Part shown: positions 1 to 64,000 of the stretch, piece after piece | How positions within the stretch are numbered: the first letter of the stretch is position 1 | Layout: each line of letters starts with the position of its first letter | Virus record (IMG/VR): IMGVR_UViG_3300036766_002286 | Length of the DNA stretch: 64,000 bases | Source: a virus | Lineage: Duplodnaviria > Caudoviricetes | Direction: 5' to 3' (one strand) | The notes under the pieces: model-generated | What the model was told of the DNA's origin: nothing | Databases searched by the model: none | Seen by the model: only the letters and a program-made list of their open reading frames with translations | Made by a program: the position numbers and the translations under genes

Positions 1-2466
1 TCATTTACTAACAGTACTCAACACATCAGGAATAACAGTTAACGGTTCTTGGTCGCATGACGTTATACTAAGCCCAAGACCAGCTGCCTCTACATCAATG
101 TTTGCTATCTGTCCGCTAAGCAATGTTGTATTCAGGATCATTTCGCTAAGCGGATCTTCAACCTGTGTAGTAATTAATCTTCTCAACGGACGTGCCCCTA
201 ATTGTTGGTCGTATCCATGTTCAGCGAGCCAGGCCTTAGCATCCTCAGTTATTTGTAAAGATAAGTTAATAGCCTTAAGTCGTAACGATACTTTGGCTAG
301 CATTATGTCTACTATTTCTAACATATGTGTTTTTTCTAGTTTATGGAAAACTACTATCTCATCAACACGGTTAAGGAACTCTGGCTTAAAACGTACTTTT
401 AAAGCTTCATTAATTTTCTCAGTAGTTCGTGCTCTATCGCCATTATTTGTACTTCGTCCGAAACCCATATCATTATTCTTAGAAATTTCACGAATTCCTA
501 GGTTACTGGTCATAATGACTATGACATTAGTAAAGTCAACTTTGCGTCCCTGTCCATCAGTTAGGCGCCCTTCTTCTAGTACTTGTAACATAGAATTGAA
601 TATTTCATCATTGGCTTTTTCTATTTCGTCTAATAATAGTACGCAATATGGTTTTTTACGTATTGCTTCAGTTAGTTGTCCGCCCGCATCAAATCCTACA
701 TATCCAGGAGGCGCTCCAAACAAACGACTTATTGAGTGCGCTTCGGCATATTCACTCATATCAAATACTACCAAAGCTTTTTCATCTCCGAACAGCTGTT
801 CTGCTAAAGCTTTAGCTAGTTCTGTTTTTCCAACACCGCTCGGTCCGGCAAATATAAAACTTCCAGCTGGCCTATTAGGATCTCGTAATCCTGCCCTTGA
901 CCGCCTAACTGCGCGACCAACCGCATTCAAAGTAGCGTCTTGTCCTACTACTCGCTTGCGTAGGGTTGTTTCTAAACCTAATAAACGCGCACCCTCTAAA
1001 GTATCGATAGTGGTGACAGGAATTCCTGTAATTTCCCCTATCAGTTCTGCTACATTTTCTCCATTAATAGTTCTAGAATCATCCAAAGAAAATTCACTTA
1101 AACGCATCTTTAATGCTGCAATATGCGCCTCTATGCTGGAGGTTTGTGGGTCTGTACTTTCTTGGGCTTTTTCAAGAAGTTTAAGATTCTCTTCTAGCTG
1201 TTTTGTTAAAGATTCTTTTTCCTGAGAATATTTACTTATTACTAACCTGGCTCCGGCCTCGTCTAGTAAGTCTACTGCTTTATCTGGCAGCTGTCTGCTA
1301 GTCATATATCTAGCACTTAAGGTAACTGCGGCTTCTATTGCTGAATCTTCAATAACTATATCATGATGTCTACTGATAGATTCACGCAATCCCTTAAGGA
1401 TATCTACAGCATGGGCATGTACTGGTTCATCTACAACAATAGGTGCAAATCTGCGAACAAGAGCTGCGTCTTTTTCAAAATATTTACGATATTCAGCTGT
1501 TGTTGTAGCTCCAATGGTGCGTATTTCTCCACGCGCAAGCATAGGCTTAAACAAAGCCGCTGCATCCATTGAAGACCCTTCAGCTGTTCCGGCGCCCACA
1601 AGTAAGTGTACTTCGTCTATAAATAAAATCGCATTGCCACGACTTTTAAGTTCACTAAGAATAGTTTTGACGCGCTCTTCAAAATCTCCTCTATATTTCG
1701 CACCAGCTAGCATACCAGCTAAGTCTAACTCTAAAATATCTATGCCTCTAAGTTGGACCGGTACCAGATTGTTAGCAATTAGTTGAGCTAAGCCTTCTAC
1801 TATAGCTGTTTTTCCTACTCCGGGTTCTCCTATCAGTACCGGATTATTTTTACTACGACGAACCAGTGTTTGCATAAGCCGTCTAATTTCTTTTTCGCGA
1901 CCGATCATAGGACTTAGTTCACCAAGCTTGGCTGCCTTGGTCAAATTGCGGGTGTACTTCTCCAATGCTCCCTTAGCTTTTGTACCTTTGGGTGCGCCAT
2001 GTGCTTCTAGGTTGGGCTGGGTATCTACGATTGCTTCTTCATTGTAATTTTCTAGGATAGCTGCACGTAACTCTACAACATTAGCACACAATGTAGTAAG
2101 TATCTGCCAACCAGCTCCCTCTCCTTCACGTAATAATCCGAGTAATAAATGCTCTGCACCAATATAAGGACTTCCTAAGTTTAGTGCTTCCCGCATCGAT
2201 AGTTCAAGAACTTTTTTTGCACGCGGAGTGAATGGTATACGCATAACAGTTTCTTCATCGCCTTCACCTACTATTTGTATTACCAATTCGAGCGCCTTGT
2301 CTACTGTAACACCTTTATTATGTAAAAGGCCCGCCACGACGGACGTGGTACCTAGTATTCCTAATAATAAATGTTCTGTGCCTATATAGTTATGTTTTAA
2401 TTCTATAGCTGCATCTTGCGACCTGGCCAATGCTTCTCTGGCTTCATCGTTACAATTCTCAAACAT
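1..2466 (-). CDS. clpC: ATP-dependent Clp protease ATP-binding subunit ClpC (Hsp100)
   Basis: Two Clp-N repeats ([22 protein letters not shown]), NBD1 [29 protein letters not shown]2 [23 protein letters not shown]. Confidence 0.95.
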
Positions 2467-2717
2467 GTGATAATACCTCTCTTTTCTATTATATATAGTG
2501 CTTAATTATAAATTCCGTGCATTCTCTGGAAATACTCATTTTATTCATTTTTATTAAATTACATTATATAGCGATATTTACCATATATACTATCACAAAA
2601 ACTAGTAAGATATATGTCACAGTGCTTCTTATAATAATTATTTTAGATAACAATACCAAGAGTACGCCAATTCGTCTGTTTTAGCAGTTAATGGTCCGAT
2701 CCTGCACTAGTACCTAT

Positions 2718-3785
2718 ATGTCTACTCAAATGTCTTATCTAAAGCCTAAAAAACTTACTCCAGCAGTTGTTAAAGGTACTGGTTTAGAATTTCTTGATGA
2801 AGGTTCTCTCGTTGCAATAGAAAACGTAGGAGAAGATATGCCCAGTGGAGCTATGATAATATTGGCTTCATCTTTTTTTGATGTAAGCGTTGCTGCCGGG
2901 ACCTGGATTGCATACACTATTTTAGGTCCGCATGCCGCAGTTGATTTTGTTTATGCCAAACCACAGACAGACAAGTGGGTAGTAGATGAGCTACTAGCAA
3001 TACTAGATGTATTAAAACACTATCCGGACTATCGTCATGTTATTTTACTAACAGAGGCTCAAAGTTTAGACGCTCGGGCCTGGGATCGCCTACTAGTAGT
3101 TGCAGAAGAACCAAGCTCTCCTTTACTGTTAATATTAACAGTAAACAATACCGCACTACTGCCAGCAACTATACGAAGTAGAGCTGCAGATATTATAGAT
3201 CTGCATCTTATAACCCCCGACCAGCGCGCCAATATTTTGGCCCGCGACGGCGTAACAAATGCAGCAGCTCAGGAAGCTGTAAGCCTTGCTGGCACACAAC
3301 CGACCTTGGCTTCTTTATTTGCCTTAAGTCATCCACTTAGAATTTTTGCACGTAATGCTTTAAGCTCAAATTTAGCAGTTGACCTACCAGGTATAGCCGC
3401 GATTGAAAAACTAAACACACTCAATGCTCTAGCTAGAGTATTGTGTAAACAACAGGTGATTAATAATAAAGATCCAGCAGACAAATCTCCAGATCTAAAA
3501 CCCTTAAAGGATTTTAGTAAGTCCGTACGTTTCGATGAATTAGATTCTAATGAAAAAGATATGTTACGTGTCCTTTTAGCCTTATGGTGTGCTAATAGGC
3601 GTAGTTTACTTTTAGATCTTCTAAATACGACAGACTCTTCAATCAGCCAATCATTATTTTTATCGTTGCAGCAATTAGAACGCTTTGAGATGTTGTTACG
3701 TATTCCTGTAACGCCTCCTGTTGCTCTAAGTGCTCTTTTCGCGACCACTCCAGATATGACATCTAAAACTAAGCCAAAAAAGTAG
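2718..3785 (+). CDS. Degenerate DNA polymerase III delta-prime (HolB)-like clamp-loader subunit
   Basis: HVILLTEAQSL...AWDRLLVVAEEP...LLPATIRSR resembles the delta' core (DEAH..., ANALLKxLEEP, LLPTIRSR); no Walker A/Zn module. Start moved from 2691 to ATG 2718 because of a leaderless-type -10 just upstream. Confidence 0.7.
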   Translation: MSTQMSYLKPKKLTPAVVKGTGLEFLDEGSLVAIENVGEDMPSGAMIILASSFFDVSVAAGTWIAYTILGPHAAVDFVYAKPQTDKWVVDELLAILDVLKHYPDYRHVILLTEAQSLDARAWDRLLVVAEEPSSPLLLILTVNNTALLPATIRSRAADIIDLHLITPDQRANILARDGVTNAAAQEAVSLAGTQPTLASLFALSHPLRIFARNALSSNLAVDLPGIAAIEKLNTLNALARVLCKQQVINNKDPADKSPDLKPLKDFSKSVRFDELDSNEKDMLRVLLALWCANRRSLLLDLLNTTDSSISQSLFLSLQQLERFEMLLRIPVTPPVALSALFATTPDMTSKTKPKK

Positions 3786-3826
3786 CCTACTTGTCTATTT
3801 TGGCTTTTAACATACAATAATACAAC
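3783..3826 (+). promoter_or_regulatory. Leaderless sigma70-type promoter TTGTCT-16-TACAAT, 8 nt before ATG; upstream TAGCCTACTTG repeated at 4754-4764
   Basis: Direct reading; same architecture recurs at many genes in the window. Confidence 0.6.
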
Positions 3827-4714
3827 ATGGCTGATCTCGATACAAAAGTATCAAAACCTATTATATATGTGGGCATTGAGCCTCTTCGTCGTGTATTTAT
3901 GCCAGCCATGCTAGAGAATCAAACTTTAGTGGACTGCTCACAAGAAGACTGGATCGACGCTGCTAGTAATCTTGGGTTATTCCAGACAACCTTACATCTT
4001 ATAAATATGGAACATTTAGATGAAGCCCAAATCAGAACAGCCTCCAAACTGCTCGCAACCTCGCCTTTAAATACTGGTCAAGCAGAAAAGCTCCTAGCTA
4101 AGCCAGAAAAAATTCTTAGTGCATGCACAACCATAAAATCTATAACTTTAAAGAGAAATGATCTAAATATTAAACTCTGGCAACAAGTTGGCAGCGCTTT
4201 GGGTATTAACCTTAATGTTACAGCCGCAACAGAATTAAGTAACAAGCTTAATTCTGATCCCGCGCGTGCAGTTGGAGTACTGTCTGCATTAGCAGCAGGA
4301 AAATATTTACAACCCACAGTTGGACAAGTCAAAATGTTAAGCGGCAGCACTTCTGATATAGGTCTTCCTTGGACACTGCTTGCGCATTTAGAAAATCACC
4401 GGTTTCAAGACGCAAAAGATTTAATTACTCAAGTTGAAGCAATCCCTACTATTGCTTTTATAGCAAAAAGATTATATACGGCCATGCTGTTATCTGAAAA
4501 AACTAATATTACTCAATTAGAACTAACAGCTTTACTCGGAGACGTTTCTCCTTATGTTCAAAAGCAAGCCAACACGCTCGCCAAACGTATGGGACATGCT
4601 CCGTTATGTGAGATTCTAAATGTTGCAGCGACTGCTGACAAGTTAGCTAAAAGAAGCCAGCCTGCAGCAGGCCTGGCTTTGCTGGTCGGCCGCCTGACCT
4701 TAGCTTTGAGCTAA
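3827..4714 (+). CDS. DNA polymerase III delta (HolA)-like protein
   Basis: Size, position next to delta'-like gene, 'NLGLF' and C-terminal 'SPYVQKQA...ADKLAK...LALLV' resemble HolA; weak. Confidence 0.55.
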   Translation: MADLDTKVSKPIIYVGIEPLRRVFMPAMLENQTLVDCSQEDWIDAASNLGLFQTTLHLINMEHLDEAQIRTASKLLATSPLNTGQAEKLLAKPEKILSACTTIKSITLKRNDLNIKLWQQVGSALGINLNVTAATELSNKLNSDPARAVGVLSALAAGKYLQPTVGQVKMLSGSTSDIGLPWTLLAHLENHRFQDAKDLITQVEAIPTIAFIAKRLYTAMLLSEKTNITQLELTALLGDVSPYVQKQANTLAKRMGHAPLCEILNVAATADKLAKRSQPAAGLALLVGRLTLALS

Positions 4715-4796
4715 AGTTCGATAGATTTTTCTTTTAGCTAAAACCTAAAAAACTAGCCTACTTGCTCTTATTTTAAAAGCGCGAACTGTATAGGGC

Positions 4797-6053
4797 ATGA
4801 ATAAGCATACTAGAAGTACTACTTCCACCTGCCCAGATATGGCAGGAGACTTGGAACGAGTTATATTTATAGCGCACAAGTGTGCTGCTGTCTTAAAAAA
4901 ACTAGGAACACATAATACCTACCCCCTTATTTGTAGTGACTTAGCTAAAAAAATAAAGCTGCTCAAAGATACTGATGACATTTCTCAAGCAATATGTACT
5001 GCTCTTTCCGCCACCGTGAATGACATTTTAAATATTCAGCAAACAGCCATTATACAACAACTCTCGAGCGACACCGACATTTCTGCCATCGATCTTAAAT
5101 GTACTGCAGGCCTAATTTCAGCTTTGCAATTTGATGGACACAAAGTAACCTCGCTAGGCGGCATCCAATCTTTACCAGGTACTTTAATAGTCTTATCTGT
5201 AATTCAAATTCAAGAAATAAATATAGCGATTCAAAATATACAAAACGGTTCTTTTGCCTCCGAGCTTACTTGCCTGTGGAAGACAGTAAAAGTGTCCGGT
5301 AACACTTTTGATGGGGTAATTATTGGGGAAAATTCAGACAGTTTGATATCACAGATAGGCTGGGATCTTATTCGTCTAGAAAGTGTAAAACACGTAAATT
5401 TAGTTTGGCATCAAGTAAATAAGCTTACTCGTAGTTATCATGATACTGAGCCAGGAGATCTGCTTACTTGGGGATGGCTGGGACTGCGTACCGCACTAAG
5501 ATATTATAACCCAAGATTAGGATTTGCATTCTCCACTTATGCATGTACTCGCATTGTCGGATCTATACGTGATGGCATAAGAGCAGAAAGTCCAGTTCCT
5601 AAAAGACTACAAGCACTCACCAGGCGTGCTAGTTTAGTAGAAGTAGAACTTACTCAAACCCTCGGGCGCATACCTACTCTAAAAGAAGTTGGCCTGGCAG
5701 CTGATTTAGAAATACAACAATTAGATCTCATAAAACGCACGCGTCAAAGCGCTTCTTTGGACGAAATGGCCTCAACTCTAGAGGGGCGAACTTCGCACAT
5801 GTGGATGTTGGATTCAACGGACGTAGAGGAAGTCGTCATAGGGCAATTAGACAAAGAGTATATAGCGCAGGCTCTAGATAAACTAATACCAGACGATGCT
5901 GCTGTCATTCGTTTACTAATCTTAGAGGGCGTGTCAACTGCTGACGCCTGCACGCTTTTGGGCACTACTGCAAGACAATTGCGAAAGTGTCGGGATCGTG
6001 GGATTGCTGCTTTACGTTTAGACCTTGAGTCAATGTACACAACCTCTAAATAA
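4797..6053 (+). CDS. Sigma-70 family RNA polymerase sigma factor (FliA/WhiG/SigF-like) with long N-terminal extension
   Basis: Region 2 'WLGLRTALRYYNPRLGFAFSTYACTRIVGSIRD', region 3 'LGRIPTLKEVG', region 4 'ALDKL...IRLLILEG...LLGTTARQLR'. Confidence 0.85.
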   Translation: MNKHTRSTTSTCPDMAGDLERVIFIAHKCAAVLKKLGTHNTYPLICSDLAKKIKLLKDTDDISQAICTALSATVNDILNIQQTAIIQQLSSDTDISAIDLKCTAGLISALQFDGHKVTSLGGIQSLPGTLIVLSVIQIQEINIAIQNIQNGSFASELTCLWKTVKVSGNTFDGVIIGENSDSLISQIGWDLIRLESVKHVNLVWHQVNKLTRSYHDTEPGDLLTWGWLGLRTALRYYNPRLGFAFSTYACTRIVGSIRDGIRAESPVPKRLQALTRRASLVEVELTQTLGRIPTLKEVGLAADLEIQQLDLIKRTRQSASLDEMASTLEGRTSHMWMLDSTDVEEVVIGQLDKEYIAQALDKLIPDDAAVIRLLILEGVSTADACTLLGTTARQLRKCRDRGIAALRLDLESMYTTSK

Positions 6054-6159
6054 GTATATAATACCAAAACCAGTGCTAACTATAGCTTTAAACTTGCTCG
6101 CGCCAATAGTAAATCATTAAACACATCTATTTAGATCCCGCTTTTATGAAAGGTGGAAT

Positions 6160-7419
6160 ATGAATAATATAGAACTTATACGTAAATGTCTAAGTTACGA
6201 CACATCCGAATGGACAGATCCTAATACTAAATGGTATTCAAACGGGTTGCGTGGACATTTACACACAAACGGGAATTGCTGGAAAACAGCAAATGCTAAA
6301 AACTTCATGACCAGAACAATGAGTTTTGTTGATGCGCTAGCTTCACACACCTTATGTTCGAGCTGTACGCAACAGGGGAATTCAAGGTTTACTTCCGAGC
6401 AAGCTCAAATATTTGGCGTCGCTACCATTCTGGCTGAAGTTGCACAAAACGTACAAACAATAAATGTTTTGAATGCTTTCCCCCAACCGCTGCATGGCTA
6501 TCCAGTTTTAAACATGCTTCGCAAACATTTTGCCTACTCTAATCTTCTAGGTAAAATAGACGATGCACAGCGTGATACCTATGTATTATTACCATGGTGC
6601 ACAGAACTCAGAGACAAACTGACCACCGCTCTGGAACAGAACAGATCAGATCTCGATCCTAGTACGGAAGCCATTAAATTTGCTTCTTTAAGTATTTTAG
6701 AAAGAGAACTATCTAACTCATCTGGAACTTTTTTTGGCGGTCAGATAGCCAAAGCAGTGTGCGGGGACGAATATTCAAGCCCGCTTGCTCAACTTTGTAA
6801 CCTATGGCTTAAAACAATGCATGAAAATGCAGACGTTGATTTCGACGCGGTTCGCTCAAAAGTTTTCGATGAGAACACCATTTCCGGAATTATTGGTAAT
6901 GGCAATGATAAACACTTAACTTACAAAAATATGGGATTTGTTTCCAACATTGCACATGTTGTAGGTGAGACTCAGTGGCAGTATTCTTTTCGTGCTTGGC
7001 AAACAAAAGTACATGAAATTGCAGACACAGTAGTAACCTTATGGGAAAAGCGTTATAATGATCTTGTAAGTGATACGACTCCAGTTGTTATAGCACAGTC
7101 AGGTGTAAAGGACCCGCGAAATAACGACAGCAATATGCTTGCACCAAATTCTATTTTATGTGCACAATCGTGGGTATTACATGGCAGTGCTCTTAAATCT
7201 GTTATGATTTGTCCGCGCGTAATAGCAACCTTTGTCCAAAATGGCTCTACTTATAGTTCTACTTATAGTAAGGCCAACTGGTCACAGGTAACTGTTCCAG
7301 GAATTATTCCTAATCGTGAATGTTTAGAGATAGCATTAACATTGTGGAAACCAGGCGACGAGCGGTCTATGTATAATAAATTCGAAGCAGCATATCGTTC
7401 GGCAGAAGCCTTGCAATAA
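6160..7419 (+). CDS. Hypothetical protein with possible N-terminal His/Cys metal-binding motif
   Basis: 419-aa ORF with SD (aaaggtgg); HLHTNGNC...CSSC; followed by a terminator. Confidence 0.7.
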   Translation: MNNIELIRKCLSYDTSEWTDPNTKWYSNGLRGHLHTNGNCWKTANAKNFMTRTMSFVDALASHTLCSSCTQQGNSRFTSEQAQIFGVATILAEVAQNVQTINVLNAFPQPLHGYPVLNMLRKHFAYSNLLGKIDDAQRDTYVLLPWCTELRDKLTTALEQNRSDLDPSTEAIKFASLSILERELSNSSGTFFGGQIAKAVCGDEYSSPLAQLCNLWLKTMHENADVDFDAVRSKVFDENTISGIIGNGNDKHLTYKNMGFVSNIAHVVGETQWQYSFRAWQTKVHEIADTVVTLWEKRYNDLVSDTTPVVIAQSGVKDPRNNDSNMLAPNSILCAQSWVLHGSALKSVMICPRVIATFVQNGSTYSSTYSKANWSQVTVPGIIPNRECLEIALTLWKPGDERSMYNKFEAAYRSAEALQ

Positions 7420-7421
7420 AG

Positions 7422-7462
7422 AAAGCACCAGAGTAGATAACAGTCTCTTCTGGTGCTTTTTT
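7422..7462 (+). terminator. Rho-independent terminator
   Basis: AAAGCACCAGA...TCTGGTGCTTT stem followed by T-tract. Confidence 0.75.
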
Positions 7463-7476
7463 ATTTACTATTTTAC

Positions 7477-8736
7477 CCCGAGAAGGCCCTTGCCTTTAGA
7501 CGTGGGTATGCATTTCTCTGATTTGCGACATACTGTTATTATATTGCAATGTGTGTTACGGTCGTAAATGTGAAAGAAACTGTCCGTTACAACTACCGTC
7601 TACGTCCCTCTGACGCCGTGGAACGTGCCTTGCTGACTGAATGGAGTCGGTGCCGATGGGTGTGGAACGAAAGCGTGGCAACACTACAAAAGCATAAGAT
7701 ATGGGTTAAAAGCACGGATCTGACTGCGTGGAGAGCGCAATATGACTGGCTGCGAGCAGGCAGCAGTGTCGCCCAACAACAGATAATGCGCGAGTTCGCA
7801 ACGAAACGAGCTAAAAGTAAAGGTCGCCGAAAGTTTAAAGCTGACCGCAAAACTTTACCTAGTTTGAACTATGTACGGACAGGGTTTTCGGTCAAAGATG
7901 GCCGCCTCAAAATTGCGGGAGGTCATATCATTCCGGTTGTATGGTCACGTGAATTTCCTAGTAGTCCGACCTCAGTGCGTATCTACCGGGACACCCTCGG
8001 ACATTGGTATGCGTCGTTCGTTGTTGAACGCGAAATAAATGTTCCCCCACAAACAGAAAAAAATGATTGGCATTGACTGGGGTGTGAAAACGATAGCCAC
8101 AACAACCGATCCTACTTACGATCTACTGGCAACGGGCTATGGAAAACGTTCTGCGTCACTGTTGGCCTGTTCTCAGCGGAAAATGGCCCGGCGACGCCCA
8201 ATGCCTGGCAAAAAATCGTCTAACGGGCACAGGGAAGCAAAAAAACAGACTGCAAGAATTGCCAAAAAGGTCGCCCGACAACGTAAAGACACCGTTGTAA
8301 AATGGGTGAAACGTGTCGTAGATAATCACTGTTTGATCGCTGTCGAAAATTTCAAACCGGCATTTTTAGCAAAATCATCGATGGCCCGCAAAGCCGCCGA
8401 CAATAGTATTGGGTTAACGAAAAGAGAACTTATTTATCGTGCCAAGCGGGTGGGCCGGGAGGTGGTAATGGTCTCTCCCGCATATACAACAATGACATGT
8501 GAAAAATGTTTGACGAGAACCAAGTCAAGAATTTCGCTGTCTCAACGAATCTTTCTGTGTTGGTTCTGTGGTCACACCGCAGATCGTGACAGGAATGCCG
8601 CGGGAACGATTCTCGCCACGGCTGGGCTGTACCGTGTTAGCGCTGACGCTGTAAGACATCTCATCTTTTCTTCGGAAAAGAGACAGATGCTAGCTGAGTT
8701 AGGAATCCCCCGGCTTTAGCCGTGGGGAGCGGTCAA
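7477..8736 (+). mobile_element. IS200/IS605-family (IS1341-like, tnpB-only) insertion sequence
   Basis: Preceded by TTAC (7473-7476); left-end hairpin 'aaggcccttgcctttagacgtggg'; right end 'gaatcccccggctttagccgtggggagcggTCAA'; TTAC/TCAA and GAAT match IS608-type cleavage and guide motifs; contains tnpB only. Confidence 0.85.
7549..8719 (+). pseudogene. tnpB: TnpB RNA-guided endonuclease split by a +1 frameshift in an A7 run (~8057-8063)
   Basis: ORF 7549-8076 has HTH/WED 'YNYRLRPS...RWVWNE...GHWYASFVVE'; ORF 8039-8719 has RuvC IGIDWG, AVENF, DRDRNAA and Zn ribbon CEKC/CWFC; deleting one A fuses them (TEKMIGIDWG). Confidence 0.85.
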
Positions 8737-9224
8737 AAAATACTCAAAGCAACTATTTGCAACAACGCTCCATAGGCACCGAATTTCGTGTCTATTCCTC
8801 CAGCTAGCATATCTGAGCCCGCCCGCATTAGTACTAAACCCGCCGCATCAGGACACACAATTTCGGCCCAGGCAGCGTGTTCGTCTGCCAACCTAAGTGA
8901 CTTAGGAGAATCTGCGAAATTTGAATCTAAAATTTCAGATCCTGCCCCCGGGTATCCAGCTGCTCTAGCTAAGCTAGCACTAAGCACGCTCACTGCGGCT
9001 TTACCATATCGTTTAGGGTTATTTAAAGAACTTGCTCCAACTATGGCAGCCCACGCATCCGCGCCCAGCACTGCTGCTGCCATATCTACTCTGCCGCAAT
9101 CAAGCAGCTTTACTCCACATTTTGTAGCCAATGCGCGCAACAACGCTCCAGCTTGAGTTATAGGAACTTTAGGGGATCCAAAACGAGTAACCTCTTTTTT
9201 CATGGCTGGTTGGTTATGCGGCAT
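8733..9224 (-). CDS. Hypothetical protein; its stop codon is supplied by the IS right end
   Basis: 163-aa Ala-rich ORF with leaderless-type -10 (TAATAT-6-ATG); TGA is the complement of TCA in the IS end TCAA. Confidence 0.6.
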   Translation of the reverse strand: MPHNQPAMKKEVTRFGSPKVPITQAGALLRALATKCGVKLLDCGRVDMAAAVLGADAWAAIVGASSLNNPKRYGKAAVSVLSASLARAAGYPGAGSEILDSNFADSPKSLRLADEHAAWAEIVCPDAAGLVLMRAGSDMLAGGIDTKFGAYGALLQIVALSIF

Positions 9225-9286
9225 GTTGGCATATTAACAGTTTCGGACCTGTTTTACGTCTGGTATATAGCATCGCGCATGCTTGT

Positions 9287-9742
9287 TTACGCTGGTGAGA
9301 AAATAAAAGCATCCAGGTCAAGCCCCGCTAATTTTTCTTTTATAAGAGGTTCCACATCTCTCCAATGTAGCCCACCAAGCCCACAACCAAGTGGTGGTAT
9401 TGCCATAGACTTTATACTTAGCTCAGTAATTACCCGTCTCAAATCATCTAAACCTACAGCTATATCGTTAATATTACTATCTAGTCGCCAGTGACTTTTT
9501 GTAGGAAAATTGATAATATAGTGAACCCCAAGTAGTGAATTAATTTCGAATATGAACATGCAACCAAGGCACACTTTCCCATTTTTACAGGCTTGCTCAT
9601 AGGCTTTAAAATTGTCGGGAAAAGCGCGTTTAAACTGCAAAGCCAGGCCTTTTCCCATTACCCCTACGGTGTTTACGGTATTTATAATAGCGTCACACGG
9701 GCTTTCAAGAAGATTTCCAGAGGCATCAATAAAGGTAGTCAT
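9287..9742 (-). CDS. Stand-alone DarG-type macrodomain (ADP-ribose glycohydrolase)
   Basis: NTVNTVGVMGKGLALQFK, IINFPTKSHWR, AIPPLGCGLGGL are DarG macrodomain signatures; lacks DarG C-terminal domain. Confidence 0.9.
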   Translation of the reverse strand: MTTFIDASGNLLESPCDAIINTVNTVGVMGKGLALQFKRAFPDNFKAYEQACKNGKVCLGCMFIFEINSLLGVHYIINFPTKSHWRLDSNINDIAVGLDDLRRVITELSIKSMAIPPLGCGLGGLHWRDVEPLIKEKLAGLDLDAFIFSPA

Positions 9743-9839
9743 TTTATAATAACTATAAGCGCTTTTTACTATAATATCTTAAAATACTTAAATTTTTTAT
9801 GTGTGTGCCATAATTAAAAGTGTCTGCACAGTATATAAT

Positions 9840-12074
9840 GTGGACCCATCAAAGACAAGAATAACTAGACCTATATTTCTGACCCGAGAAGCAGGCTCTC
9901 TTAAACTTGCCTTTAGTTATAATCCAGCAATAGTAGAGAAGGTTAAAACTCTTCCGTACGCAAGCTTTGATGGGGACACTAACGCATGGAGTGTAGATTT
10001 AACTAAACAAGCAGTCGAGATTTTACGACAGTGGTTTTATACCGAAGGCCTAACCGATGTCTACGTTGATGAATTACTTAATCCAAACGAAGTTTTACCA
10101 GAAGCCTACCCAGCAATACTTCGGCCGGGTACTTTAAAACGTCCTTATGTGGTTTTAATGGGATTCCGTGATGAAAGCTTATTTGTCCGCCTCCGCAGTG
10201 TACCTGGGGCTCAGTGGGAAAAAAAGATGCGGGGATTGTCATATCCAGCCACCTCGGCCGCTGCTTTAAGTGAGCTTGTACAAAGAGGAGTAATTCATGA
10301 TACTCAACGAGTGTTAACACCTTCAAATATAACAGTAACTTTTGATGGCAGAACTGGAGTTTTTAAGGTTCTAGGGGACTCTAGAGCCCAGACTGCTTTT
10401 ATGCGTAATTTTCCAAGTCGTGATATTGTCAGTGATTGGCGCGCTAAAGGTTTTGATGTAGGCTTTGTCAATCAATTCGCAGAAGAAGTTTATAGAGGCG
10501 AACGCGCCCGCATCACTAAAGCAGTTCAGCCCGTAGGATTACTAGAACCTTTATTTGAGTATCAATGTTTAAATGTAGCAGTAGCCGTCGAACGCACTGG
10601 TTTTGGTGTGTGGGATCAGCCCGGCCTAGGTAAAACAGCAACCGCCATCGGCTGGGCCTGGGAACTAATTGTTAATCGTAAGTCTGCAGATCGAGTAATA
10701 ATTGTAGTCCCAGGTACTATAAAAACTCAGTTTGCTAGTGAAATAACTAGATTTACAGGAGATACAGATATTGTTATAGTAGACGGAGATAAAAAGAAAC
10801 GTATAGACCAATATAAGTGCGCCGCGAACGCGCGTTGGGTTATTTTAAATTATGAGCTTTTGCACTTAGATTACCAGTTCATACAACCACTGGTTGCTGG
10901 CTCCCTGCTTGTAGCTGATGAAGCCCATCGTCTAAAAACACGTACAAGTAAACGCACTAAAGCTATGCGCCAACTAGCACTTAAAGCTAGTCGAAGACTT
11001 GCCTTAAGTGGTACTCCTATCGAAAATAATCCAGGGGAATGGTATAATTTAATGAATGGTTTTGTTGTTCCTGGCATTTTTGGCAGCCCATTAGAATTTT
11101 TCAACCGCTACAGTTATCCGGGCCGCTTTGGTGGCTTTGAGGGTGCCCGTAATTTAGGAGAACTCCAGTTGCGCTCGAACCCGCATTATATTCGTCATAG
11201 AAAATCAGAGGTTGCCAAACACCTACCGCCCTTATTAGTAAAAAATGAAATAATCGATCCAGATGAGCGTTTAGCCGCCGCATTAAAACGAGCACATCGT
11301 GACGCCCAAGAAGAGATTGCTCAAGCCGCCAAAGACAAGAAAAAATTAGGAATTTTAGATGGAGAATTAGAAGATATCATAGAAACCGGCGCAGCCATGA
11401 CGGCTGTTGGTATGTTACGTTTAATGTGCTCATCTCCTAAATTAATATGGCAAAGCACAGCCCCTTCTGCAATTGCTTTATGTCAAGCCGGTTTAATACC
11501 AGATATTGATGGTCCTAAACTAGATGAACTTCGTCTCATGGTAGCTGAGTTACAAGAGGCGGGTGAACGAGTGGTTGTGTTTACGGGTTTCAGATCAATG
11601 GCCAAACTAATAGCAGAACGCTTTGATCAAGATAGTATTCGTTATGTGCTTTTTACTGGACATACTAGTAAAAAAGATAGAGAACTTTCAGTACTCAAAT
11701 TTAATACAGCTTCCACAGAAACAGATCCAGGTCCGACTGTTTTTCTAGCAACCGATGCTGGAAGTGAGGGGCTAAATCTCGGAAAATGTTGTTCAACAAT
11801 TATAAATTTTGATCTTGCTTTCAAACCATCAACCATGACGCAAAGAGCAAACCGTATCCATCGTGTTGACGGGGATCCTACTAAACGTTATCTTGTTATA
11901 AATTTTACACTTGCTAAAACCATTGAAGAAGGTATAATAAAGTTAGTAGGGACTAAAGCCGACTTATCTGACGCTATTTTAGGCGAGATGGGTACCAGAA
12001 AAAGCGCAACGGGTCGCGGTGGTCGTAACGTATATGAGCAGGCCTTAGAAAGTTGGCAAGAAGCTGCAAAATGA
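9840..12074 (+). CDS. SNF2-family helicase with N-terminal HARP-like repeats (SMARCAL1-like)
   Basis: DQPGLGKT, DEAH, LSGTP, TDAGSEGLNL, QRANRIHR; N-terminal 'FSYNPAIVEKVKTLP..F....AW' HARP-like. Start GTG 9840 fits CACAGT-7-start pattern (ORF track start 9801). Confidence 0.88.
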   Translation: MDPSKTRITRPIFLTREAGSLKLAFSYNPAIVEKVKTLPYASFDGDTNAWSVDLTKQAVEILRQWFYTEGLTDVYVDELLNPNEVLPEAYPAILRPGTLKRPYVVLMGFRDESLFVRLRSVPGAQWEKKMRGLSYPATSAAALSELVQRGVIHDTQRVLTPSNITVTFDGRTGVFKVLGDSRAQTAFMRNFPSRDIVSDWRAKGFDVGFVNQFAEEVYRGERARITKAVQPVGLLEPLFEYQCLNVAVAVERTGFGVWDQPGLGKTATAIGWAWELIVNRKSADRVIIVVPGTIKTQFASEITRFTGDTDIVIVDGDKKKRIDQYKCAANARWVILNYELLHLDYQFIQPLVAGSLLVADEAHRLKTRTSKRTKAMRQLALKASRRLALSGTPIENNPGEWYNLMNGFVVPGIFGSPLEFFNRYSYPGRFGGFEGARNLGELQLRSNPHYIRHRKSEVAKHLPPLLVKNEIIDPDERLAAALKRAHRDAQEEIAQAAKDKKKLGILDGELEDIIETGAAMTAVGMLRLMCSSPKLIWQSTAPSAIALCQAGLIPDIDGPKLDELRLMVAELQEAGERVVVFTGFRSMAKLIAERFDQDSIRYVLFTGHTSKKDRELSVLKFNTASTETDPGPTVFLATDAGSEGLNLGKCCSTIINFDLAFKPSTMTQRANRIHRVDGDPTKRYLVINFTLAKTIEEGIIKLVGTKADLSDAILGEMGTRKSATGRGGRNVYEQALESWQEAAK

Positions 12075-12186
12075 TTACTAGTAAGAGTAATCATTATTTG
12101 CAGATATCGGCGCAACCTGGCGTGCAGCTACTATGTGGATTTGTTCCTATACTGTTCTTCGATATGATTAAGACGGCGGTACTCTC

Positions 12187-13119
12187 ATGATAAATACACC
12201 AAAGCCAACAAAACCGCAACAACTAGGTATTAATGGACTACCGCTTGTTCCTATAACGAGTGCGGAATACAACGAACGTAATCAGGCCTTGTTTGCACGC
12301 AGATTAACAGTTGTGGCATCTCTTAAACTTGCACCCGGAAAATCTACGGCAAGTGTGCGAAAACATAATAAACTCAAAAGAGAATTAGAAAAGGTAGATA
12401 CTGAACTTGTGACTCTTAACTATGGTCTGGTACATAACTATGTAAAGAGATTCACATCAGCTTCTTCCAGCCACGATGCTAGAGATTTTGAGGGGGCTGC
12501 TGTAGTGGGGTTGATGATGGCAATTGGCTCCTATGATCCGACTTTTGGTTCAAAATTTTCTACATGGGCCTATAAGCCCATACAGCGCGCGTGTTTAAAG
12601 GCTGTTCGTGACGCGGATTTTAAAGAACTTACTACTGCTGATTTTGAGAAAAGACCTGATATATTACGTGCCACTAAAAAAGTTCAACTAAAAAACCCTA
12701 CGGTTAGTATAATAGATTATGCAGCTATAGCAAAAATATCAGGAGCATCTGTTGAGACTGTAAAACGAGTACTACATGCCCCTACCACAGATTCGCTTTC
12801 TCGCCCAGTAGGCGATGACACCACATCTGATTTGTCAGATACGCTACCAGATCTCGCCCTCGGTGTGGAAGATCTGGTACTTAGTTCCCATGAAGTTACA
12901 AGTCTTGAAAACTATGGTTTAACAGCCTTAGACGCTAGAGAATTTTTTGTCATATCCAGACGATACGGTTTAGATGGCGATGTCCCACAGCGATTGAGCG
13001 CGATTGGAAAAATGTTAAAATTATCACGTGAAGCTGTTCGTCAAATAGAAGCTAAAGCGCTAAGCAAGCTGAATCATCCAATCATTAGACGGAAACTTGT
13101 ACGTCACGGCCGGCCTTAG
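12187..13119 (+). CDS. Sigma-70 family RNA polymerase sigma factor
   Basis: NYGLV..YVKRF, GLMMAIGSYDPTFGSKFSTWA, region 4 'LSREAVRQIEAKALSKL'. Confidence 0.92.
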   Translation: MINTPKPTKPQQLGINGLPLVPITSAEYNERNQALFARRLTVVASLKLAPGKSTASVRKHNKLKRELEKVDTELVTLNYGLVHNYVKRFTSASSSHDARDFEGAAVVGLMMAIGSYDPTFGSKFSTWAYKPIQRACLKAVRDADFKELTTADFEKRPDILRATKKVQLKNPTVSIIDYAAIAKISGASVETVKRVLHAPTTDSLSRPVGDDTTSDLSDTLPDLALGVEDLVLSSHEVTSLENYGLTALDAREFFVISRRYGLDGDVPQRLSAIGKMLKLSREAVRQIEAKALSKLNHPIIRRKLVRHGRP

Positions 13120-13133
13120 ATTTAAAACACAAA

Positions 13134-13151
13134 GACCCCCTTGCGGGGGCC
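13134..13151. terminator. Hairpin between convergent sigma genes (probable terminator)
   Basis: CCCCC-TTGC-GGGGG stem in the 37-bp gap. Confidence 0.45.
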
Positions 13152-13156
13152 AATTG

Positions 13157-14509
13157 TTATACTACAACTGTACTGTGAATTATATCCCACAGCTCATTTG
13201 TAGCATTAGCGGATTCAAGGTCATTTCGGTCCCCGGCGTAAATAAATGTTTTTGCAATGTTTGCACGAACATATGCCGGAAAGCTTGTTAACCTTATATC
13301 CCAGTTTTGAAACAATGTCCACAATGCTTGAGCGGCACTTGCCTCTCCAATGTGGATCTTTGTTTTGATGTCTGTTGCAGTAATACCTTTTGAACCTCGA
13401 GTTGCTATATCAGCTATCATGCTGCGGCTTAGAAACATAAATTCCTCACCAATCAACTTTAAGATATCATTTTGTGTATTACTGTTAAGTTTTTGCCCAA
13501 CAACGCTATCAGAATAACGAGTTAGTCTGCCTCTAAGATCTTCAAAGCTTGAAGATCTGTAGTTTGTAACATGGGCGGTAGTTTCCCCGAGAAGCTTAGC
13601 TATTTCAATGTCAGAAGGTCGCTCAAGAGTTTTTTCCATTAAAGCAGATTCAATAATACGAATCTTTGCTTTAGTTTCTACTCTTCTAGCTATCTCGCGT
13701 CCAATACCCGTAAAACTCGCAACTTCTAATAACGAAGGAGTGTATACTCCATATAGTCCGCATCTTTGTGAAATAATCCAAAACTCCAGGTCATTAAGAT
13801 CTGATAGATAATGCTCAAAAGGAATTTCCATTCCATTTATATCTAATTTATCAGCCAGCATGCTGCCCATAGTTGTTGGATCAGTATTATGGTTACCAGT
13901 AAATATAGGTTGTTCCAGAGATGCAGGTGCACCTTCAAATATGTGAAGTACTTTATCTACAGATAGCCCGGTGAATGCAGCAGTCTCTTCTACAGTAGGC
14001 ATTCTACTTAATCTTACTGCCATCTGTCCTTGAGCGAGGATAACTTGTTTGCGCAAATTAAAATCTGCTTGAGAAATATGTGAAAATTCATTGCGTCTGA
14101 CCGTTCTTTGAACAGCGCCTGCCATGAATTGTCGTGAAAATGTAGAAAAAGCTACTCCCCGATCTGGGTCATACTTTTTGAACGCTTCCCATAATCCCAA
14201 AGTTGCTGCAGACACATTGTCTTGATCTGCGTCAACACCGCGTTGAAATAAACGGGCTTGCGAGTGAATAAGACGTTCATTGATAATGAAAAATTCTCTA
14301 CCAATAGCGTCTAATTCTCTTGCTAATTTGCGAGATAAAGAGTTATTATGTTGCACCTTTTCAGTTGCAAGGAGCGCAGTTATTTCAATATAACGGCGCC
14401 TCAACGTCGGATTTCGATCGGCCCATGCGATATCTGTTTTAGATACTACAGGTTTCAATGCCACCCGAGGCGTGTTTGTACTATTTTTTTTACCTTTGTG
14501 TGTGGCCAT
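13157..14509 (-). CDS. Sigma-70 family factor with duplicated C-terminal region-3/region-2-like modules
   Basis: GLWEAFKKYDPDRGVAFSTF (region 2), RMPTVEETAAFTG (region 3), SLLEVASFTGIGREIARRVE (region 4), then ERPSDIEIAKLLG and ALWTLFQNWD..LTSFPAYV. Confidence 0.85.
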   Translation of the reverse strand: MATHKGKKNSTNTPRVALKPVVSKTDIAWADRNPTLRRRYIEITALLATEKVQHNNSLSRKLARELDAIGREFFIINERLIHSQARLFQRGVDADQDNVSAATLGLWEAFKKYDPDRGVAFSTFSRQFMAGAVQRTVRRNEFSHISQADFNLRKQVILAQGQMAVRLSRMPTVEETAAFTGLSVDKVLHIFEGAPASLEQPIFTGNHNTDPTTMGSMLADKLDINGMEIPFEHYLSDLNDLEFWIISQRCGLYGVYTPSLLEVASFTGIGREIARRVETKAKIRIIESALMEKTLERPSDIEIAKLLGETTAHVTNYRSSSFEDLRGRLTRYSDSVVGQKLNSNTQNDILKLIGEEFMFLSRSMIADIATRGSKGITATDIKTKIHIGEASAAQALWTLFQNWDIRLTSFPAYVRANIAKTFIYAGDRNDLESANATNELWDIIHSTVVV

Positions 14510-14546
14510 GGCCTATACTATTGCTGCTATTTCAGCCAGACCAAGT

Positions 14547-15233
14547 TTATAGAAAGTCTAATTCAGAAGCTTTTTTCAATACCGCTTTATATGCTAAGTT
14601 TGCCAGCTCTAAAGTAACTACTGCATCTGATATATTATAAGCTCTAAGTTCTTTACCCGTCAGGTCATGTATGCCGTCTCCATTTACTTCAACTGGAGTA
14701 AAGCCCAGAAATTTAGCTACAGGTTTTAAAGACCAAGTAATATTATTAAATCTGGCCATATCTTCATACAGTGGCGCTATATCCACATGTATTAAGTTAT
14801 GCCACCTCGCATGTACTGGTAATCCTAATTCTAAAGACATTGGATATTTTGGCACCATATCAGGATCGGCTTTCACACGCAGCCCCAGATCTAAGCCTAG
14901 TTTGCTTGCTCTAACATTAACAAAAGGAATATCAAAACCGCAACCATTCCAAGTCACAAGTATCCCTTGATGTAAACTAATAATATCATCACAATCTATG
15001 AGCAAAGCACGTTCGTCTGCATTAGTTAAACAAACCGGAATTCTGTCATTGAATGCTAGACCTGCTGCAACTATCTGAGCTAGTTCTGGATTGAAGCCGT
15101 TTCCATCTGATGTATCAGTTTCTATATCAAAAGATATAAAAGGGCATTTTTGTGGTGCAGCATCGTCTGCTACTACCAATCTTGGAGTGCTCGCTTCTAG
15201 GACAGCTGCGTATTTTGTAGGATTTATAGCCAT
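14547..15233 (-). CDS. DnaQ-like (DEDDy) 3'-5' exonuclease
   Basis: ExoI FDIETD, ExoII WNGCGFDIPF, ExoIII YNISD. Confidence 0.85.
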   Translation of the reverse strand: MAINPTKYAAVLEASTPRLVVADDAAPQKCPFISFDIETDTSDGNGFNPELAQIVAAGLAFNDRIPVCLTNADERALLIDCDDIISLHQGILVTWNGCGFDIPFVNVRASKLGLDLGLRVKADPDMVPKYPMSLELGLPVHARWHNLIHVDIAPLYEDMARFNNITWSLKPVAKFLGFTPVEVNGDGIHDLTGKELRAYNISDAVVTLELANLAYKAVLKKASELDFL

Positions 15234-15324
15234 GCTTTTATTGTGCCATACTTATTCAATCTAGCACTCATCTTAAATTTAGAGCTCCAAGACGAATTTA
15301 AGAGCGCCTGCACAATATAATACT

Positions 15325-16437
15325 ATGAATAGTATCCAAGTAATTGTCTTATTTATTGCCTCCGTACTACTAACTAAACCTCTTGTTCTCTTAGCCGCCA
15401 ATCGCTCAAAGCACCAGCCCCTTCCGTACCACTTAGACGAAGAGAGAAATATTTTAGCCACAGTATTAAAAAATCCAGCGTCCATAGAGCTTATAGCCGA
15501 CTTGCAAGCCGATCATTTTGTAGATCCTACTTATGGGCGACTGTGGAGTATTATGCATAAATATGTTAATACTTCAAAATCAACACATACAGTTCATGTA
15601 CATCCAAAATTTCCAGATGATGATATAGATCTACATGACTCTTCTCCTTTATTAGACATATTTGATGTTCCAGATATTGCATTAGCTAGTGCACTTTTAA
15701 GTTACGATTCTCTAAACTCAAACGACCTAGTACATCAAGCAGAGCTAGTATATAATTCTGGACTTAGTCGTGACCAATATGTGGGGCGCCTTTCAATAGA
15801 ACAAACAGGGGACCCGCTACTTCCCTTGCACTATGAAGTGCTGCCAGCAACCAAATTTTCTATATTCACAACTTTTATGATGTTATTTATTGGTTTTCGT
15901 GTATCACATATAACAGCTAATAGCTTATATGAAGGATCAGCTGCAACCTTAATGACTCTTTCATTAAGTGTTCTAGTTATAGGATCAGTAATATGGACAT
16001 TGGTCGATATAGATACCCTATATATAGACGTGGCCAGTTTATATGTCATCGGGGGCCTGGCTTGGATTCTTGCAGTAGCAGGATCTTATGTAAACCATAC
16101 TTTAAATACCCAACTCCTTGGGGTTGGAGCCGCCATGGTTGTGGTTTTATTTATAGGAGTCATAAGTCGTTTTTACACCAGTATTCGTAGTCAAACAGGC
16201 ATGGGTGGTGGAGATTATAAAATAATGCTAATTACAATAGGTGTACCCGTAGCCGTTACAGGTAATTTTGTTTTAGGAAATCAAATTTTAATGTTTTCAT
16301 TATTTTCCGGTATAGTTGGGTGGTTGATTAAACGTTGCACACAACCCGGTTTTACTAAGGACAGCCCGTATGCCTTTGGGCCGTATTTAGCTGGCGGCTG
16401 GATTATAGCTTTAGCTGTCTGGCGGTTGTTTTCATGA
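15325..16437 (+). CDS. Fusion: N-terminal TM helix + DnaB N-terminal-like domain + A24 prepilin peptidase
   Basis: 'EERNILATVLKNP...LQADHFVDPTYGRLW' parallels 'EAEVSVISALLTTP...LSAEDFAIVAHQDIY' of neighbouring DnaB; C-half is multi-TM with VDIDT, GMGGGDYK, PYAFGPYL peptidase motifs. Confidence 0.78.
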   Translation: MNSIQVIVLFIASVLLTKPLVLLAANRSKHQPLPYHLDEERNILATVLKNPASIELIADLQADHFVDPTYGRLWSIMHKYVNTSKSTHTVHVHPKFPDDDIDLHDSSPLLDIFDVPDIALASALLSYDSLNSNDLVHQAELVYNSGLSRDQYVGRLSIEQTGDPLLPLHYEVLPATKFSIFTTFMMLFIGFRVSHITANSLYEGSAATLMTLSLSVLVIGSVIWTLVDIDTLYIDVASLYVIGGLAWILAVAGSYVNHTLNTQLLGVGAAMVVVLFIGVISRFYTSIRSQTGMGGGDYKIMLITIGVPVAVTGNFVLGNQILMFSLFSGIVGWLIKRCTQPGFTKDSPYAFGPYLAGGWIIALAVWRLFS

Positions 16438-17831
16438 CAAATGACCCAGCTAGGTACCTTCCAGCTGACATGGAAGCGGAAGTCAGTGTTATTAGCGCGT
16501 TACTGACTACTCCAGAACTCTTTTTAGATATTACCGCCGTATTATCTGCGGAAGATTTTGCTATTGTTGCTCATCAGGATATCTATCGTGCTGCTGTACA
16601 ATGTGATGCGACAGGTCAACCTGTAGACGCTATAACTGTGGCAGACGCCTTGAAGCGCGTTAAGCGTTTAAATAAAGTAGGCGGCCAAAAAGCGCTTGAT
16701 GCTTTTGTTAATAATACAAGTGAAGTAATAAATATACTAGCACATGCTAATATAGTATTAGACAAATCAAAATTACGAAGACTTCTTGCTGCAGGAAAAA
16801 ATATAGCAACTGCCGCAACTTCTCCTGACGCGGTTGCAACAGTTGTCCTTGAATCAGCCGAGGAGCAGATATTTGAATTGGGTCGGGAACGCACCCATAG
16901 TAGTATGTTAGAAATGGCTCAAGCAGTCCCGCAAATGTTAGACAGCCTCGCCAAAGCTCGTGCTTGTTCACTAGTCGGCCACTCTAGCGGTATTGAGGGT
17001 CTAGATAAACTTACCGGAGGTTTTCAAGGCGGACAGCTTATTATATTAGCCGCACGTCCGGCCATGGGGAAATCAGCACTGGGTGTTCAGATAGCCAGAC
17101 ATATAGCAGAAACAACCGGCACCTATGTACCGCTCTTAAGCTACGAGATGAGTGTTACAGAAATAACTACTAGAATGCTAGCCACAGCCACTGGTTATGA
17201 TCTTCTAAAATTAAAAAGCGGTAGCATTCCAGAAAACATGTCTCATAATATGGCTCAAGCAGCACAAAAAATGGCAGAATTAACAATGCTTATAGATGAT
17301 AATCCGCCATCAACTATCGGCGGGGTCAGATCCGCCATGAGAAGGCTAGCACGTAGAGGAGAAGTTGGCGCCATTGTGATAGACTATTTACAACTTATGA
17401 GTGGAGAAAACAAGTTCTACTCAGAAAATCGTAATCAAGAAGTCTCAGAAATATCTAGAGGTCTAAAACGCTTAGCCACTGAATTAAATGTCCCCATCAT
17501 AGCCTTATCACAACTTAATCGTCAACTAGAACAACGTCAAGAAAAACGCCCCGGTTTGTCAGATCTTAGAGAATCAGGATCACTCGAACAAGACGCCAAT
17601 GCAGTTCTATTTTTATTTCGTGAGCACGTATATAATACTACTGTTCCAGCCGACCGAGCAGAATTAATAGTAGCAAAGCAGCGCAATGGCCCGCTTGGTA
17701 CTATACATTTATCTTTTAATGGTGCATGTGCTAAATTTACTGAAAATATTAACAGAGGCGCCGCAGCTCCGCCAGGTACGCTCAACAGCCCAAGTAAAAT
17801 GCAATCACGAAATAATCTAGGTTTTCAATAA
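16434..17831 (+). CDS. dnaB: Replicative DNA helicase DnaB
   Basis: AARPAMGKS, SYEMS, VIDYLQLM, ALSQLNR, LRESGSLEQDA, AKQRNGP; ATGA overlap with upstream gene. Confidence 0.96.
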   Translation: MTNDPARYLPADMEAEVSVISALLTTPELFLDITAVLSAEDFAIVAHQDIYRAAVQCDATGQPVDAITVADALKRVKRLNKVGGQKALDAFVNNTSEVINILAHANIVLDKSKLRRLLAAGKNIATAATSPDAVATVVLESAEEQIFELGRERTHSSMLEMAQAVPQMLDSLAKARACSLVGHSSGIEGLDKLTGGFQGGQLIILAARPAMGKSALGVQIARHIAETTGTYVPLLSYEMSVTEITTRMLATATGYDLLKLKSGSIPENMSHNMAQAAQKMAELTMLIDDNPPSTIGGVRSAMRRLARRGEVGAIVIDYLQLMSGENKFYSENRNQEVSEISRGLKRLATELNVPIIALSQLNRQLEQRQEKRPGLSDLRESGSLEQDANAVLFLFREHVYNTTVPADRAELIVAKQRNGPLGTIHLSFNGACAKFTENINRGAAAPPGTLNSPSKMQSRNNLGFQ

Positions 17832-17987
17832 ATTATCGCATATTTATTAAAATTATTATACTTTAATAAATATATAGCATCGCTTGCCTTGTATTGCATA
17901 CAATAGGCACAAAAATAGCACAACTACCTTGTTCGTATTCGGTCTAGAACAATTGCGCAATATAGCTACCCGCGCACAATATAATAT

Positions 17988-18260
17988 ATGAAACAACTGC
18001 AGCCAGACAGTCTGCTTGATAGCTTGGGTATTGATTCTTTGGCCATACAAGACTCGGTAACTTCAGCTGTACTTGAATACCTAAAAGCTAAGCATATAGA
18101 TGCCAGTGTATATGGTATACGTTGGGGAAGATTAACTATTCAAGCGAATCAACACAATGCAGCACTTTTATGTTATGAGCGCGACTCTTTATTAAAGATC
18201 ATACGTGATAACAGTAAAAATAAAATAACAGAAATACGTATCAAAATAGGAGATCTCTAA
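17988..18260 (+). CDS. DciA (DUF721)-like helicase-loader protein
   Basis: 'IRWGRLTIQA...AALLCYERDSLLKII....ITEIRIKI' matches the DciA fold pattern; lies directly after dnaB; promoter TTGCGC-16-CACAAT-7-ATG. Confidence 0.55.
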   Translation: MKQLQPDSLLDSLGIDSLAIQDSVTSAVLEYLKAKHIDASVYGIRWGRLTIQANQHNAALLCYERDSLLKIIRDNSKNKITEIRIKIGDL

Positions 18261-18850
18261 TGAGTGAGTTTACTTTAGGCGTAGATTTAGATGGGGTAGT
18301 TGCGGACTATGAAGGCCGTCTGCGCGAAATCGCAGCCGAAATATTAAAACTTGATGTGAAAAAATTCCCGCAAGCCACAAATTGGAGTTTTGTTGACTCG
18401 GGTTGGCCATTTGATGATGTGCAACATTATCTAGAAGTACATAAAGAAGCAGTGAGATCTCATGGATTGTTTAGACGCATGGCGACTATACAAGGTGCAA
18501 GCGAGGCACTTTGGCGTATGAGCGATGCTGGGATACGAGTACGTATAATAACTCATAGATTAGTAGTTAATGGTTCGCACGCTATTGCAGTGAGCGATAC
18601 CGTTAATTGGCTTGATGATAAAAGAATCCCTTATCGCGATATATGCTTTGTACGAGATAAAGCAGTAGTGGGGGCGGATTTGTACATTGATGATAGTCCT
18701 AATAATATTAAAATTTTACGAGAATCAGCCGGAGATGATGCCGTCATGATTTACGATCAATTATATAACAGACATATGGACGGTCTGCGCGCGTACAATT
18801 GGGATGATGTTTTAGCACGAGTCGCTCTACAAACAGGTCTAGAGTTATAG
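18260..18850 (+). CDS. 5'(3')-deoxyribonucleotidase (NT5C-type HAD phosphatase)
   Basis: GVDLDGVVADY, IITHR, DK, YIDDSPNNI, YNR motifs. Confidence 0.88.
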   Translation: MSEFTLGVDLDGVVADYEGRLREIAAEILKLDVKKFPQATNWSFVDSGWPFDDVQHYLEVHKEAVRSHGLFRRMATIQGASEALWRMSDAGIRVRIITHRLVVNGSHAIAVSDTVNWLDDKRIPYRDICFVRDKAVVGADLYIDDSPNNIKILRESAGDDAVMIYDQLYNRHMDGLRAYNWDDVLARVALQTGLEL

Positions 18851-19026
18851 AATCTTAACTATATTTTATATTTATTACGCAATCCCTTCACCGAAAATTC
18901 GAAGGCATTTAGTGCCGATCCAAATTCTTAGGTATAGTAAACTTTAATACGTCACTCTCTACTTGCCATGATTGCTTGGGTATATTTATATTCATTTGCA
19001 ATAAATTGTCACGGCTCGATCTGCAC

Positions 19027-19659
19027 TCATAAACCTATTGCCCCCTCCATGTTTGCATCAGTAAACACAGTATTATGCACTTTACTTTTAGAAAAATCAA
19101 CATCAGTCAGGTTACATCTGCTAAAATCAGTATAGGATATTGAAGTGTTTCGCAAGTCAGCTCCTCTAAGGTCAGCTCCTTCAAAGCTACAACGGGACAC
19201 ATCAGCATCCTTCAGTTCTATATTTTGCATGTCGGCACCCGTAAAATCAGAACGAGTCAAAGTGGCCTGTTGCATCCAAGCACCTCTTAAATCGGCCCTA
19301 GCCAGGCACGCATCAGCAAACACTGCGTGCCGTAAATTACAGGCATGAGACGCACCAAGTCCTCCACCGCTACACATAATAGCACTGGTTAAGTTCGTAA
19401 AAGTAAAATTAGCATATAGTAAGCTAGCTCTAGTTAAATTAGCGCAAGTAAGGTTGGCTCCGTAAAAATTAGCATCCATCATGTTGGCACCAGCGAGTTG
19501 GGCGTAGGACAAGTCAGTACGTACAAATTTAGAGTTAGTTAGATTGAATTTAGTTAGGTCTGCTCCACTTAAGTTGAACCGGCTCATATCAGTTTCTACT
19601 AAAGAACCGTCATTTTTAATTCTTTCTAGTATTTCCTCGAGAGTCAGTTTAACAAGCAT
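19027..19659 (-). CDS. Pentapeptide-repeat protein
   Basis: Continuous A(D/N)LXX repeats. Confidence 0.92.
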   Translation of the reverse strand: MLVKLTLEEILERIKNDGSLVETDMSRFNLSGADLTKFNLTNSKFVRTDLSYAQLAGANMMDANFYGANLTCANLTRASLLYANFTFTNLTSAIMCSGGGLGASHACNLRHAVFADACLARADLRGAWMQQATLTRSDFTGADMQNIELKDADVSRCSFEGADLRGADLRNTSISYTDFSRCNLTDVDFSKSKVHNTVFTDANMEGAIGL

Positions 19660-19904
19660 GGTAATAATTTATATCAACCGCAAGTCTTGGCGTCTTCAAC
19701 TGTGCCAACAAGAACTGCAAGCTTGGTTGGTTCTGTTTTCGGGTGTTCTTGTCTCTTTTCATCCATGTCTCCATATTGACTAGGTACATTTCTGTAACTT
19801 TATATGCTAATATGACATTAGGCGCTAATATGATATATGGTATAGTGTTTGCTTTTAAATTTTATCTAAAACTACTTATAGATAAGTAGTTCAATATTAG
19901 CGTG

Positions 19905-20021
19905 TCACCAGCCGTTAATGTATAGGAAGTACCACACCTCGGCTGCAAATAACGCAAGTAGCAATACTGCCCCAACTATTTTCATACATTTTTTCATCAG
20001 CATTCTAGAAATATCATACAT
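19905..20021 (-). CDS. Small single-pass membrane peptide (38 aa)
   Basis: Manual translation MYDISRMLMKKCMKIVGAVLLLALFAAEVWYFLYINGW; downstream hairpin aactacttat/ataagtagtt at 19870-19891. Confidence 0.4.
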   Translation of the reverse strand: MYDISRMLMKKCMKIVGAVLLLALFAAEVWYFLYINGW

Positions 20022-20207
20022 CACATTATACTCTATCAATATATTTTGGTAATAATATTAAATATTTGCTATTGTGTAGACTCGGGCCGAACTGTAACAA
20101 ATAACGCTAAAAGCAAGCATCATATAGGTATTTTAGTTACTTAAGCTGGCCAAAATAATTTTGGCCAGCCCCTTGCTTTTTATTACTTTGCCGACATAGT
20201 AAGTAGT

Positions 20208-20309
20208 AACTCATCAGGTGCTTTCGGAGCATCAGTCAAACCGGGTACCCGGTACAGGACACTGGTCCAATAAGAATGAGCCGAAGCAATAGCCTAGGCT
20301 CATTTTTTT
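20208..20309 (+). ncRNA. Candidate structured small RNA / riboswitch-like element
   Basis: Promoter TTGCTT-16-CATAGT (20173-20200), no start codon at +1, three GC-rich hairpins, then terminator AATGAGCC/GGCTCATT plus T-tract. Confidence 0.5.
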
Positions 20310-20331
20310 ATTTTAAACACTGTTTTCGAAT

Positions 20332-20703
20332 TTACAATGAATACGGATAGTCACTGCCGTAATTTATTAATATTTCTTGACCAGCTTCTATTGCTTTCGT
20401 AGCTATTAATTTGGCTGTTAGTTTTTTACAATTTAAATGTATCTTTGCATTTGGCTTATTGTCGTGATTTACTAGAGAAATATATCCAAGTACCATGACT
20501 ACAGAGTTTACATCCCACTCAAACACATAGCGTCCCACAAAAGAGGTATCTGTAATTTCGGAATCTGGCACTAATAGTATATGGTCTGTCGTAATAACTT
20601 GTCCTCGTTTTATACGCATGCTCGCAACCACTCCTCGGCCATGTATCGGAGAGTTCTGGACGGTTGCCAATTCCTGATTCTGTAATTTTTTCTTGGTCAC
20701 CAT
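20332..20703 (-). CDS. SET-domain protein (putative lysine methyltransferase)
   Basis: SPIHGRGVVA, LVNHDNKPNA, EILINYG. Confidence 0.9.
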   Translation of the reverse strand: MVTKKKLQNQELATVQNSPIHGRGVVASMRIKRGQVITTDHILLVPDSEITDTSFVGRYVFEWDVNSVVMVLGYISLVNHDNKPNAKIHLNCKKLTAKLIATKAIEAGQEILINYGSDYPYSL

Positions 20704-20770
20704 ACTAACTATTGTGCTATAGTAGCACTATATGGCAATGTATGGACTTTTTTATTTATATAACTATGTA

Positions 20771-21403
20771 TTAGGTATACAACCTATTCCAGTGTTTCTT
20801 TGGCATTATACAGCTCGTCAGAATTGTCTCATCCATAGCAGCCCCCGACAACCAAGAGTCTGTTAGATTACACTGTGTCAGGTTAGCGTGCGAGAAGTCT
20901 GCATTTATAAAATTAACTCCTTGCATATCAGCCCCCTGTACGTCAGCATATTGTAGATTTACTCTGAGTGCTATAGCATCATTTAGACGAGCACGCATAC
21001 TACCTAATCCGGCTAAATTTGTATAACTTAGATCAGCATCAGTAAAATCTGCATAATCCATATATGTTCTTGTTAAGTTGGCATGATTCAGATCAGCTCT
21101 ATTAAAATTTGTATATACTAATAATGCTCCAGCCAAATCAGCAAAAGATAGGTTAGCGCCAATAGCTTTTCCGTTAGAAAAATTAGTTCTAGTTAGCATA
21201 GCGCCTTTTAGGTTCGCACCATTAAAATTAACACTTATGAGTTCTGTATCAGATAAATCAGCATAACTTAAATCAGCTCCACTAAAGTCGGCCTCATATA
21301 GGTTAGCCCCAGCAAAGTTCATTTTAGACAAGGTCATCTTAGACATACTTATTTTATTCTTTACAGCAACAACGACCTGGGCCGAAGTGAGAGTACTTTT
21401 CAT
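20771..21403 (-). CDS. Pentapeptide-repeat protein
   Basis: A(D/N)LXX repeats; start refined to ATG 21403 (AATAGT-7-ATG). Confidence 0.92.
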   Translation of the reverse strand: MKSTLTSAQVVVAVKNKISMSKMTLSKMNFAGANLYEADFSGADLSYADLSDTELISVNFNGANLKGAMLTRTNFSNGKAIGANLSFADLAGALLVYTNFNRADLNHANLTRTYMDYADFTDADLSYTNLAGLGSMRARLNDAIALRVNLQYADVQGADMQGVNFINADFSHANLTQCNLTDSWLSGAAMDETILTSCIMPKKHWNRLYT

Positions 21404-21538
21404 ATAGTATACTATTAAGGCACAAAAGTCCACAGCAACCAGGCTCACAGGATTAAAGAGAACCAAGAACCAGCCCGCTACTAGCTACTACGGTGCACAT
21501 GTGATTGCAGCTGGATGCGGCCTGTTAATAATTATAAT

Positions 21539-22024
21539 ATGACCAATTTTCCATTTCCGGCAATTTGTCCAGTAGCTGGTGTAAGTTTCAAGCAAATTGA
21601 AGTAGGTAATGTAAGACTTAAAGACAAAGTTCAAATAGTACGCGATGAGACAAACACTTTTGATACTTTTGCTTGTAAAGTATCAGTAGAAGGTATACTC
21701 GTCGGCTATCTTCCACGAAACATAGCTAAAAAACTATGTAACGGATCTGAAGCATTCACGTCATGGCCTGGAGAAGTTATTGAAATTCTTGTTGGTGTGA
21801 ATTTTACCGGTTTACGTATAAAAATTTCATCTCCAGCCGGGGATACGCCAGCACATCAGCCTAACCCAGACGCACCAGCAGAGCCATCTTTACGCGTATT
21901 CGCGCGGTCCGGTCGTCTTTTAGGCAATTTTATTAGCGAGCAGGCCACCACAGTATTAGTTCAGACCAAAACGGGCTCCGAGGTGTCTTACCCTAAACAA
22001 CTTGTAAAAATAGATAGGGCATAG
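21539..22024 (+). CDS. HIRAN-domain protein
   Basis: VAGVSF..., VRDETNTFDTFACKV, VGYLPR; short C-terminal beta domain. Confidence 0.85.
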   Translation: MTNFPFPAICPVAGVSFKQIEVGNVRLKDKVQIVRDETNTFDTFACKVSVEGILVGYLPRNIAKKLCNGSEAFTSWPGEVIEILVGVNFTGLRIKISSPAGDTPAHQPNPDAPAEPSLRVFARSGRLLGNFISEQATTVLVQTKTGSEVSYPKQLVKIDRA

Positions 22025-22053
22025 AAATATTAAAGGTTATTGTTGATAAAATA

Positions 22054-22089
22054 AAAAGGTCCTAACTCTTAATAGAGTCAGGACCTTTT
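22054..22089. terminator. Bidirectional intrinsic terminator
   Basis: AAAAGGTCCT..ACTCT-TAAT-AGAGT..AGGACCTTTT between convergent genes. Confidence 0.8.
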
Positions 22090-22093
22090 CTAA

Positions 22094-24739
22094 TTACTTT
22101 ATGACTGATATTTTGTCATGTTGCGCTAGCAAATTTTCAATATCTTTTTCAGCCACGACACTTTTGTCACTAAGACTGAAGCGAATATCAGCATCTGCTA
22201 CTGCTGGAACGTCAGGACACCAAGTTGCTAGTGCCTTTTCCATTATTTGTTTAACTTCTGCAGCCAGCTCAACTGCTTGAGCCAGATCGCATTCTATGAC
22301 AATAGAGTCATGTACTGCTTGTACCGGAAAAGCATTCCGATATTTAGGAAGTACCGCCCACAAGTCACTGCAATATTTCAGTCCTACGTCTGCTACAAGA
22401 GATTGAATAGGGTGGTTACGAAACTCGTTTCTCACCCGACCAATTTCAACTGTTAATGCCGCCGGTAACAAATATGTCTTTACTGCATCATCACCCATTT
22501 TTTGGGTAATAAATTGCAATAGTTCGTATTTGAGATGTTTATTGCTGCCTTCAAAAGCTTTAATACAAAAGGTTCTCTCGTCTTTGCAGAACGAGCAAAA
22601 ACAACCCTGTGTATCAGAAGAGCGACTATTATTACCGTTCGCTCTTTTCTTAGCTTTATCAGCACATCGGTTGATACCTACTGGCAACTTTAGCTTATGT
22701 AGTGCCGCGAACTCGCCGCGTAACTCTGCTATTTGCTCTTTTTCATAGGTGCTACAAATGAGTATCATAACTGCAGTAAGAATTCCTTCAAACTTGCTGT
22801 TTTTTGATGAATCCATAGGAATAGTAAACAAGCGTCTGCGTCCAGCTAAGTTACGTGATTCAAATGACCACGGTAGCCCATCTTGACGTAGTACGACTGG
22901 CGCACTGAAGGATAAAACCCACTGTACGATAGCAACATGTTCAGCTCTACATTCATCTAAAGTCTGATTTTGTGCAGCCGCACGTATAGCCAGTTCCGCG
23001 TCATTTAAAATTTCCATTGACAATTCAAGATCTGTTGCCGGATGTCCCAACCTACGTGTCAGCTCTTTAGCTAATAAAGACTTTTTGTCTTGATAAGGAG
23101 CTATAAGTTTATGTAATTCCATCAACTTAAAACTCATATCCCAGTCTATTACACCTGGATGTTTTGCTAAACTGTCTATGTATCCGTCTCGAGCTTTTAA
23201 CCACTCATTAACAGATGGATAGGACTTCTTATAGCGATTAAGCATATCTTTAGCCTCTTGTACAGAGGTATTAAGTTTGCCTTCGATCGTAAGTTTAGTT
23301 GCAAGTGCTGCAGCTCCAAGACCGTACGGTATACCGAAGTTTACGCTTTTAGCCTTTTTACGACTGTTGGAATAATTAGTCGGATCACTTTCCTTTAACG
23401 CTTCCATGTCTACTTTAAACATATCTTCTGCTGTTCTAGCATGAAAATCACCGCCCAAACGAAACAACTCACGCATACGAACATCACCAGACTCTTGTCC
23501 GATAACACGCAATTCTGCTTGAGATAAGTCGGCATGTACGAATACACGCAGAATTATAGAGCCGTCTGGCTGCACCTCATTAACTACTTCGAAGTATTCT
23601 TTCATCAAAGGAGAAAAGTTCTGTGCATTAGGTCCTGAAGACGCGGGTCGCCCGGTAGATATAATTCCACCGTGCATATACCTGGAGTGAATGCGCCCGT
23701 CAGGGGCCACTGTCAAGTTATCTCCGTAAGTAGACAAAACTTTAGAATTATTACGATACCGCAACAAAGCTTCAGCTATAGGGTGAACTATTTGCTTTAA
23801 CGCATTTTTATCGAGTTTGTCGCTTTTTGTTAAAAGACGACCGCCTGTAAAATCTTTCACAGCCTCAGCTGCCCAAGTATTTAAAGCATCGCGTGCTTGT
23901 GCTGATGAAGCAGGGTTCCATGACGGATCTTCTGACTCACCAAACAAGGTAACCTCAGATCCTCCGGTTAAAGAAGCTAGCTCACTTCGAGCACTTGCTA
24001 AACCAATTTCATGTTCAGCTAGTACTTTGTTGTGCCATGCTTCCATTTTGAAAGGCAGTCCTCTTTTTGTCATTTCCAAGAAAAACGGACGAGCCGCTTG
24101 TTCTAGATCGACTGAAACACTCAGACCGTCAGCAAAAACAATTTCATCAATACACATAGCTACTTTTAAGGTAACTAGTGCGTCAACACCAGCATAACGT
24201 ATCTGCTCTGCACTTAAATCACCAGCTTGATCGTAAGATGTCTGAGTAGTGCCTTTTCCAGTGAGCTCAAACCCAAGATATTTACGAGTCGCCCAGGCCA
24301 AACTATGCCAGCCACCAAATCCGGAGACTTCTGAGCGACCAAACCCAGAGACTCCTGTATGGAGTAACCCGTCTGAAAACATCGCATCGCGCCAGGATTG
24401 CACATTGCAACCAGCAAGTTCTAAAACCTGCTCATCGAAATTTGCATTCCAAGCATCAGCAACTTTTATAGTACTCATAGCTTTAGCTAAGGATGCAGTA
24501 TCAATATCTTTGACGTCAATTACAAATGATTGGTAGCTGTCTGTACCAAAGTACACAGCTACTGAAATTACTCGCAAACTTGACCAAAGACCATCAGGAA
24601 ATACTGTTTTAGAACACGTTTCCGTGTCCACAGCAACTCGCGAAGAGTTTTCAATTGCCGTAACCAGAGCGTCTAGTTGCGCGCTTTCGTTAATAAAAGT
24701 GATTGGGAACCTGCTCGGGTCCCATGTTAAAATAGCCAT
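22094..24739 (-). CDS. Family A DNA polymerase (3'-5' exo + polymerase, no 5'-3' exonuclease) with large insertions between motifs B and C
   Basis: VDTET, NANFD, YAGVD exo motifs; ADLSQAELRV (A), RKKAKSVNFGIPYG (B), NHPIQ, VHDSIVIE (C); SD aaggag before ATG 24739. Confidence 0.93.
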   Translation of the reverse strand: MAILTWDPSRFPITFINESAQLDALVTAIENSSRVAVDTETCSKTVFPDGLWSSLRVISVAVYFGTDSYQSFVIDVKDIDTASLAKAMSTIKVADAWNANFDEQVLELAGCNVQSWRDAMFSDGLLHTGVSGFGRSEVSGFGGWHSLAWATRKYLGFELTGKGTTQTSYDQAGDLSAEQIRYAGVDALVTLKVAMCIDEIVFADGLSVSVDLEQAARPFFLEMTKRGLPFKMEAWHNKVLAEHEIGLASARSELASLTGGSEVTLFGESEDPSWNPASSAQARDALNTWAAEAVKDFTGGRLLTKSDKLDKNALKQIVHPIAEALLRYRNNSKVLSTYGDNLTVAPDGRIHSRYMHGGIISTGRPASSGPNAQNFSPLMKEYFEVVNEVQPDGSIILRVFVHADLSQAELRVIGQESGDVRMRELFRLGGDFHARTAEDMFKVDMEALKESDPTNYSNSRKKAKSVNFGIPYGLGAAALATKLTIEGKLNTSVQEAKDMLNRYKKSYPSVNEWLKARDGYIDSLAKHPGVIDWDMSFKLMELHKLIAPYQDKKSLLAKELTRRLGHPATDLELSMEILNDAELAIRAAAQNQTLDECRAEHVAIVQWVLSFSAPVVLRQDGLPWSFESRNLAGRRRLFTIPMDSSKNSKFEGILTAVMILICSTYEKEQIAELRGEFAALHKLKLPVGINRCADKAKKRANGNNSRSSDTQGCFCSFCKDERTFCIKAFEGSNKHLKYELLQFITQKMGDDAVKTYLLPAALTVEIGRVRNEFRNHPIQSLVADVGLKYCSDLWAVLPKYRNAFPVQAVHDSIVIECDLAQAVELAAEVKQIMEKALATWCPDVPAVADADIRFSLSDKSVVAEKDIENLLAQHDKISVIK

Positions 24740-24900
24740 TGGAACTCCTTTTTGTAGGTCCAAATAAGTCCCGTATTATTATACAAGATAAGTATGATTG
24801 TTGAGTACCTACTATTAGCGCGTAACTACCTAAAACAACTGTTCTCTCTTCTTTTTATGCATTTAGCGCTTATAGTGTCTTTTAACTATAAGGAGCAAAT

Positions 24901-25266
24901 ATGACCACAGAAGAGACGCCAGAAAAAGAGTACGAGGTAGTAGATTCCGAGGGCGCCATTGTAGATCAAAAACTCTCGGAGCAAGCTCTTACAGACAAAC
25001 TTAATGCACTTATTGAAGAGGCAGTAAATAAGGCTGTTTTAGCAGGCAAACTAGATCGAGGCAGAAAAATAGTTGCAACCATAAACGCCGATGGTACTGT
25101 TTCTGTTTGTAATGATAAAAATCCAGACTTCACCTCTTTGGACCCTGACGTCGCTCCGCTACCAACTGATTCATATGAGCTTCCTGATTTATATAAAGGG
25201 ACAGAAGACTCCGTTGCTGACAGCGAATTTCATCAAAAACATCTAGAAAATCGTTGGGGATTTTAA
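24901..25266 (+). CDS. Hypothetical acidic protein
   Basis: 121-aa ORF with strong SD aaggag. Confidence 0.7.
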   Translation: MTTEETPEKEYEVVDSEGAIVDQKLSEQALTDKLNALIEEAVNKAVLAGKLDRGRKIVATINADGTVSVCNDKNPDFTSLDPDVAPLPTDSYELPDLYKGTEDSVADSEFHQKHLENRWGF

Positions 25267-25311
25267 ACATTATAATAATAAAGTTACCCTAATTACAGGA
25301 GAAATTATTTT

Positions 25312-25602
25312 ATGAGTGCTAGAGCCTCTTCCTTGCCACATACAGTCCAAGAATTACAAGAACAGCTAGCTAAAGGTGCACCAAGAAATTTAGATGAACT
25401 GAATATCTTATATAACAGGCTGTTTGGGGCATGGTCCCAAGTTGATATGGGACACTATTACATAGCAAAAGGTGACGCCAGTGAAGATCTAGAGCTATAT
25501 TCACAATTGATAGCTTTATATAATGAATTACTATCATTATACGATAATAGCAGTATGCCTCATACACGTGAACCTTTAAACCGTCCAGGCATCGCAAAAT
25601 AA
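25312..25602 (+). CDS. Hypothetical protein
   Basis: 96-aa ORF with SD aggag. Confidence 0.65.
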   Translation: MSARASSLPHTVQELQEQLAKGAPRNLDELNILYNRLFGAWSQVDMGHYYIAKGDASEDLELYSQLIALYNELLSLYDNSSMPHTREPLNRPGIAK

Positions 25603-25735
25603 TAGAAGTTCTTTAATGGCTATATTACCCCCAGACAAAATTCATTCAAAAGTTAAAGGTTTAAATATTTGGTCATTTTGCTATCGCAACAACAGTAAAG
25701 TAATATCAACATACTCTAAGTAAAGGAAACTACCA

Positions 25736-25966
25736 ATGCCCCATAACGATTCTTCGCTCTGTATTAACCCAGATAATAATATCTCTAAAAGGTGCTACTG
25801 CATGAAATGTGATCCTTGTGATTGCACTAAATGTGACCCCAGTTGGCCAGCACTTAGAATGGCTAAGTACACTAATTATCTATTAACTGCTCCAGATAGA
25901 AATCTTAGCCCAGCTGAAGTCTTCCTCCGCGAAGCAGCTAGAATGGATAACGTCGAGCAAAAGTAG
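25736..25966 (+). CDS. Small Cys-rich protein (two CxCxxC motifs)
   Basis: CYCMKCDPCDCTKCDP; SD aagga. Confidence 0.6.
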   Translation: MPHNDSSLCINPDNNISKRCYCMKCDPCDCTKCDPSWPALRMAKYTNYLLTAPDRNLSPAEVFLREAARMDNVEQK

Positions 25967-26169
25967 CCCGGCAATAACGCCTAAATATGTCCGGGCAACA
26001 ACTGGCATATCAATATTTATAAGGAGCACTCAGACATTATCTGAGTGCTTTTTATGATTAATGGCTGTTTTACTCTATTTAGGTATTAATAATTTTGAAG
26101 AGTTGTTTTATCCAGAACAGCAGCTATAGTATGTCTCGTACTTATATCCATCGATCGCAGGTTGCACTT

Positions 26170-27498
26170 ATGACTGATAAAGAAATTAAGCGACCGACTT
26201 CCGGATCGCAAAATAAATCTAGCAAACTGAAATTTAGTCGCCAAGACATAGAACGCGCTGATGGAGAAATTCTCTTAGCATTCGCTATTCTTGGCCTAGT
26301 TTCTAAAGAAAATACTCTTGTATGTCCAGTATGCGGAACCTCTCGTAATAAAAAAGTTGAGGTTAAAACATCTGCCTCTAGTGGTAGACTATATTGGACA
26401 TGCCACCGCTGCCCAGAAACTTGGGGCGGCTCTGCAATAGACTTACTAGAACAACACGGCGGTCGCACTTTTGTACAAGCCGTAAATGAATTGCTCGGTA
26501 TTGTCAAAGGAACTGCTACTGCTGTTTTACGCCCTAACATATCCATATCGGACGCGTTTAGTGCGGTCGTAGATGTAGAAATTTATGATGCCTTATGTTC
26601 CTATGGAAATCTTGAAGCCGCGCAACAATATTACGCTCAGTGGCATATAGATCCCATTTTCGTGGCTGAAGCCGGCGGCACTATGCTGCTTGATTGTGAC
26701 GCCATAATCAAAGATCTACTTGTTAGATTCGGACTTGAACGTCTTGTTCAATGCGGACTAGTTACTCAAGATAAACATGGTAATCCTGTGTTTTTATTTA
26801 GTAACGATTACTGTGTAATAGAACCTCACCAAGCTCCTAGCGGACATATTGTAGGTCTGCAATTTCGACCAAGTGTTGCTAGAATGGTTGCGATTACTGC
26901 GCACAAAGCCTGGAAAGCGCGCTGGAGTAATATACCAGACGCAAAAGGCAGTATACAAGATCCAACAGATGCCTGGCGTGAAGCTTATACAAAAGATCGA
27001 TCCGTGGGGCCAAAAATGCCTTATGTGACACCTTTTTTGTCTTTACGTGGCGGTACTCCAGATCATCTAGTGGGCTGTGGTTTAAAGCGTTTGCTTGAGA
27101 TTCCAAAAGGCAGCACCGTATATGTAGTGGAAGGTTTCAAAGATCTTCTCGCAGCCAGAACTCTAGGAGTAGAGGCTTACGCCATTCCTGGTACTGGGGT
27201 TATGCCTCCAGAAAGAAGCATAGAACTATTGCGTCAGCACAACGTCATTGCAATGTTGGATGGCGACGCTGCTGGAGCAAAAGCTCGAGAGCATCTGGTT
27301 AGTTATTTGACTGACCGCGGTGTAGCATGTAAGCCTTTTGAAAATATTCGTGAAGGCCTAGACGTAGCTGATATTTTAGTTGAACGGCACGCACATGCAC
27401 TATGCCAATGTCCCACATGTATACAGTGGGTAGCCAGTCATCCATATGACCCAAGCACTTGTCCTTGCAAAACCTGCAAGAAATCAAGAGCCAAATAA
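26170..27498 (+). CDS. DnaG-like primase (Zn finger + TOPRIM) with Cys-rich tail
   Basis: CPVC...CHRC zinc finger with GGSAIDL; TOPRIM VVEGFKDLLA and LDGDAAG; DVADIL; tail CQCPTC...CPCKTC. Confidence 0.85.
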   Translation: MTDKEIKRPTSGSQNKSSKLKFSRQDIERADGEILLAFAILGLVSKENTLVCPVCGTSRNKKVEVKTSASSGRLYWTCHRCPETWGGSAIDLLEQHGGRTFVQAVNELLGIVKGTATAVLRPNISISDAFSAVVDVEIYDALCSYGNLEAAQQYYAQWHIDPIFVAEAGGTMLLDCDAIIKDLLVRFGLERLVQCGLVTQDKHGNPVFLFSNDYCVIEPHQAPSGHIVGLQFRPSVARMVAITAHKAWKARWSNIPDAKGSIQDPTDAWREAYTKDRSVGPKMPYVTPFLSLRGGTPDHLVGCGLKRLLEIPKGSTVYVVEGFKDLLAARTLGVEAYAIPGTGVMPPERSIELLRQHNVIAMLDGDAAGAKAREHLVSYLTDRGVACKPFENIREGLDVADILVERHAHALCQCPTCIQWVASHPYDPSTCPCKTCKKSRAK

Positions 27499-27538
27499 AC
27501 AAGAGTCGCACCTAGTCATTAGGGCGGCTCTTGTTTTA
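27497..27538 (+). terminator. Intrinsic terminator
   Basis: AAACAAGAGTCGC...GCGGCTCTTGTTT plus T-tract. Confidence 0.7.
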
Positions 27539-27564
27539 TTTTATGGTTCCGATGCTGTAAGGAT

Positions 27565-28107
27565 ATGAGCCGCTTAGTCTATAATGATGACCCTACCTTT
27601 GTAACGAGGCCTTTTAGTGTGAGCGAAGTTGAAGCTCTTATTAACTGCCCTAAATCTGTATCCAAATCCGATATAAGCCATTTGCTTGAAAGACTGCTAG
27701 CAACCGTTAAGCAGGTTAAAGAATTGCGTATAAATCACGACAAAGAATTGCGCCGCCGTGGAGAAAACGACATCACAGACAGACTCACAAAAACAGCCAG
27801 CCCAGAACACGCAATTAGATACCTAACCACAGACCAAATAGATAAAATTTTTGACTCTCGGCGCCAACAGCAATTGGCCGCAAGCACCGCATTACGAGAA
27901 CGGATGGAACAAGAATTAGACCAAGTTCGCTCAGGAGTTACAGCCGCAATTGCTCTTTTAACTACCGCACAAGATACAATAGAACCAGGTTCACCAACTT
28001 CGGTAATGCTAGCAGATATTGCAAGCTTACTCCAAACAACGAAGACAGATATAGCTACTTTCAGTATAAATTCGCCAGTTACTAACCAAAGTACTATACA
28101 AGATTAA
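27565..28107 (+). CDS. Hypothetical coiled-coil protein
   Basis: 180-aa helical ORF. Confidence 0.6.
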   Translation: MSRLVYNDDPTFVTRPFSVSEVEALINCPKSVSKSDISHLLERLLATVKQVKELRINHDKELRRRGENDITDRLTKTASPEHAIRYLTTDQIDKIFDSRRQQQLAASTALRERMEQELDQVRSGVTAAIALLTTAQDTIEPGSPTSVMLADIASLLQTTKTDIATFSINSPVTNQSTIQD

Positions 28108-28121
28108 CGAATTAAAATATA

Positions 28122-29996
28122 TTATTTGCTTTTATTTTGTATCTGGTCGCAGGGATCTTTACAGCAGCAGGGCTCTGATATCTGAAGCTTGTCAGAAGTG
28201 TTAGGATCAAAAGTCGCATGCTGTTTTTGTAATATGTGCATATCTTCTAGATTTAGTGTTTCTTTATCTAGTAAATCGTGGGCAACATTTGCAAGCAGTT
28301 CTTTGTTATTGTTTAACAACTCAGTTGCTTGTTGCAAAGCAGTGCTTATTAGCGTACTAACTTCTATTATAATAGCCTCGTTTACGGGACCATCGAACAT
28401 AAGTTGATTATCAAGACTGGTAACTAGTCTACTTCCCATACCATATCTTGCTACCATCGCAGTTGCAAGTGCGGTTGCTTCTGCTAGATCTCCGTGAGCT
28501 CCTTGAGTAAAGTCTCCAGCTAGTAATATTTCTTCAGCAGCTCTCCCACTAAGCCCCACAATAAGTCTAGCTAAAGCTTGGCTCTTAGTCATAAGATCGT
28601 GCTCATTACCACTCATCCAAGTGGCTCCGCCCGTACTTCCTCTTGGTATGATACTAATTTGTACTGGATCGTCTGCATTAACTAATAAAAGCGCAGCCAC
28701 CGCATGCCCGGCTTCGTGCCATGCGATTATTCGATGATCGCGTTCGCTAATAACCGCACTTCGTCTTTCTCTACCTAACATAGTTGTTGCCAACGAAGAT
28801 TCTACGTGTTCTTTTTCTATGGTAGTAGAACCCTTACGGGCTGCTTCAAGAGCGGCTTCGTTTAGTAGCTGTTCTATCTGTGCACCGGTCATTCCTGGTA
28901 TGCGTTTTGCTAAAGTCTTCCAGTCTATGTTTGGTGCAAAGGGGCGATTGCGAGCATATAGTTCCATTATTTTTTCTCGTCCAACTCTGTCTGGAATTGG
29001 GACAACAATAGTTCTATCGAAACGACCAGGTCGTAGCAATGCTGGGTCCAAGACGTCGGGTCGGTTTGTTGCTGCCAGGATGATAATACCATCATGACGA
29101 GCGAATCCGTCTAGCTCTACAAGCAATGCGTTGAGAGTATTTTCTCTTTCATCATTAGATCCGGTCATCATATTTTTACCTCTAGCTTTACCTACCGCAT
29201 CTATTTCATCTATAAATATTATAGCTTTTTCTTGTTCTCTAACTTCTTTAAATAAATCACGTACTCGCGATGCTCCTAATCCTACGAACATTTCAACAAA
29301 ATCAGCTCCAGCTATGGCATAAAAAGGCACTCCCGCCTCTCCGGCTACAGCTCGTGCCAACAAAGTTTTACCTGTACCTGGAGGACCTACTAATAAAAAT
29401 CCTCGAGGCACTTTCGCTCCGGTTGCTGTATACTTTTCTGGTTTGTGCAAAAAATCCACAATTTCTCGTAAATCTTCTAAAGCTTCATCGGCCCCCGCTA
29501 CATCTGAAAATCTAGTTGTAGGTACTTCGACGGGATTATTTTTCTTTTTAAGCTGTCCCATCATTACAGCTGGCCCGCGCTTGCCTAGAAATACTAAAAA
29601 TCCTATAAGTAATAATATAGGAAGCATAGCTCCCAGCAGTCCTAGCAGCCAGTTTCGCCCCTTGAGTGGTACTACTGTTGTTTTAATATTTGCTTTTGTT
29701 AAAGCTTCTGCTACTACATCGTCATTACCAAGTGGATAGAAAGAATATATGTTAGCTTTCCCTGGCACATCTGCTATAATTAAGTTTTGTCCACTATATA
29801 ACCAGGCTTCGGTAATTTTGTGATCCTCAATAGAAGCTGTGATCTGACTGTAAGGAACTTTAGTTCCTTTATCAATTGCTTTTTCTTTAGAACCATTGGG
29901 TGTTAATATAAATATCAATCCTATGGCTGCACCCAACATAAACATCGAAGATTTTATTATAGAAAATTTTGTACGCTTTTTAGGGGTTTTGTCCAT
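28122..29996 (-). CDS. ftsH: ATP-dependent zinc metalloprotease FtsH
   Basis: Two TM helices, GPPGTGKT, FIDEIDAVG, ATNRPDVLDPALLRPGRFDR, HEAGH. Confidence 0.96.
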   Translation of the reverse strand: MDKTPKKRTKFSIIKSSMFMLGAAIGLIFILTPNGSKEKAIDKGTKVPYSQITASIEDHKITEAWLYSGQNLIIADVPGKANIYSFYPLGNDDVVAEALTKANIKTTVVPLKGRNWLLGLLGAMLPILLLIGFLVFLGKRGPAVMMGQLKKKNNPVEVPTTRFSDVAGADEALEDLREIVDFLHKPEKYTATGAKVPRGFLLVGPPGTGKTLLARAVAGEAGVPFYAIAGADFVEMFVGLGASRVRDLFKEVREQEKAIIFIDEIDAVGKARGKNMMTGSNDERENTLNALLVELDGFARHDGIIILAATNRPDVLDPALLRPGRFDRTIVVPIPDRVGREKIMELYARNRPFAPNIDWKTLAKRIPGMTGAQIEQLLNEAALEAARKGSTTIEKEHVESSLATTMLGRERRSAVISERDHRIIAWHEAGHAVAALLLVNADDPVQISIIPRGSTGGATWMSGNEHDLMTKSQALARLIVGLSGRAAEEILLAGDFTQGAHGDLAEATALATAMVARYGMGSRLVTSLDNQLMFDGPVNEAIIIEVSTLISTALQQATELLNNNKELLANVAHDLLDKETLNLEDMHILQKQHATFDPNTSDKLQISEPCCCKDPCDQIQNKSK

Positions 29997-30133
29997 AAGT
30001 ATATTAGTGCTGATTGAATCTTATATAGCACACACAGCTAATATATTACTGGATTAGCTACTATTACAAGCCAAATTATAGACTAATAGTACAGAAGTAT
30101 GCCGCGTCAAGTTTTACAGCCATAATAGTTATT

Positions 30134-30550
30134 ATGAAGATTATAGTTTTCGACATGGCAGACCTAGCGTTTTGTCACGATTTAGCTGCAGACACTCTAA
30201 GTGTATCTGCACCCCAAACGGGTGTTTTAGCTACTTTACCTTTTGACAAGATAAAATCTACCAGAGAAATGATTTTTGCGGCCCTAGATGTCGTACTTAA
30301 ATCCGGCAGCGTGCCTGCCGGGAATGGCCAATGGTTAAGTATTGCTCTATATAATCCAATTAGTTTTCAGGTAGCCGTAGGCAGCGTGCCTGATACCAAA
30401 ATATATTCATGTGCTAAGTCCCTGTCTTTAGAACCTTTTGGCACTATAAGTACACTCACAAAATCTAAATTAACTATCAACGACATCGATCTTGTGCCAG
30501 TGAAGGCTACCGCCTTTTCAACACATATGACTCTGGCTGCTCATAAATAA
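30134..30550 (+). CDS. Hypothetical protein
   Basis: 138-aa ORF with CATAAT-7-ATG leaderless signature. Confidence 0.65.
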   Translation: MKIIVFDMADLAFCHDLAADTLSVSAPQTGVLATLPFDKIKSTREMIFAALDVVLKSGSVPAGNGQWLSIALYNPISFQVAVGSVPDTKIYSCAKSLSLEPFGTISTLTKSKLTINDIDLVPVKATAFSTHMTLAAHK

Positions 30551-30745
30551 TATTCACGAAAAGTTTTATCAGCTTCAATACCAACCATATTTTTGTCGTA
30601 ACAAGCCCGCATCCACGCGTACTATTAGGATAAATGATATCAAAATCTGTTTTTCATAGAGATATTTTAACAACAGTCTAAATATTGTAATATCTTGCTT
30701 TATTGTCTAATTGTGGACAGTTATGCTCACCGTTTAGGGGAACAT

Positions 30746-32824
30746 ATGCGCACAAAAATAATAAAAGCTGAAAATACTGTCAAACCAGATAGCAACCAAG
30801 TCAAGTCCCAGCAATTTATAGTACAGTCATCCTTTCAACCAGCAGGAGATCAGCCACAAGCAATTAATAAGTTAACTTTAGGCATTGAACGCGGAGATCG
30901 CTTTCAGACACTCCTTGGTATTACAGGTTCAGGTAAATCTGCTACAGTTGCTTGGACTATCGAGCGTACTCAGCGCCCAACTCTGATTCTAGCTCCAAAT
31001 AAATCTCTTGCTGCACAACTAGCGCAAGAAATGCGAGAATTTTTCCCAAATAATCGAGTAGAGTATTTTGTTAGTTATTATGACTACTATCAGCCGGAAG
31101 CTTATATAGCATCGTCTGATACTTTCATTGAAAAAGATTCTTCTATCAATGACGAAATAGATAGGTTGCGGCATTCTACAACTGCGGCTCTTTTAACTCG
31201 TCGTGACACTATTGTTGTCGCATCAGTGAGCTGCATATATGGCATGGGAGATCCTGAAGAGTATAGAGGAAATCTTCTTGAGTTACATACTGGCACCCAG
31301 TATGATCAACGAAGCATTTTAACTAGATTGGTAGACTTGCAATACGATAGAAACGACATAGCGCTTGGCCGCGGTAATTTTCGGGTACGCGGAGATACCA
31401 TTGAGGTTCATCCGGCATATGATGAGTGGGTAACAAAAATAGAAATGTTTGGAGATACAATTGAGCGTATTAGTGAAGTACATACCATAACAGGAGAGAC
31501 TTTACGCGAACTAACTGAAGTAGTCTTATTTCCAGCTACTCATTATGTAACAGGTAAAGCCCGCATGCTAACCGCAATAAAAGCAATAGAAAAAGAATTG
31601 CAAGAGCGATTAGCTGAATTTAAGACCGAGGGTAAGCTGCTAGAGGCACAGAGATTATCAATGAGAACTCTTTTTGATCTAGAAATGATGAAAGAAGTAG
31701 GATATTGTAATGGGATTGAAAATTACTCCAGGCACTTAGATGCAAGACCTCCGGGCGCCCCGCCTTTTACTTTGTTGGACTATTTTCCTAAAGATTTTTT
31801 GCTTATCATAGATGAGAGCCATGTGGCTATCCCACAATTACACGGCCAGTTCGCAGGAGACAGAAGCAGGAAGTCTAATCTTATTGAACACGGTTTTAGA
31901 CTCCCCTCGGCTCTTGATAATAGGCCACTGCAGTTTGAAGAAACCATGAAGCGCATTAATCAATGTATCTTTTTATCAGCCACTCCAGCTCCTTTTGAAA
32001 TTGATCTAAGTGATCAGGTAGTAGAGCAAGTTATTAGACCGACTGGTCTAATTGACCCAGAGGTTATAATTAAGCCCACTTCTGGCCAAATAGACGATCT
32101 TATTGAGGCTATACAGGTAAGAATAAAAAACAGCGAGCGTGTTTTGGTGACAACATTAACTAAAAAAATGGCAGAAGACTTGTCAGAATATTTAGTAAAT
32201 CAAAATCTCAAAGTTAGGTATTTGCATTCTAATATTAATACCGTTGAACGTATCGAAATTTTACGGTCTTTGCGTCTGGGCGAATTCGATGTACTTGTAG
32301 GTATTAATTTATTACGAGAAGGCTTAGATCTTCCAGAAGTTTCTCTTGTTGCTATTTTAGATGCCGATAAGCAGGGTTTTTTACGTAGCCAAACTTCTCT
32401 TATACAGATGTGTGGCCGGGCCGCTCGTAATGTGAATGGGCAGGTTATTATGTATGCCGATGTAATTACGCCCGCCATGAAAAATGCAATAGCTATAACA
32501 AAGCGGCGCCGAAAACAACAAATTGCCTATAATCGTAAACATAATATAGATCCAAAGACCGTACAAAAAGCAATTGGAGATATCTTATCACTATTGCGGA
32601 AAACAGACGATAAAAGCTCGCATCCAAAAAACGTAAAAGACATTCTTGACCGCGAAACTAAACTACAAGAGTTAGCGTTATTGCCTCAAGGTGAGTTAGC
32701 ACTTTTAATACAAACTCTTACCGAAGAAATGGGTCAAGCTGCCTCCAACTTAAGCTTTGAAAAAGCAGCTCAACTCCGTGATGAAATAAAAGAACTGAGG
32801 CGCGAATTACGCGACGCACAATAA
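30746..32824 (+). CDS. uvrB: Excinuclease ABC subunit B
   Basis: [49 protein letters not shown]-terminal UVR domain. Confidence 0.97.
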
Positions 32825-32831
32825 GCGACTT

Positions 32832-35666
32832 ATGACTAAAAACAAAATTACTATACGTGGAGCGCGTGAACACAACTTAAAAAATATTAGTCTCGAAATA
32901 CCAAGAGATAAGCTGGTTGCTGTCACTGGACTTTCTGGATCAGGTAAATCTAGTTTGGCTTTCGACACCATATACGCCGAAGGACAAAGACGCTACGTAG
33001 AATCTCTTAGCTCATACGCTCGCCAATTCCTAGGCCAAATGGACAAGCCAGACGTAGATTTAATAGATGGACTTTCACCTGCGATAGCAATTGACCAAAA
33101 ATCATCATCCCATAATCCCAGATCAACGGTTGGAACTATTACAGAAGTTTATGATTATTTGCGACTACTCTATGCCCGTATCGGAGTGCAACACTGCATT
33201 AAAGATTCTACTAAATTATCAAAACTTTCCTTACAACAACTAGTTGATCATGTTTTACAGTTCCCAGATTCAACGCGTTTTTTGGTATTAGCTCCAATTG
33301 TGAGAGGACGTAAAGGTGAGTATGTTACATTATTAACAACAATTTCTGCTCAAGGATTTACAAGAGCACGCATAGACGGAGAAACTGTAGAAATTAATGA
33401 TTTTCTAAAACAAACTAAACGCCTAGCGCGCTATGAAACCCATACCATAGAAATCATTGTAGACAGGCTGGTGTCTAAAAAAGGTATACAACGCAGGCTC
33501 ACTGATTCTTTAGAAACAGCACTTAAGCTAGCTGACGGAGTAGCCCAAGCAGAAATACAAGCAACAAACGAATCTATTACTTTGAGTGCTAATCTTTCTT
33601 GTCCTAAATGCGCAACTAGCTACGAAGAGCCAGTACCTCGTAATTTCTCATTCAACTCTCCTTATGGTGCCTGTGAAACTTGTTTGGGGCTTGGTACTAG
33701 TTTTGAAGTAGACCCCGAGCTAATAATTCCAGACCCAAACCTAAGCATTGCTGCTGGCGCCCTCGCTCCGTGGCGTACGGCCCATACTCAATATTTTATT
33801 CGTACATTACACGTAATTGCCCAAGCCCACAATATTGATCTTTCTGAAAAATGGTCAAAGCTACCGAAAAAGGCGCAAAATATTATTCTACATGGTGGCG
33901 CTGATAACATCCAGGTAAAATATAAAAATAAATATGGACGTACCCGTGAATATAGTACATCATACGAAGGTATAGTTCCATGGATAAAACGTCGTCATAA
34001 AGATGCTGACAGTGATCACGCGCGTGATCTCTACGAGAGCTACATGCGTACTGTACCATGTTCTGCTTGTTTAGGCGCTCGTTTGAAACCAACTTCATTA
34101 GCGGTACTTATTAATGGTAAAAGTATTTCAGACGTGACAGCAATGTCGATTTCTGATTCAGCTAAATTTCTAAAAACTCTAAAATTAAATAATAAAGATT
34201 CTTTAATTTCAAAAAGTATAACTAAAGAAATAAATGCACGTCTGGGTTTTCTGTTGGACGTCGGCCTAGATTATTTAACCTTAGCCAGGTCTGCTGCTAC
34301 TTTGGCCGGCGGGGAATCACAGCGAATCAGACTTGCTAGTCAGATAGGTTCTGGTCTAGTGGGCACTTTATATGTGTTAGACGAGCCCTCTATAGGACTT
34401 CATCAACGCGACAATCACCGGTTAATTACTACTTTAAAAAAATTACGAGATCTTGGTAATACCGTTCTCATAGTAGAGCACGACGAAGATACAATTAGAG
34501 CCAGCGACTGGATAGTAGATATTGGTCCGGGTGCTGGTGAACACGGAGGTAAAGTAGTTTACAATGGGCCAGTAAAAGGAATTTTGAAAGTAAAAAATTC
34601 ACTTACCGGGCAGTATCTTTCCGGTAAAAAATCTATTGAAACCCCCCAAATCAGGCGCACACCTTCTAAAGAGTTTATTAAAATCAGAGGCGCTCGTGAG
34701 CATAATTTAAAAAATCTAAATGTTAAAATACCTCTAGGTTGTTTTGTGGCCGTAACCGGTGTATCTGGAAGCGGCAAGAGTACTTTAATACGAGATATTT
34801 TACTTCCTTCGATGATGCAAAAGATATATAAGTCAAAGCAAGCCCCAGGACATCATACCGGAGTTGATGGTATAGAACACATAGATAAAGTGATCGACAT
34901 GGATCAGTCTCCTATTGGGCGTACACCACGCTCAAACCCTGCTACTTATACTGGAGTATTTGATGATATACGCAAATTATTTGCTTCCACCCCCGAGTCA
35001 AAACTTAGAGGATATTTACCAGGTCGTTTCAGTTTCAATGTGCCAGGTGGCCGGTGTGAGGCTTGTAATGGCGACGGCACCCTAAGAATAGAAATGCATT
35101 TTTTGCCAGATGTGTATGTACCGTGTGAAACATGTAAAAGTGCCAGGTATAATAGAGACACCTTGGAAATTACATTTAAAGGTAAAAATATTTCTGAAAT
35201 TCTAAATATGCCTATTTCTAAGGCAGCAGAGTTTTTTGCTAACCAACCGAGAATATCTCGTTTCATGCAAACACTTATGGATGTGGGTTTAGGTTATGTT
35301 CGTTTAGGACAAGCTGCCCCAACGTTATCTGGAGGAGAAGCTCAAAGAGTAAAGCTAGCCACCGAGCTAGCCAAACGGGGTACTGGCCACACTATATATT
35401 TACTAGACGAACCCACCACAGGTTTGCACTTTGAAGACGTTAGGCGCCTTCTTGTAGTATTATCTAGACTAGTAGACCAAGGAAATACCGTATTGGTCAT
35501 TGAACATAATTTGGATGTAATTAAAACCGCAGACTGGATAATAGATCTGGGTCCAGAAGGCGGATCCGGCGGTGGAACAGTGGTAGCACAAGGTACTCCA
35601 GAAACAGTTGCAAAAATACCTGCTTCCCATACCGGGAAATATTTAGCTGAACTACTAAAAAAGTAA
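32832..35666 (+). CDS. uvrA: Excinuclease ABC subunit A
   Basis: [17 protein letters not shown], two ABC modules, Zn fingers, [17 protein letters not shown]. Confidence 0.97.
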
Positions 35667-35672
35667 ATACAT

Positions 35673-37520
35673 ATGAAACGCCCCGACGTAATTATACCGA
35701 CTTCTCCAGGATCCTATCAATTTAAAGATGCCTCTGGTCGTATTATTTATGTAGGTAAGGCTCTTAATTTACGCTTGCGTCTAAATAGTTATTTTGGCAA
35801 TCAAGCTACAATGTCGGAGCGTACCACTGCCATGGTAAATCAAGCAAATAGTGTTGAATGGATAGAAGTAACCAACGAAATAGAAGCCTTACTTCTAGAA
35901 CATAGTTTGATTAAACATCATAAACCCAGGTTTAATATTCGTCTTAGAGACGATAAAAGTTATCCATTTCTTAGTGTGACAGTTGCAGAAAAATGGCCGA
36001 GGGCAGCTGTTACACACTCACACAAGCAAAAAGGTGTTAAATACTTCGGTCCATACCCACAGGCACATGCAATGCATAGTACCTTAGATCTGTTATTACA
36101 AAGCTTTCCAATACGTTCTTGCTCTGAGGCAAAATTTAAGCAACATGAAAATCTAGGCAGCCCGTGCTTATTATATCATATAAAAAAATGTTCAGGCCCA
36201 TGCATTAAAGCTGTAACCCAGGATCAATACGCCTCGTATGTCAAAGATTTCACAGATGTTTTAGCCGGAAAACCAAACGAGGTATCTATACAGCTTACAC
36301 AAAAAATGCAAAACGCCGCTTCCGATCTAGAGTTCGAAAAAGCAGCAAAATTTCGTGATCAACTTAATGCAGTACAAACTATCACGAGTAAGCAATTAAT
36401 GGTAGCCAACTTTACTGAAAATATGGATGTAATAGGTATTGCGTATGACACTCTACAAGTTTGTGTGCAACTATTTTTTGTACGCAACGGCTATGTGATA
36501 GGAAAAAATAGTTATGTTATTGACCTAGTTGAAGACATAACTAAGGCTATGCTTACTAGTCGTATAATCGAACGCCTATATGATAATGATGCAAGCCTAA
36601 GTATCCCTGACACTATTTTAGTACAAGTAGAGCCTACAGAAAAAACTATTTTAGAAAAATGGCTTTCGCACTCTCTACAATCCCGGGTTCAGATTTTAGT
36701 TCCGCAGCGTGGAGATAAAAGAAAACTTCTTGAATTAGTTACTCAAAATGCCAGCCAAGAAATGAATCGCAATCGTATACGTCGAGCTTCTGACCAAACC
36801 ACCAGATCAAAAGCGTTAGCCGAACTACAAATTTTACTTAAAATGCCGGTGGTACCTTTGCGCATTGAATGTTATGATATGGCACATTTACAAGGCACTG
36901 ATTATGTAGGTTCTATGGTAGTAATGGAAGACGGCCTGCCCGTAAAATCTGAGTATAGGCGTTTTAAAATTAAAACTGTTCCTGGTAATGACGACTATGC
37001 TGCCATGCGCGAAGTCTTAACCAGGCGCCTGACTGCTTATCTTAATGCGCTTTCGACTTTAACTTCTGATACAAAGTTTTCGTATCCGCCACAACTGATA
37101 TTAGTGGACGGTGGAAAGGGCCAACTAGAAATAGCCCGCCAAGTTGTTAGTGACCTAGGCCTCATCGGTACCATCTCTATAGCCGCCCTAGCGAAACAAT
37201 TTGAAGAAGTATTTATTGTAGGAGATCCTGATCCTATAAATATCTCACGTAATTCAGAGGCGTTATTTATGTTACAAACCATACGTGACGAGGCTCACAG
37301 GTTTGCAAATAAATTTCATCGCGAACTTAGAGACAAGCGCATGATAAAAAGCGCACTAGACGATATACCAGGGCTGGGGGCCAGTCGCGCTAAACGTCTT
37401 ATAAAAGCTTTTGTAAATGTAAACGGAGTCAAAAAAGCAACAAAAGAAGAACTTGCTGGCTTACTCTGGTTACCAGCGGCTGTGGCTGATAGCATATATA
37501 AGAAATTTCACAGTCACTAA
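35673..37520 (+). CDS. uvrC: Excinuclease ABC subunit C
   Basis: GIY-YIG (PGSYQF...YVGKA), DDKSYP, UVR domain, RIECYD, VDGGKGQ, RDEAHRFA, HhH. Confidence 0.97.
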   Translation: MKRPDVIIPTSPGSYQFKDASGRIIYVGKALNLRLRLNSYFGNQATMSERTTAMVNQANSVEWIEVTNEIEALLLEHSLIKHHKPRFNIRLRDDKSYPFLSVTVAEKWPRAAVTHSHKQKGVKYFGPYPQAHAMHSTLDLLLQSFPIRSCSEAKFKQHENLGSPCLLYHIKKCSGPCIKAVTQDQYASYVKDFTDVLAGKPNEVSIQLTQKMQNAASDLEFEKAAKFRDQLNAVQTITSKQLMVANFTENMDVIGIAYDTLQVCVQLFFVRNGYVIGKNSYVIDLVEDITKAMLTSRIIERLYDNDASLSIPDTILVQVEPTEKTILEKWLSHSLQSRVQILVPQRGDKRKLLELVTQNASQEMNRNRIRRASDQTTRSKALAELQILLKMPVVPLRIECYDMAHLQGTDYVGSMVVMEDGLPVKSEYRRFKIKTVPGNDDYAAMREVLTRRLTAYLNALSTLTSDTKFSYPPQLILVDGGKGQLEIARQVVSDLGLIGTISIAALAKQFEEVFIVGDPDPINISRNSEALFMLQTIRDEAHRFANKFHRELRDKRMIKSALDDIPGLGASRAKRLIKAFVNVNGVKKATKEELAGLLWLPAAVADSIYKKFHSH

Positions 37521-37544
37521 AAACATAGAAAAACGTTCCCCTGA

Positions 37545-39161
37545 TTAGGCTGTATTTTTTATGTTCTTTTCGATGAGGCACCTATTATCTGATGTCTTAT
37601 CTAGCCCGTCTGTATTTGGGCGTATTGGTATTATCGCAGCAAATGATCGGCGACCGAGAGCGCGGTACGCTTTCGGGTCGGTTGCCCATTTCTGGGTAAA
37701 CCGTTCGTCGATGTTATGCAGGATTCGACTACGACCGTATTGCAACCTCGCACTCGGTAACGTCCGTCGTGACTTCACTGTACGAGCAGCTTCAATATCG
37801 GCGTGCCCTTTTCGTCCACAAAATTTGCAACGAAAATCTTCTTTAACTCTATTTCGGTCGTCTACGAAACCACAACCGACACATTCCTGTGACGAATACG
37901 GTGCGGGAACGATAGTGACTTCAAGCCCTCTGTCTTGGGCAAGGTCTTGAAGTTTCCGTTTCACCTGGGCGCGACCAGTACGACTAATAACTCTGTTCAA
38001 ACATCTAGAGAGGCCCCCGTGACGAAAATCTAGTTCCTCGACAACAAGAACACTTGGGTCATAAAGGTCTACAATACGGTTCAAGGTTCGGTTGATCTCG
38101 TTTTTCGCATACGCCCTGATACGGGATTGCATTGCACGATATCGGTGCGAGTTGTTAGGTTTTATCCCTTGACGTTGTAAGGAGGCGGTAAGGGTAGTGA
38201 GTTCACTATCAATGTTCAAAAGCCAGGTGTAAAACGACCGTCCCATCAGATCGCCTTCGGAGGTAGCAAACAACGTTTTCATGCCCCAGTCTAATCCAAC
38301 CACACCACCAGTTGGGATGGGACGGTATTCTGGTGTGGCGTCTTTTATCATACGGATGACCACAGGTCCAGTTTTCGGGACCGTGATTTGGGTCGCATTG
38401 GTCCAGACACCGCAGCGTTCTTGTTCATGAAACGTGGAGCGCACCGGGAGCAAAATGGGCTTACCTTTAGTCAGAGTGGAGAACCGTATCCAGTAATCAA
38501 ACGACTCAGCAGTTTTAGGGGGTTCCCATTGACAGACAGGCCCGTCAAGTTTCATCGTTCGTACTTTAGACAGGTTCGGTAGCCGAACAAGGTGTTTGCG
38601 GACATGTTTCACGATACAGCGTAATAATTTCATGTCCTCAACACTGACCACATCAAACGTGCCAGCAACTTTTTGATGCTTTCCTGTAGCCTCATCAAGA
38701 ACCGAACCTGGCACAAGATAGGTGCCATCCTGTTCAGTGTGGTACCAATGTTGGGAAGCGTTCACATAAAGCAACCGATTTTTACGCTCAAAAGACAGGT
38801 GAGAAAGATTCTTTACAATCTCACGCACCGAAATTTCCACAAGGGCAGCCCACGAGGATAGTGTTTCGCAGGCTTGATTGTTCGCGCTCCGTTTGTAGCG
38901 CTCCGATAATATGGTCTCTAAAAGTTTTGGGTCAGCGCAGTTGTAAATCTTTTTACCTGACAGTACACGGCGATACTGCATCGCGCACGCTTTCACCAGG
39001 AGTGGCACATAAGCGCGATAGACGTCACAGATCTGTTGTTCTTTACCGGCGTTCAGCGCACAAGGCATTTCAAAAGTGCGTAACACCCGACCCTTGGGCT
39101 TTGCTTTACGGGTTAGTTTTTTTGTTATGACTGTTGTGGATACTGGATCGGACAACTTCAT
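37545..39161 (-). CDS. tnpB: Large (538 aa) TnpB/Cas12f-like RuvC nuclease
   Basis: RuvC-I GLDWG, RuvC-II VVEEL, Zn ribbon CVGC/CKFC, RuvC-III ADIEAA; visibly higher GC than flanks; no adjacent tnpA or CRISPR. Confidence 0.85.
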   Translation of the reverse strand: MKLSDPVSTTVITKKLTRKAKPKGRVLRTFEMPCALNAGKEQQICDVYRAYVPLLVKACAMQYRRVLSGKKIYNCADPKLLETILSERYKRSANNQACETLSSWAALVEISVREIVKNLSHLSFERKNRLLYVNASQHWYHTEQDGTYLVPGSVLDEATGKHQKVAGTFDVVSVEDMKLLRCIVKHVRKHLVRLPNLSKVRTMKLDGPVCQWEPPKTAESFDYWIRFSTLTKGKPILLPVRSTFHEQERCGVWTNATQITVPKTGPVVIRMIKDATPEYRPIPTGGVVGLDWGMKTLFATSEGDLMGRSFYTWLLNIDSELTTLTASLQRQGIKPNNSHRYRAMQSRIRAYAKNEINRTLNRIVDLYDPSVLVVEELDFRHGGLSRCLNRVISRTGRAQVKRKLQDLAQDRGLEVTIVPAPYSSQECVGCGFVDDRNRVKEDFRCKFCGRKGHADIEAARTVKSRRTLPSARLQYGRSRILHNIDERFTQKWATDPKAYRALGRRSFAAIIPIRPNTDGLDKTSDNRCLIEKNIKNTA

Positions 39162-39177
39162 ACTAATACTATGCCTA

Positions 39178-39242
39178 TTTAGATAGTTTATGCAACTATC
39201 TAAAGCAACATAGTTCCGTAAAACTAGGAACTAGTACGGAAC
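39178..39242. repeat. Two inverted repeats upstream of large tnpB
   Basis: TTTAGATAGTT-5-AACTATCTAAA (overlaps the -35 TTGCAT of the tnpB promoter) and GTTCCGTA-14-TACGGAAC. Confidence 0.7.
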
Positions 39243-39278
39243 ACCTTAGACTATATGCTATAGTATATTTAAATCAAA

Positions 39279-39319
39279 AAAGACCAGTTATAGCACGAAG
39301 TGCACTACAACTGGTCTTC
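39279..39319 (-). terminator. Intrinsic terminator of tyrS
   Basis: AAGACCAGTT...AACTGGTCTT stem with minus-strand T-tract. Confidence 0.7.
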
Positions 39320-39332
39320 TTATTTATAAATG

Positions 39333-40610
39333 CTAAGATTCAACATCTAGTAAATGGTGGGATGTTTTCCCTTTTTGTAACAAAATCCAACGATTTTGCA
39401 GTAACGAGATATCACTGAGGTGCGTGTGCGCACCCAGCGCTATACCATTAGCTCGCACGCTATGCTGTGTTAGTAAAGTGCTTGCTTGCTTGTTAGATTC
39501 AGCAAGACCACTATTAACTAGTACGCGTCTAAGATCCTGAGGCACAGTCAGATTTATTTTAGTGCTGCCTATTTCCGTAGAAATAGTCTTTAATACCTCA
39601 AAACTGGCCTCTAGAGGATTGCCGTTAAATAGCGTGTCCACTACCGTCATAGCATCGTCGGAAGCTCGTTTACCATGTACAGCTAACGTGAGCTCGCAAG
39701 CAAGCGTACGCTGAGCAATACGAGTGTGCGGATTTTTCTTCTGAGCTTCTATTACTTGGGTTATCTCGTCTATATTTAACAGAGATAGTCGCGGCAATAA
39801 TTGTACAGCATCAGCATCACTCAACTGCATCCAATGTTGAAAAAATACAAATGGCGAAGTGCGTTTTGCATCAAGCCAAATAACTTCGTTCGTGGTTTTA
39901 CCCATCTTTGTTCCGTCGTTTTTGGTAACCAACGGCCAGGTAAGACCATGAACTAAAGCACCTTCATTTTTTCTGATCAACCCGATCCCAGCGGTAATAT
40001 TGCCCCACTGGTCAGAGCCTCCTAACTGCATTTCACAACCAAACTGCTTAAATAGTTGATGAAAATCGTTAGCTTGCAAAAGCATGTAACTAAATTCAGT
40101 AAATGATAGCCCGTTCTTACTGGCCAATCTATTTTTTACCGACTCTTTAGACAGCATTTGGTCAACAGTTATGTGCTTACCAATGTCACGAAGAAATGTT
40201 AAAACATTTAAATTATTCGTCCATGATGCGTTATTAACTATTATTGCTTGACTAGCACCCGGCTCGAAGTCCAATATTTGTTCAAACTGTTTACTGATAG
40301 AAGCTACATTATGTTGCAGTAAATCAGTATCCAGTAAATTACGCTCAAGGCTCCGGCCGGAGGGATCTCCCACCATGCCGGTTGCTTCTCCTATTAAAAC
40401 AATAGGAGTATGCCCACGTAGTTGTAGGCGCCGTAACGTAATTTGTCCTAGTAAATGTCCAATATGCAGCGAATCCGCCGTAGGGTCAAAACCTACGAAC
40501 GCACTAATTGGTGTACTCATACGCCCACTTAAAGCAGGTCGATTTGTTGAGCCCCGTATTAGTCCTCTAAGCGCGAGTTCGCTAACAATATCTTTGTTAG
40601 TGTTTTTCAT
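39333..40610 (-). CDS. tyrS: Tyrosine--tRNA ligase
   Basis: GFDPTADSLHIGH, EFSYMLLQANDF, QLGGSDQWGNI, KMGKT, C-terminal S4 domain. Confidence 0.96.
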   Translation of the reverse strand: MKNTNKDIVSELALRGLIRGSTNRPALSGRMSTPISAFVGFDPTADSLHIGHLLGQITLRRLQLRGHTPIVLIGEATGMVGDPSGRSLERNLLDTDLLQHNVASISKQFEQILDFEPGASQAIIVNNASWTNNLNVLTFLRDIGKHITVDQMLSKESVKNRLASKNGLSFTEFSYMLLQANDFHQLFKQFGCEMQLGGSDQWGNITAGIGLIRKNEGALVHGLTWPLVTKNDGTKMGKTTNEVIWLDAKRTSPFVFFQHWMQLSDADAVQLLPRLSLLNIDEITQVIEAQKKNPHTRIAQRTLACELTLAVHGKRASDDAMTVVDTLFNGNPLEASFEVLKTISTEIGSTKINLTVPQDLRRVLVNSGLAESNKQASTLLTQHSVRANGIALGAHTHLSDISLLQNRWILLQKGKTSHHLLDVES

Positions 40611-40776
40611 AGAAAGTTCCCTTTTTAAGAGAGGAATATTTATATACTATACTTATTGGCGCAAACCCGTGGTCGCCAATTATACTGAAACTTTGCAGAT
40701 ACTCTTAGCCAAAGTTGCTGTTTAACTATTCAATAGCTCATGTGCGTATAAAAGGGCTTTTGGCACTATATATAGT

Positions 40777-42087
40777 ATGGAAGCATCTTTGCCTACAACT
40801 GCTCTGTTTACAGATCGTTATGAGCTAACTATGCTAGACACTGCTGTTAGGGCCGGTTATGCCGATACCCCAGCATGCTTTGAAGTATTTACCAGAAATT
40901 TGCCAACAGGTCGCAGGTACGGAGTGGTTGCTGGTATTAGCAACATACTTGAAGCAATTGCAACTTTTAAATTTGATAAAGATACTCTTGCGTGGTTAGA
41001 GGGTCAAAACTTTTTATGTACGGAAACTTTAGATCGCTTATCTAAGTACAATTTTAGTGGTAAAATTGATGCATATCGGGATGGAGAACTGTATTTTCCA
41101 TACAGCCCCATTTTGACACTAGAAGCTGCTTATGGCGATGGTATAATTCTTGAAACTATAATTTTATCAATCCTTAATCACAGCTGTGCAATTGCTTCCG
41201 CCGCCTCAAGAATGCATGAAGCGGCTAACTTTCGTCCTTTGATAGAAATGGGCAGCAGGCGTACACATCCCAATGCTGCAGTCGATGCAGCGCGCGCTGC
41301 CTATATTGCTGGCTTCGCATCAACATCTAATTTAGCTGCAGGTAAACTTTACAATATTCCAACTGTCGGTACCGCTGCGCACGCTAGTATTTTAGCTGCC
41401 CCAAGCGAGCGAGAAGCATTTGATGCTCAGATTGCTGCCCAAGGAGTTGCTACAACATTACTAGTAGACACCTTTGATACTACAATAGGAATTCAAACTG
41501 CAATAGCCGCAGCCAACCATTTTGGAGCAGTCGGTCCAGGTGCCATCCGAATAGATTCAGGGGATCCTATTACACAAGTTCCGGTAGCCCGAAAATTGCT
41601 TGATTCGCTTGGAGCTAAAACTACGAAAATTGTTTTGACTGGAGATCAAGATGAGTACTCTATACAGCGGTGCGCGGCCCTTCCGGTAGATGTTTTTGGT
41701 GTAGGTACATCCCTGGTTACGGGCTCTGGTCATCCAGCTGCGGGTTTAGTGTATAAACTAGTATCAATACAAGATGCTTCAGGCATCTCGCGTAATGTAG
41801 CTAAAAAGTCAATAGGAAAAATATCTACTGGCGGTCGCAAGGTAGCCTGGCGTGAATATGGCTCAGACGGTTTTGCTACCGGCGAATATTTTACAAACAA
41901 TCAAAACGCACCAATAGTAACTAATATGAGACAATTGCAAGCATGCGTATTTGATAAGGGTTTGACAGATGCGGCTGGTGATATAGAAGATGCCCGTATC
42001 CGGCATGCTTTATCCTTAGCTGAAATGTGTGCATCTGATCTAGATATATCACCAGGAGCTCCAGCTTTTATCGGAAAACAAATCTAA
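40777..42087 (+). CDS. pncB: Nicotinate phosphoribosyltransferase
   Basis: LFTDRYELTM, EMGSRRTH, TSN, GTAAH, LLVDTFD, IRIDSGD, FGVGT, VYKLV. Confidence 0.93.
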   Translation: MEASLPTTALFTDRYELTMLDTAVRAGYADTPACFEVFTRNLPTGRRYGVVAGISNILEAIATFKFDKDTLAWLEGQNFLCTETLDRLSKYNFSGKIDAYRDGELYFPYSPILTLEAAYGDGIILETIILSILNHSCAIASAASRMHEAANFRPLIEMGSRRTHPNAAVDAARAAYIAGFASTSNLAAGKLYNIPTVGTAAHASILAAPSEREAFDAQIAAQGVATTLLVDTFDTTIGIQTAIAAANHFGAVGPGAIRIDSGDPITQVPVARKLLDSLGAKTTKIVLTGDQDEYSIQRCAALPVDVFGVGTSLVTGSGHPAAGLVYKLVSIQDASGISRNVAKKSIGKISTGGRKVAWREYGSDGFATGEYFTNNQNAPIVTNMRQLQACVFDKGLTDAAGDIEDARIRHALSLAEMCASDLDISPGAPAFIGKQI

Positions 42088-42102
42088 ACACAAGGAGACT
42101 AT

Positions 42103-42282
42103 ATGATATATCGACCAGGCGAGCGAGCACCAGCAATTCGTCATGCTATCGACTATTACAGCCGAGGCGCGAACCACGATGCTGGTCTTACAGTAATGGA
42201 AGCAAACCAAGAATTAGATAAACTAATTAGAGATAGTGAGCTGTTAGAGCTTTTATTAAAACAATCTAAACAGGAGGGATAA
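42103..42282 (+). CDS. Small hypothetical protein (59 aa), missing from the ORF track
   Basis: SD aaggag; MIYRPGERAPAIRHAIDYY...KQEG; TAATG overlap with next gene. Confidence 0.7.
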   Translation: MIYRPGERAPAIRHAIDYYSRGANHDAGLTVMEANQELDKLIRDSELLELLLKQSKQEG

Positions 42283-42599
42283 TGGAACCACAGATCGAGA
42301 CAATCAAACGATTAATTGATGTCAGAGAATGGGAAAAGAAGTACCAGACGGTGGATATAGACATCAACTCCGAAACTGTTGCAGAAGCCACTGCGCAGTT
42401 GCAGGCGTTGCTAGACGAGGTGACAAAGTGGCGCGAAGTTGCAGGTCAACGCAAAAGTTTGCTTAATGAGGTACTGCAGCGTTCAGAGTTTATCTTTCCG
42501 GGTTCTTATCAAGACATTCAACTAAGAGACAGAATCGAGTCGGCATGTAAAGCAGTGCCTGGCGAGCAAAGCGAACAATCCGGACAAAAAACAGCATGA
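42282..42599 (+). CDS. Phage-type hypothetical protein
   Basis: SD aggagg; shares ME.Q...I and ATxQLxxLL with 42878-43123. Confidence 0.7.
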   Translation: MEPQIETIKRLIDVREWEKKYQTVDIDINSETVAEATAQLQALLDEVTKWREVAGQRKSLLNEVLQRSEFIFPGSYQDIQLRDRIESACKAVPGEQSEQSGQKTA

Positions 42600-42865
42600 C
42601 CGCCCAACAGTTCGTTACGCGGCACCCGGATTTGATTAATGCGATTCAGTATGATGGTACAAATATGCAGGAAATTTTAACTTGGTGCAGAACCATAACA
42701 AGAGAGTTGACCGTGCTCACTGTATGGATTCCACAAATGTCTGTCGGATGTTGGGCTGTAGAACTAGAGCCCGAGGTTCCGAATTGGTGCAATCGAGTTG
42801 AGATTATGAAAAATGATCATTTTATTGCCAAGTACAGGCCGGCCGAAGCAAGCGAACAAATCTAA
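42596..42865 (+). CDS. Phage-type hypothetical protein
   Basis: ATGA overlap; 'AIQYDGTN..EI..W...F...Y' pattern seen in small phage proteins. Confidence 0.65.
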   Translation: MTAQQFVTRHPDLINAIQYDGTNMQEILTWCRTITRELTVLTVWIPQMSVGCWAVELEPEVPNWCNRVEIMKNDHFIAKYRPAEASEQI

Positions 42866-42877
42866 ACAGGAGAAATA

Positions 42878-43123
42878 ATGGAAACACAAACTGACGCAAT
42901 CACCGAATGTATTAGACTCGTCGCAAAGCACTTACCAGCAATCGGGCCAGTAGCACCAAAGGACGCTACAGAGCAGCTCCGGGTGTTGTTAGAAACCAAC
43001 TCGCAACTTCAAACTTATGTCACCGAACTAGAGAGTCTTATTCTCACCATTGTTAGTGGAGGCAATCCGGACAGCGAGCAAGAGAAATTATTGTATAAAC
43101 TCAATCCTGGGGAAGGCACATGA
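42878..43123 (+). CDS. Hypothetical protein, paralogue of 42282-42599
   Basis: SD aggag; METQ...DATEQLRVLL. Confidence 0.65.
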   Translation: METQTDAITECIRLVAKHLPAIGPVAPKDATEQLRVLLETNSQLQTYVTELESLILTIVSGGNPDSEQEKLLYKLNPGEGT

Positions 43124-43725
43124 TCGTTAGAACTGCTACCACCGAGCAATCTGCCAGAGCCTTAGTTATAGTAGATCCTCAGCGCGATTTTGCAGAACTC
43201 GGCAGTCTAGCTGTAGTAGGCGGTAATAAGACAGCAGAGAATATTGCAAACTATGCCTACGGACATGCAGACGTATACAGACTAATTGTAGTAACTCGTG
43301 ACTGGCATCCAGCTTTGTTAGTAAGTCATTTTTCTAATACCCCAGATTATATTGATAGTTGGCCTGCGCACTGCGTACAAGGTACTTTTGGTGCCGAATT
43401 TATCACTCCCATAGCTAATTTACTTACTTCTGGAAAAATAGACGTTGTAGTCTCTAAAGGACAACATTCAGCTGCTTATTCAGGATTTGAAGGATCTGAT
43501 GACTCTGGTAATTCTTTAGATCAAATTCTTTCTGGAATTTCGCAAGTAGACATTTGCGGTATTGCCACTAGTCACTGTGTACGTGCTACAGCTATTGATG
43601 CTTATAATAATGGTTATAGTGTTACAGTATTTACAGATCTATCAGTCGGCGTCACTGATGAGCTGCATACAAAAACCTTATCTGAGTTACATAATATGGG
43701 TATTAAACTAGCTACTTCAGTATAA
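43120..43725 (+). CDS. pncA: Nicotinamidase/pyrazinamidase
   Basis: VDPQRDF, TRDWH, WPAHCVQGT, KG...YSGF, GIATSHCV catalytic Cys. Confidence 0.93.
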   Translation: MIVRTATTEQSARALVIVDPQRDFAELGSLAVVGGNKTAENIANYAYGHADVYRLIVVTRDWHPALLVSHFSNTPDYIDSWPAHCVQGTFGAEFITPIANLLTSGKIDVVVSKGQHSAAYSGFEGSDDSGNSLDQILSGISQVDICGIATSHCVRATAIDAYNNGYSVTVFTDLSVGVTDELHTKTLSELHNMGIKLATSV

Positions 43726-43876
43726 GTTTAAATAATTTCATACCTAAAGATCCGTATTGTTAGGGCACTGACCGTGATATGTATAGGAAAACTGTCTATA
43801 GCTATTCAATAATGAATTAAATAATTATAGGTACTAAATACTTGTTTTTCACTAAAACCCGCTCACTGTATAAGCT

Positions 43877-45553
43877 ATGTCTACAGCCACCAAAATCAGC
43901 AAAATAATAGTTAGTTTCTTGCTATGCCTAGCTGTGCTATCATTGAATTTAGATTCTTCTGCTGGTGCTCAAAGTATTATTGTAACTAAGACCTCATCTA
44001 CGTTTACCAAAGCTGCCGCTCTTTCTGCAGAAAAACTTGCCAATCAAAAAACTGCTATTCTTGCCCCGCAAAAGGTCACCACAACCACAACCACGATCGC
44101 TCCTAGAAAAACCACTACCACTACTACAGTTCGAAGAACTACTACCACTACTACAGTTAGAAGAACTACTACCACTACTACAGTTCAAAGAACTACTACC
44201 ACTACTGTTCCAAAAACTACCACCAATACCATCCCGGCCGCTGAACTTGCCGACCTAGCTGCACAAAAAAAGGCCGCAGACTATGCAGCCAAAAATCCAG
44301 CCGCTCCTCAAGTTAGCAGCAACACCATCAAGGGTTTTGTCGGATGTACCTATGTATCTAGAGAAGGCGCTGCTAGGCAAGTAGACTGTGCTGGCACCAA
44401 TGTTGTTATAGATATATTTCAAGCATGTAAAATTACTCGATTCGATACGTCTCTTGCTTTAACCGAAAAATCTCGTGAGGATTTTGCTACGTTTCTTAGA
44501 GACTTAGTGACAGCTCGTGATAATCATTCTCTTGTAAGCTACTATATTACCTTTACGGGAAATACTTCCCATAATATCGGCAACCAATGCCCCAGTATGT
44601 CAGCACCTTATATTTATATTGACGAGCATACTCTTGCGATGGATCGTGCTATATTTTCACAAAACCATTCTCCAGGCTCGCTTGCTGGTTTCAACGTAAC
44701 TCGTAAAGGCATCTCAACCGGCGATTTAGAACGAGCGCAGGTTACCTATGTCGATTGGTACATGGTAGCAACAGAATGCGTATCGGTTTGTTCTACCACA
44801 ACAACAGTACCTGTTACAACAACTACAAGCACAACACTACCACCCTTCTGCGGTACTCCAGGACACGCTCCGTGCCCCACCACCACGACTATTTCGCCTA
44901 CACCGGGTTCCTCCGGCTCCACGGGTTCCTCTGATTCTACAACATCAACAACTTTCCCAACTAATCCCATTACAGATAACCCATGGACCGCAACGGATCC
45001 TAATGTTAGTATTCGGGTGTATGTAGATACGCCTGCTAAATTCGTTGTTGGCGGTAACTATATGCCACAAAAAGTTACAGTTACTAGGGTTGTCCTTTAC
45101 TGTGGTGCCATAGAGTGCCCACCCACATTAGTACTTGGTTCATATGTCGGAACCTTAACTCAAAGCTCGACTAATCCTAATACCTATAAAGACTGTTCAA
45201 ATTCTATTTCGCTCAACTGTGCTTGGAAAAGTCTTGTAACTAACCCATCTAGTTTTAGTAGTAGTAGTAGTAAGTCTGGGGAAATGAGAATAGGTTTCTA
45301 TTCACCAACCCCATACAATATTTTTGCGAAAACGTCAGTGCTTCTAACTAGTAACATTACTCAATTTGAACGTTGGTATCGTTCAGATCTTTGCGGAGGA
45401 GCGGCTGAAACTGCTCTATCTCCAGATGGCTGTTATGTATTAAAGTCCATTGATAGAACCGATACTAGTGATTTCGTTTTATATGTTAATGGCCTATTAC
45501 AGACATCCCATGATATTTTACGCGCAGTCGTAGGTTCTGTAGGCTCAAAATAA
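43877..45553 (+). CDS. Secreted Thr-rich, Cys-rich surface protein with degenerate OmpA-like central domain
   Basis: Signal peptide, poly-Thr linkers, 'YYITFTGNTS...TLAMDRA'; paralogous to 46577-48265. Confidence 0.7.
   Translation: MSTATKISKIIVSFLLCLAVLSLNLDSSAGAQSIIVTKTSSTFTKAAALSAEKLANQKTAILAPQKVTTTTTTIAPRKTTTTTTVRRTTTTTTVRRTTTTTTVQRTTTTTVPKTTTNTIPAAELADLAAQKKAADYAAKNPAAPQVSSNTIKGFVGCTYVSREGAARQVDCAGTNVVIDIFQACKITRFDTSLALTEKSREDFATFLRDLVTARDNHSLVSYYITFTGNTSHNIGNQCPSMSAPYIYIDEHTLAMDRAIFSQNHSPGSLAGFNVTRKGISTGDLERAQVTYVDWYMVATECVSVCSTTTTVPVTTTTSTTLPPFCGTPGHAPCPTTTTISPTPGSSGSTGSSDSTTSTTFPTNPITDNPWTATDPNVSIRVYVDTPAKFVVGGNYMPQKVTVTRVVLYCGAIECPPTLVLGSYVGTLTQSSTNPNTYKDCSNSISLNCAWKSLVTNPSSFSSSSSKSGEMRIGFYSPTPYNIFAKTSVLLTSNITQFERWYRSDLCGGAAETALSPDGCYVLKSIDRTDTSDFVLYVNGLLQTSHDILRAVVGSVGSK
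44105..44215 (+). repeat. 27-bp coding tandem repeat, about 4 copies (RTTTTTTVR)
   Basis: agaactactaccactactacagtt units in direct tandem. Confidence 0.9.
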
Positions 45554-45648
45554 TTTAATAAGATTAAACATAGCCACAACTCTTTCATAAGGCATCAACT
45601 ATTTTTTGAGTATATGGCAATATCTGCATTTTCTGGACTATATTTTAT

Positions 45649-46464
45649 ATGGATTTGTATACTGTACTCTTGCATTTTCTACGTAAGCATTTATTAAAAA
45701 TTACAGCTGTTGTTACGATATGCATATTAGTATTAGCAACCGCTATCGTATCCACGCATTCGCTAGTACCCTCATTTTTTAGATCTGATTCCGACAATAC
45801 AAATTCTACTGCGACTTGTTTAGCTGATCAAAGCTGCACAGAAGAGCCAGACGTAGATGTAAGTCTACAGGGAGCCATAGCGCGACACACCCTCGGTACT
45901 TATATTGTTTCTGATTTACAATATATGTTACTAGACACTTCGGAAGTATCTATTCTATTTAAAGAACTTCTAGGCGAACCAAATTCCACTCAAAATGGCG
46001 AATTAATAATAGACGATGCAATAGCTGGATATCTACCTGCAGTAAACGCTTTTAGTAATATAAGTAGCGGCGGGTCTTGGCGTAAAGTTTGGGAGTTCTC
46101 CGAAGGAGTGTCCTTGTATAACGAAATTTTTATTACAGGTTCTTTGAATCAATCTATTACATTTGTTAAGCAGTGGGATAAGTATACTCAAGATCAAGGC
46201 ATGCAACCACTCGCAATAAAAGAATATCCTGATAATATTATACCAGATTCTCTTGGATCGCTAGAAAAGTCTTATAAATTTATTTTCAAGTCACCGGCTC
46301 AAGAAACTCTAGAGTGCGGTAGTCAAACTATTACAGCACAAGGACGTGTAATACTGGTTGTTACTTATATCACTGGTGCTTCGTGTGTGCCAATTCCCAC
46401 CTCCATTCCTATTATACTTATTGAACGTATTTTGCCGCGTGTAAAAATATTAGCACCGCTATAA
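45649..46464 (+). CDS. Membrane-anchored extracytoplasmic protein
   Basis: Single N-terminal TM helix, paired Cys; GACTAT-7-ATG. Confidence 0.7.
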   Translation: MDLYTVLLHFLRKHLLKITAVVTICILVLATAIVSTHSLVPSFFRSDSDNTNSTATCLADQSCTEEPDVDVSLQGAIARHTLGTYIVSDLQYMLLDTSEVSILFKELLGEPNSTQNGELIIDDAIAGYLPAVNAFSNISSGGSWRKVWEFSEGVSLYNEIFITGSLNQSITFVKQWDKYTQDQGMQPLAIKEYPDNIIPDSLGSLEKSYKFIFKSPAQETLECGSQTITAQGRVILVVTYITGASCVPIPTSIPIILIERILPRVKILAPL

Positions 46465-46576
46465 ATAATTAACCGGTTTGTTACTATAATTACGTACATA
46501 TTCTATATTAATTGCTAGTATAATAATTTACGTAAAAGTTACTTGTTTTTATGTAAATGCCACAATAGTTCAAAGT

Positions 46577-48265
46577 ATGTACACAAAAACTATTTCCAGA
46601 AAATTCCTCACAGGTGCTTTGCTTTTTGCAACTATACTACTATCTAGCCCGACTTTTGTAGTTCGAGCGGAACCTTTACAGCAACCAAACACAAGTGCTA
46701 GCGTGCCACAAAGGGCCCCCACAGCTACCACAGTAGCCCCAAAAAAGACCACCACAACTACCATTGCTCCTAAAAAAGTCACCACAACTACTGCAACCCA
46801 ACGCCCTATAATCGCCGATAGGCTAGCTATAAAGACAACCATTGCTCCAGCGGCTAAATATCTAAATATTGCTGCAATAAACGCAGCAGAAATGGCGGCC
46901 TACGAAGCCTCTAAGAAGGTCATGACCGCATCGCCCCTTCCAAGCGTTTCTGCGGTATCTAGAGTCTCTAGTTGCGATCCCAGTGCACCAGGGGATCCTA
47001 GCTTAGCCTGTGCGGCATTGCTACCTACAAAAATATTATTCCCAGATACGGGTACTTTTGGTATTGTAGATATTTTTGCATCCACCGGAACTGTTCCCCT
47101 TCAAGGCAAAGCTATTTTAGGCGCCGCTCGGCCTGGTCTTGTGGCGGCCGAAAACACCATGGAAACTAAAGCTGATTCCATGCTTGCAAGTGCTATAATA
47201 GACCCCACTGCTTCATACATTATTACTTTCACCGGAGGGTTCACCTTTGCAAATCAGCAAGGTTTGAATGATACCCTCGGTTTAGATCGAGCACGTGCTT
47301 CTGCTGAAGATTTGAATAGGGGCATCTGCGGTAGTAAGAAATGTCCTAATACAGAAATTGTAGAATCTTCAGGAGCTTGCCATATCGGAGTTCTTTGTAT
47401 AATAATAAAATCTGCCACAACGAGTGGTGACAGAGCCACTACCGCAGCTTTTGCTATAAAACCGGGCAAGTGTATACCTGGCAATTCTCAGTGCCCTGTT
47501 ACAACCACAACTACGAGTTCATCTCCGCCAACACTACCTCCGAATTGCAATACTCTAGGACATGCTCCATGCCCCACTATACCATCCACAACTACACCCA
47601 ATTCCGGCTCGCCGAGTACAACAACCAGCAACCCTTCTAGTTCTATTTCTGATCGTACTTATATTAATCCTAGATTTATAAACCCCGAGACTGATGAAAT
47701 ATGGACAGTGACAGATCCTAACGTAGAAGTACGTGTATACATTTTTGCTCCAACAAAGTTTATCGTAGGTGGTAGCTACATGCCACAAAACGTTACTGTT
47801 ACCAAAGTTGTTCTTTTTTGTAATAATGTTGCATGTCCACCAATTTTCGAACTAGATTCTTTTGCAGGAACTATGACTCAGAGTTCAGAGGGCACTTACA
47901 AAATGTGTACCACTTTAAGCTCGATGGGTTGTGCTTGGAGACCTTTTAGTGCCAATCCGTTTAATTTTAGTTCATCCCCCAGTTCGGGACTGCAATTAGA
48001 TTTTTATTCGCCTACCCCATTTAATAATTATGTCATCACTACAGTCGGAGTAACTAGCCGTATCAAACAATATTATCCCATCTTTTTCCCCACCTCTAGT
48101 GGGGCATGTTCACTTCCTGAATCTGCTAATACGCCAGATGAATGTTATTATATGGAACCTTTCGGTATAGACACTATTAGCGAATTTATATTATACGACG
48201 GCACACTTCGCAAGGCAGGCTCTACCATACAACGCGTTGTTGTGGGAACAGTGGGCACTAGATGA
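46577..48265 (+). CDS. Secreted Thr/Pro-rich, Cys-rich surface protein with OmpA-like central domain (paralogue)
   Basis: Signal peptide; 'YIITFTGG...NDTLGLDRARA'; C-domain WTVTDPNVEVRVY...GGSYMPQ shared with 43877-45553. Confidence 0.7.
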   Translation: MYTKTISRKFLTGALLFATILLSSPTFVVRAEPLQQPNTSASVPQRAPTATTVAPKKTTTTTIAPKKVTTTTATQRPIIADRLAIKTTIAPAAKYLNIAAINAAEMAAYEASKKVMTASPLPSVSAVSRVSSCDPSAPGDPSLACAALLPTKILFPDTGTFGIVDIFASTGTVPLQGKAILGAARPGLVAAENTMETKADSMLASAIIDPTASYIITFTGGFTFANQQGLNDTLGLDRARASAEDLNRGICGSKKCPNTEIVESSGACHIGVLCIIIKSATTSGDRATTAAFAIKPGKCIPGNSQCPVTTTTTSSSPPTLPPNCNTLGHAPCPTIPSTTTPNSGSPSTTTSNPSSSISDRTYINPRFINPETDEIWTVTDPNVEVRVYIFAPTKFIVGGSYMPQNVTVTKVVLFCNNVACPPIFELDSFAGTMTQSSEGTYKMCTTLSSMGCAWRPFSANPFNFSSSPSSGLQLDFYSPTPFNNYVITTVGVTSRIKQYYPIFFPTSSGACSLPESANTPDECYYMEPFGIDTISEFILYDGTLRKAGSTIQRVVVGTVGTR

Positions 48266-48267
48266 TC

Positions 48268-48546
48268 TTACAAATATAATTTTATTGCAGCGATAGCTTC
48301 TTTCATTTTGTAATAGCAATCCCGCATAGCTGCAATAGGTGTAGAAAACTCTATACTTTTTATTAGGCTATTAGCTACGTCCCCGTCTCGCAACCACGCA
48401 CTACAGAACCACGCACCGCTTTGGTAGTTCAATGCAAAATCACATTCTTGTAACTCAAACCATTTGGTATACTGATGCAAATCTGAAGATCCGAGTTCAA
48501 AAGTACTTACTGTGTTATCTACATCTATTTCTTGAGCGTCTATCAT
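48268..48546 (-). CDS. Hypothetical protein
   Basis: 92-aa ORF, TACTGT-7-ATG. Confidence 0.65.
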   Translation of the reverse strand: MIDAQEIDVDNTVSTFELGSSDLHQYTKWFELQECDFALNYQSGAWFCSAWLRDGDVANSLIKSIEFSTPIAAMRDCYYKMKEAIAAIKLYL

Positions 48547-48700
48547 ATCTCATACAGTACGTAACTGTCATCTGTTCGCATGAGATCAAAGTTATGTTTT
48601 GTGAAAGAATTGTTCAAAAATCTGGCCATTATAAAGCTTTTCGTATTAGAACAATATAAACTACTTAATAGCTGTACACATTGTGCTTTATCCTGAGATA

Positions 48701-49297
48701 TCAAAGTATCTCTTGTTTATACCGTTCCCACCCATGCCCGGCTGTGAGGGGATCTAAAGTTTTAAATAAATAATTTTTCTTCATTAGTACACCAGGATTA
48801 CCTGTGAGTTCACAAATTTCTGCAGAACGTTTTTCGAACTCATAGACTATTTTCTGCATTAACTCTCGTTGCTCATTTTGCTCGTCTCTCTTATTTTCAA
48901 GTACAACACGCGCTGACATACATTCAGCAGTATTGTGATGTGCTTCCATTAGCTCCAACCACGCCGCAATCTTATCTCTATCTTCCTGTGTCCTTACCAC
49001 GCCGATGGCCGGACACTCAAATTCAGATTTAAATTTTATACAGCACGGAGATTGTAATTCTGGTAAATCGAAATAATAACGCAGTGTTCCAAACTTTTCT
49101 TTAACCTGATGAACTTCATAATCAGGGTTAACTGCAGCCAACCTCTGATCCAGACCGATAATAAGGTCATACCAACCGCGATCGCATCTAAGTTCACGCC
49201 CCCATTCGGTGGGTATACGTTGTAGTATTTGTCTAAGCCCCTCAGCGTGTTTGCCAGCATCTTTTGGGACAGGCATCGAACTAATTATTTCATTCAT
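48701..49297 (-). CDS. Phage-type conserved hypothetical protein
   Basis: GWYDLI...QVKEKFGTLRYY...SAEICELTG motif; CACTAT-7-ATG. Confidence 0.75.
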   Translation of the reverse strand: MNEIISSMPVPKDAGKHAEGLRQILQRIPTEWGRELRCDRGWYDLIIGLDQRLAAVNPDYEVHQVKEKFGTLRYYFDLPELQSPCCIKFKSEFECPAIGVVRTQEDRDKIAAWLELMEAHHNTAECMSARVVLENKRDEQNEQRELMQKIVYEFEKRSAEICELTGNPGVLMKKNYLFKTLDPLTAGHGWERYKQEIL

Positions 49298-49590
49298 GTA
49301 TTTAATAGTGCCTAGGTCTAATTTCTAGGCACCCATCTTATTCATCTATTGACAGCAGATCAGTACTTATATGTATAAGCACTGATCCGGGGTTTAAATT
49401 ACTATTTTTATATTAGCAGAATCCATAATTGGCATTTGAGCGCACATCCAATAAATGCTTATATAAGAGCATATTTAACTAAAGTAACTTTGCTTGAATT
49501 TCTAAACAATTTTGTACCACATAATCATATACTATGTAAGTTTATATTTTTAGACCGGCTACATGCAAAGCAGCAGTAATACAGTAAGTA

Positions 49591-49836
49591 CTATTTGTTT
49601 ATAGGAGTATTAGCACATGATTTAGCAATTTCTCTTGCAAGTTGTGCTGACCAAGCAGCTACACAGCTAGCCCGCGAATATGCAGCGTCACTATCACCAT
49701 ATTCTACAGTTTCCAATAAATCAAGCAGTTCTCTTTGAATACGAGAAACATCAGCGTGAATTTTCTTTTTATTTAATGTCTTTACTTCCTTAACAGGCTC
49801 TTTGCTCATTATATGTTCTCCTACAAGTTCTGGCAC
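49591..49836 (-). CDS. Hypothetical protein
   Basis: Short helical ORF; likely start at internal ATG (MSKEP) after SD aggag. Confidence 0.55.
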   Translation of the reverse strand: MPELVGEHIMSKEPVKEVKTLNKKKIHADVSRIQRELLDLLETVEYGDSDAAYSRASCVAAWSAQLAREIAKSCANTPINK

Positions 49837-49941
49837 GACTTTTATCGTAATTTAATACTGTAGGGGCGTTTTTAGTATAAGCAAACAGTAATTTATTTTA
49901 ATTGTTTTCTAGTTGTTTTTGCGCTGTTCATCTATCTTCCT

Positions 49942-51012
49942 TCAGTTTGCTGCAATCTCACTAAATTGTTTGGATCTATTTTGGGCTATTAGAGGGTCAA
50001 TAACCAAGCTGAGTTCGCCATTTAAGACCTTTTCTAGCTGGAATATGGTAAATTCTATTCGGTGGTCAGTTATACGGTTTTCTTTTACGTTGTAAGTGCG
50101 GATTTTTTCACTACGGCCTCCTCGCCCTACTTGGGCTTCACGCATCTGTGCCTGGCTGGTACGGGCTTCTTCTTTCTTTAATTTTAGAAGTCGTGACCGC
50201 AACACCCGCATCGCGCTTATTTTGTTACGTAGCTGGCTACGTTCGTCTTGAATCGCAACCACCAAACCCGTCGGTATGTGAGTAATTCTAACAGCAGAGT
50301 CAGTAGTATTAACTCCTTGTCCACCATGCCCGCTTGCCCTATATACATCTACTCTAAGGTCTTTTTCATCTATTAGCAACTCTGTTTCAGCTGCTTCTGC
50401 TAGTACTATCACAGTCGCAGTTGATGTGTGTACTCGTCCTTGTTTTTCAGTCGCACTCACTCGTTGCACTCGATGGGTGCCACCCTCAAAGCACATCTGT
50501 TCCCACACATCATGGCCCTTAATAACAAATATGACCTGGCTTATACCCCCCAGGTTAGATTTCTTTATAGACAGTACATTTGTGTTCCATTTATTATTTT
50601 GAGAAAATTTAATATACATATCAAACAGATCTCTAGCGAATAAGTTGGCATCTTCCCCGCCCTCAGCGCCCCGAATTTCAACAATAACATTTTTTCCATT
50701 ATTTGTATCTATTGGTAGTATCAACATATGCAGCTCTTGTTCCAGCTGATTAATTGTATTAGTAATAGAAAATAGTTCTGTCTCCAAGTATGTCTGTTCA
50801 AAAGAATTAGCACCAAGCATAAGTTCTTGAATTTCTAGTACAGTGCTAGCTGCGGACTTAAGTTTTCTAATACATTTTATGAGAGGAGTTCTGTGGGCAT
50901 AAAGCATAGACACTTCTCGCAACTTATCAGGATTCTCTAATATGGAGGGCTCGCCCATACTAGTTTCTAATGTAAGGTAATCTTCTATAATATCATCAAA
51001 CAGGGCATACAC
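49942..51012 (-). CDS. prfA: Class I peptide chain release factor (RF1-like) with non-canonical SAT tripeptide
   Basis: EIRGAEGGEDA, GTHRVQRV-SAT-EKQGRVHTS, GGQGVNTTDSAVR, RSEKIRTYN, TDHRI. Confidence 0.93.
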   Translation of the reverse strand: MYALFDDIIEDYLTLETSMGEPSILENPDKLREVSMLYAHRTPLIKCIRKLKSAASTVLEIQELMLGANSFEQTYLETELFSITNTINQLEQELHMLILPIDTNNGKNVIVEIRGAEGGEDANLFARDLFDMYIKFSQNNKWNTNVLSIKKSNLGGISQVIFVIKGHDVWEQMCFEGGTHRVQRVSATEKQGRVHTSTATVIVLAEAAETELLIDEKDLRVDVYRASGHGGQGVNTTDSAVRITHIPTGLVVAIQDERSQLRNKISAMRVLRSRLLKLKKEEARTSQAQMREAQVGRGGRSEKIRTYNVKENRITDHRIEFTIFQLEKVLNGELSLVIDPLIAQNRSKQFSEIAAN

Positions 51013-51027
51013 GTTCCACTGTTTGTT

Positions 51028-51075
51028 TCAGGTATCTTTTGTGTCTACCTTGGGGATATTAGATAAATTGCTCAT
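51028..51075 (-). promoter_or_regulatory. In-frame 15-codon leader ORF ending in UGA upstream of the RF gene
   Basis: CACTAT-7-ATG(51075) MSNLSNIPKVDTKDT-TGA-NKQWN-GTG(51012), all in the RF reading frame. Confidence 0.6.
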
Positions 51076-51224
51076 AGCTATTATAGTGCTGTGTATATTC
51101 TTTTAGGCACTTAACGATTCATTTTGCAAAACCCCGCCCATGCTGGTAGTACCGGACCCGTTAATTACATTTGAATCAGTAATAATAGCCGTAATAGTAT
51201 TAGGTATTCAAAAGGATTTATATT

Positions 51225-51428
51225 ATGACCCCCAAAGCAGCCATCTCCCTACAGGACTCGCGACTGCGTGCCGGCCAACGCGCTTTTAAAACGTTAGAAC
51301 GTTATCGTCCAGATCTGGCTGATTTGATTAGAGACACCAAGAATAACCCATTTTATGATGATAAAAAACTTCCCGCTTTTTATAACGAAGTACACAGGCT
51401 GCTAAAAGAAAACCCCACAGAGCAATAA
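51225..51428 (+). CDS. Phage-type small hypothetical protein
   Basis: RAGQ...RPDLAD.I.....PFYDD motif; SD aagga. Confidence 0.65.
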   Translation: MTPKAAISLQDSRLRAGQRAFKTLERYRPDLADLIRDTKNNPFYDDKKLPAFYNEVHRLLKENPTEQ

Positions 51429-51432
51429 GACA

Positions 51433-52950
51433 TCAACTAAATATATCCGCGCCAGATCTAAGTATAGCGCCCGCAAAGTCGTCTTTAGTTAGTGTTCTAA
51501 GTTCTAAATCACTAGACTGCGCAGTGACTCTACTACCTTGGCGCATTATGGCAGCTTCAAGTATGTTACGCATAAAACGACCATTACCAAAATTGGGTTG
51601 CGCCGAAGTCACGCCAAGCCTGTGGGCGAGTGCTTCTTGCACAGATCTTTCTATTACAAAACCTCTAAGGCTAGATAAGTGATCTAATATTTCTCCCAGT
51701 TCTTTAATGGTATACGAAGGAAATTCTACGACCCGCACAAAACGACTTCGAAGACCGGGGTTAGAGTTAATAAATTCTTCCATTTGAATAGAATATCCGG
51801 CCACTATAACTACAAATTCTTCACGATAATCTTCCATAAGTTTTAGCAGTGTATCTATGGCTTCTCGTCCGGCATCTCGAACTCCTTTTTCATTTGTAAG
51901 AGTATAAGCTTCGTCAATAAATAAAACGCCACCTATTGCACGCTTTACAGCGTCCATGACCCGCTTGGCTGTTTGTTCATTCCCTTCTGTTACCAGATCC
52001 CCTCGGTGTACTTCAACAAGATGCCCAGAGCTTAGAATATTAGACTGCGCTAATATATTTCCGATAATGCGGGCAACCGTGGTTTTAGCAGTACCTACAG
52101 GACCTTTAAATACCATGTGTTGTCCCATTCCAGAAGTGTTAAGTCCCAACTTGTCACGTCTTTCTGTCAAGGCGGTATTATGTAACCATAATTTCACAGT
52201 TTTCTTTACTTCTGTTAATCCTATTAATGAATCTAGTTCTTTATATCCGTCTTGTATTTCTAGATCAGGCTCTAATTTTAACACACTTAAGTCTATATCA
52301 CCAGAATCCATAGTGCGCTCTCCTGTTTTTATTAGTGCATTCTCTGCTAGTAATGCCACAACCCTGGAATTTTGCAGGTTCCCCACACCACGTGCACCGC
52401 GCAATAATTCAATTGCTTTTTTTTCAAATGTAGCAGTTACTGGAGTATGGCTTCTCTCTACAATGTCTAATAGTTGTTCGGCCATTTGCTCTGGCGTTAA
52501 AGATCTTACCCGCACATGAGAAAAATGTCTATACAGATCCGGGTTCATAGCATGCAGTCTCATAACAGCTGTCTTGTCTCCGGCCAATAATACAGTAACG
52601 TCTGTTGTAGTAACAATTAACAAATGCAGCATATCCAATACCGCCACTGTATGTATATCAGCATAAAGATTATCAAGGTCACTTATGAATAGTACTCCAC
52701 CACTTGCTTTACTCCAAGCTTCTTTTAATACCCCAACGGCTTCGGCTGCACAACTTGCGGCGAACTCAGAGGCCAGCATGTAATATACGTTCCCATTTTT
52801 TCTTTGTGCTAATTCAACTGCTGTCTCAGTTTGTCCACAACCTAAAGGTCCCATTATGCATAGGTGGGCTGGTTCACTAGGCGGCGCGTAAGCTTCTAGC
52901 ACCGTTTTTAGCTCTGGTTGTTGACGTATTTGGATGACTAGGTCTATCAT
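51433..52950 (-). CDS. CbbX/SpoVK/EccA-family AAA+ ATPase with degenerate N-terminal AAA domain
   Basis: C-terminal LIGL..VK, HMVFKGPVGTAKT, GGVLFIDEAY, NPGLRSRF, GNGR; N-terminal GPLGCGQT/GGVLFISD; promoter TTGACG-16-GACAGT-7-ATG 52950. Confidence 0.88.
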   Translation of the reverse strand: MIDLVIQIRQQPELKTVLEAYAPPSEPAHLCIMGPLGCGQTETAVELAQRKNGNVYYMLASEFAASCAAEAVGVLKEAWSKASGGVLFISDLDNLYADIHTVAVLDMLHLLIVTTTDVTVLLAGDKTAVMRLHAMNPDLYRHFSHVRVRSLTPEQMAEQLLDIVERSHTPVTATFEKKAIELLRGARGVGNLQNSRVVALLAENALIKTGERTMDSGDIDLSVLKLEPDLEIQDGYKELDSLIGLTEVKKTVKLWLHNTALTERRDKLGLNTSGMGQHMVFKGPVGTAKTTVARIIGNILAQSNILSSGHLVEVHRGDLVTEGNEQTAKRVMDAVKRAIGGVLFIDEAYTLTNEKGVRDAGREAIDTLLKLMEDYREEFVVIVAGYSIQMEEFINSNPGLRSRFVRVVEFPSYTIKELGEILDHLSSLRGFVIERSVQEALAHRLGVTSAQPNFGNGRFMRNILEAAIMRQGSRVTAQSSDLELRTLTKDDFAGAILRSGADIFS

Positions 52951-53010
52951 GCAGATCACTGTCCGCCCCAACAGCTGGGCGTCAATGATACAAAATAGCA
53001 ACTATTCGCT

Positions 53011-53238
53011 TTAAGTACCAGTAGGCAAGATACCTATGCCAGTTGGTACATTGGAATCAGAATACACACAAAGCAGTCTACGGGCAGTAACTACACGCTG
53101 TGCACTAGAACATATAACTATACTAACAGAGTCTTCGTTTATCTCTTCTAATACGACTTCTAGAGGCGCGTGTGTAGTATTAAGAAAATAATGATCACCT
53201 AGAATTAGTTCTGCGGCCTGTATAAGTTTTGTTAGCAT
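53011..53238 (-). CDS. Hypothetical protein
   Basis: SD aggag before ATG 53238. Confidence 0.55.
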   Translation of the reverse strand: MLTKLIQAAELILGDHYFLNTTHAPLEVVLEEINEDSVSIVICSSAQRVVTARRLLCVYSDSNVPTGIGILPTGT

Positions 53239-53478
53239 GTGTGCTCCTAGAAGTAAGTTAATAATAACAGTACCATACCTTTTAAGATATGCCACCAGCT
53301 TATATCACTATTTCAACAAATTTTCACTCGTAACCTAATTGAGCAAAAAACCTAATTTTCTGAGAAAGGAACCAGACATACATAATGGTCATATTCAGCT
53401 AAAATAATCAGTTGTATTAGAATTTAATATATTTTGAGAGATTTGACAATATCCCATAAACAGTGACAATATCCGGGT

Positions 53479-54030
53479 ATGAAAGGCGATAGTCATATTT
53501 GCAAAAAATCTTCAGGATTAATTGTAGATACAGGCCAAGGTCCTTGGGGAATAGGTACAGCTGCTTTTTCACAGGACTATCTTTTTCGCTACAGGCTATC
53601 GCGCATTTTTGATGAGGCGCTTCCTCGTATAAATTTTCTTATGTTAAATCCGTCAACTGCTGATGCTTTCAAATTAGATCCTACGGTACGCCGCTGTATG
53701 GGTTTTGCAAAACTCTGGGGCATGGGCACTGTTGAGGTAACTAATATATTTGCCTATCGGTCTACTGATCCTAAAGAATTATACAAAGTAACAGATCCTG
53801 TAGGTTCTTACAATAATAAAGCTATTTTGGCCGCATCTTCAGCTGCATCCATGACAGTATTAGCCTGGGGTGCTCATGGTTCCCTTCACGATCGTGCGCA
53901 TGCTGTTATTGACATGCTGCGCGCAAATGGGCATATAACCCACGTATTGAAGCTCACCAAAGTCGGACAACCCATGCATCCTTTATATATGTCTGCTGAC
54001 ACCAAGCCCTTCCTCTGGCCGCCCGCGTAA
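53479..54030 (+). CDS. DUF1643-family protein
   Basis: YRLSR, MLNPSTAD..DPTVRRC, NIFAYRSTDP, AWG, HPLY. Confidence 0.88.
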   Translation: MKGDSHICKKSSGLIVDTGQGPWGIGTAAFSQDYLFRYRLSRIFDEALPRINFLMLNPSTADAFKLDPTVRRCMGFAKLWGMGTVEVTNIFAYRSTDPKELYKVTDPVGSYNNKAILAASSAASMTVLAWGAHGSLHDRAHAVIDMLRANGHITHVLKLTKVGQPMHPLYMSADTKPFLWPPA

Positions 54031-54153
54031 TGCCTTTAGGAGCTTGTATAAAGCATCAAAGCCGTGTTACAGCTAAAGAGGGGTTCTCGGGCCTTAGTGC
54101 GGTCTCCTGGTGAGATACTTGCGCTATTTTAAGGTGCCTACACTGTAATATAT

Positions 54154-54444
54154 ATGGCCACTATCAGACAGTTCTTACACAGCATTACAACTTTAATATC
54201 TTCTGTATCTATCAAATTATTTATGATCATACGTACTTCTATTTCTACGTGTTTATTTCCTCAACCACGTCCAACATATGCTCGAGCGTCCAAATCACGT
54301 CGTGGAGTAGGCACCCTAGAGTACGTACTAATGGCCGCAGTGGGTATTGGGGCTTACGTACTTGTCGATAAATTCTTTTTAGGCAATGGTGGATTTATTA
54401 GTAAGATCACGAAAAATGTTGGCGATATGTTTGGTGGCGGCTAG
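54154..54444 (+). CDS. Flp/type IVb pilin-like protein
   Basis: Class III signal RRG|VGTLEY followed by hydrophobic helix; promoter TTGCGC-16-CACTGT-7-ATG. Confidence 0.7.
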   Translation: MATIRQFLHSITTLISSVSIKLFMIIRTSISTCLFPQPRPTYARASKSRRGVGTLEYVLMAAVGIGAYVLVDKFFLGNGGFISKITKNVGDMFGGG

Positions 54445-54627
54445 TAGTTATTTATTAAAGATTTCTAAATCGCCACGCAGAAGATTGTAGTTCATTAAGA
54501 CCGGGTTCCTTGTGTGTAACAATACCTAAATACTTTATTAAATATGGTAATTATTTGTAATTTTTATTTTCTTAAAAACCAGCACACTTGTATGCCAGCT
54601 ATTCAAACTGCGTGCACAGTATACTAT

Positions 54628-54999
54628 ATGCATTCCTCTCAAAAACATACGTCCAATATTTTAGGTACTGTTACTATAGATATGATAGAACAAGCAATGC
54701 GTGCAAGCTCCGACGATTTGCTTGTTATCCCTTTTTTAAATACAATCCCAGGATCCCCTGAGTTTCTTATAGCCTTGGGGCACCTTCTTGCTGCAAGCCA
54801 CACTATGCTACCAAACGGGTCTCCTCTACTAGCATGGTATACATCGACACAAGTTGACGCTAACTGGCGCGACAACTGTCCGTGCGTGCCGGCATCAGTC
54901 TGGGGAGAGCTTATCATCAGAGAACGTTTATATAAAAGCAATGATACAACTACATGTCCAATGCAAAGATTGCTGGAATTGCGTCACTTACCCATATAG
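54628..54999 (+). CDS. Hypothetical protein
   Basis: Start refined to CACAGT-7-ATG 54628. Confidence 0.55.
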   Translation: MHSSQKHTSNILGTVTIDMIEQAMRASSDDLLVIPFLNTIPGSPEFLIALGHLLAASHTMLPNGSPLLAWYTSTQVDANWRDNCPCVPASVWGELIIRERLYKSNDTTTCPMQRLLELRHLPI

Positions 55000-55045
55000 C
55001 CATGTACCGATACTAGAGGTAAGCACCTTTTGGAGAATACTTTAT

Positions 55046-55708
55046 ATGTTAGATGCAGCAGTGACTCTTCTGGATGATATAGATGATGTTTTGAATCTCA
55101 AGCACTGTAATCGCACAGTTACCGCCCAAGTTCAAGAGTTCTCTAGTGATATTGCTGTATTTAAAACTTCTAATGGAGATCTCGCCACAGTACCTGTTAC
55201 AGATTTTTACCCTAATCATCTTTGGGAAAAAGGCGTTTCTTATCATATGCTTGTAACTAATGAAAAGCCCTTAAAACTATCAGCAACCAGACCTGAGCTA
55301 GTAGAGCTTCTTTTAGAAGGTTTTATTCCAGAAATTAGAGACGGTCGTGTATTCATAGTTGCAATTGAGCGCCAAGTGGGGGTAAGAACAAAAGTAGCTG
55401 TAGCAGCTACGCGCTCGGATGTGGATCCCGTCGGAGCCTGTTTAGGGCGTAGTGCTTATAGGTTGAAAAAGATGTCAGCTATGTTACTTGGAGAAAGACT
55501 GGATATAGTAGCCTATCATGCTGACCCTGATAAGTTTTTAACTAATGCGCTAGCGGTAAGTCATACGGAAGTTAGACAACAAAACGACGGCACTACTTTA
55601 GTATTAGTGCCTATACATCAACTAGCAGCAGCTCTTGGTGGCGGCAACTTAAATGTTGCACTTGCTTCCAGACTTACCGGCCGCAAACTAGTACTTCAAG
55701 GTGTATAG
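55046..55708 (+). CDS. nusA: NusA-like protein (S1-KH1-KH2 only)
   Basis: LSATRPELV..L...IPEI.DG.V.I..I.R..G.RTKVAV....VDPVGAC.G, GERLDIV, NALA, NVALASRLTG; SD ggag before ATG 55046. Confidence 0.8.
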   Translation: MLDAAVTLLDDIDDVLNLKHCNRTVTAQVQEFSSDIAVFKTSNGDLATVPVTDFYPNHLWEKGVSYHMLVTNEKPLKLSATRPELVELLLEGFIPEIRDGRVFIVAIERQVGVRTKVAVAATRSDVDPVGACLGRSAYRLKKMSAMLLGERLDIVAYHADPDKFLTNALAVSHTEVRQQNDGTTLVLVPIHQLAAALGGGNLNVALASRLTGRKLVLQGV

Positions 55709-55830
55709 CGCCGGTTGTTCCTTAGATACTATGTTTTATAGTTAAATACCACTTTTTATAAATAAGTTGGCTTTATATTAGAAGCCACAACTGTTATATT
55801 TACTTATTCACATCCAGGAAAGGTCTATAT

Positions 55831-57681
55831 ATGACCAACCCGCCTTATTGGGGATTCGATCCCCCCGCTACACCGCGAGTCGCAATACAACCGGACTCAA
55901 TAGCGGCAACCGACGCCTATGATACTGAACACGGTGATGCTGTAGAAGATACAGAATCTAGTGTACAGACGCATCTACCACGTCAAGAGCAAGCAGTTAA
56001 AGTTTCACCAACAGCACTTCTGCGCCAAAGAGTAACTTCGGCTATACGTAGCACCTTAAGTGCTGTACATAATGCAGATTCTACCGTTGCATTGCAAATA
56101 ATTCAACGTATTGAATCTTCACGTAAAGTGCTAAGTGCACTTACCCCGGAATATCGAGAAATTGTATTAGCTGTATTAGAGGTTCTTAAGCACGAAGCTT
56201 CAGTATTATCTACTGGCCGTCTTAATTTATATAGTTTGCCTATTCTAGAAGAGTATGCACAAGAAGTTAAAGACGAAATTTTCTTTGTTACTGATGAGGT
56301 TGGGGTTTCAACTCCAGCAGATCCACACGCCTACTGGCAAGATATGGTAGAAATTGTGCAACGCGCAGCTACTAAACATGCCGCGTTAACTCTCGCTCAA
56401 GGTATTGAAGATAAAAAACCTTTGTTCGACCTGATGCCTTTGTATCGTAAAGTTGAACCGCCCACGTCTGTAAAAGCTATTAGTCGTGAACGCGGCACCA
56501 AAACAGCCAAAGAAGTAGCCGAGGAGCACCGTGTAATAAGCTCCAGTAAAGCTGCTTATAGATTTTCATCTGGACTGCGAAGTTTAGACGGTAGCTATAC
56601 TGGGACTAATGAAGCTCTAGGTTTCATATCACCAGGAACTTTTGTAGTTGTGATGGGCCAGACCGGAACCGGTAAGAGTTCGTTTGCGAACTCTATAGTT
56701 CCATCTATTAGTATGGATCTAAAAAACTGGGGTTTGGAACACGGCAAACAAGTACTTTTTCACACAGAAGAAGAAACTATTGACAAAATCCGCGGCTTTC
56801 GCATGGATAAAGGTCAAAAGTATCATCATCTGTCAGACAATATGATAGTTAAAGACTGTGGTACCAGTCGTCGCCAACTTGCTTATACACTGTATGATCT
56901 TGTTAAGACAGCCGAAGAAATATCACGGTTTAATAAACGACCTATTGTTGAGTATTTGCCCTACGTAGTTCAAATAGACTACCTTCAAGCAATTCAAGAG
57001 TCTACGGACAGAGATCCAGCAACAGCAGCAGCAATAACTGCAGAGTTTTTTCTCCGCGGAGTTTGCGCCTGGAACCCAGATGAAATGCATAAATTCTCAG
57101 GAGTTAATTTTCTTGAGTATGCAGGAATTCCGTGGCCAGAGGGCATGACTGATCACCGCGTTGCGGTGGTAGCTTATGCGCAGCTTATCAAGATTGATGA
57201 AGCTACACAATATTACCAATCAGGTCGTAAAGGTGTTCAGCTAAGCGACTTCACGTTGTTTGATCAAGACAATAATCCTTACTGGAAAGTTCAAGACGGC
57301 GATCTTCGTTTGTTTGATAAATCACAAATGCGTGGTTCAGGTATCATAGCCCAGAACGCACATGCGATCCTTATCTTACATCGTTCGGTTCCGTATAACA
57401 ACCCAGCAGTAAGAGATGCATTGGGAGAGCTACACCTTCAAGATACTAGAGCGCGGGTTTTGTACAATAAAAGCCGCAGCGGTTCTAGCAGGGTTTACGC
57501 TCCTTTACGTTTTGACGTGCAAGCTGACGGCGGTCGAGCTCAGTTCTTCGATGAAGCAGCTGAGGACGCACTCTCACGCGGTACTCTTAAAAATATAGAT
57601 CCCTCCTATCAAGATCCAGGAGATCCTATATTACCGATTCGTCCATTTAGAAATAAATTGGCGGAAACTCGGTACATATAA
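55831..57681 (+). CDS. Second, divergent DnaB-like (SF4/RecA-fold) helicase
   Basis: GQTGTGKS, HTEE, QIDYLQ, YAQL, MRGSGIIAQNAH.ILILHR, KSRSG. Confidence 0.8.
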   Translation: MTNPPYWGFDPPATPRVAIQPDSIAATDAYDTEHGDAVEDTESSVQTHLPRQEQAVKVSPTALLRQRVTSAIRSTLSAVHNADSTVALQIIQRIESSRKVLSALTPEYREIVLAVLEVLKHEASVLSTGRLNLYSLPILEEYAQEVKDEIFFVTDEVGVSTPADPHAYWQDMVEIVQRAATKHAALTLAQGIEDKKPLFDLMPLYRKVEPPTSVKAISRERGTKTAKEVAEEHRVISSSKAAYRFSSGLRSLDGSYTGTNEALGFISPGTFVVVMGQTGTGKSSFANSIVPSISMDLKNWGLEHGKQVLFHTEEETIDKIRGFRMDKGQKYHHLSDNMIVKDCGTSRRQLAYTLYDLVKTAEEISRFNKRPIVEYLPYVVQIDYLQAIQESTDRDPATAAAITAEFFLRGVCAWNPDEMHKFSGVNFLEYAGIPWPEGMTDHRVAVVAYAQLIKIDEATQYYQSGRKGVQLSDFTLFDQDNNPYWKVQDGDLRLFDKSQMRGSGIIAQNAHAILILHRSVPYNNPAVRDALGELHLQDTRARVLYNKSRSGSSRVYAPLRFDVQADGGRAQFFDEAAEDALSRGTLKNIDPSYQDPGDPILPIRPFRNKLAETRYI

Positions 57682-57689
57682 AGAATTAT

Positions 57690-57730
57690 AATAAGGACCG
57701 TCACATGTTCGTGACGGTCCTTATTTTTTT
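57690..57730 (+). terminator. Intrinsic terminator
   Basis: AATAAGGACCGTCAC-loop-GTGACGGTCCTTATT plus T-tract. Confidence 0.85.
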
Positions 57731-57809
57731 AAGACCCTAGCTCTTTTGGTTACATATTTAGCCGCTATGGTATAGTTTAATAATTTACTTATTTATCTAT
57801 AGGAGTATT

Positions 57810-58307
57810 ATGACAAGCCCACAACTAGAAGAATTTCGCAAAGACCTGGTAGTAGCTAGATTTGCCGCCCTCGAGTTTGGAAAGTTAACTACTACTATTC
57901 TAGGCAGTCTCTCGAATGATTGGTTTTTTGATGCCCCATCCGCAGAAACTGAAATACCTATGCCGGTATTAGATATGCCTGATGAAAAACGCGCTTCACT
58001 TATGTTAACTATTTTAGATGAAATGCTTGAAGCTTTAGCTTTAGCAATTGCCGAAAACGACACCCCACAAGAAGCATCTATTCGTTTAACTCCATTATGG
58101 ACCGAGCTATTTGCACTACACGCACCCATGATCAATAAAGATTGGCAAGATAGCCTACCATCTTTAGTAGAAGATCGCATAGCTATATTAGAAGAGGTAA
58201 CCGGAACTAGTCGTCAAGAAATTCTTGAAGCGACTCTCGCATCCGACACCCGTTGGCTAAAAGCCTTGTCAGCTTTTAGTATTGGTGTTGATGATTTGAA
58301 ATACTAA
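57810..58307 (+). CDS. Hypothetical acidic helical protein
   Basis: 165-aa ORF with SD aggag. Confidence 0.7.
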   Translation: MTSPQLEEFRKDLVVARFAALEFGKLTTTILGSLSNDWFFDAPSAETEIPMPVLDMPDEKRASLMLTILDEMLEALALAIAENDTPQEASIRLTPLWTELFALHAPMINKDWQDSLPSLVEDRIAILEEVTGTSRQEILEATLASDTRWLKALSAFSIGVDDLKY

Positions 58308-58317
58308 ACATCTCTAA

Positions 58318-60645
58318 TTAACCTTTTAATTTCAAAGGTGCCAATGACAATTTTAACATTCTAGTCATATCTGCAAACTTTACAGTTATAGTAGTTTCAG
58401 GCTCATTGCCGGATATACACATAACTATACCTTCTCCGAACTTATTGTGTATCACAATATCTCCTACAATAACCTGACTAACAGTAAGTGTCGTTCCTGC
58501 CTTCGGCACATACTTTTTTTCAACTGGAAAAAATGGATCATCTGAATCTTCCAAATCTGTCCGTTTTTTATTTTTAGATGCTCCCCATGAATATTTATTA
58601 CCTCCACCCCACTGATTACCATATCCCCGTTTTTGCAAACCTTGTCCGCTTTTATCAATCTCTTCTACAGCTGCTGGTAAAGATTTCAAATAGCGAGACC
58701 GCTCAATATCATGCATCCAGCCGTTTCCTACCGGACGAGATAGAACGTGCGTGAAAGTTAAATTCTCACGTGCTCTTGATGCCGCTACAAATAATAAACG
58801 CCGCTCTTCTTGAATAGAGCTTTCAGATAAAGTGTACAGTGACCTATATTCTGACGGCCCGCCGTTTGATATAAAGCGTTGATGAGGAAACATTCCTTCT
58901 TCCACACCTATAACATATACCGCATCAAACTCTTTACCTTTCGCTGCGTGCGCACTCATCAGACACACTCTAGCTCCGACATCTTCTTCTACTACATCTT
59001 CACCAGAACTAAGTGAGCAACTATTTAGAAACAGTTCTACTAATCTGATATTATCTAAAACTACTCCATCTTGATCTACCAAGGTATCTGCTTTAAATTT
59101 GGTAGCAGCCACTACTAATTCTTCTAAGTTTTCTATCTTGTCCTCCCCATTTGCCCCGCTGTGTTCTCGCACGTATTTCTCTAAGCCAGATGTCATTATA
59201 CATCGTATTGCTTTATCCGGTCCACCAGAAATTATAGCATTTTTAATATTATCAATATCAGCCAGAAAAGATGTCCAAGTCTCTCCACGTTTTCCACTAA
59301 TAGTTTTGTCTGTCAACATTTCTTGAATAGTATCAAGTAAATTATTACCGTTTGCCCGTGTTATTATTTGTTCTATAGATTTTTGCCCAAGCCCGCGCTT
59401 AGGTGCTGAACTCGCCCTAATTAGTGCCAAGGCATCTTGAGGGTTTAGTATTAATCGTAAGTAACTAAAAGTATCTTTTATTTCTGCGCGATCATAGAAG
59501 CGTAAAGTACCAATAGTAGTATATGTCAGACCAGCAATAGGTAGGGCTGCTTCAAGCCATCTGGTTTGTGAGTTAGTACGCATAAGCACTGCTACACTTT
59601 TATTAGGATCTAGTTTTTTTATATCTGTAGCTATAAAATCTGCTTCTTGTTCAGGGTCATCTACGCAAATAACTTTTACCGCATTACCAATACCAAGATT
59701 AGTAGTAAGCTCTGGTCTAAATTTTGCATCATTACCTGCTATAATACTTTTGCAAACATCTAAAACTTTTTGGGTTGACCTGTAATTTATACCCATACGA
59801 ACTACCCGTGCCCCAGGCCAGTCATGCACAAAAGTATCTAGCACCTCTGGCGAGGCTGAGCGAAATCCATAAATAGATTGATCAGCATCACCAACTACGC
59901 ACAAGTTTCCGTTGTCTGCTGATAAGCTTTGTAAGATACTGTATTGAACAGGATTAGTATCTTGGTATTCATCAACCAGAATATGTGTGAATCGTGTCTG
60001 GTACTTGAGCATAATATCGTGGTGTTTTTCAAACAGATCCACTACTCGCAGCAATAGATCATCAAAATCAAGTGCACCCAGGCGCACTAGCTGCTTACAA
60101 TAAGCATCATATATTTGTAATAATTGTGGCTCGGGGATAACGCGCCCTCCATTTTTTATGCGAGAAATTCTCGCAGCTAATTCTCGCACTTTAGCTGGAG
60201 TATCATACGCACCAGACATATTTTCTCCATCAACAACCCCTTTCAACACAACACGCACATCTTTAGAATCTAAAATAGTATAAGCTCTAGGCAACCCCGC
60301 AGCCAAGTGCTCTACGCGCAGCACTCTAGCACAAAAACTATGAAAGGTACATATCCACATACCTTTAACACGTTCTTCGCCTAATAGCACTCCAACCCGC
60401 TGCTTCATTTCTCCAGCTGCTTTATTAGTAAATGTCATAGCTAGCACACCATAGGCTCTGCAACTACCGGTTTCCATTAACGCAGCTATCCGTCTCGTAA
60501 GTACGGTTGTCTTGCCAGACCCAGGCCCCGCCACAACCGCTAAAGGACCTGACAGAGTTACTACAGCTTCACGCTGTTCACTGTTTAGGCCCTCAAGCAA
60601 ATATTCAGGCACTTGGAGAGAAAATTGTTCGACTATTTCATTCAT
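58318..60645 (-). CDS. pcrA: UvrD/PcrA SF1 DNA helicase
   Basis: AGPGSGKT, TFTNKAA, VDEYQDTN, VGDADQSIYGFR, NYRS, HAAKGKEF, EERRLLFVA, C-terminal Tudor-like HNKFGEG. Confidence 0.93.
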   Translation of the reverse strand: MNEIVEQFSLQVPEYLLEGLNSEQREAVVTLSGPLAVVAGPGSGKTTVLTRRIAALMETGSCRAYGVLAMTFTNKAAGEMKQRVGVLLGEERVKGMWICTFHSFCARVLRVEHLAAGLPRAYTILDSKDVRVVLKGVVDGENMSGAYDTPAKVRELAARISRIKNGGRVIPEPQLLQIYDAYCKQLVRLGALDFDDLLLRVVDLFEKHHDIMLKYQTRFTHILVDEYQDTNPVQYSILQSLSADNGNLCVVGDADQSIYGFRSASPEVLDTFVHDWPGARVVRMGINYRSTQKVLDVCKSIIAGNDAKFRPELTTNLGIGNAVKVICVDDPEQEADFIATDIKKLDPNKSVAVLMRTNSQTRWLEAALPIAGLTYTTIGTLRFYDRAEIKDTFSYLRLILNPQDALALIRASSAPKRGLGQKSIEQIITRANGNNLLDTIQEMLTDKTISGKRGETWTSFLADIDNIKNAIISGGPDKAIRCIMTSGLEKYVREHSGANGEDKIENLEELVVAATKFKADTLVDQDGVVLDNIRLVELFLNSCSLSSGEDVVEEDVGARVCLMSAHAAKGKEFDAVYVIGVEEGMFPHQRFISNGGPSEYRSLYTLSESSIQEERRLLFVAASRARENLTFTHVLSRPVGNGWMHDIERSRYLKSLPAAVEEIDKSGQGLQKRGYGNQWGGGNKYSWGASKNKKRTDLEDSDDPFFPVEKKYVPKAGTTLTVSQVIVGDIVIHNKFGEGIVMCISGNEPETTITVKFADMTRMLKLSLAPLKLKG

Positions 60646-60864
60646 TATACTATACTACTGTACATATACCAGCCGTTTGGTCATCTAGCTGATATTTAGT
60701 CGTAATTCTATACTAATTACTTAGATTAATCTCTAATAACAGATGTTTTAATAAAATGCATCCAAAGGTTGTTTATGTGCTTTTCGCACCCACAGTAATG
60801 TACAGCTGTAATTAGCTATACATTCAAACTCAGTAAGGTCTCTAAGATCGACTTAGGAGTAATC

Positions 60865-62919
60865 ATGGTGAAAGTCACCAAAAAAATTAATACAAGTTCG
60901 TTTTATCTCGGCGGCTATGACGCAAAATCTTGCCCCGAACTCGTGAGAAAAAATGCTGACGATTCATTTACCGACGAAGACAAAGACGCATTTCCACCAG
61001 GAGATGTGGCGCGTATGGAAGCCGGAATAATATTTGAGTCAAAACTAGCGCTATTATGGGAAGCTGAACTGGGTGACCAGTTTTTTGCAGTACCACAATG
61101 CACTCGTACAGAAAAGTCTAAAAAACTGCGCGAAAAGATAACTACGGAAAAAATGCTCGACCCGGGAACGGTTCGTGTTATTTGGAACGCTAGGTTGCCA
61201 AAGATTAAAAAATCACATCAAACAGGTGAACCAGATGCTCTGCTCCACGGAGGAACAGACGCAGCCGGCACTCATCTGTGGATACCAGTTGATGTTAAGT
61301 CTCATGGCAGTTTAGAAGGACAGCGCACAACTTTAGGTACTTTAGTATCAACTCTTAAAGATCCGCTTTACACTAGTGCAACTCTAGTTGATTTAGGAAA
61401 AGGCATAGGCAAGAAATCTGATGCCATGCAGTTAGCGCACTATTACAGAATGTTAGAGCACCTAGGACATGCCACTCCAGAAATGATTGGCGGAATCATA
61501 GGTACAGAGCTAAAAATTATTTGGCACAAGCTAAATGAACCGCTCTATAAACACTCTGCATTAGCAGCCACTATTAGTGCTTTAGACTATTACGATCACG
61601 AATTTGCCTATAGGGTAGAGATCGTAAAAGCCGCCAAAAAAGGCGAAGCAATAGTAGGTCCTGAATGGAAACCAGAATGCGCGTCTTGCATTTGGCGCAC
61701 AATATGCCATGACCAATTAAAAATTGACATGGACCATATTACGCTTCTTGCAGGTATTACACCTCTAAGAGCAGCTGCTCACTATAGTGTAGGTATTACC
61801 CGCATCAGCGATGTTACACGCCTTGACTGGAAAACAGCTAAGCTTGTTGATGTCGGTATTGATGTACCAGCTTTTATTAAGTGGGCTAATACTGTACTTC
61901 CAGAAACACTAGTTGTTTCGTGGGAGGGAGCTGATCTAGCACTACGTGCAGGAACCTTTCCTGCCTTAGGTATAGTCACAGCCAAAGATGCATGCAAATT
62001 AGATCCAGTCACCGCAAGGTATGCTGGCACTAAAGTATGGAACCTAACAGATACCATAGATATTGCACGCGCCACCAAGGTAGCAAAGGTATTTCTAGCA
62101 CGAAATGTGCAATCCGTTACTCTCAATAGATCTGTTTACGAACAGGACATAGATATTGAAGATAGTAATGGATATGTTTATATGATTGGTGTACGCACAA
62201 GCGGATACAAAAATATTAACAGAGAAGACCGAGAAACCAGAACAGAGTACGTAGCTTTTGTTAACTGGGACAGCTCACCAGAAGGGGAAGCTAAAGTGTT
62301 CGCTGATTTTTGGCGTCACATACAGTTTTCCAGGTTTTATGCTAAACAGCGTAAATACGCCTACAGAATGTACTACTATACTAAACACGAGCCCTCGTCA
62401 TTTAAATCGCTCGCAACTAGACATAGTACACAGCCTAATGTACCCACAGTAGAAGATGTTGAAAAGCTATTTGGTTCAACATTACCCGCTCCAGTATTTT
62501 TGGATGATGCATTCACCTTAGAACAAGACGGTACTCCCTTCGGAGAAGTGCTTGACTTGTTTCCAATCATAACCACACAATTAGTGTGGCCAACCGAAGC
62601 ACTTACATTGAAAGATACCGCTAAATGGGTTCGTTTCTCATGGAGAGACTCAGATCCGGGCGGTGCTAACTCAATGGCATGGTACGCAGAAGCAGTTAAT
62701 AACCCTGATGAAGAAATTAGGGAAAAAAACCGGAAGCGTATTATTGACTACAACGCCGACGATGTTCACGCCCAAGTCGCAATTCGCGATTGGCTAACAC
62801 ATCTAGGAGCTGCCCGTCAACCCGGTAAAAAATTGCCAAACGTAGCATCATTAGATAGACGGTTTAAACACCGTATTCCTAATACAGTGCGTCGACACCC
62901 ATCTTTGGGTAACGTATAA
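60865..62919 (+). CDS. TM0106-family RecB-like nuclease with C-terminal RNase H-like domain
   Basis: PD...VDVK, QLAHY, C..C.WR..C, DIDIE, LTLKDTA..F.W, GGANSMAWY, YNADDV. Confidence 0.82.
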   Translation: MVKVTKKINTSSFYLGGYDAKSCPELVRKNADDSFTDEDKDAFPPGDVARMEAGIIFESKLALLWEAELGDQFFAVPQCTRTEKSKKLREKITTEKMLDPGTVRVIWNARLPKIKKSHQTGEPDALLHGGTDAAGTHLWIPVDVKSHGSLEGQRTTLGTLVSTLKDPLYTSATLVDLGKGIGKKSDAMQLAHYYRMLEHLGHATPEMIGGIIGTELKIIWHKLNEPLYKHSALAATISALDYYDHEFAYRVEIVKAAKKGEAIVGPEWKPECASCIWRTICHDQLKIDMDHITLLAGITPLRAAAHYSVGITRISDVTRLDWKTAKLVDVGIDVPAFIKWANTVLPETLVVSWEGADLALRAGTFPALGIVTAKDACKLDPVTARYAGTKVWNLTDTIDIARATKVAKVFLARNVQSVTLNRSVYEQDIDIEDSNGYVYMIGVRTSGYKNINREDRETRTEYVAFVNWDSSPEGEAKVFADFWRHIQFSRFYAKQRKYAYRMYYYTKHEPSSFKSLATRHSTQPNVPTVEDVEKLFGSTLPAPVFLDDAFTLEQDGTPFGEVLDLFPIITTQLVWPTEALTLKDTAKWVRFSWRDSDPGGANSMAWYAEAVNNPDEEIREKNRKRIIDYNADDVHAQVAIRDWLTHLGAARQPGKKLPNVASLDRRFKHRIPNTVRRHPSLGNV

Positions 62920-62922
62920 AAC

Positions 62923-62954
62923 ATAGGGGGTTCCAGTTATCTGGAGCCTCCTAT
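62923..62954 (+). terminator. Intrinsic terminator
   Basis: ATAGGGGGTTCCAG-loop-CTGGAGCCTCCTAT. Confidence 0.65.
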
Positions 62955-62999
62955 TGTATTTTAAATGGCATGCTATGATCTTAAGGCACAATATTTACT

Positions 63000-63356
63000 A
63001 TGATGAACACTCACACAAGTACAATTGAACAAGCAATAGGAGCAGGTCGTGCTGTTGCTATACTATTTACAGCCCCTTGGTGTGCGGCTGGTACTATTAT
63101 AGAACATATCTTACTTACTGAACATTTAGGCGGTACGGCGTTGGCTGTTATCAATATAGAAAATGACCCACATTTAGCTGATCGCTTTAAAATTGTTTCT
63201 CTTCCGACATTAATATGGTTCGCGGGCACCTATGAACAAGGGCGTCTACTCGGCGCTTTTTCAGCAGCTTTCGCCATAGATAGTATAAATAAAAGTCTTA
63301 AACAGCCAGCATCTGCAATAAGTAACACACAAGATGGTAAGGAAAGTGTTCAATGA
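63000..63356 (+). CDS. Thioredoxin-fold protein with single-Cys active site (WCAAG)
   Basis: FTAPWCAAG, INIEND..LA.RF.I.SLPTL; CACAAT-7-ATG. Confidence 0.8.
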   Translation: MMNTHTSTIEQAIGAGRAVAILFTAPWCAAGTIIEHILLTEHLGGTALAVINIENDPHLADRFKIVSLPTLIWFAGTYEQGRLLGAFSAAFAIDSINKSLKQPASAISNTQDGKESVQ

Positions 63357-63988
63357 TAGAAAATACAACTACACAACTAACAATACCAAGCATTGCCCTC
63401 GAACTACTAGCCACAACCAATGATATAGACTTAAAAGATATATCATGTCTAGAATTTGGCAACACAGTTGAAATTGACATGCATAACTTAGCTATTAACA
63501 ATCCAGCTTTAGCTCACCAGTTAGAAACATACTATAACTCTGCTCTCACCCTGTGGGACAACATGTCTGCTGGTCTGCCATACCAAGGCATTTTAGTTAA
63601 AGTACCTTTAGTAGATACTATACAAAAAGATTCTAAAGAAGACAGCTACCAGCTTACCTTAGAGCTCAAGGATTTAGACGCCATGCCGGCAACCAGAAAC
63701 TTAACAACCCTATTTCAGGCTTTACCACATCCAAGCAACATACCCTATCTAAAAGATCCTGCAACAATGACAGCGACAACAAAAAAGACATTAAAAACTC
63801 TCAATACTAAAATTTATGCTGATACCTGGCCTCTCTCTATGGGCGGCCCAAAACGCCCGGGCGAGCTATATAGAGAACTTACCTTGCATGCCAACTACTC
63901 CAAATGGCGCGACACACGCTCACGCCGTTTCACGCGAATGATAGTTACCGCCACCGAAGTATGGCCAGATCCCAAAACGACAAATTAA
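63353..63988 (+). CDS. Hypothetical protein
   Basis: 211-aa ORF, ATGA overlap with thioredoxin-like gene. Confidence 0.65.
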   Translation: MIENTTTQLTIPSIALELLATTNDIDLKDISCLEFGNTVEIDMHNLAINNPALAHQLETYYNSALTLWDNMSAGLPYQGILVKVPLVDTIQKDSKEDSYQLTLELKDLDAMPATRNLTTLFQALPHPSNIPYLKDPATMTATTKKTLKTLNTKIYADTWPLSMGGPKRPGELYRELTLHANYSKWRDTRSRRFTRMIVTATEVWPDPKTTN

Positions 63989-64000
63989 TCATTTTATCTC

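What the first reader, a model, noticed from the sequence alone, without database searches (positions are those of the whole stretch)
15325..18260. Membrane-anchored DnaB-N-terminal-domain / prepilin-peptidase fusion translationally coupled to dnaB, followed by a dciA-like gene
Seen: after one TM helix, residues ~35-80 (EERNILATVLKNPASIELIADLQADHFVDPTYGRLW) parallel the N-terminus of the adjacent DnaB (EAEVSVISALLTTPELFLDITAVLSAEDFAIVAHQDIY). The C-terminal half is a polytopic A24 aspartic peptidase with both catalytic Asp motifs (VDIDT, GMGGGD) and PYAFGPYL. Its stop overlaps the dnaB start (ATGA). Established: the DnaB NTD forms the helicase collar and binds primase; A24 peptidases mature type IV/Flp pilins. 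I know of no described fusion of the two. Inference: it could tether the element's helicase or primase to the membrane at a pilus-assembly site, coupling replication to DNA transfer or segregation. It could instead make pilin processing conditional on replisome state. A candidate substrate, the Flp pilin, lies at 54154-54444.
Basis: partly seen in the sequence, partly recalled or inferred. Interest (0 to 1): 0.8.

Follow-up and report, generated by a model that had tools for sequence, protein, structure and literature searches.

The report
Prepilin-type peptidase carrying a DnaB-like domain
A conserved membrane protease of the prepilin-peptidase (A24) type carries a cytoplasmic domain related to the N-terminal domain of the replicative helicase DnaB, and its gene usually overlaps dnaB in uncultivated giant (0.4-0.8 Mb) actinobacteria-linked replicons; I found no description of it and its function is untested.

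Summary
ORF 15325-16437 (370 aa) has one transmembrane (TM) helix, a DnaB-N-terminal-domain homologue and a seven-helix membrane core.

- **DnaB-like domain:** Pfam PF00772 scores 29.2 bits (cut-off 23). The fold matches the DnaB N-terminal domain (NTD) at Z 11.5.
- **Membrane core:** its only invariant residues across 119 diverse relatives are D228, G294 and D297, the two Asp of GxGD/A24 proteases. Its fold matches FlaK (Z 9.0) and predicted prepilin peptidases (TM-score 0.71-0.80).
- **Weak point:** Pfam's A24 model does not hit this protein itself.
- **Orientation:** Lys/Arg distribution puts the DnaB-like domain and both Asp in the cytoplasm, where PilD carries its Zn/methyltransferase domain.
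- **Not a chimera:** a profile of the core alone retrieves 334 clusters, and 138 of the top 150 carry the N-domain. Both halves are under purifying selection.
- **Context:** the gene lies in a conserved sigma/SNF2/dnaB/NT5C/ClpC core block of giant replicons. The stop overlaps the dnaB start in five of the ten lineages sampled by exact-protein look-up.
- **Named relative:** only one, an "A24 family peptidase" on Paenarthrobacter plasmid pYJN5-1.
- **Unproven:** any contact with helicase or primase, the substrate, the Flp candidate and the dciA call.

This is a new variant of a known protease family.

The parts
15325..16437 (+). Fusion gene (370 aa, P0001): TM1, then DnaB_N-like cytoplasmic domain, then beta-hairpin, then A24-type seven-helix core
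   Evidence: ORF list; Pfam; AF2 model with pLDDT 84; family of 334 clusters
15331..15411 (+). TM helix 1 (residues 3-29). The N-terminus is predicted outside. It is followed by the nearly invariant R27 and P32.
   Evidence: AF2 secondary structure; hydropathy; Lys/Arg distribution; conservation
15421..15780 (+). DnaB-N-terminal-domain homologue (residues 33-152), predicted cytoplasmic
   Evidence: PF00772 29.2 bits; 66 of 119 relatives hit PF00772; VIA-align Z 11.5 to 1b79_A, with DnaG C-terminal domain 2r6a_C at Z 11.4; family N-domain HMM hits own DnaB at E 5.3e-10; dN/dS 0.10-0.24
15781..15852 (+). Conserved beta-hairpin linker (residues 153-176; family consensus GSARIERTGDPxRPLRR, with R149 and R170 nearly invariant)
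   Evidence: AF2 strands 156-163 and 166-172; alignments
15853..16434 (+). A24 (GxGD) aspartyl-protease core, 7 TM helices (residues 177-370). D228 is codon 16006-16008, D297 in GMGGGD is codon 16213-16215, and PYAFGPYL is residues 348-355.
   Evidence: Invariant D228, G294 and D297 in 119 sequences; core model pLDDT 97.5; FlaK 3s0x_B Z 9.0 with 149 aligned; ESM Atlas prepilin-peptidase clusters TM-score 0.71-0.80; PF01478 hits in 10 of 119 relatives
16434..17831 (+). dnaB, replicative helicase (465 aa). Its start overlaps the fusion gene's stop (ATGA).
   Evidence: TIGR00665 442 bits; PF03796 and PF00772; sequence
17988..18260 (+). Conserved 90-aa ORF downstream of dnaB, a possible DciA-like helicase loader (weak support)
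   Evidence: Conserved in 7 loci; Atlas structure top row is a DciA cluster, TM-score 0.63; PDB profile hit 8a3v_C DUF721 at E 0.85; no Pfam hit
18260..18850 (+). NT5C-type 5'(3')-deoxyribonucleotidase. Its start overlaps the previous ORF by 1 nt. It is the last gene of the co-directional run.
   Evidence: PF06941 113.8 bits; syntenic in all close relatives
14547..15233 (-). DnaQ/PolB-exo-like 3'-5' exonuclease, divergently transcribed from the fusion gene
   Evidence: PF03104, PF10108 and PF13482; syntenic
12187..14509 (.). Two sigma-70-family genes (12187-13119 on +, 13157-14509 on -). In most lineages they are the constant upstream neighbours of the fusion gene.
   Evidence: Pfam; contexts
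26095..27498 (+). Toprim primase (467 aa) with no recognisable C-terminal helicase-binding domain
   Evidence: Toprim at residues 340-431, nothing after it, and no PF08278 or PF10410 hit
54154..54444 (+). Candidate Flp-type prepilin (P0014): ...SRRG|VGTLEYVLMAAVGIGAYVLV..., giving a 45-aa mature part. Unverified.
   Evidence: Translation. It is the only class-III-signal-like ORF in the window apart from one match inside the fusion gene itself. Upstream geometry TTGCGC-N16-CACTGT-7 nt-ATG. No Pfam hit, and no relatives found.

Best explanation
The gene encodes a catalytically intact, divergent member of the A24 (GxGD, prepilin-peptidase-type) intramembrane aspartyl proteases. The cytoplasmic N-terminal module that bacterial PilD-type enzymes carry after TM1 (the Zn/Cys N-methyltransferase domain, PF06750) is replaced by a homologue of the globular N-terminal domain of DnaB, a fold shared with the DnaG C-terminal domain. 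Predicted topology is N-terminus out, TM1, DnaB-like domain in the cytoplasm, then seven helices, with D228 and D297 at the cytoplasmic face.

The protein is a hallmark of the replication/transcription core block of a lineage of giant (0.44-0.81 Mb), mostly uncultivated, actinobacteria-linked replicons. There it is typically co-transcribed and translationally coupled with dnaB.

Most likely mechanism (inferred): the core cleaves class-III-signal (prepilin/Flp-like) membrane proteins at the inner face. The DnaB-like domain acts as a protein-protein docking module that places this membrane protein next to the element's helicase or its CTD-less primase. The result would be a membrane attachment point for the element's replisome.

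My odds:
- architecture and homology, about 0.95
- active protease, about 0.8
- contact with DnaB or primase, about 0.35-0.4
For: DnaB-like domain:
- PF00772 scores 29.2 bits against a 23-bit cut-off.
- 66 of 119 relatives hit PF00772 and 4 hit DnaG_DnaB_bind.
- The fold matches 1b79_A at Z 11.5 (90 aligned, 2.0 A), and also 2r5u, 4nmn and DnaG-CTD 2r6a_C.
- The family N-domain HMM hits the elements' own DnaB NTDs at E 5e-10 to 8e-8.

A24 core:
- Only D228, G294 and D297 are invariant in 119 sequences at 20% mean column identity.
- PF01478 hits 10 of 119 relatives, best E 6.7e-7.
- PF01478 aligns over 3-102 of 104 positions on the Paenarthrobacter member, at 12.9 bits.
- RefSeq names that member 'A24 family peptidase'.
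- FlaK 3s0x_B is the single PDB hit with Z >= 8: Z 9.0, 149 of 186 aligned.
- The nearest ESM-Atlas folds are PF01478/PF06750 prepilin-peptidase clusters, TM-score 0.71-0.80 over 172-186 of 199 residues.
- P0131 combines a true A24_N_bact domain (83 bits) with this family's type of core, E 3e-19. This shows the two N-domains occupy the same position.

Topology: across 119 sequences about 11 Lys+Arg lie on the N-domain side and about 0.7 on the other side.

Reality and selection:
- A profile of the core alone finds 334 clusters.
- 138 of the top 150 carry the N-domain.
- dN/dS is 0.06-0.37 in both halves.

Link to dnaB:
- Stop/start overlaps are ATGA or TGATG in the window, L001, L014 and L019, plus one more by coordinates.
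- dnaB is adjacent in every close relative, L022-L028.
- dnaB lies within 5-10 kb in two further lineages.
- The primase lacks a recognisable helicase-binding CTD.
Against: - Pfam PF01478 does not hit the window's protein at all, and Foldseek finds no significant PDB match.
- No physical link to DnaB or primase is shown.
- dnaB is not within the available flanks in three lineages (P0137/P0170, P0053, P0069). It is 9 kb away on the opposite strand in pYJN5-1.
- In the model the globular DnaB_N part is followed by short helices and a beta-hairpin. The long helical hairpin that builds the DnaB collar and the DnaG site is missing.
- The fusion protein diverges much faster than its neighbours: 33-39% identity against 60-74%.
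- No pilus machinery is seen in the scanned window ORFs.
- The only candidate substrate is unverified.
- pYJN5-1 already has canonical peptidases for its two type IV pilus loci.
Confidence: 0.5

Rival explanations
1. It is an ordinary prepilin/Flp peptidase with an exapted scaffold domain. The DnaB_N-like fold would simply replace PilD's N-domain as a structural or substrate-handling module and would never touch the replisome. Adjacency to dnaB would only reflect inheritance of a rigid core gene block.
For: - The whole 12-gene block (sigma, SNF2, sigma, sigma, exonuclease, fusion, dnaB, small ORF, NT5C, delta', ClpC) is syntenic, so adjacency alone is weak evidence.
- dnaB is absent from the flanks in three lineages.
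- The DnaB collar hairpin is missing in the model.
- A Flp-like ORF exists in the window.
Against: - Stop/start overlap with dnaB is kept between lineages only 26-40% identical in the fusion protein.
- The N-domain keeps the DnaB_N sequence signature (P32, E40, F65) under purifying selection.
- No pilus genes lie near any family member examined, and no class-III-signal ORF is found beside the others.
Confidence: 0.33
2. It is a regulatory intramembrane protease of the element's replication/transcription module. It would cleave a membrane-associated regulator, or process one of the adjacent unusual sigma factors. This would be analogous to SpoIIGA/pro-sigma-E, where a membrane aspartic protease is encoded beside its sigma substrate. 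The DnaB-like domain would be the sensing or recruiting module.
For: - One or two sigma-70-family genes are immediate neighbours in 8 of 10 sampled lineages.
- The catalytic Asp are invariant.
- Fast evolution of the protein fits a regulatory or interface role.
Against: - A24 enzymes are known only to cut class III signal peptides of membrane-inserted substrates (established knowledge).
- The sigma factors have no predicted TM segment that I saw.
- No candidate anti-sigma gene was identified, and nothing was tested.
Confidence: 0.1
3. It is a membrane-anchored helicase loader or helicase inhibitor. The gene sits where phage and plasmid loaders sit, directly upstream of and coupled to dnaB. The membrane core would serve only as an anchor.
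For: - Gene position and coupling.
- A DnaB/DnaG-type interaction fold.
Against: - Invariance of exactly the two catalytic Asp and the GxGD glycine across 119 sequences argues that proteolysis, not mere anchoring, is selected.
- A separate DciA-like candidate loader follows dnaB.
Confidence: 0.06
4. It is an assembly chimera or a gene-calling artefact that joins a DnaB fragment to a peptidase gene.
For: Only one sequencing run holds this DNA.
Against: - The same architecture appears in 138 of 150 independent cluster representatives from many samples.
- It also appears on a finished plasmid of a cultured strain.
- A second assembler gives an identical 77.9-kb contig.
- Both halves are under purifying selection.
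Confidence: 0.01

Closest known systems
PilD / XcpA / TcpJ-type bifunctional prepilin peptidases (MEROPS A24A; Pfam PF06750 A24_N_bact plus PF01478 Peptidase_A24)
   Same: - The layout is the same: TM1, cytoplasmic N-module, then a polytopic core with two Asp (the second in GxGD) at the cytoplasmic face, and a P-[FY]-x-x-G-P-[FY]-L motif before the last helix.
- The nearest predicted folds are these proteins, TM-score 0.71-0.80.
- P0131 has a PilD N-domain on this family's type of core.
   Different: - The Cys-rich N-methyltransferase module is absent and replaced by a DnaB_N homologue plus a beta-hairpin.
- The core is too divergent for PF01478 to score.
- The gene is not in a pilus or secretion locus but in a dnaB operon.
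FlaK / PibD / TadV (CpaA): A24 peptidases without a methyltransferase domain; FlaK structure 3S0X
   Same: - GxGD aspartyl-protease core.
- FlaK is the best and only PDB match with Z >= 8: Z 9.0, 149 of 186 residues, rmsd 3.7 A.
   Different: - About 10% sequence identity.
- Those enzymes lack any DnaB-like domain and are encoded with their archaellum or Tad machinery.
DnaB N-terminal domain (PF00772) and the homologous DnaG C-terminal helicase-binding domain (PF08278)
   Same: - Sequence-profile membership, 29.2 bits.
- Fold match at Z 10-11.5 to 1b79, 2r5u, 4nmn, and 2r6a chain C.
- The signature residues are conserved.
   Different: - No RecA-like helicase domain and no primase domain is attached.
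- The long helical hairpin that forms the collar dimer and the DnaG-binding site is not seen in the model.
- The domain is flanked by TM helices.
- It is not a recent copy of the neighbouring dnaB: BLASTP E 0.4.
WP_193593890.1 (HMI59_RS22805), 'A24 family peptidase' of Paenarthrobacter sp. YJN-5 plasmid pYJN5-1 (NZ_CP053545.1)
   Same: - Full-length family member: 414 aa, 28% identity over residues 136-364, the same N-domain and motifs.
- It lies beside a sigma-70 gene, with a DEAD/SNF2-type helicase, a macro-domain gene, ParA and a DnaB 47% identical to the window's within 20 kb.
   Different: - dnaB is 9 kb away on the other strand.
- The plasmid also has two type IV pilus loci with their own canonical peptidases.
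- It is high-GC, from a cultured host.
Functional analogues only: Bacillus subtilis DnaB (replication initiation and membrane attachment protein) and SpoIIGA (membrane aspartic protease encoded beside its substrate pro-sigma-E)
   Same: They are precedents from established knowledge. One is a membrane-attached helper of helicase loading. The other is a membrane aspartic protease whose gene sits next to a sigma gene.
   Different: There is no sequence or fold relationship to either. They are cited only as working models.

Membership tests
Peptidase A24 (GxGD prepilin-type aspartyl proteases) | Two catalytic Asp in separate TM-proximal segments, the second in a GxGD motif | tested here: met
   D228 (VDIDT) and D297 (GMGGGD). 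D228, G294 and D297 are the only invariant columns in 119 relatives and are again invariant in the core-only alignment.
Peptidase A24 (GxGD prepilin-type aspartyl proteases) | Polytopic membrane core with both Asp at the cytoplasmic face | tested here: met
   Prediction only. The AF2 model has 8 helices. The Lys+Arg count over 119 sequences is about 11 on the side carrying the N-domain, D228 and D297, against about 0.7 on the other side.
Peptidase A24 (GxGD prepilin-type aspartyl proteases) | Sequence-profile match to PF01478 | tested here: inconclusive
   - No hit for the window's protein at E <= 10.
- 10 of 119 relatives hit, best E 6.7e-7.
- The pYJN5-1 member aligns over 3-102 of 104 positions but at 12.9 bits, below the 26.5 cut-off.
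- The family core HMM hits a canonical prepilin peptidase over its full length at 16.5 bits.
Peptidase A24 (GxGD prepilin-type aspartyl proteases) | Same fold as solved or predicted A24 enzymes | tested here: met
   - FlaK 3s0x_B at Z 9.0, 149 aligned, the top hit and the only one with Z >= 8 among 48,161 chains.
- ESM Atlas PF01478/PF06750 clusters at TM-score 0.71-0.80, rmsd 2.6-3.2 A.
- Foldseek against the PDB was not significant.
Peptidase A24 (GxGD prepilin-type aspartyl proteases) | Cleaves class III signal peptides after the conserved Gly | not testable with these tools
   This needs a cleavage assay. The only candidate substrate is P0014 at 54154-54444.
PilD-type bifunctional peptidase/N-methyltransferase (A24A) | N-terminal Cys-rich A24_N_bact domain (PF06750) | tested here: not met
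   No PF06750 hit in the window's protein or in 118 of 119 relatives. Only P0131 has it.
DnaB N-terminal domain (PF00772) | Profile match above Pfam's gathering score | tested here: met
   29.2 bits against 23, residues 33-100. 66 of 119 relatives match at E <= 0.1.
DnaB N-terminal domain (PF00772) | Globular helical fold of the DnaB NTD / DnaG CTD | tested here: met
   Z 11.5 to 1b79_A (90 aligned, 2.0 A). Z 11.1 to 2r5u_A. Z 11.4 to the DnaG CTD, 2r6a_C.
DnaB N-terminal domain (PF00772) | The following helical hairpin that forms the collar dimer and the primase-binding site | tested here: inconclusive
   The model shows short helices (107-152, pLDDT as low as 40) and then a beta-hairpin at 156-172, not a long helical hairpin. 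This is a prediction only.
DnaB-family replicative helicase | RecA-like C-terminal ATPase domain (PF03796) | tested here: not met
   Absent from the fusion protein. It is present in the next gene, 16434-17831.
DciA (PF05258 / DUF721), for ORF 17988-18260 | Profile match to PF05258 or a significant match to a solved DciA | tested here: inconclusive
   - None of the 7 orthologues hits PF05258 at E <= 10.
- The family profile reaches the DUF721 chain 8a3v_C only at E 0.85.
- The top Atlas structural row is a DciA cluster, TM-score 0.63, and the feature score is 0.88.
Flp/Fap pilin (PF04964), for ORF 54154-54444 | G/XXXXEY processing motif followed by a hydrophobic helix, plus a profile match | tested here: inconclusive
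   The motif RRG|VGTLEY followed by a hydrophobic stretch is present. There is no Pfam hit at E <= 10, no relatives were found, and gene callers start the ORF downstream of the motif.

The most novel reading that the evidence does not exclude
The DnaB-like domain really binds the element's DnaB or its CTD-less primase. A catalytically active intramembrane protease would then be a physical part of the replisome of giant actinobacterial replicons. It would act as a proteolysis-competent membrane anchor that couples helicase loading, or replication and segregation, to the cell envelope. No known system combines a GxGD protease with a replicative helicase.
Probability: 0.25. Interest if true: 0.85.

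Novelty: new variant of a known kind. Interest (0 to 1): 0.62.

Why it matters
- A24 peptidases are known only as maturases of pilins, pseudopilins and archaellins, and their accessory domain is a methyltransferase. This family swaps in a replisome-type interaction domain and is wired into a dnaB operon, which points to an unrecognised link between an intramembrane protease and DNA replication.
- The family has at least 334 clusters at 50% identity.
- It is a sharp marker for a poorly known class of 0.4-0.8 Mb replicons that carry their own sigma factors, helicase, primase, PolA, ClpC and FtsH.
- One member sits on a plasmid of a cultured Paenarthrobacter strain, so the question can be tested genetically.

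Tried and rejected
**Complex prediction**
- DnaB (alignment A6) with N-domain residues 28-176 (A1) gave no verdict, score 0.00. This is not evidence either way.

**Sequence and fold searches that gave nothing**
- The family profile against PDB sequences found nothing relevant.
- Foldseek against the PDB found no significant match for the whole model or for the core.
- hhalign of the 13-sequence core profile against single canonical peptidases was weak, E 3e-4 over 27 columns and E 0.02 over 87 columns. My own hhalign script failed.

**Collection scans**
- tblastn of the protein found no phage record and only one plasmid.
- blastn found only short dnaB matches.
- Pattern scans of GTDB representative genomes and of IMG/VR found no relative. 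These scans use a few back-translated motifs, so absence is not shown. The broad alignment A3 was too diverse for such scans.
- No whole genome is held for the window.

**Expression**
- No RNA holder is listed. Only the probable source run holds the DNA.

**Flp candidate**
- No Pfam hit, no Atlas neighbours and no metagenome relatives.
- No class-III-signal ORFs lie next to family members in other loci.

**Ideas dropped**
- A recent duplication of the neighbouring dnaB NTD is rejected: BLASTP E 0.4.
- The primase has no relative on pYJN5-1.

**Literature**
- No paper on a DnaB_N/A24 fusion was found, and none on these replicons.

Full report
**What is at the coordinates.** ORF 15325-16437 (+) encodes 370 aa. 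Its TGA stop shares the tetranucleotide ATGA with the start of the next gene. That gene is a full-length replicative helicase, with TIGR00665 at 442 bits and both DnaB_N and DnaB_C domains. A 90-aa ORF (17988-18260) and an NT5C-type deoxynucleotidase (18260-18850) follow on the same strand. Upstream and divergent lie a DnaQ/PolB-exo-like exonuclease and two sigma-70-family genes.

**The DnaB-like part.**
- Residues 33-100 match Pfam DnaB_N (PF00772) at 29.2 bits, above the 23-bit gathering score, E 9.7e-07. NCBIfam DnaB models and PHROG 19 also touch this stretch.
This is not a recent duplicate.
- At profile level the relation is solid. An HMM of the family's N-domain hits the window's own DnaB NTD at E 5.3e-10. 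It also hits the DnaBs next to two relatives, at E 5.6e-10 and 8.4e-8.
- An AlphaFold2 model built on 13 homologues has pLDDT 84 and pTM 0.78. Residues 34-149 of it superpose on DnaB NTD structures: 1b79_A at Z 11.5 (90 residues, 2.0 A), 2r5u_A at Z 11.1 and 4nmn_B at Z 10.7. They also superpose on the homologous DnaG C-terminal domain, 2r6a_C at Z 11.4.
- In the model the globular part is followed by short helices and a conserved beta-hairpin (156-172). The long helical hairpin of DnaB is not there.

**The peptidase part.**
- Pfam's Peptidase_A24 model does not hit this protein even at E 10.
- Conservation: in an alignment of 119 cluster representatives with 20% mean column identity, the only invariant columns are D228, G294 and D297. 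These are the two catalytic Asp and the GxGD glycine of A24 enzymes.
- Sequence links: ten of the 119 relatives hit PF01478 on their own, best E 6.7e-7. On the one RefSeq member, PF01478 aligns over 3-102 of its 104 positions, though at only 12.9 bits. RefSeq calls that member 'A24 family peptidase'. The family core HMM reaches a canonical prepilin peptidase over its full length.
- Fold: a model of the core alone, built on 118 sequences, has pLDDT 97.5. Its single PDB match with Z >= 8 is FlaK, the only solved A24 protease: 3s0x_B at Z 9.0, 149 of 186 residues, 3.7 A. In the ESM Atlas its nearest folds are prepilin-peptidase clusters carrying PF01478 and PF06750, TM-score 0.71-0.80 over 172-186 of 199 residues.
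- Same position as PilD's N-domain: one relative, P0131, combines a genuine PilD N-domain (A24_N_bact, 83 bits) with this family's type of core (E 3e-19 to the core profile). The DnaB-like domain therefore sits where PilD-type enzymes carry their Cys-rich methyltransferase module.
- Foldseek against the PDB was not significant.

**Topology.** Using the model's helices and all 119 sequences, I counted Lys+Arg per loop. They accumulate at the ends of TM1, TM5 and TM7, at the start of TM2 and in loop 7-8, about 11 per protein. The loops on the other side hold about 0.7. This puts the DnaB-like domain, D228 and D297 on the cytoplasmic side. That agrees with the known orientation of A24 active sites (established knowledge from PilD/TcpJ and FlaK). 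It is a prediction, not an experiment.

**Is the fusion real?**
- A profile of the core alone, searched against 1.84 billion cluster representatives, gave 334 proteins at E <= 1e-3 and 182 at E <= 1e-10. Almost all are 320-430 aa long with the core at the C-terminus.
- Of the 150 listed, 138 carry the N-domain by the family HMM. 108 carry it by an HMM built from only the 13 closest sequences. The exceptions are mostly fragments.
- Both halves are under purifying selection, dN/dS 0.06-0.37 in three pairs.
- A second assembler's 77.9-kb contig from the same sample covers 14500-18900 without a difference.
- A chimeric assembly is excluded.

**Genomic setting.**
- The window's contig is 616 kb, from a sediment metagenome. 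No genome is held for it.
- Relatives lie on contigs of 450,656 bp, 812,457 bp and 177,689 bp. One lies on the finished 440-kb plasmid pYJN5-1 of Paenarthrobacter sp. YJN-5.
- In the window's clade a 12-gene block is syntenic: sigma, unknown, SNF2 helicase, sigma, sigma, exonuclease, fusion, dnaB, small ORF, NT5C, pol III delta', ClpC. The neighbours are 60-74% identical but the fusion protein only 33-39%.
- Among ten lineages sampled by exact-protein look-up, dnaB directly follows with a stop/start overlap in five. These are the window, P0002, P0003, P0024 and P0040, with ATGA or TGATG junctions.
- dnaB lies 5-10 kb away in two lineages, P0100 and pYJN5-1. It is not in the available flanks in three.
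- Sigma-factor genes are immediate neighbours in eight of the ten.
- The window also encodes PolA, FtsH, ClpC and a Toprim primase. That primase ends about 35 residues after its Toprim domain and shows no helicase-binding C-terminal domain.
- I found no pilus-assembly genes among the window ORFs scanned.
- pYJN5-1 has two type IV pilus loci about 10-35 kb from its family member, each with its own canonical peptidase.
- Earlier notes of this scan on other windows of the same contig also read it as a giant, AT-shifted, actinobacteria-linked element. The Paenarthrobacter relative found here agrees with that.

**The two side claims.**
- The 90-aa ORF after dnaB is conserved in seven loci. It has no Pfam hit. 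The family profile reaches the solved DciA (DUF721) chain 8a3v_C only at E 0.85. The Atlas's structural top row is a DciA cluster, TM-score 0.63. 'DciA-like' is a reasonable lead and no more.
- ORF 54154-54444 reads ...SRRG|VGTLEYVLMAAVGIGAYVLV..., which fits the Flp G/XXXXEY motif with a 45-aa mature part. Apart from one match inside the fusion gene itself, it is the only such ORF in the window.
- Its ATG sits 7 nt after a TTGCGC-N16-CACTGT element.
- It has no Pfam hit, no detectable relatives and no pilus neighbours, and a public gene call starts downstream of the motif.

**How it most likely works.**
- Shown: homology and fold of both halves, conserved catalytic residues, predicted cytoplasmic orientation, operon-like coupling to dnaB, and purifying selection.
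- Inferred: the core is an active prepilin-type protease that cuts class-III-signal membrane proteins at the inner face. The DnaB-like domain's only known relatives mediate helicase-helicase and helicase-primase contacts. I infer that it docks the protein to the element's DnaB or to its CTD-less primase, which would give the replisome a membrane attachment point.
- My odds are about 0.35-0.4 for this docking step.
- The main rival, at about 0.33, is that the domain is an exapted scaffold and the protein is simply the element's Flp or pilin peptidase.
- A regulatory protease acting on the adjacent sigma factors or another module protein (about 0.1) and a membrane-anchored loader or inhibitor (about 0.06) are less likely. 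The second is disfavoured by the invariance of exactly the catalytic residues.

**Novelty.**
- Full-text searches found no paper on a DnaB_N/A24 fusion.
- Automated pipelines see one half or the other: Pfam DnaB on this protein, 'PulO-like' or 'A24 family peptidase' on two relatives.
- I class it as a new variant of a known kind, namely an A24 protease with a new accessory domain and genomic wiring.
- It would become much more interesting if contact with the replisome were shown.

Noticed in passing
window 26095-27498 (+): The element's Toprim primase (467 aa) ends about 35 residues after its Toprim domain (340-431). Pfam finds no DnaB-binding C-terminal domain, while a DnaB_N/DnaG_C-fold domain is encoded on the membrane peptidase next to dnaB.
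   Followed up: partly
window 1-18850, and L001, L022-L028: A conserved 12-gene core block (ClpC, pol III delta', sigma, unknown, SNF2 helicase, sigma, sigma, exonuclease, fusion, dnaB, small ORF, NT5C) is shared by contigs from several metagenomes. Neighbour proteins are 60-74% identical, which marks a distinct lineage of giant replicons.
   Followed up: partly
P0131 (316 aa, Logan contig of up to 7.5 kb): A relative combines a canonical PilD N-domain (A24_N_bact, 83 bits) with this family's type of core, which PF01478 does not detect. It may be an evolutionary intermediate for the domain swap.
   Followed up: partly
L008/L009: Paenarthrobacter sp. YJN-5 plasmid pYJN5-1, 233-300 kb: The only cultured-host relative carries two type IV pilus loci with their own prepilin peptidases. 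The family member, a sigma gene, a DEAD/SNF2 helicase, a macro-domain gene, DnaB, ParA and FtsK/SpoIIIE lie within about 70 kb, interrupted by two copies of an IS1133/aph(6)-Id/aph(3'')-Ib resistance cassette.
   Followed up: partly
window 54154-54444 (+): The Flp-like ORF is preceded by TTGCGC-N16-CACTGT and 7 nt before its ATG, which is the leaderless promoter geometry. A public gene call instead starts at residue 60, downstream of the processing motif.
   Followed up: partly
window 55831-57681 (+): A second, divergent DnaB_C/AAA_25-type helicase-like protein (616 aa, PF03796 31.6 bits) lies next to a NusA-like KH-domain gene (54854-55708) and a DUF1643 gene (53479-54030).
   Followed up: no
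window 28122-29996 (-), 4-2466 (-) and 51433-53001 (-): The element encodes its own FtsH (AAA plus M41), a ClpC/ClpB-type chaperone and a further AAA/AAA_lid_6 ATPase. This is an unusual load of proteostasis genes for a mobile replicon.
   Followed up: no
L023 (Ga0194133_10005577) 2338-4733 and 9152-10654: The SNF2 and DnaB matches are each split into two overlapping tblastn pieces in this contig but not in the near-identical L022. This suggests frameshifts or assembly errors there.
   Followed up: no
P0022, P0041, P0079, P0080, P0089 (470-544 aa): Longer family members have 100-150 extra residues inserted within or before the DnaB-like domain. No Pfam match was found for the extra parts.
   Followed up: partly

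Follow-up and report, generated by a model that had tools for sequence, protein, structure and literature searches.

An RF1-type release factor of a phage-like element with a Ser-Ala-Thr tripeptide, an altered alpha5 tip and a putative UGA gate in its own message

Introduction

How bacterial release factors (RFs) discriminate between UGA and UAG has been debated since the tripeptide anticodon was proposed. In 2000, Ito, Uno and Nakamura reportedly built tripeptide-swap RFs in which the first residue governed the second base of the stop codon (Pro being restrictive and Ser permissive) and the third residue governed the third base; for a Ser-x-Thr tripeptide, this model predicts broad reading. 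Those factors were laboratory constructs in chimeric backbones, unlike the natural factor described here, and we know of no assay of a natural S-x-T factor of full length. Indeed, we know of almost no natural factors outside organelles that break the RF1/RF2 dichotomy. Structural work holds Thr186 chiefly responsible for the rejection of G at position 2. A further point of reference is the autoregulation of prfB (RF2), where an in-frame UGA is passed by a +1 frameshift at CUU UGA C, with a Shine-Dalgarno (SD)-like element 3 nt upstream. Later structures indicated that the tripeptide reads bases 1 and 2 and that other residues matter too (PMC2680264, PMC5776981). Pro184 packs against the Watson-Crick edge of A2 (PMC3418547), U1 is contacted by Glu119/Glu123, and the restraint of this Glu by Arg182/Arg186 is reported to block bonding to G at position 2 (PMC3974865). 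In mtRF1a of Scenedesmaceae green algae, a natural RF1-family protein, RF2-like loop changes are correlated with the use of UGA as a stop (PMC6821328).

The gene analysed here lies in a 64,000-nucleotide stretch of a Caudoviricetes record (IMGVR_UViG_3300036766_002286), the whole of which we call the window. Its product resembles bacterial RF1 (prfA; TIGR00019 / PRK00591) in its four domains, its length of 356 aa, its GGQ motif and in Gln181, Thr194, His193, Thr186 and Gly116 (Thermus numbering). It differs from RF1 by Pro184 to Ser and Glu119 to Asp and, close to the switch loop, by YNVKENR where RF1 has YNFPQxR, a feature specific to its clade. The gene itself is unlike RF1 genes in having no prmC or rpmE neighbours, and in having a leaderless promoter, an N-terminal extension of 20-21 codons and an in-frame UGA. 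A UGA near the start of the frame of a class-I RF recalls prfB, the synthesis of whose product depends on the efficiency of UGA termination. However, the window factor is of RF1 type, there is no change of frame and no CUU-UGA-C slippery site, and continuation would need read-through; an SD-like AAGGUAG stands about 17 nt upstream of the UGA rather than 3 nt as in prfB. Like the window factor, mtRF1a is a natural RF1-family protein with a changed loop, but its changes are Thr186 to Asn plus Ser206, and it is organellar with an ungated mRNA.

Results

An RF1 altered at two otherwise invariant positions

The locus is laid out in Table 1. Full-length Pfam domains were found in the protein (PCRF, 184.9 bits; RF-1, 131.9 bits), and its class is RF1: prfA models score 416-420 bits, against 244.5 bits for prfB. 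The NF001859 score of 416.3 lies above the cutoff of 400, while that for TIGR00019 (419.8) is slightly below its cutoff of 423.25. The solved Thermus RF1 is matched across residues 5-354, domain 1 is complete, and the length of 356 aa is also that of cellular RF1 homologues. The stretch was found in one DNA run, a sediment metagenome, and in no RNA run.

Table 1. Coordinates of the release factor gene, its motifs and its leader in the window
Feature	Position	Strand	Details
RF1-class release factor ORF	49942..51012	-	356 aa from GTG; own stop TGA 49944-49942
GGQ catalytic motif, intact	50317..50325	-	residues 230-232
Tripeptide Ser-Ala-Thr (AGT GCG ACT), replacing RF1 Pro-x-Thr	50449..50457	-	AGT 50457-50455, GCG 50454-50452, ACT 50451-50449
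Asp121 (GAT), replacing invariant Glu at helix alpha5 tip	50650..50652	-	Thermus Glu119, E. coli Glu123
GTG at canonical RF1 N-terminus	51010..51012	-	15 nt past UGA; weak SD
In-frame UGA, proposed gate	51028..51030	-	context ACC UGA A; codon 16 from leaderless ATG
15-codon leader ORF MSNLSNIPKVDTKDT closing at UGA	51028..51075	-	5' part of N-terminal extension
Leaderless-type ATG, RF frame	51073..51075	-	CACTAT-N7-ATG
-10-like hexamer CACTAT	51083..51088	-	7 nt ahead of ATG
-35-like hexamer GTGCCT of recurrent promoter	51105..51110	-	pattern KTG-N19-SACWRT-N7-ATG

In an alignment of 226 RF1 homologues, 60 columns reach a conservation of 97% or more, and the window RF is altered at only two of them. 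These are residues 121 and 186 (Thermus Glu119 to Asp and Pro184 to Ser); both belong to the decoding head and flank stop-codon bases 1 and 2. The recognition loop reads HRVQRV-SAT-E and the alpha5 tip GGED, with Gly116 kept. Among the aligned homologues, Pro occupies the first tripeptide position in 226 of 226 and Glu the alpha5 tip in 226 of 226; PxT is found in all 119 of the closest homologues, and a search that gave extra weight to the motif region returned 119 matches, all of which have it too. Asp at the alpha5 tip occurs in none of the 226 homologues; of 149 representatives, none of the others whose motif could be read has it either. Every other conserved RF1 position is unchanged, GGQ and the readers of the third stop-codon base among them; the third-base pocket and stacking residues are Q183, T196 and H195 (Thermus Gln181, Thr194 and His193). 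The Ser-Ala-Thr of the window RF is not noise. The tripeptide and its AGT Ser codon had been noted in a preliminary description of this DNA and were confirmed on the minus strand. The other sequence claims of that description also held (see below), as did its comparative test, but the second change at an invariant site, Glu119 to Asp, had been overlooked.

From these substitutions we infer that the factor has come to read UGA or, failing that, discriminates less strictly at base 2. The retention of Thr186 counts against UGA reading.

The leader, its promoter and the in-frame UGA

The promoter pattern given in Table 1 occurs at eight sites in the window against 0.18 expected, a number reached in none of 100 shuffles. 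One of the eight is ATG 51075; each of the other seven begins an ORF, with lengths of 90-558 aa. With the shorter pattern CACWRT-N7-ATG, nine sites were found in the window, eight of them beginning ORFs of at least 90 aa, and the neighbouring gene at 49297 carries an identical GTGCCT-N16-CACTAT-N7-ATG. Other promoter candidates in a sigma-70 consensus scan were weak only. Since the RF gene stands behind the element's own leaderless promoter, its mRNA most likely begins at AUG 51075.

The leaderless signature ahead of this ATG, the continuity of its frame with the RF apart from the single UGA and the weakness of the SD at the GTG had all been proposed before, and each is borne out here. If the UGA is read through, the ORF has 377 codons; the residues between UGA and GTG are NKQWN. 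The SD of the GTG is valued at -3.3 kcal/mol, compared with -5.5 to -10.8 kcal/mol for the SD-led genes of the window. Folding of the leader RNA around the UGA gave no significant structure (z = -1.3). The GTG is enclosed by a 7-bp hairpin, to which we give no weight.

A single relative with both changes and its own UGA

A profile search yielded two members of a Ser-Ala-Thr/Asp clade, the window RF and a protein (P0243) encoded on a 1,983-nt contig, L041, from run SRR22388223. No relatives of the window RF were returned by an IMG/VR protein search, the motif GGEDANLF was not found in a viral scan, and a megablast against plasmids gave no match. P0243 is 53% identical to the window RF and is its sister with 97-99% support, at a divergence of about 1.0-1.3 substitutions per site. 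It keeps 57 of the 60 conserved columns and shares both changes, the Ser (tripeptide AGC GCT ACT) and the Asp at the alpha5 tip. This full-length clade is new.

The layout of the gene is shared as well. In L041, a leaderless start, CACTAT (551-556)-N7-ATG (564), precedes the canonical N-terminus by about 20 codons and shares the frame of the RF; the resulting 20-codon extension runs continuously into the RF. There is a single in-frame UGA, at 711-713 (codon 50, context GUC UGA C), which falls within the conserved domain 1 of RF1; the prfA model aligns across it as one stretch. It aligns to residue K31 of the window RF, which is not a Trp position. The preliminary description had asked whether homologues retain an ATG and a UGA in frame along with the Ser-Ala-Thr tripeptide; the only relative found does so, with its UGA elsewhere. 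The RF genes of the window and of L041 both end in TGA.

Short phage release factors with an in-frame UGA

Asp at the alpha5 tip recurs in a second set of proteins. Eighty IMG/VR loci encode short RF1-type factors that lack domain 1; 76 were scored for Asp and 65 distinct genes for UGA. All 76 have Asp (GGxD), all 65 have a single in-frame UGA, and the base 3' of that UGA is A in 52 of the 65. We found no published description of short UGA-gated phage RFs in literature searches. In the tree these short factors form a clade of their own, which a branch with 100% support sets apart from every full-length RF1; the Glu-to-Asp change therefore has at least two origins, each in the gene of a UGA-gated RF.

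They resemble the window RF in the Asp, in the single UGA to be passed, in the A after it and in the very large phage-like elements that carry them. However, they are of about 220-230 aa, without domain 1, rather than 356/377 aa, they mostly have PPT rather than SAT, and their UGA stands at a conserved Trp codon, whereas that of the window RF stands in the N-terminal extension at no Trp position. As most of them keep Pro, a gate needs no Ser, and the Ser of the window RF may be unrelated to UGA reading.

Genetic code and host affinity of the element

All three stops are in use in the window, and TGA ends 13 of its 56 genes (23%). No in-frame TGA was seen in window genes other than that of the RF, and no tRNA gene was found in the 64 kb, so that there is no suppressor tRNA there. 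Recoding of UGA by the element was considered and rejected: three stops are used, coding density is 90% with table 11, and no two genes are linked through an in-frame TGA. The window RF is 55-60% identical to homologues from Actinomycetota and branches beside actinobacterial RF1s, and the DnaB of the window is 46% identical to that of a Paenarthrobacter plasmid. The best reading is an RF1 copy on a giant mobile element, derived from an actinobacterial prfA.

Discussion

We propose that the window encodes a UGA-gated, probably UGA-reading derivative of RF1, regulated by a logic like that of prfB but through read-through, and we put the probability of this reading at about one half. Ribosomes starting at AUG 51075 would reach the in-frame UGA after 15 codons, and this codon, lying in the message of a release factor, would act as a sensor of UGA termination capacity. 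Where that capacity is high, owing to host RF2 or to the factor itself, translation would halt at the gate. Where it is low, near-cognate read-through, probably by tRNA-Trp, would give the full 377-residue factor. In the window, re-initiation at the GTG may add a basal level of the canonical 356-aa protein by a second route. Basal UGA read-through is normally low, and therefore little factor would be made by read-through in a host rich in RF2. It also counts against the gate that the clade has only two members, the second of them on a short contig. More broadly, and with considerable doubt, we suggest that giant phages and phage-like elements evolved UGA-reading, RF1-derived factors at least twice, with the Glu-to-Asp change at the alpha5 tip as the determinant, here joined by Pro to Ser, and with the level of factor held steady by a UGA read-through gate.

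The leader could also be a plain leaderless uORF. Ribosomes would terminate at its UGA and initiate again 15 nt further on, at the GTG, to make an RF1 of ordinary length; the in-frame layout would be incidental, and Ser and Asp would be tolerated or mildly adaptive with no sensing of UGA. The preliminary description had named this as the simpler alternative, and for the window it still stands, since the GTG coincides with the canonical N-terminus and its product, at 356 aa, is as long as the cellular homologues. The short distance from stop to start suits it, the GTG lacks its own promoter and has only a weak SD, so that coupling would be needed, two gene callers picked this GTG, and the chance of an in-frame arrangement is 1 in 3. 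In L041, the place of the UGA within conserved domain 1 speaks against a uORF-only reading: a restart at the following start codon, ATG 744, would drop about 40 conserved residues, yet the sequence before the UGA aligns to the prfA model. Furthermore, the other seven promoters of this type in the window all drive a gene directly from the leaderless ATG, and a uORF leaves unexplained both why the two invariant-site changes fall in the decoding head and why Asp recurs in UGA-gated phage RFs. Overall we consider this account unlikely, although it deserves to be taken seriously.

Gene decay is a less probable explanation still. Two UGAs at differing positions, neither at a Trp codon, could be independent recent nonsense mutations, or else assembly errors, with Ser and Asp reflecting relaxed selection on a redundant, horizontally acquired prfA. 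The many orphaned housekeeping genes on the element, the long terminal branches (0.27-0.86) and the TIGR00019 score just under its cutoff agree with such drift. However, the two proteins have diverged by 47% and yet keep 58 (window) and 57 (L041) of the 60 conserved columns, with the same pair of changes in each. Their Ser codons are both of the AGY type, two base changes away from any codon for Pro, and the stops that interrupt the two frames are both UGA, within the first 50 of about 377 codons. An assembly error in the window is also opposed by a separate Logan assembly, which matches the window letter for letter from 50400 to 51200 (word depth about 40), although it is probably from the same sample and so is not independent. 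Finally, the factor might serve in a conflict of codes: in a host, or a subset of hosts, that reads UGA as sense or terminates poorly at it, the gate would be passed early in infection and the factor would then impose UGA as a stop. The element's TGA-terminated genes would end correctly, host proteins would be truncated and synthesis of the factor would be shut off. This we regard as most improbable, as the affinities of the genes are with Actinomycetota, in which we know of no UGA-sense lineage, and as the window holds no suppressor tRNA. In its favour, the logic of the gate fits, TGA is the stop of 23% of the element's genes and of the RF genes of both clade members, and phage RFs have been implicated in code switching (bioRxiv 10.1101/2021.08.26.457843).

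The clade amounts to a natural experiment, in which only two otherwise invariant residues, both in the decoding head, have changed in an otherwise normal RF1. If the proposed gate is real, this would be a second release factor that senses termination efficiency on its own message, by a mechanism different from that of prfB (read-through rather than frameshift), and the gate would link the window RF to a larger and apparently undescribed set of UGA-gated phage RFs. On the broader and more doubtful reading given above, the factor would be a natural, near-omnipotent RF of bacterial type with prfB-like feedback without a frameshift, by which the element could control termination independently of host RF2. 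A factor that proved omnipotent or UGA-reading would also be of interest to builders of recoded organisms.

Tripeptides with a first position other than Pro were also sought more widely by a DNA pattern scan. Among 185,579 species genomes it found five such RF1 genes; a further 22 stretches came from 241 million metagenome records, and one from IMG/VR. In the five genomes whose cellular RF1 has Thr or Ser first in the tripeptide, a second PCRF gene is present in every case.

The release factor gene and its start region

The RF1-class release factor of the window (window RF) is a 356-aa protein, read from a GTG start, that has both PCRF and RF-1 domains; it scores 416-420 bits on two NCBIfam prfA models as against 244 on prfB, and its residues 5-354 align with the solved RF1 of Thermus thermophilus. 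The recognition loop reads GGTHRVQRV-SAT-EKQGRVHTS, with Ser-Ala-Thr (SAT) replacing the Pro-x-Thr (PxT) tripeptide of RF1, and the gene terminates in TGA. Positions 50400-51200 are identical in a Logan assembly (word depth ~40), probably of the same sediment sample. What the preliminary description had stated about this sequence, namely the SAT loop with its AGT codon, the leaderless ATG and the in-frame UGA, proved correct throughout on re-reading.

The pattern KTG-N19-SACWRT-N7-ATG occurs eight times in the window against 0.18 expected, a number reached in none of 100 shuffles. Seven matches are exact starts of ORFs of 90-558 aa, and the eighth is the ATG upstream of the window RF. The recurrent leaderless promoter of the element can be written (T/G)TGNNN-N16-(C/G)AC(A/T)(A/G)T-N7-ATG, its -10 box beginning with C or G, and three divergent sigma factors of the window might be its readers. 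Start sites among the window genes fall into two classes, leaderless-type without a Shine-Dalgarno (SD) sequence and SD-led with anti-SD pairing of -5.5 to -10.8 kcal/mol; the GTG belongs to neither, having a pairing of -3.3 kcal/mol and no promoter of its own. A 67-aa ORF, likewise predicted on the Logan contig, diverges from the RF promoter region across a 149-bp spacer that would contain both promoters.

Features of the window and of compared loci
Feature	Position	Strand	Remarks
Window RF ORF	49942-51012	-	
Ser codon AGT of SAT	50457-50455	-	
RTYNVKENR	about 50074-50100	-	window RF residues 305-313
GTGCCT	51110-51105	-	16 nt 5' of CACTAT
CACTAT	51088-51083	-	7 nt 5' of ATG
ATG	51075-51073	-	opens RF frame: MSNLSNIPKVDTKDT, UGA, NKQWN, GTG
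In-frame UGA	51030-51028	-	after MSNLSNIPKVDTKDT, before NKQWN
GTG	51012	-	start of 356-aa form, after NKQWN
67-aa ORF	51225-51428	+	
Leaderless promoter sites	17953, 20738(-), 40742, 43842, 49332(-), 51110(-), 52985(-), 54119		
Sigma factors	4797-6053, 12187-13119, 13157-14509(-)		
Tyrosyl-tRNA synthetase	39333-40610	-	about 9 kb from RF
L041 CACTAT	551-556		7 nt 5' of ATG 564
L041 ATG in RF frame	564		opens MTVLHNVRGTQPHFDVIPCN, then directly LFALFSDIETSYAAIEHALQSPEVLANPV
L041 in-frame TGA	711-713		same frame resumes with LHGALKAYAEMSPAAL and rest of factor
L007 short RF	750-1352	+	175-kb IMG/VR contig
L015 short RF	4077-4757	-	
L018 short RF	1254-1916	-	
L025 short RF-like ORF	9588-10112	-	
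L027 short RF-like ORF	954-1451	+	

Two changes in the decoding head

In an alignment of the window RF with 226 RF1 homologues (several phyla, 330-380 aa), 39 columns are conserved at >=99.5% and 60 at >=97%. The sole departures of the window RF from these columns are E121 to D and P186 to S; the Thermus equivalents are Glu119, which forms part of the helix alpha5 tip, and Pro184, the first residue of PxT. Asp at the alpha5 tip was found in 0/226 homologues and, among 149 representatives, in none of the others whose motif could be read. The GGQ hydrolysis motif is intact, but these two residues typical of RF1 are replaced; Gln181, Arg182, Thr186, His193 and Thr194 are canonical, as is GGQ itself. 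Structures place Glu119 and Pro184 at stop-codon bases 1 and 2: U1 is bonded by Gly116, Glu119 and Thr186, and Pro184 is closely packed on the Watson-Crick edge of A2 (PMC3418547, PMC3974865). An Arg-Glu contact is reported, from simulations, to stop the alpha5-tip Glu bonding to G at position 2 (PMC3974865). The codon is contacted by about 7 of the 39 invariant columns, and two changes placed at random would both fall among these 7 with a probability of ~0.03. Both changes lie in the decoding head and all else is canonical, so the window RF resembles a functional factor whose pocket was altered deliberately rather than one in decay.

Such tripeptides are rare. PxT is present in all 119 closest homologues (55-60% identical, mostly 356 aa, the named ones being Actinomycetota MAGs), and a second homologue search with words taken from the motif region gave PxT only. 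A DNA pattern for non-Pro tripeptides (G-x-H-R-V-Q-R-[VI], a non-Pro codon WSN, then x-T-E) matched five RF1 genes in 185,579 species genomes (four T-x-T, one S-E-T), 22 stretches in 241 million metagenome records and one in IMG/VR; no close relative of the window RF was among them. Except in a short phage RF (L007, AGC), Ser in these matches is encoded by TCN, which a single step separates from a Pro codon; the AGT of the window RF is two steps away.

Thr-x-Thr occurs in rare cellular RF1 genes (L001, L002, L003 and L005 from species genomes, and ~13 metagenome loci among L008-L029), and Ser-x-Thr, with single-step TCN codons, in a few others (L004, L012, L023, L028). A second PCRF-domain gene is present in 5/5 species genomes checked that carry either type, and on the way from CCN (Pro) to AGY (Ser), Thr would be the intermediate reached in one step. 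An exact internal tandem duplication of ~120 residues, covering the recognition loop and GGQ, is present in two RF1 proteins (P0240, P0241; 477-481 aa) and may be an assembly artefact or real.

A relative with the same arrangement

In an exhaustive search of representatives, only P0243 has both GGEDANLF and HRVQRVSATE. This protein, encoded on a 1,983-nt Logan contig (L041), is 53% identical to the window RF, and a profile search of 5.8 billion proteins yielded no third member of this SAT clade. In trees the two are sisters (97-99% SH-aLRT support), placed on long branches among full-length RF1s and adjoining an actinobacterial group. P0243 keeps 57/60 conserved columns, departing only by the same Glu to Asp and Pro to Ser changes (Ser codon AGC) and by V203M. 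Since both substitutions are common to the two proteins, we place their origin on the stem of the clade, with retention over about 1.0-1.3 substitutions per site. Both members also have RTYNVKENR next to the switch loop, where other RF1s have RTYNF/YPQxR, and the rare residues L66, K150, R262 and S335.

Each of the two genes has a promoter of the leaderless type, and in each an ATG opens the RF frame 20-21 codons before the canonical N-terminus. Each carries a single in-frame UGA, located within its first 50 codons, and each ends in TGA; CACTAT-N7-ATG is expected about 0.015 times in 2 kb, both strands. Thus, in the sole relative found, the ATG and UGA are kept together with SAT. In L041, LFALFSDIETSYAAIEHALQSPEVLANPV aligns with the N-terminus of the window RF, YALFDDIIEDYLTLETSMGEPSILENP, and the prfA model gives a single unbroken alignment (residues 21-371) across the UGA. 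Restarting at the next ATG (744) would remove about 40 domain-1 residues. Judged from this alignment, the UGA of L041 cannot merely end a uORF, because conserved RF1 sequence precedes it.

Short phage release factors with an in-frame UGA

Some non-Pro matches were short RFs, domain-1-less RF1-type factors of huge phages, with S-P-T. In two of them (L015, L018), which have GG[IE]D, an in-frame UGA stands where Trp is conserved. We surveyed 80 such loci on huge phage contigs in IMG/VR (L043-L122). The tripeptide is PPT in 76, SPT in one and PPN in one, and the alpha5 tip is GGxD in 76/76 scored. In every one of 65 distinct genes a single in-frame UGA separates the alpha5 tip from the recognition loop; a Gly codon directly precedes it in 64, and the base after it is A in 52 (80%), G in 7, C in 6 and U in none. 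These factors are RF1-type, not PrfH, and are split from all full-length RF1s by a 100%-support branch of >3 substitutions per site. As they form a clade apart, and Asp is absent from the canonical RF1s examined, Glu to Asp at the alpha5 tip has arisen at least twice, on each occasion in a very large phage-like element whose RF gene has an in-frame UGA to pass.

The short RF of L007 (about 195 aa, S-P-T) is without the alpha5 region, and no in-frame UGA is visible just upstream of it; its neighbours are a SpoU-like methyltransferase ORF, two paralogous 215-235-aa ORFs and a 392-aa ORF. L025 and L027 combine SAT/SPT with an RF2-like RRHSS loop. Several in-frame UAG codons lie upstream of the L027 ORF, which may belong to a UAG-recoded element.

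Discussion

The promoter architecture, the in-frame UGA and the two decoding-head changes, with their conservation and recurrence, are direct observations. From them we infer that this RF1 derivative, its reading head remodelled, regulates its own synthesis via read-through of an in-frame UGA, and we give this gated, altered-specificity reading as a whole a probability of roughly 0.5. Transcription would start at or beside the AUG, and 70S ribosomes would translate 15 codons before meeting UGA-A, where termination would compete with near-cognate read-through; in the short RFs, a tRNA-Trp that read the UGA would put back the conserved residue. In the window, a basal supply of the 356-aa form could come from re-initiation at the GTG, which lies 15 nt beyond the UGA. 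Feedback would need a sensor codon that the factor itself can read. A UGA sensor would be of no use to an RF1 confined to UAA/UAG, and these factors are therefore proposed to have acquired UGA reading or a relaxed discrimination at the second base. The Arg-Glu restraint may be looser with Asp119, and Ser184 may abolish the tight packing on base 2 and supply a hydroxyl, like Ser206 in RF2. The UGA is probably a functional gate; true UGA reading by the factor is a more tentative proposal. The preliminary interpretation, that this may be a read-through-gated factor with a hybrid RF1/RF2 anticodon loop, is partly supported by the relative, in which ATG, UGA and SAT occur together.

The alternative already raised, a uORF with re-initiation at the GTG, is compatible with the arrangement in the window, but it is incompatible with L041 and leaves the decoding-head changes unexplained, and we consider it unlikely. 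Decay or drift of the gene is less plausible still, given that 57-58 of the 60 conserved columns are retained and that both interrupting stops are UGA and near the 5' end. Least probable of all, though attractive as an idea, is a code-conflict device against a UGA-sense host, which is at odds with the actinobacterial affinities.

In architecture and descent the window RF is an RF1, but two of the residues that define RF1 are changed in it. The logic of the proposed gate is like that of prfB, although the prfB frameshift site is absent from the gene. In our incomplete coverage of the literature, neither a natural S-x-T RF1 nor the Glu to Asp change was described, nor any gating of RF1-type genes by UGA read-through; the closest natural precedent is algal mtRF1a, an RF1-family factor shifting toward UGA (PMC6821328).

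The element carrying the window RF is not recoded. Coding density is 90% under table 11, all three stops are in use (TAA 34, TGA 13, TAG 9), and within the window we found neither tRNA genes nor an in-frame TGA interrupting any other gene. Its genes encode a ClpB-like ATPase, UvrA/B/C-like proteins, a family-A polymerase, DnaB (nearest match a Paenarthrobacter plasmid gene, 46%), a Toprim protein, NAPRTase and an isochorismatase-family protein, pentapeptide-repeat proteins and TnpB-like proteins, and many ORFs are without a family match. It also encodes a tyrosyl-tRNA synthetase, about 9 kb from the RF, and therefore has several translation genes.
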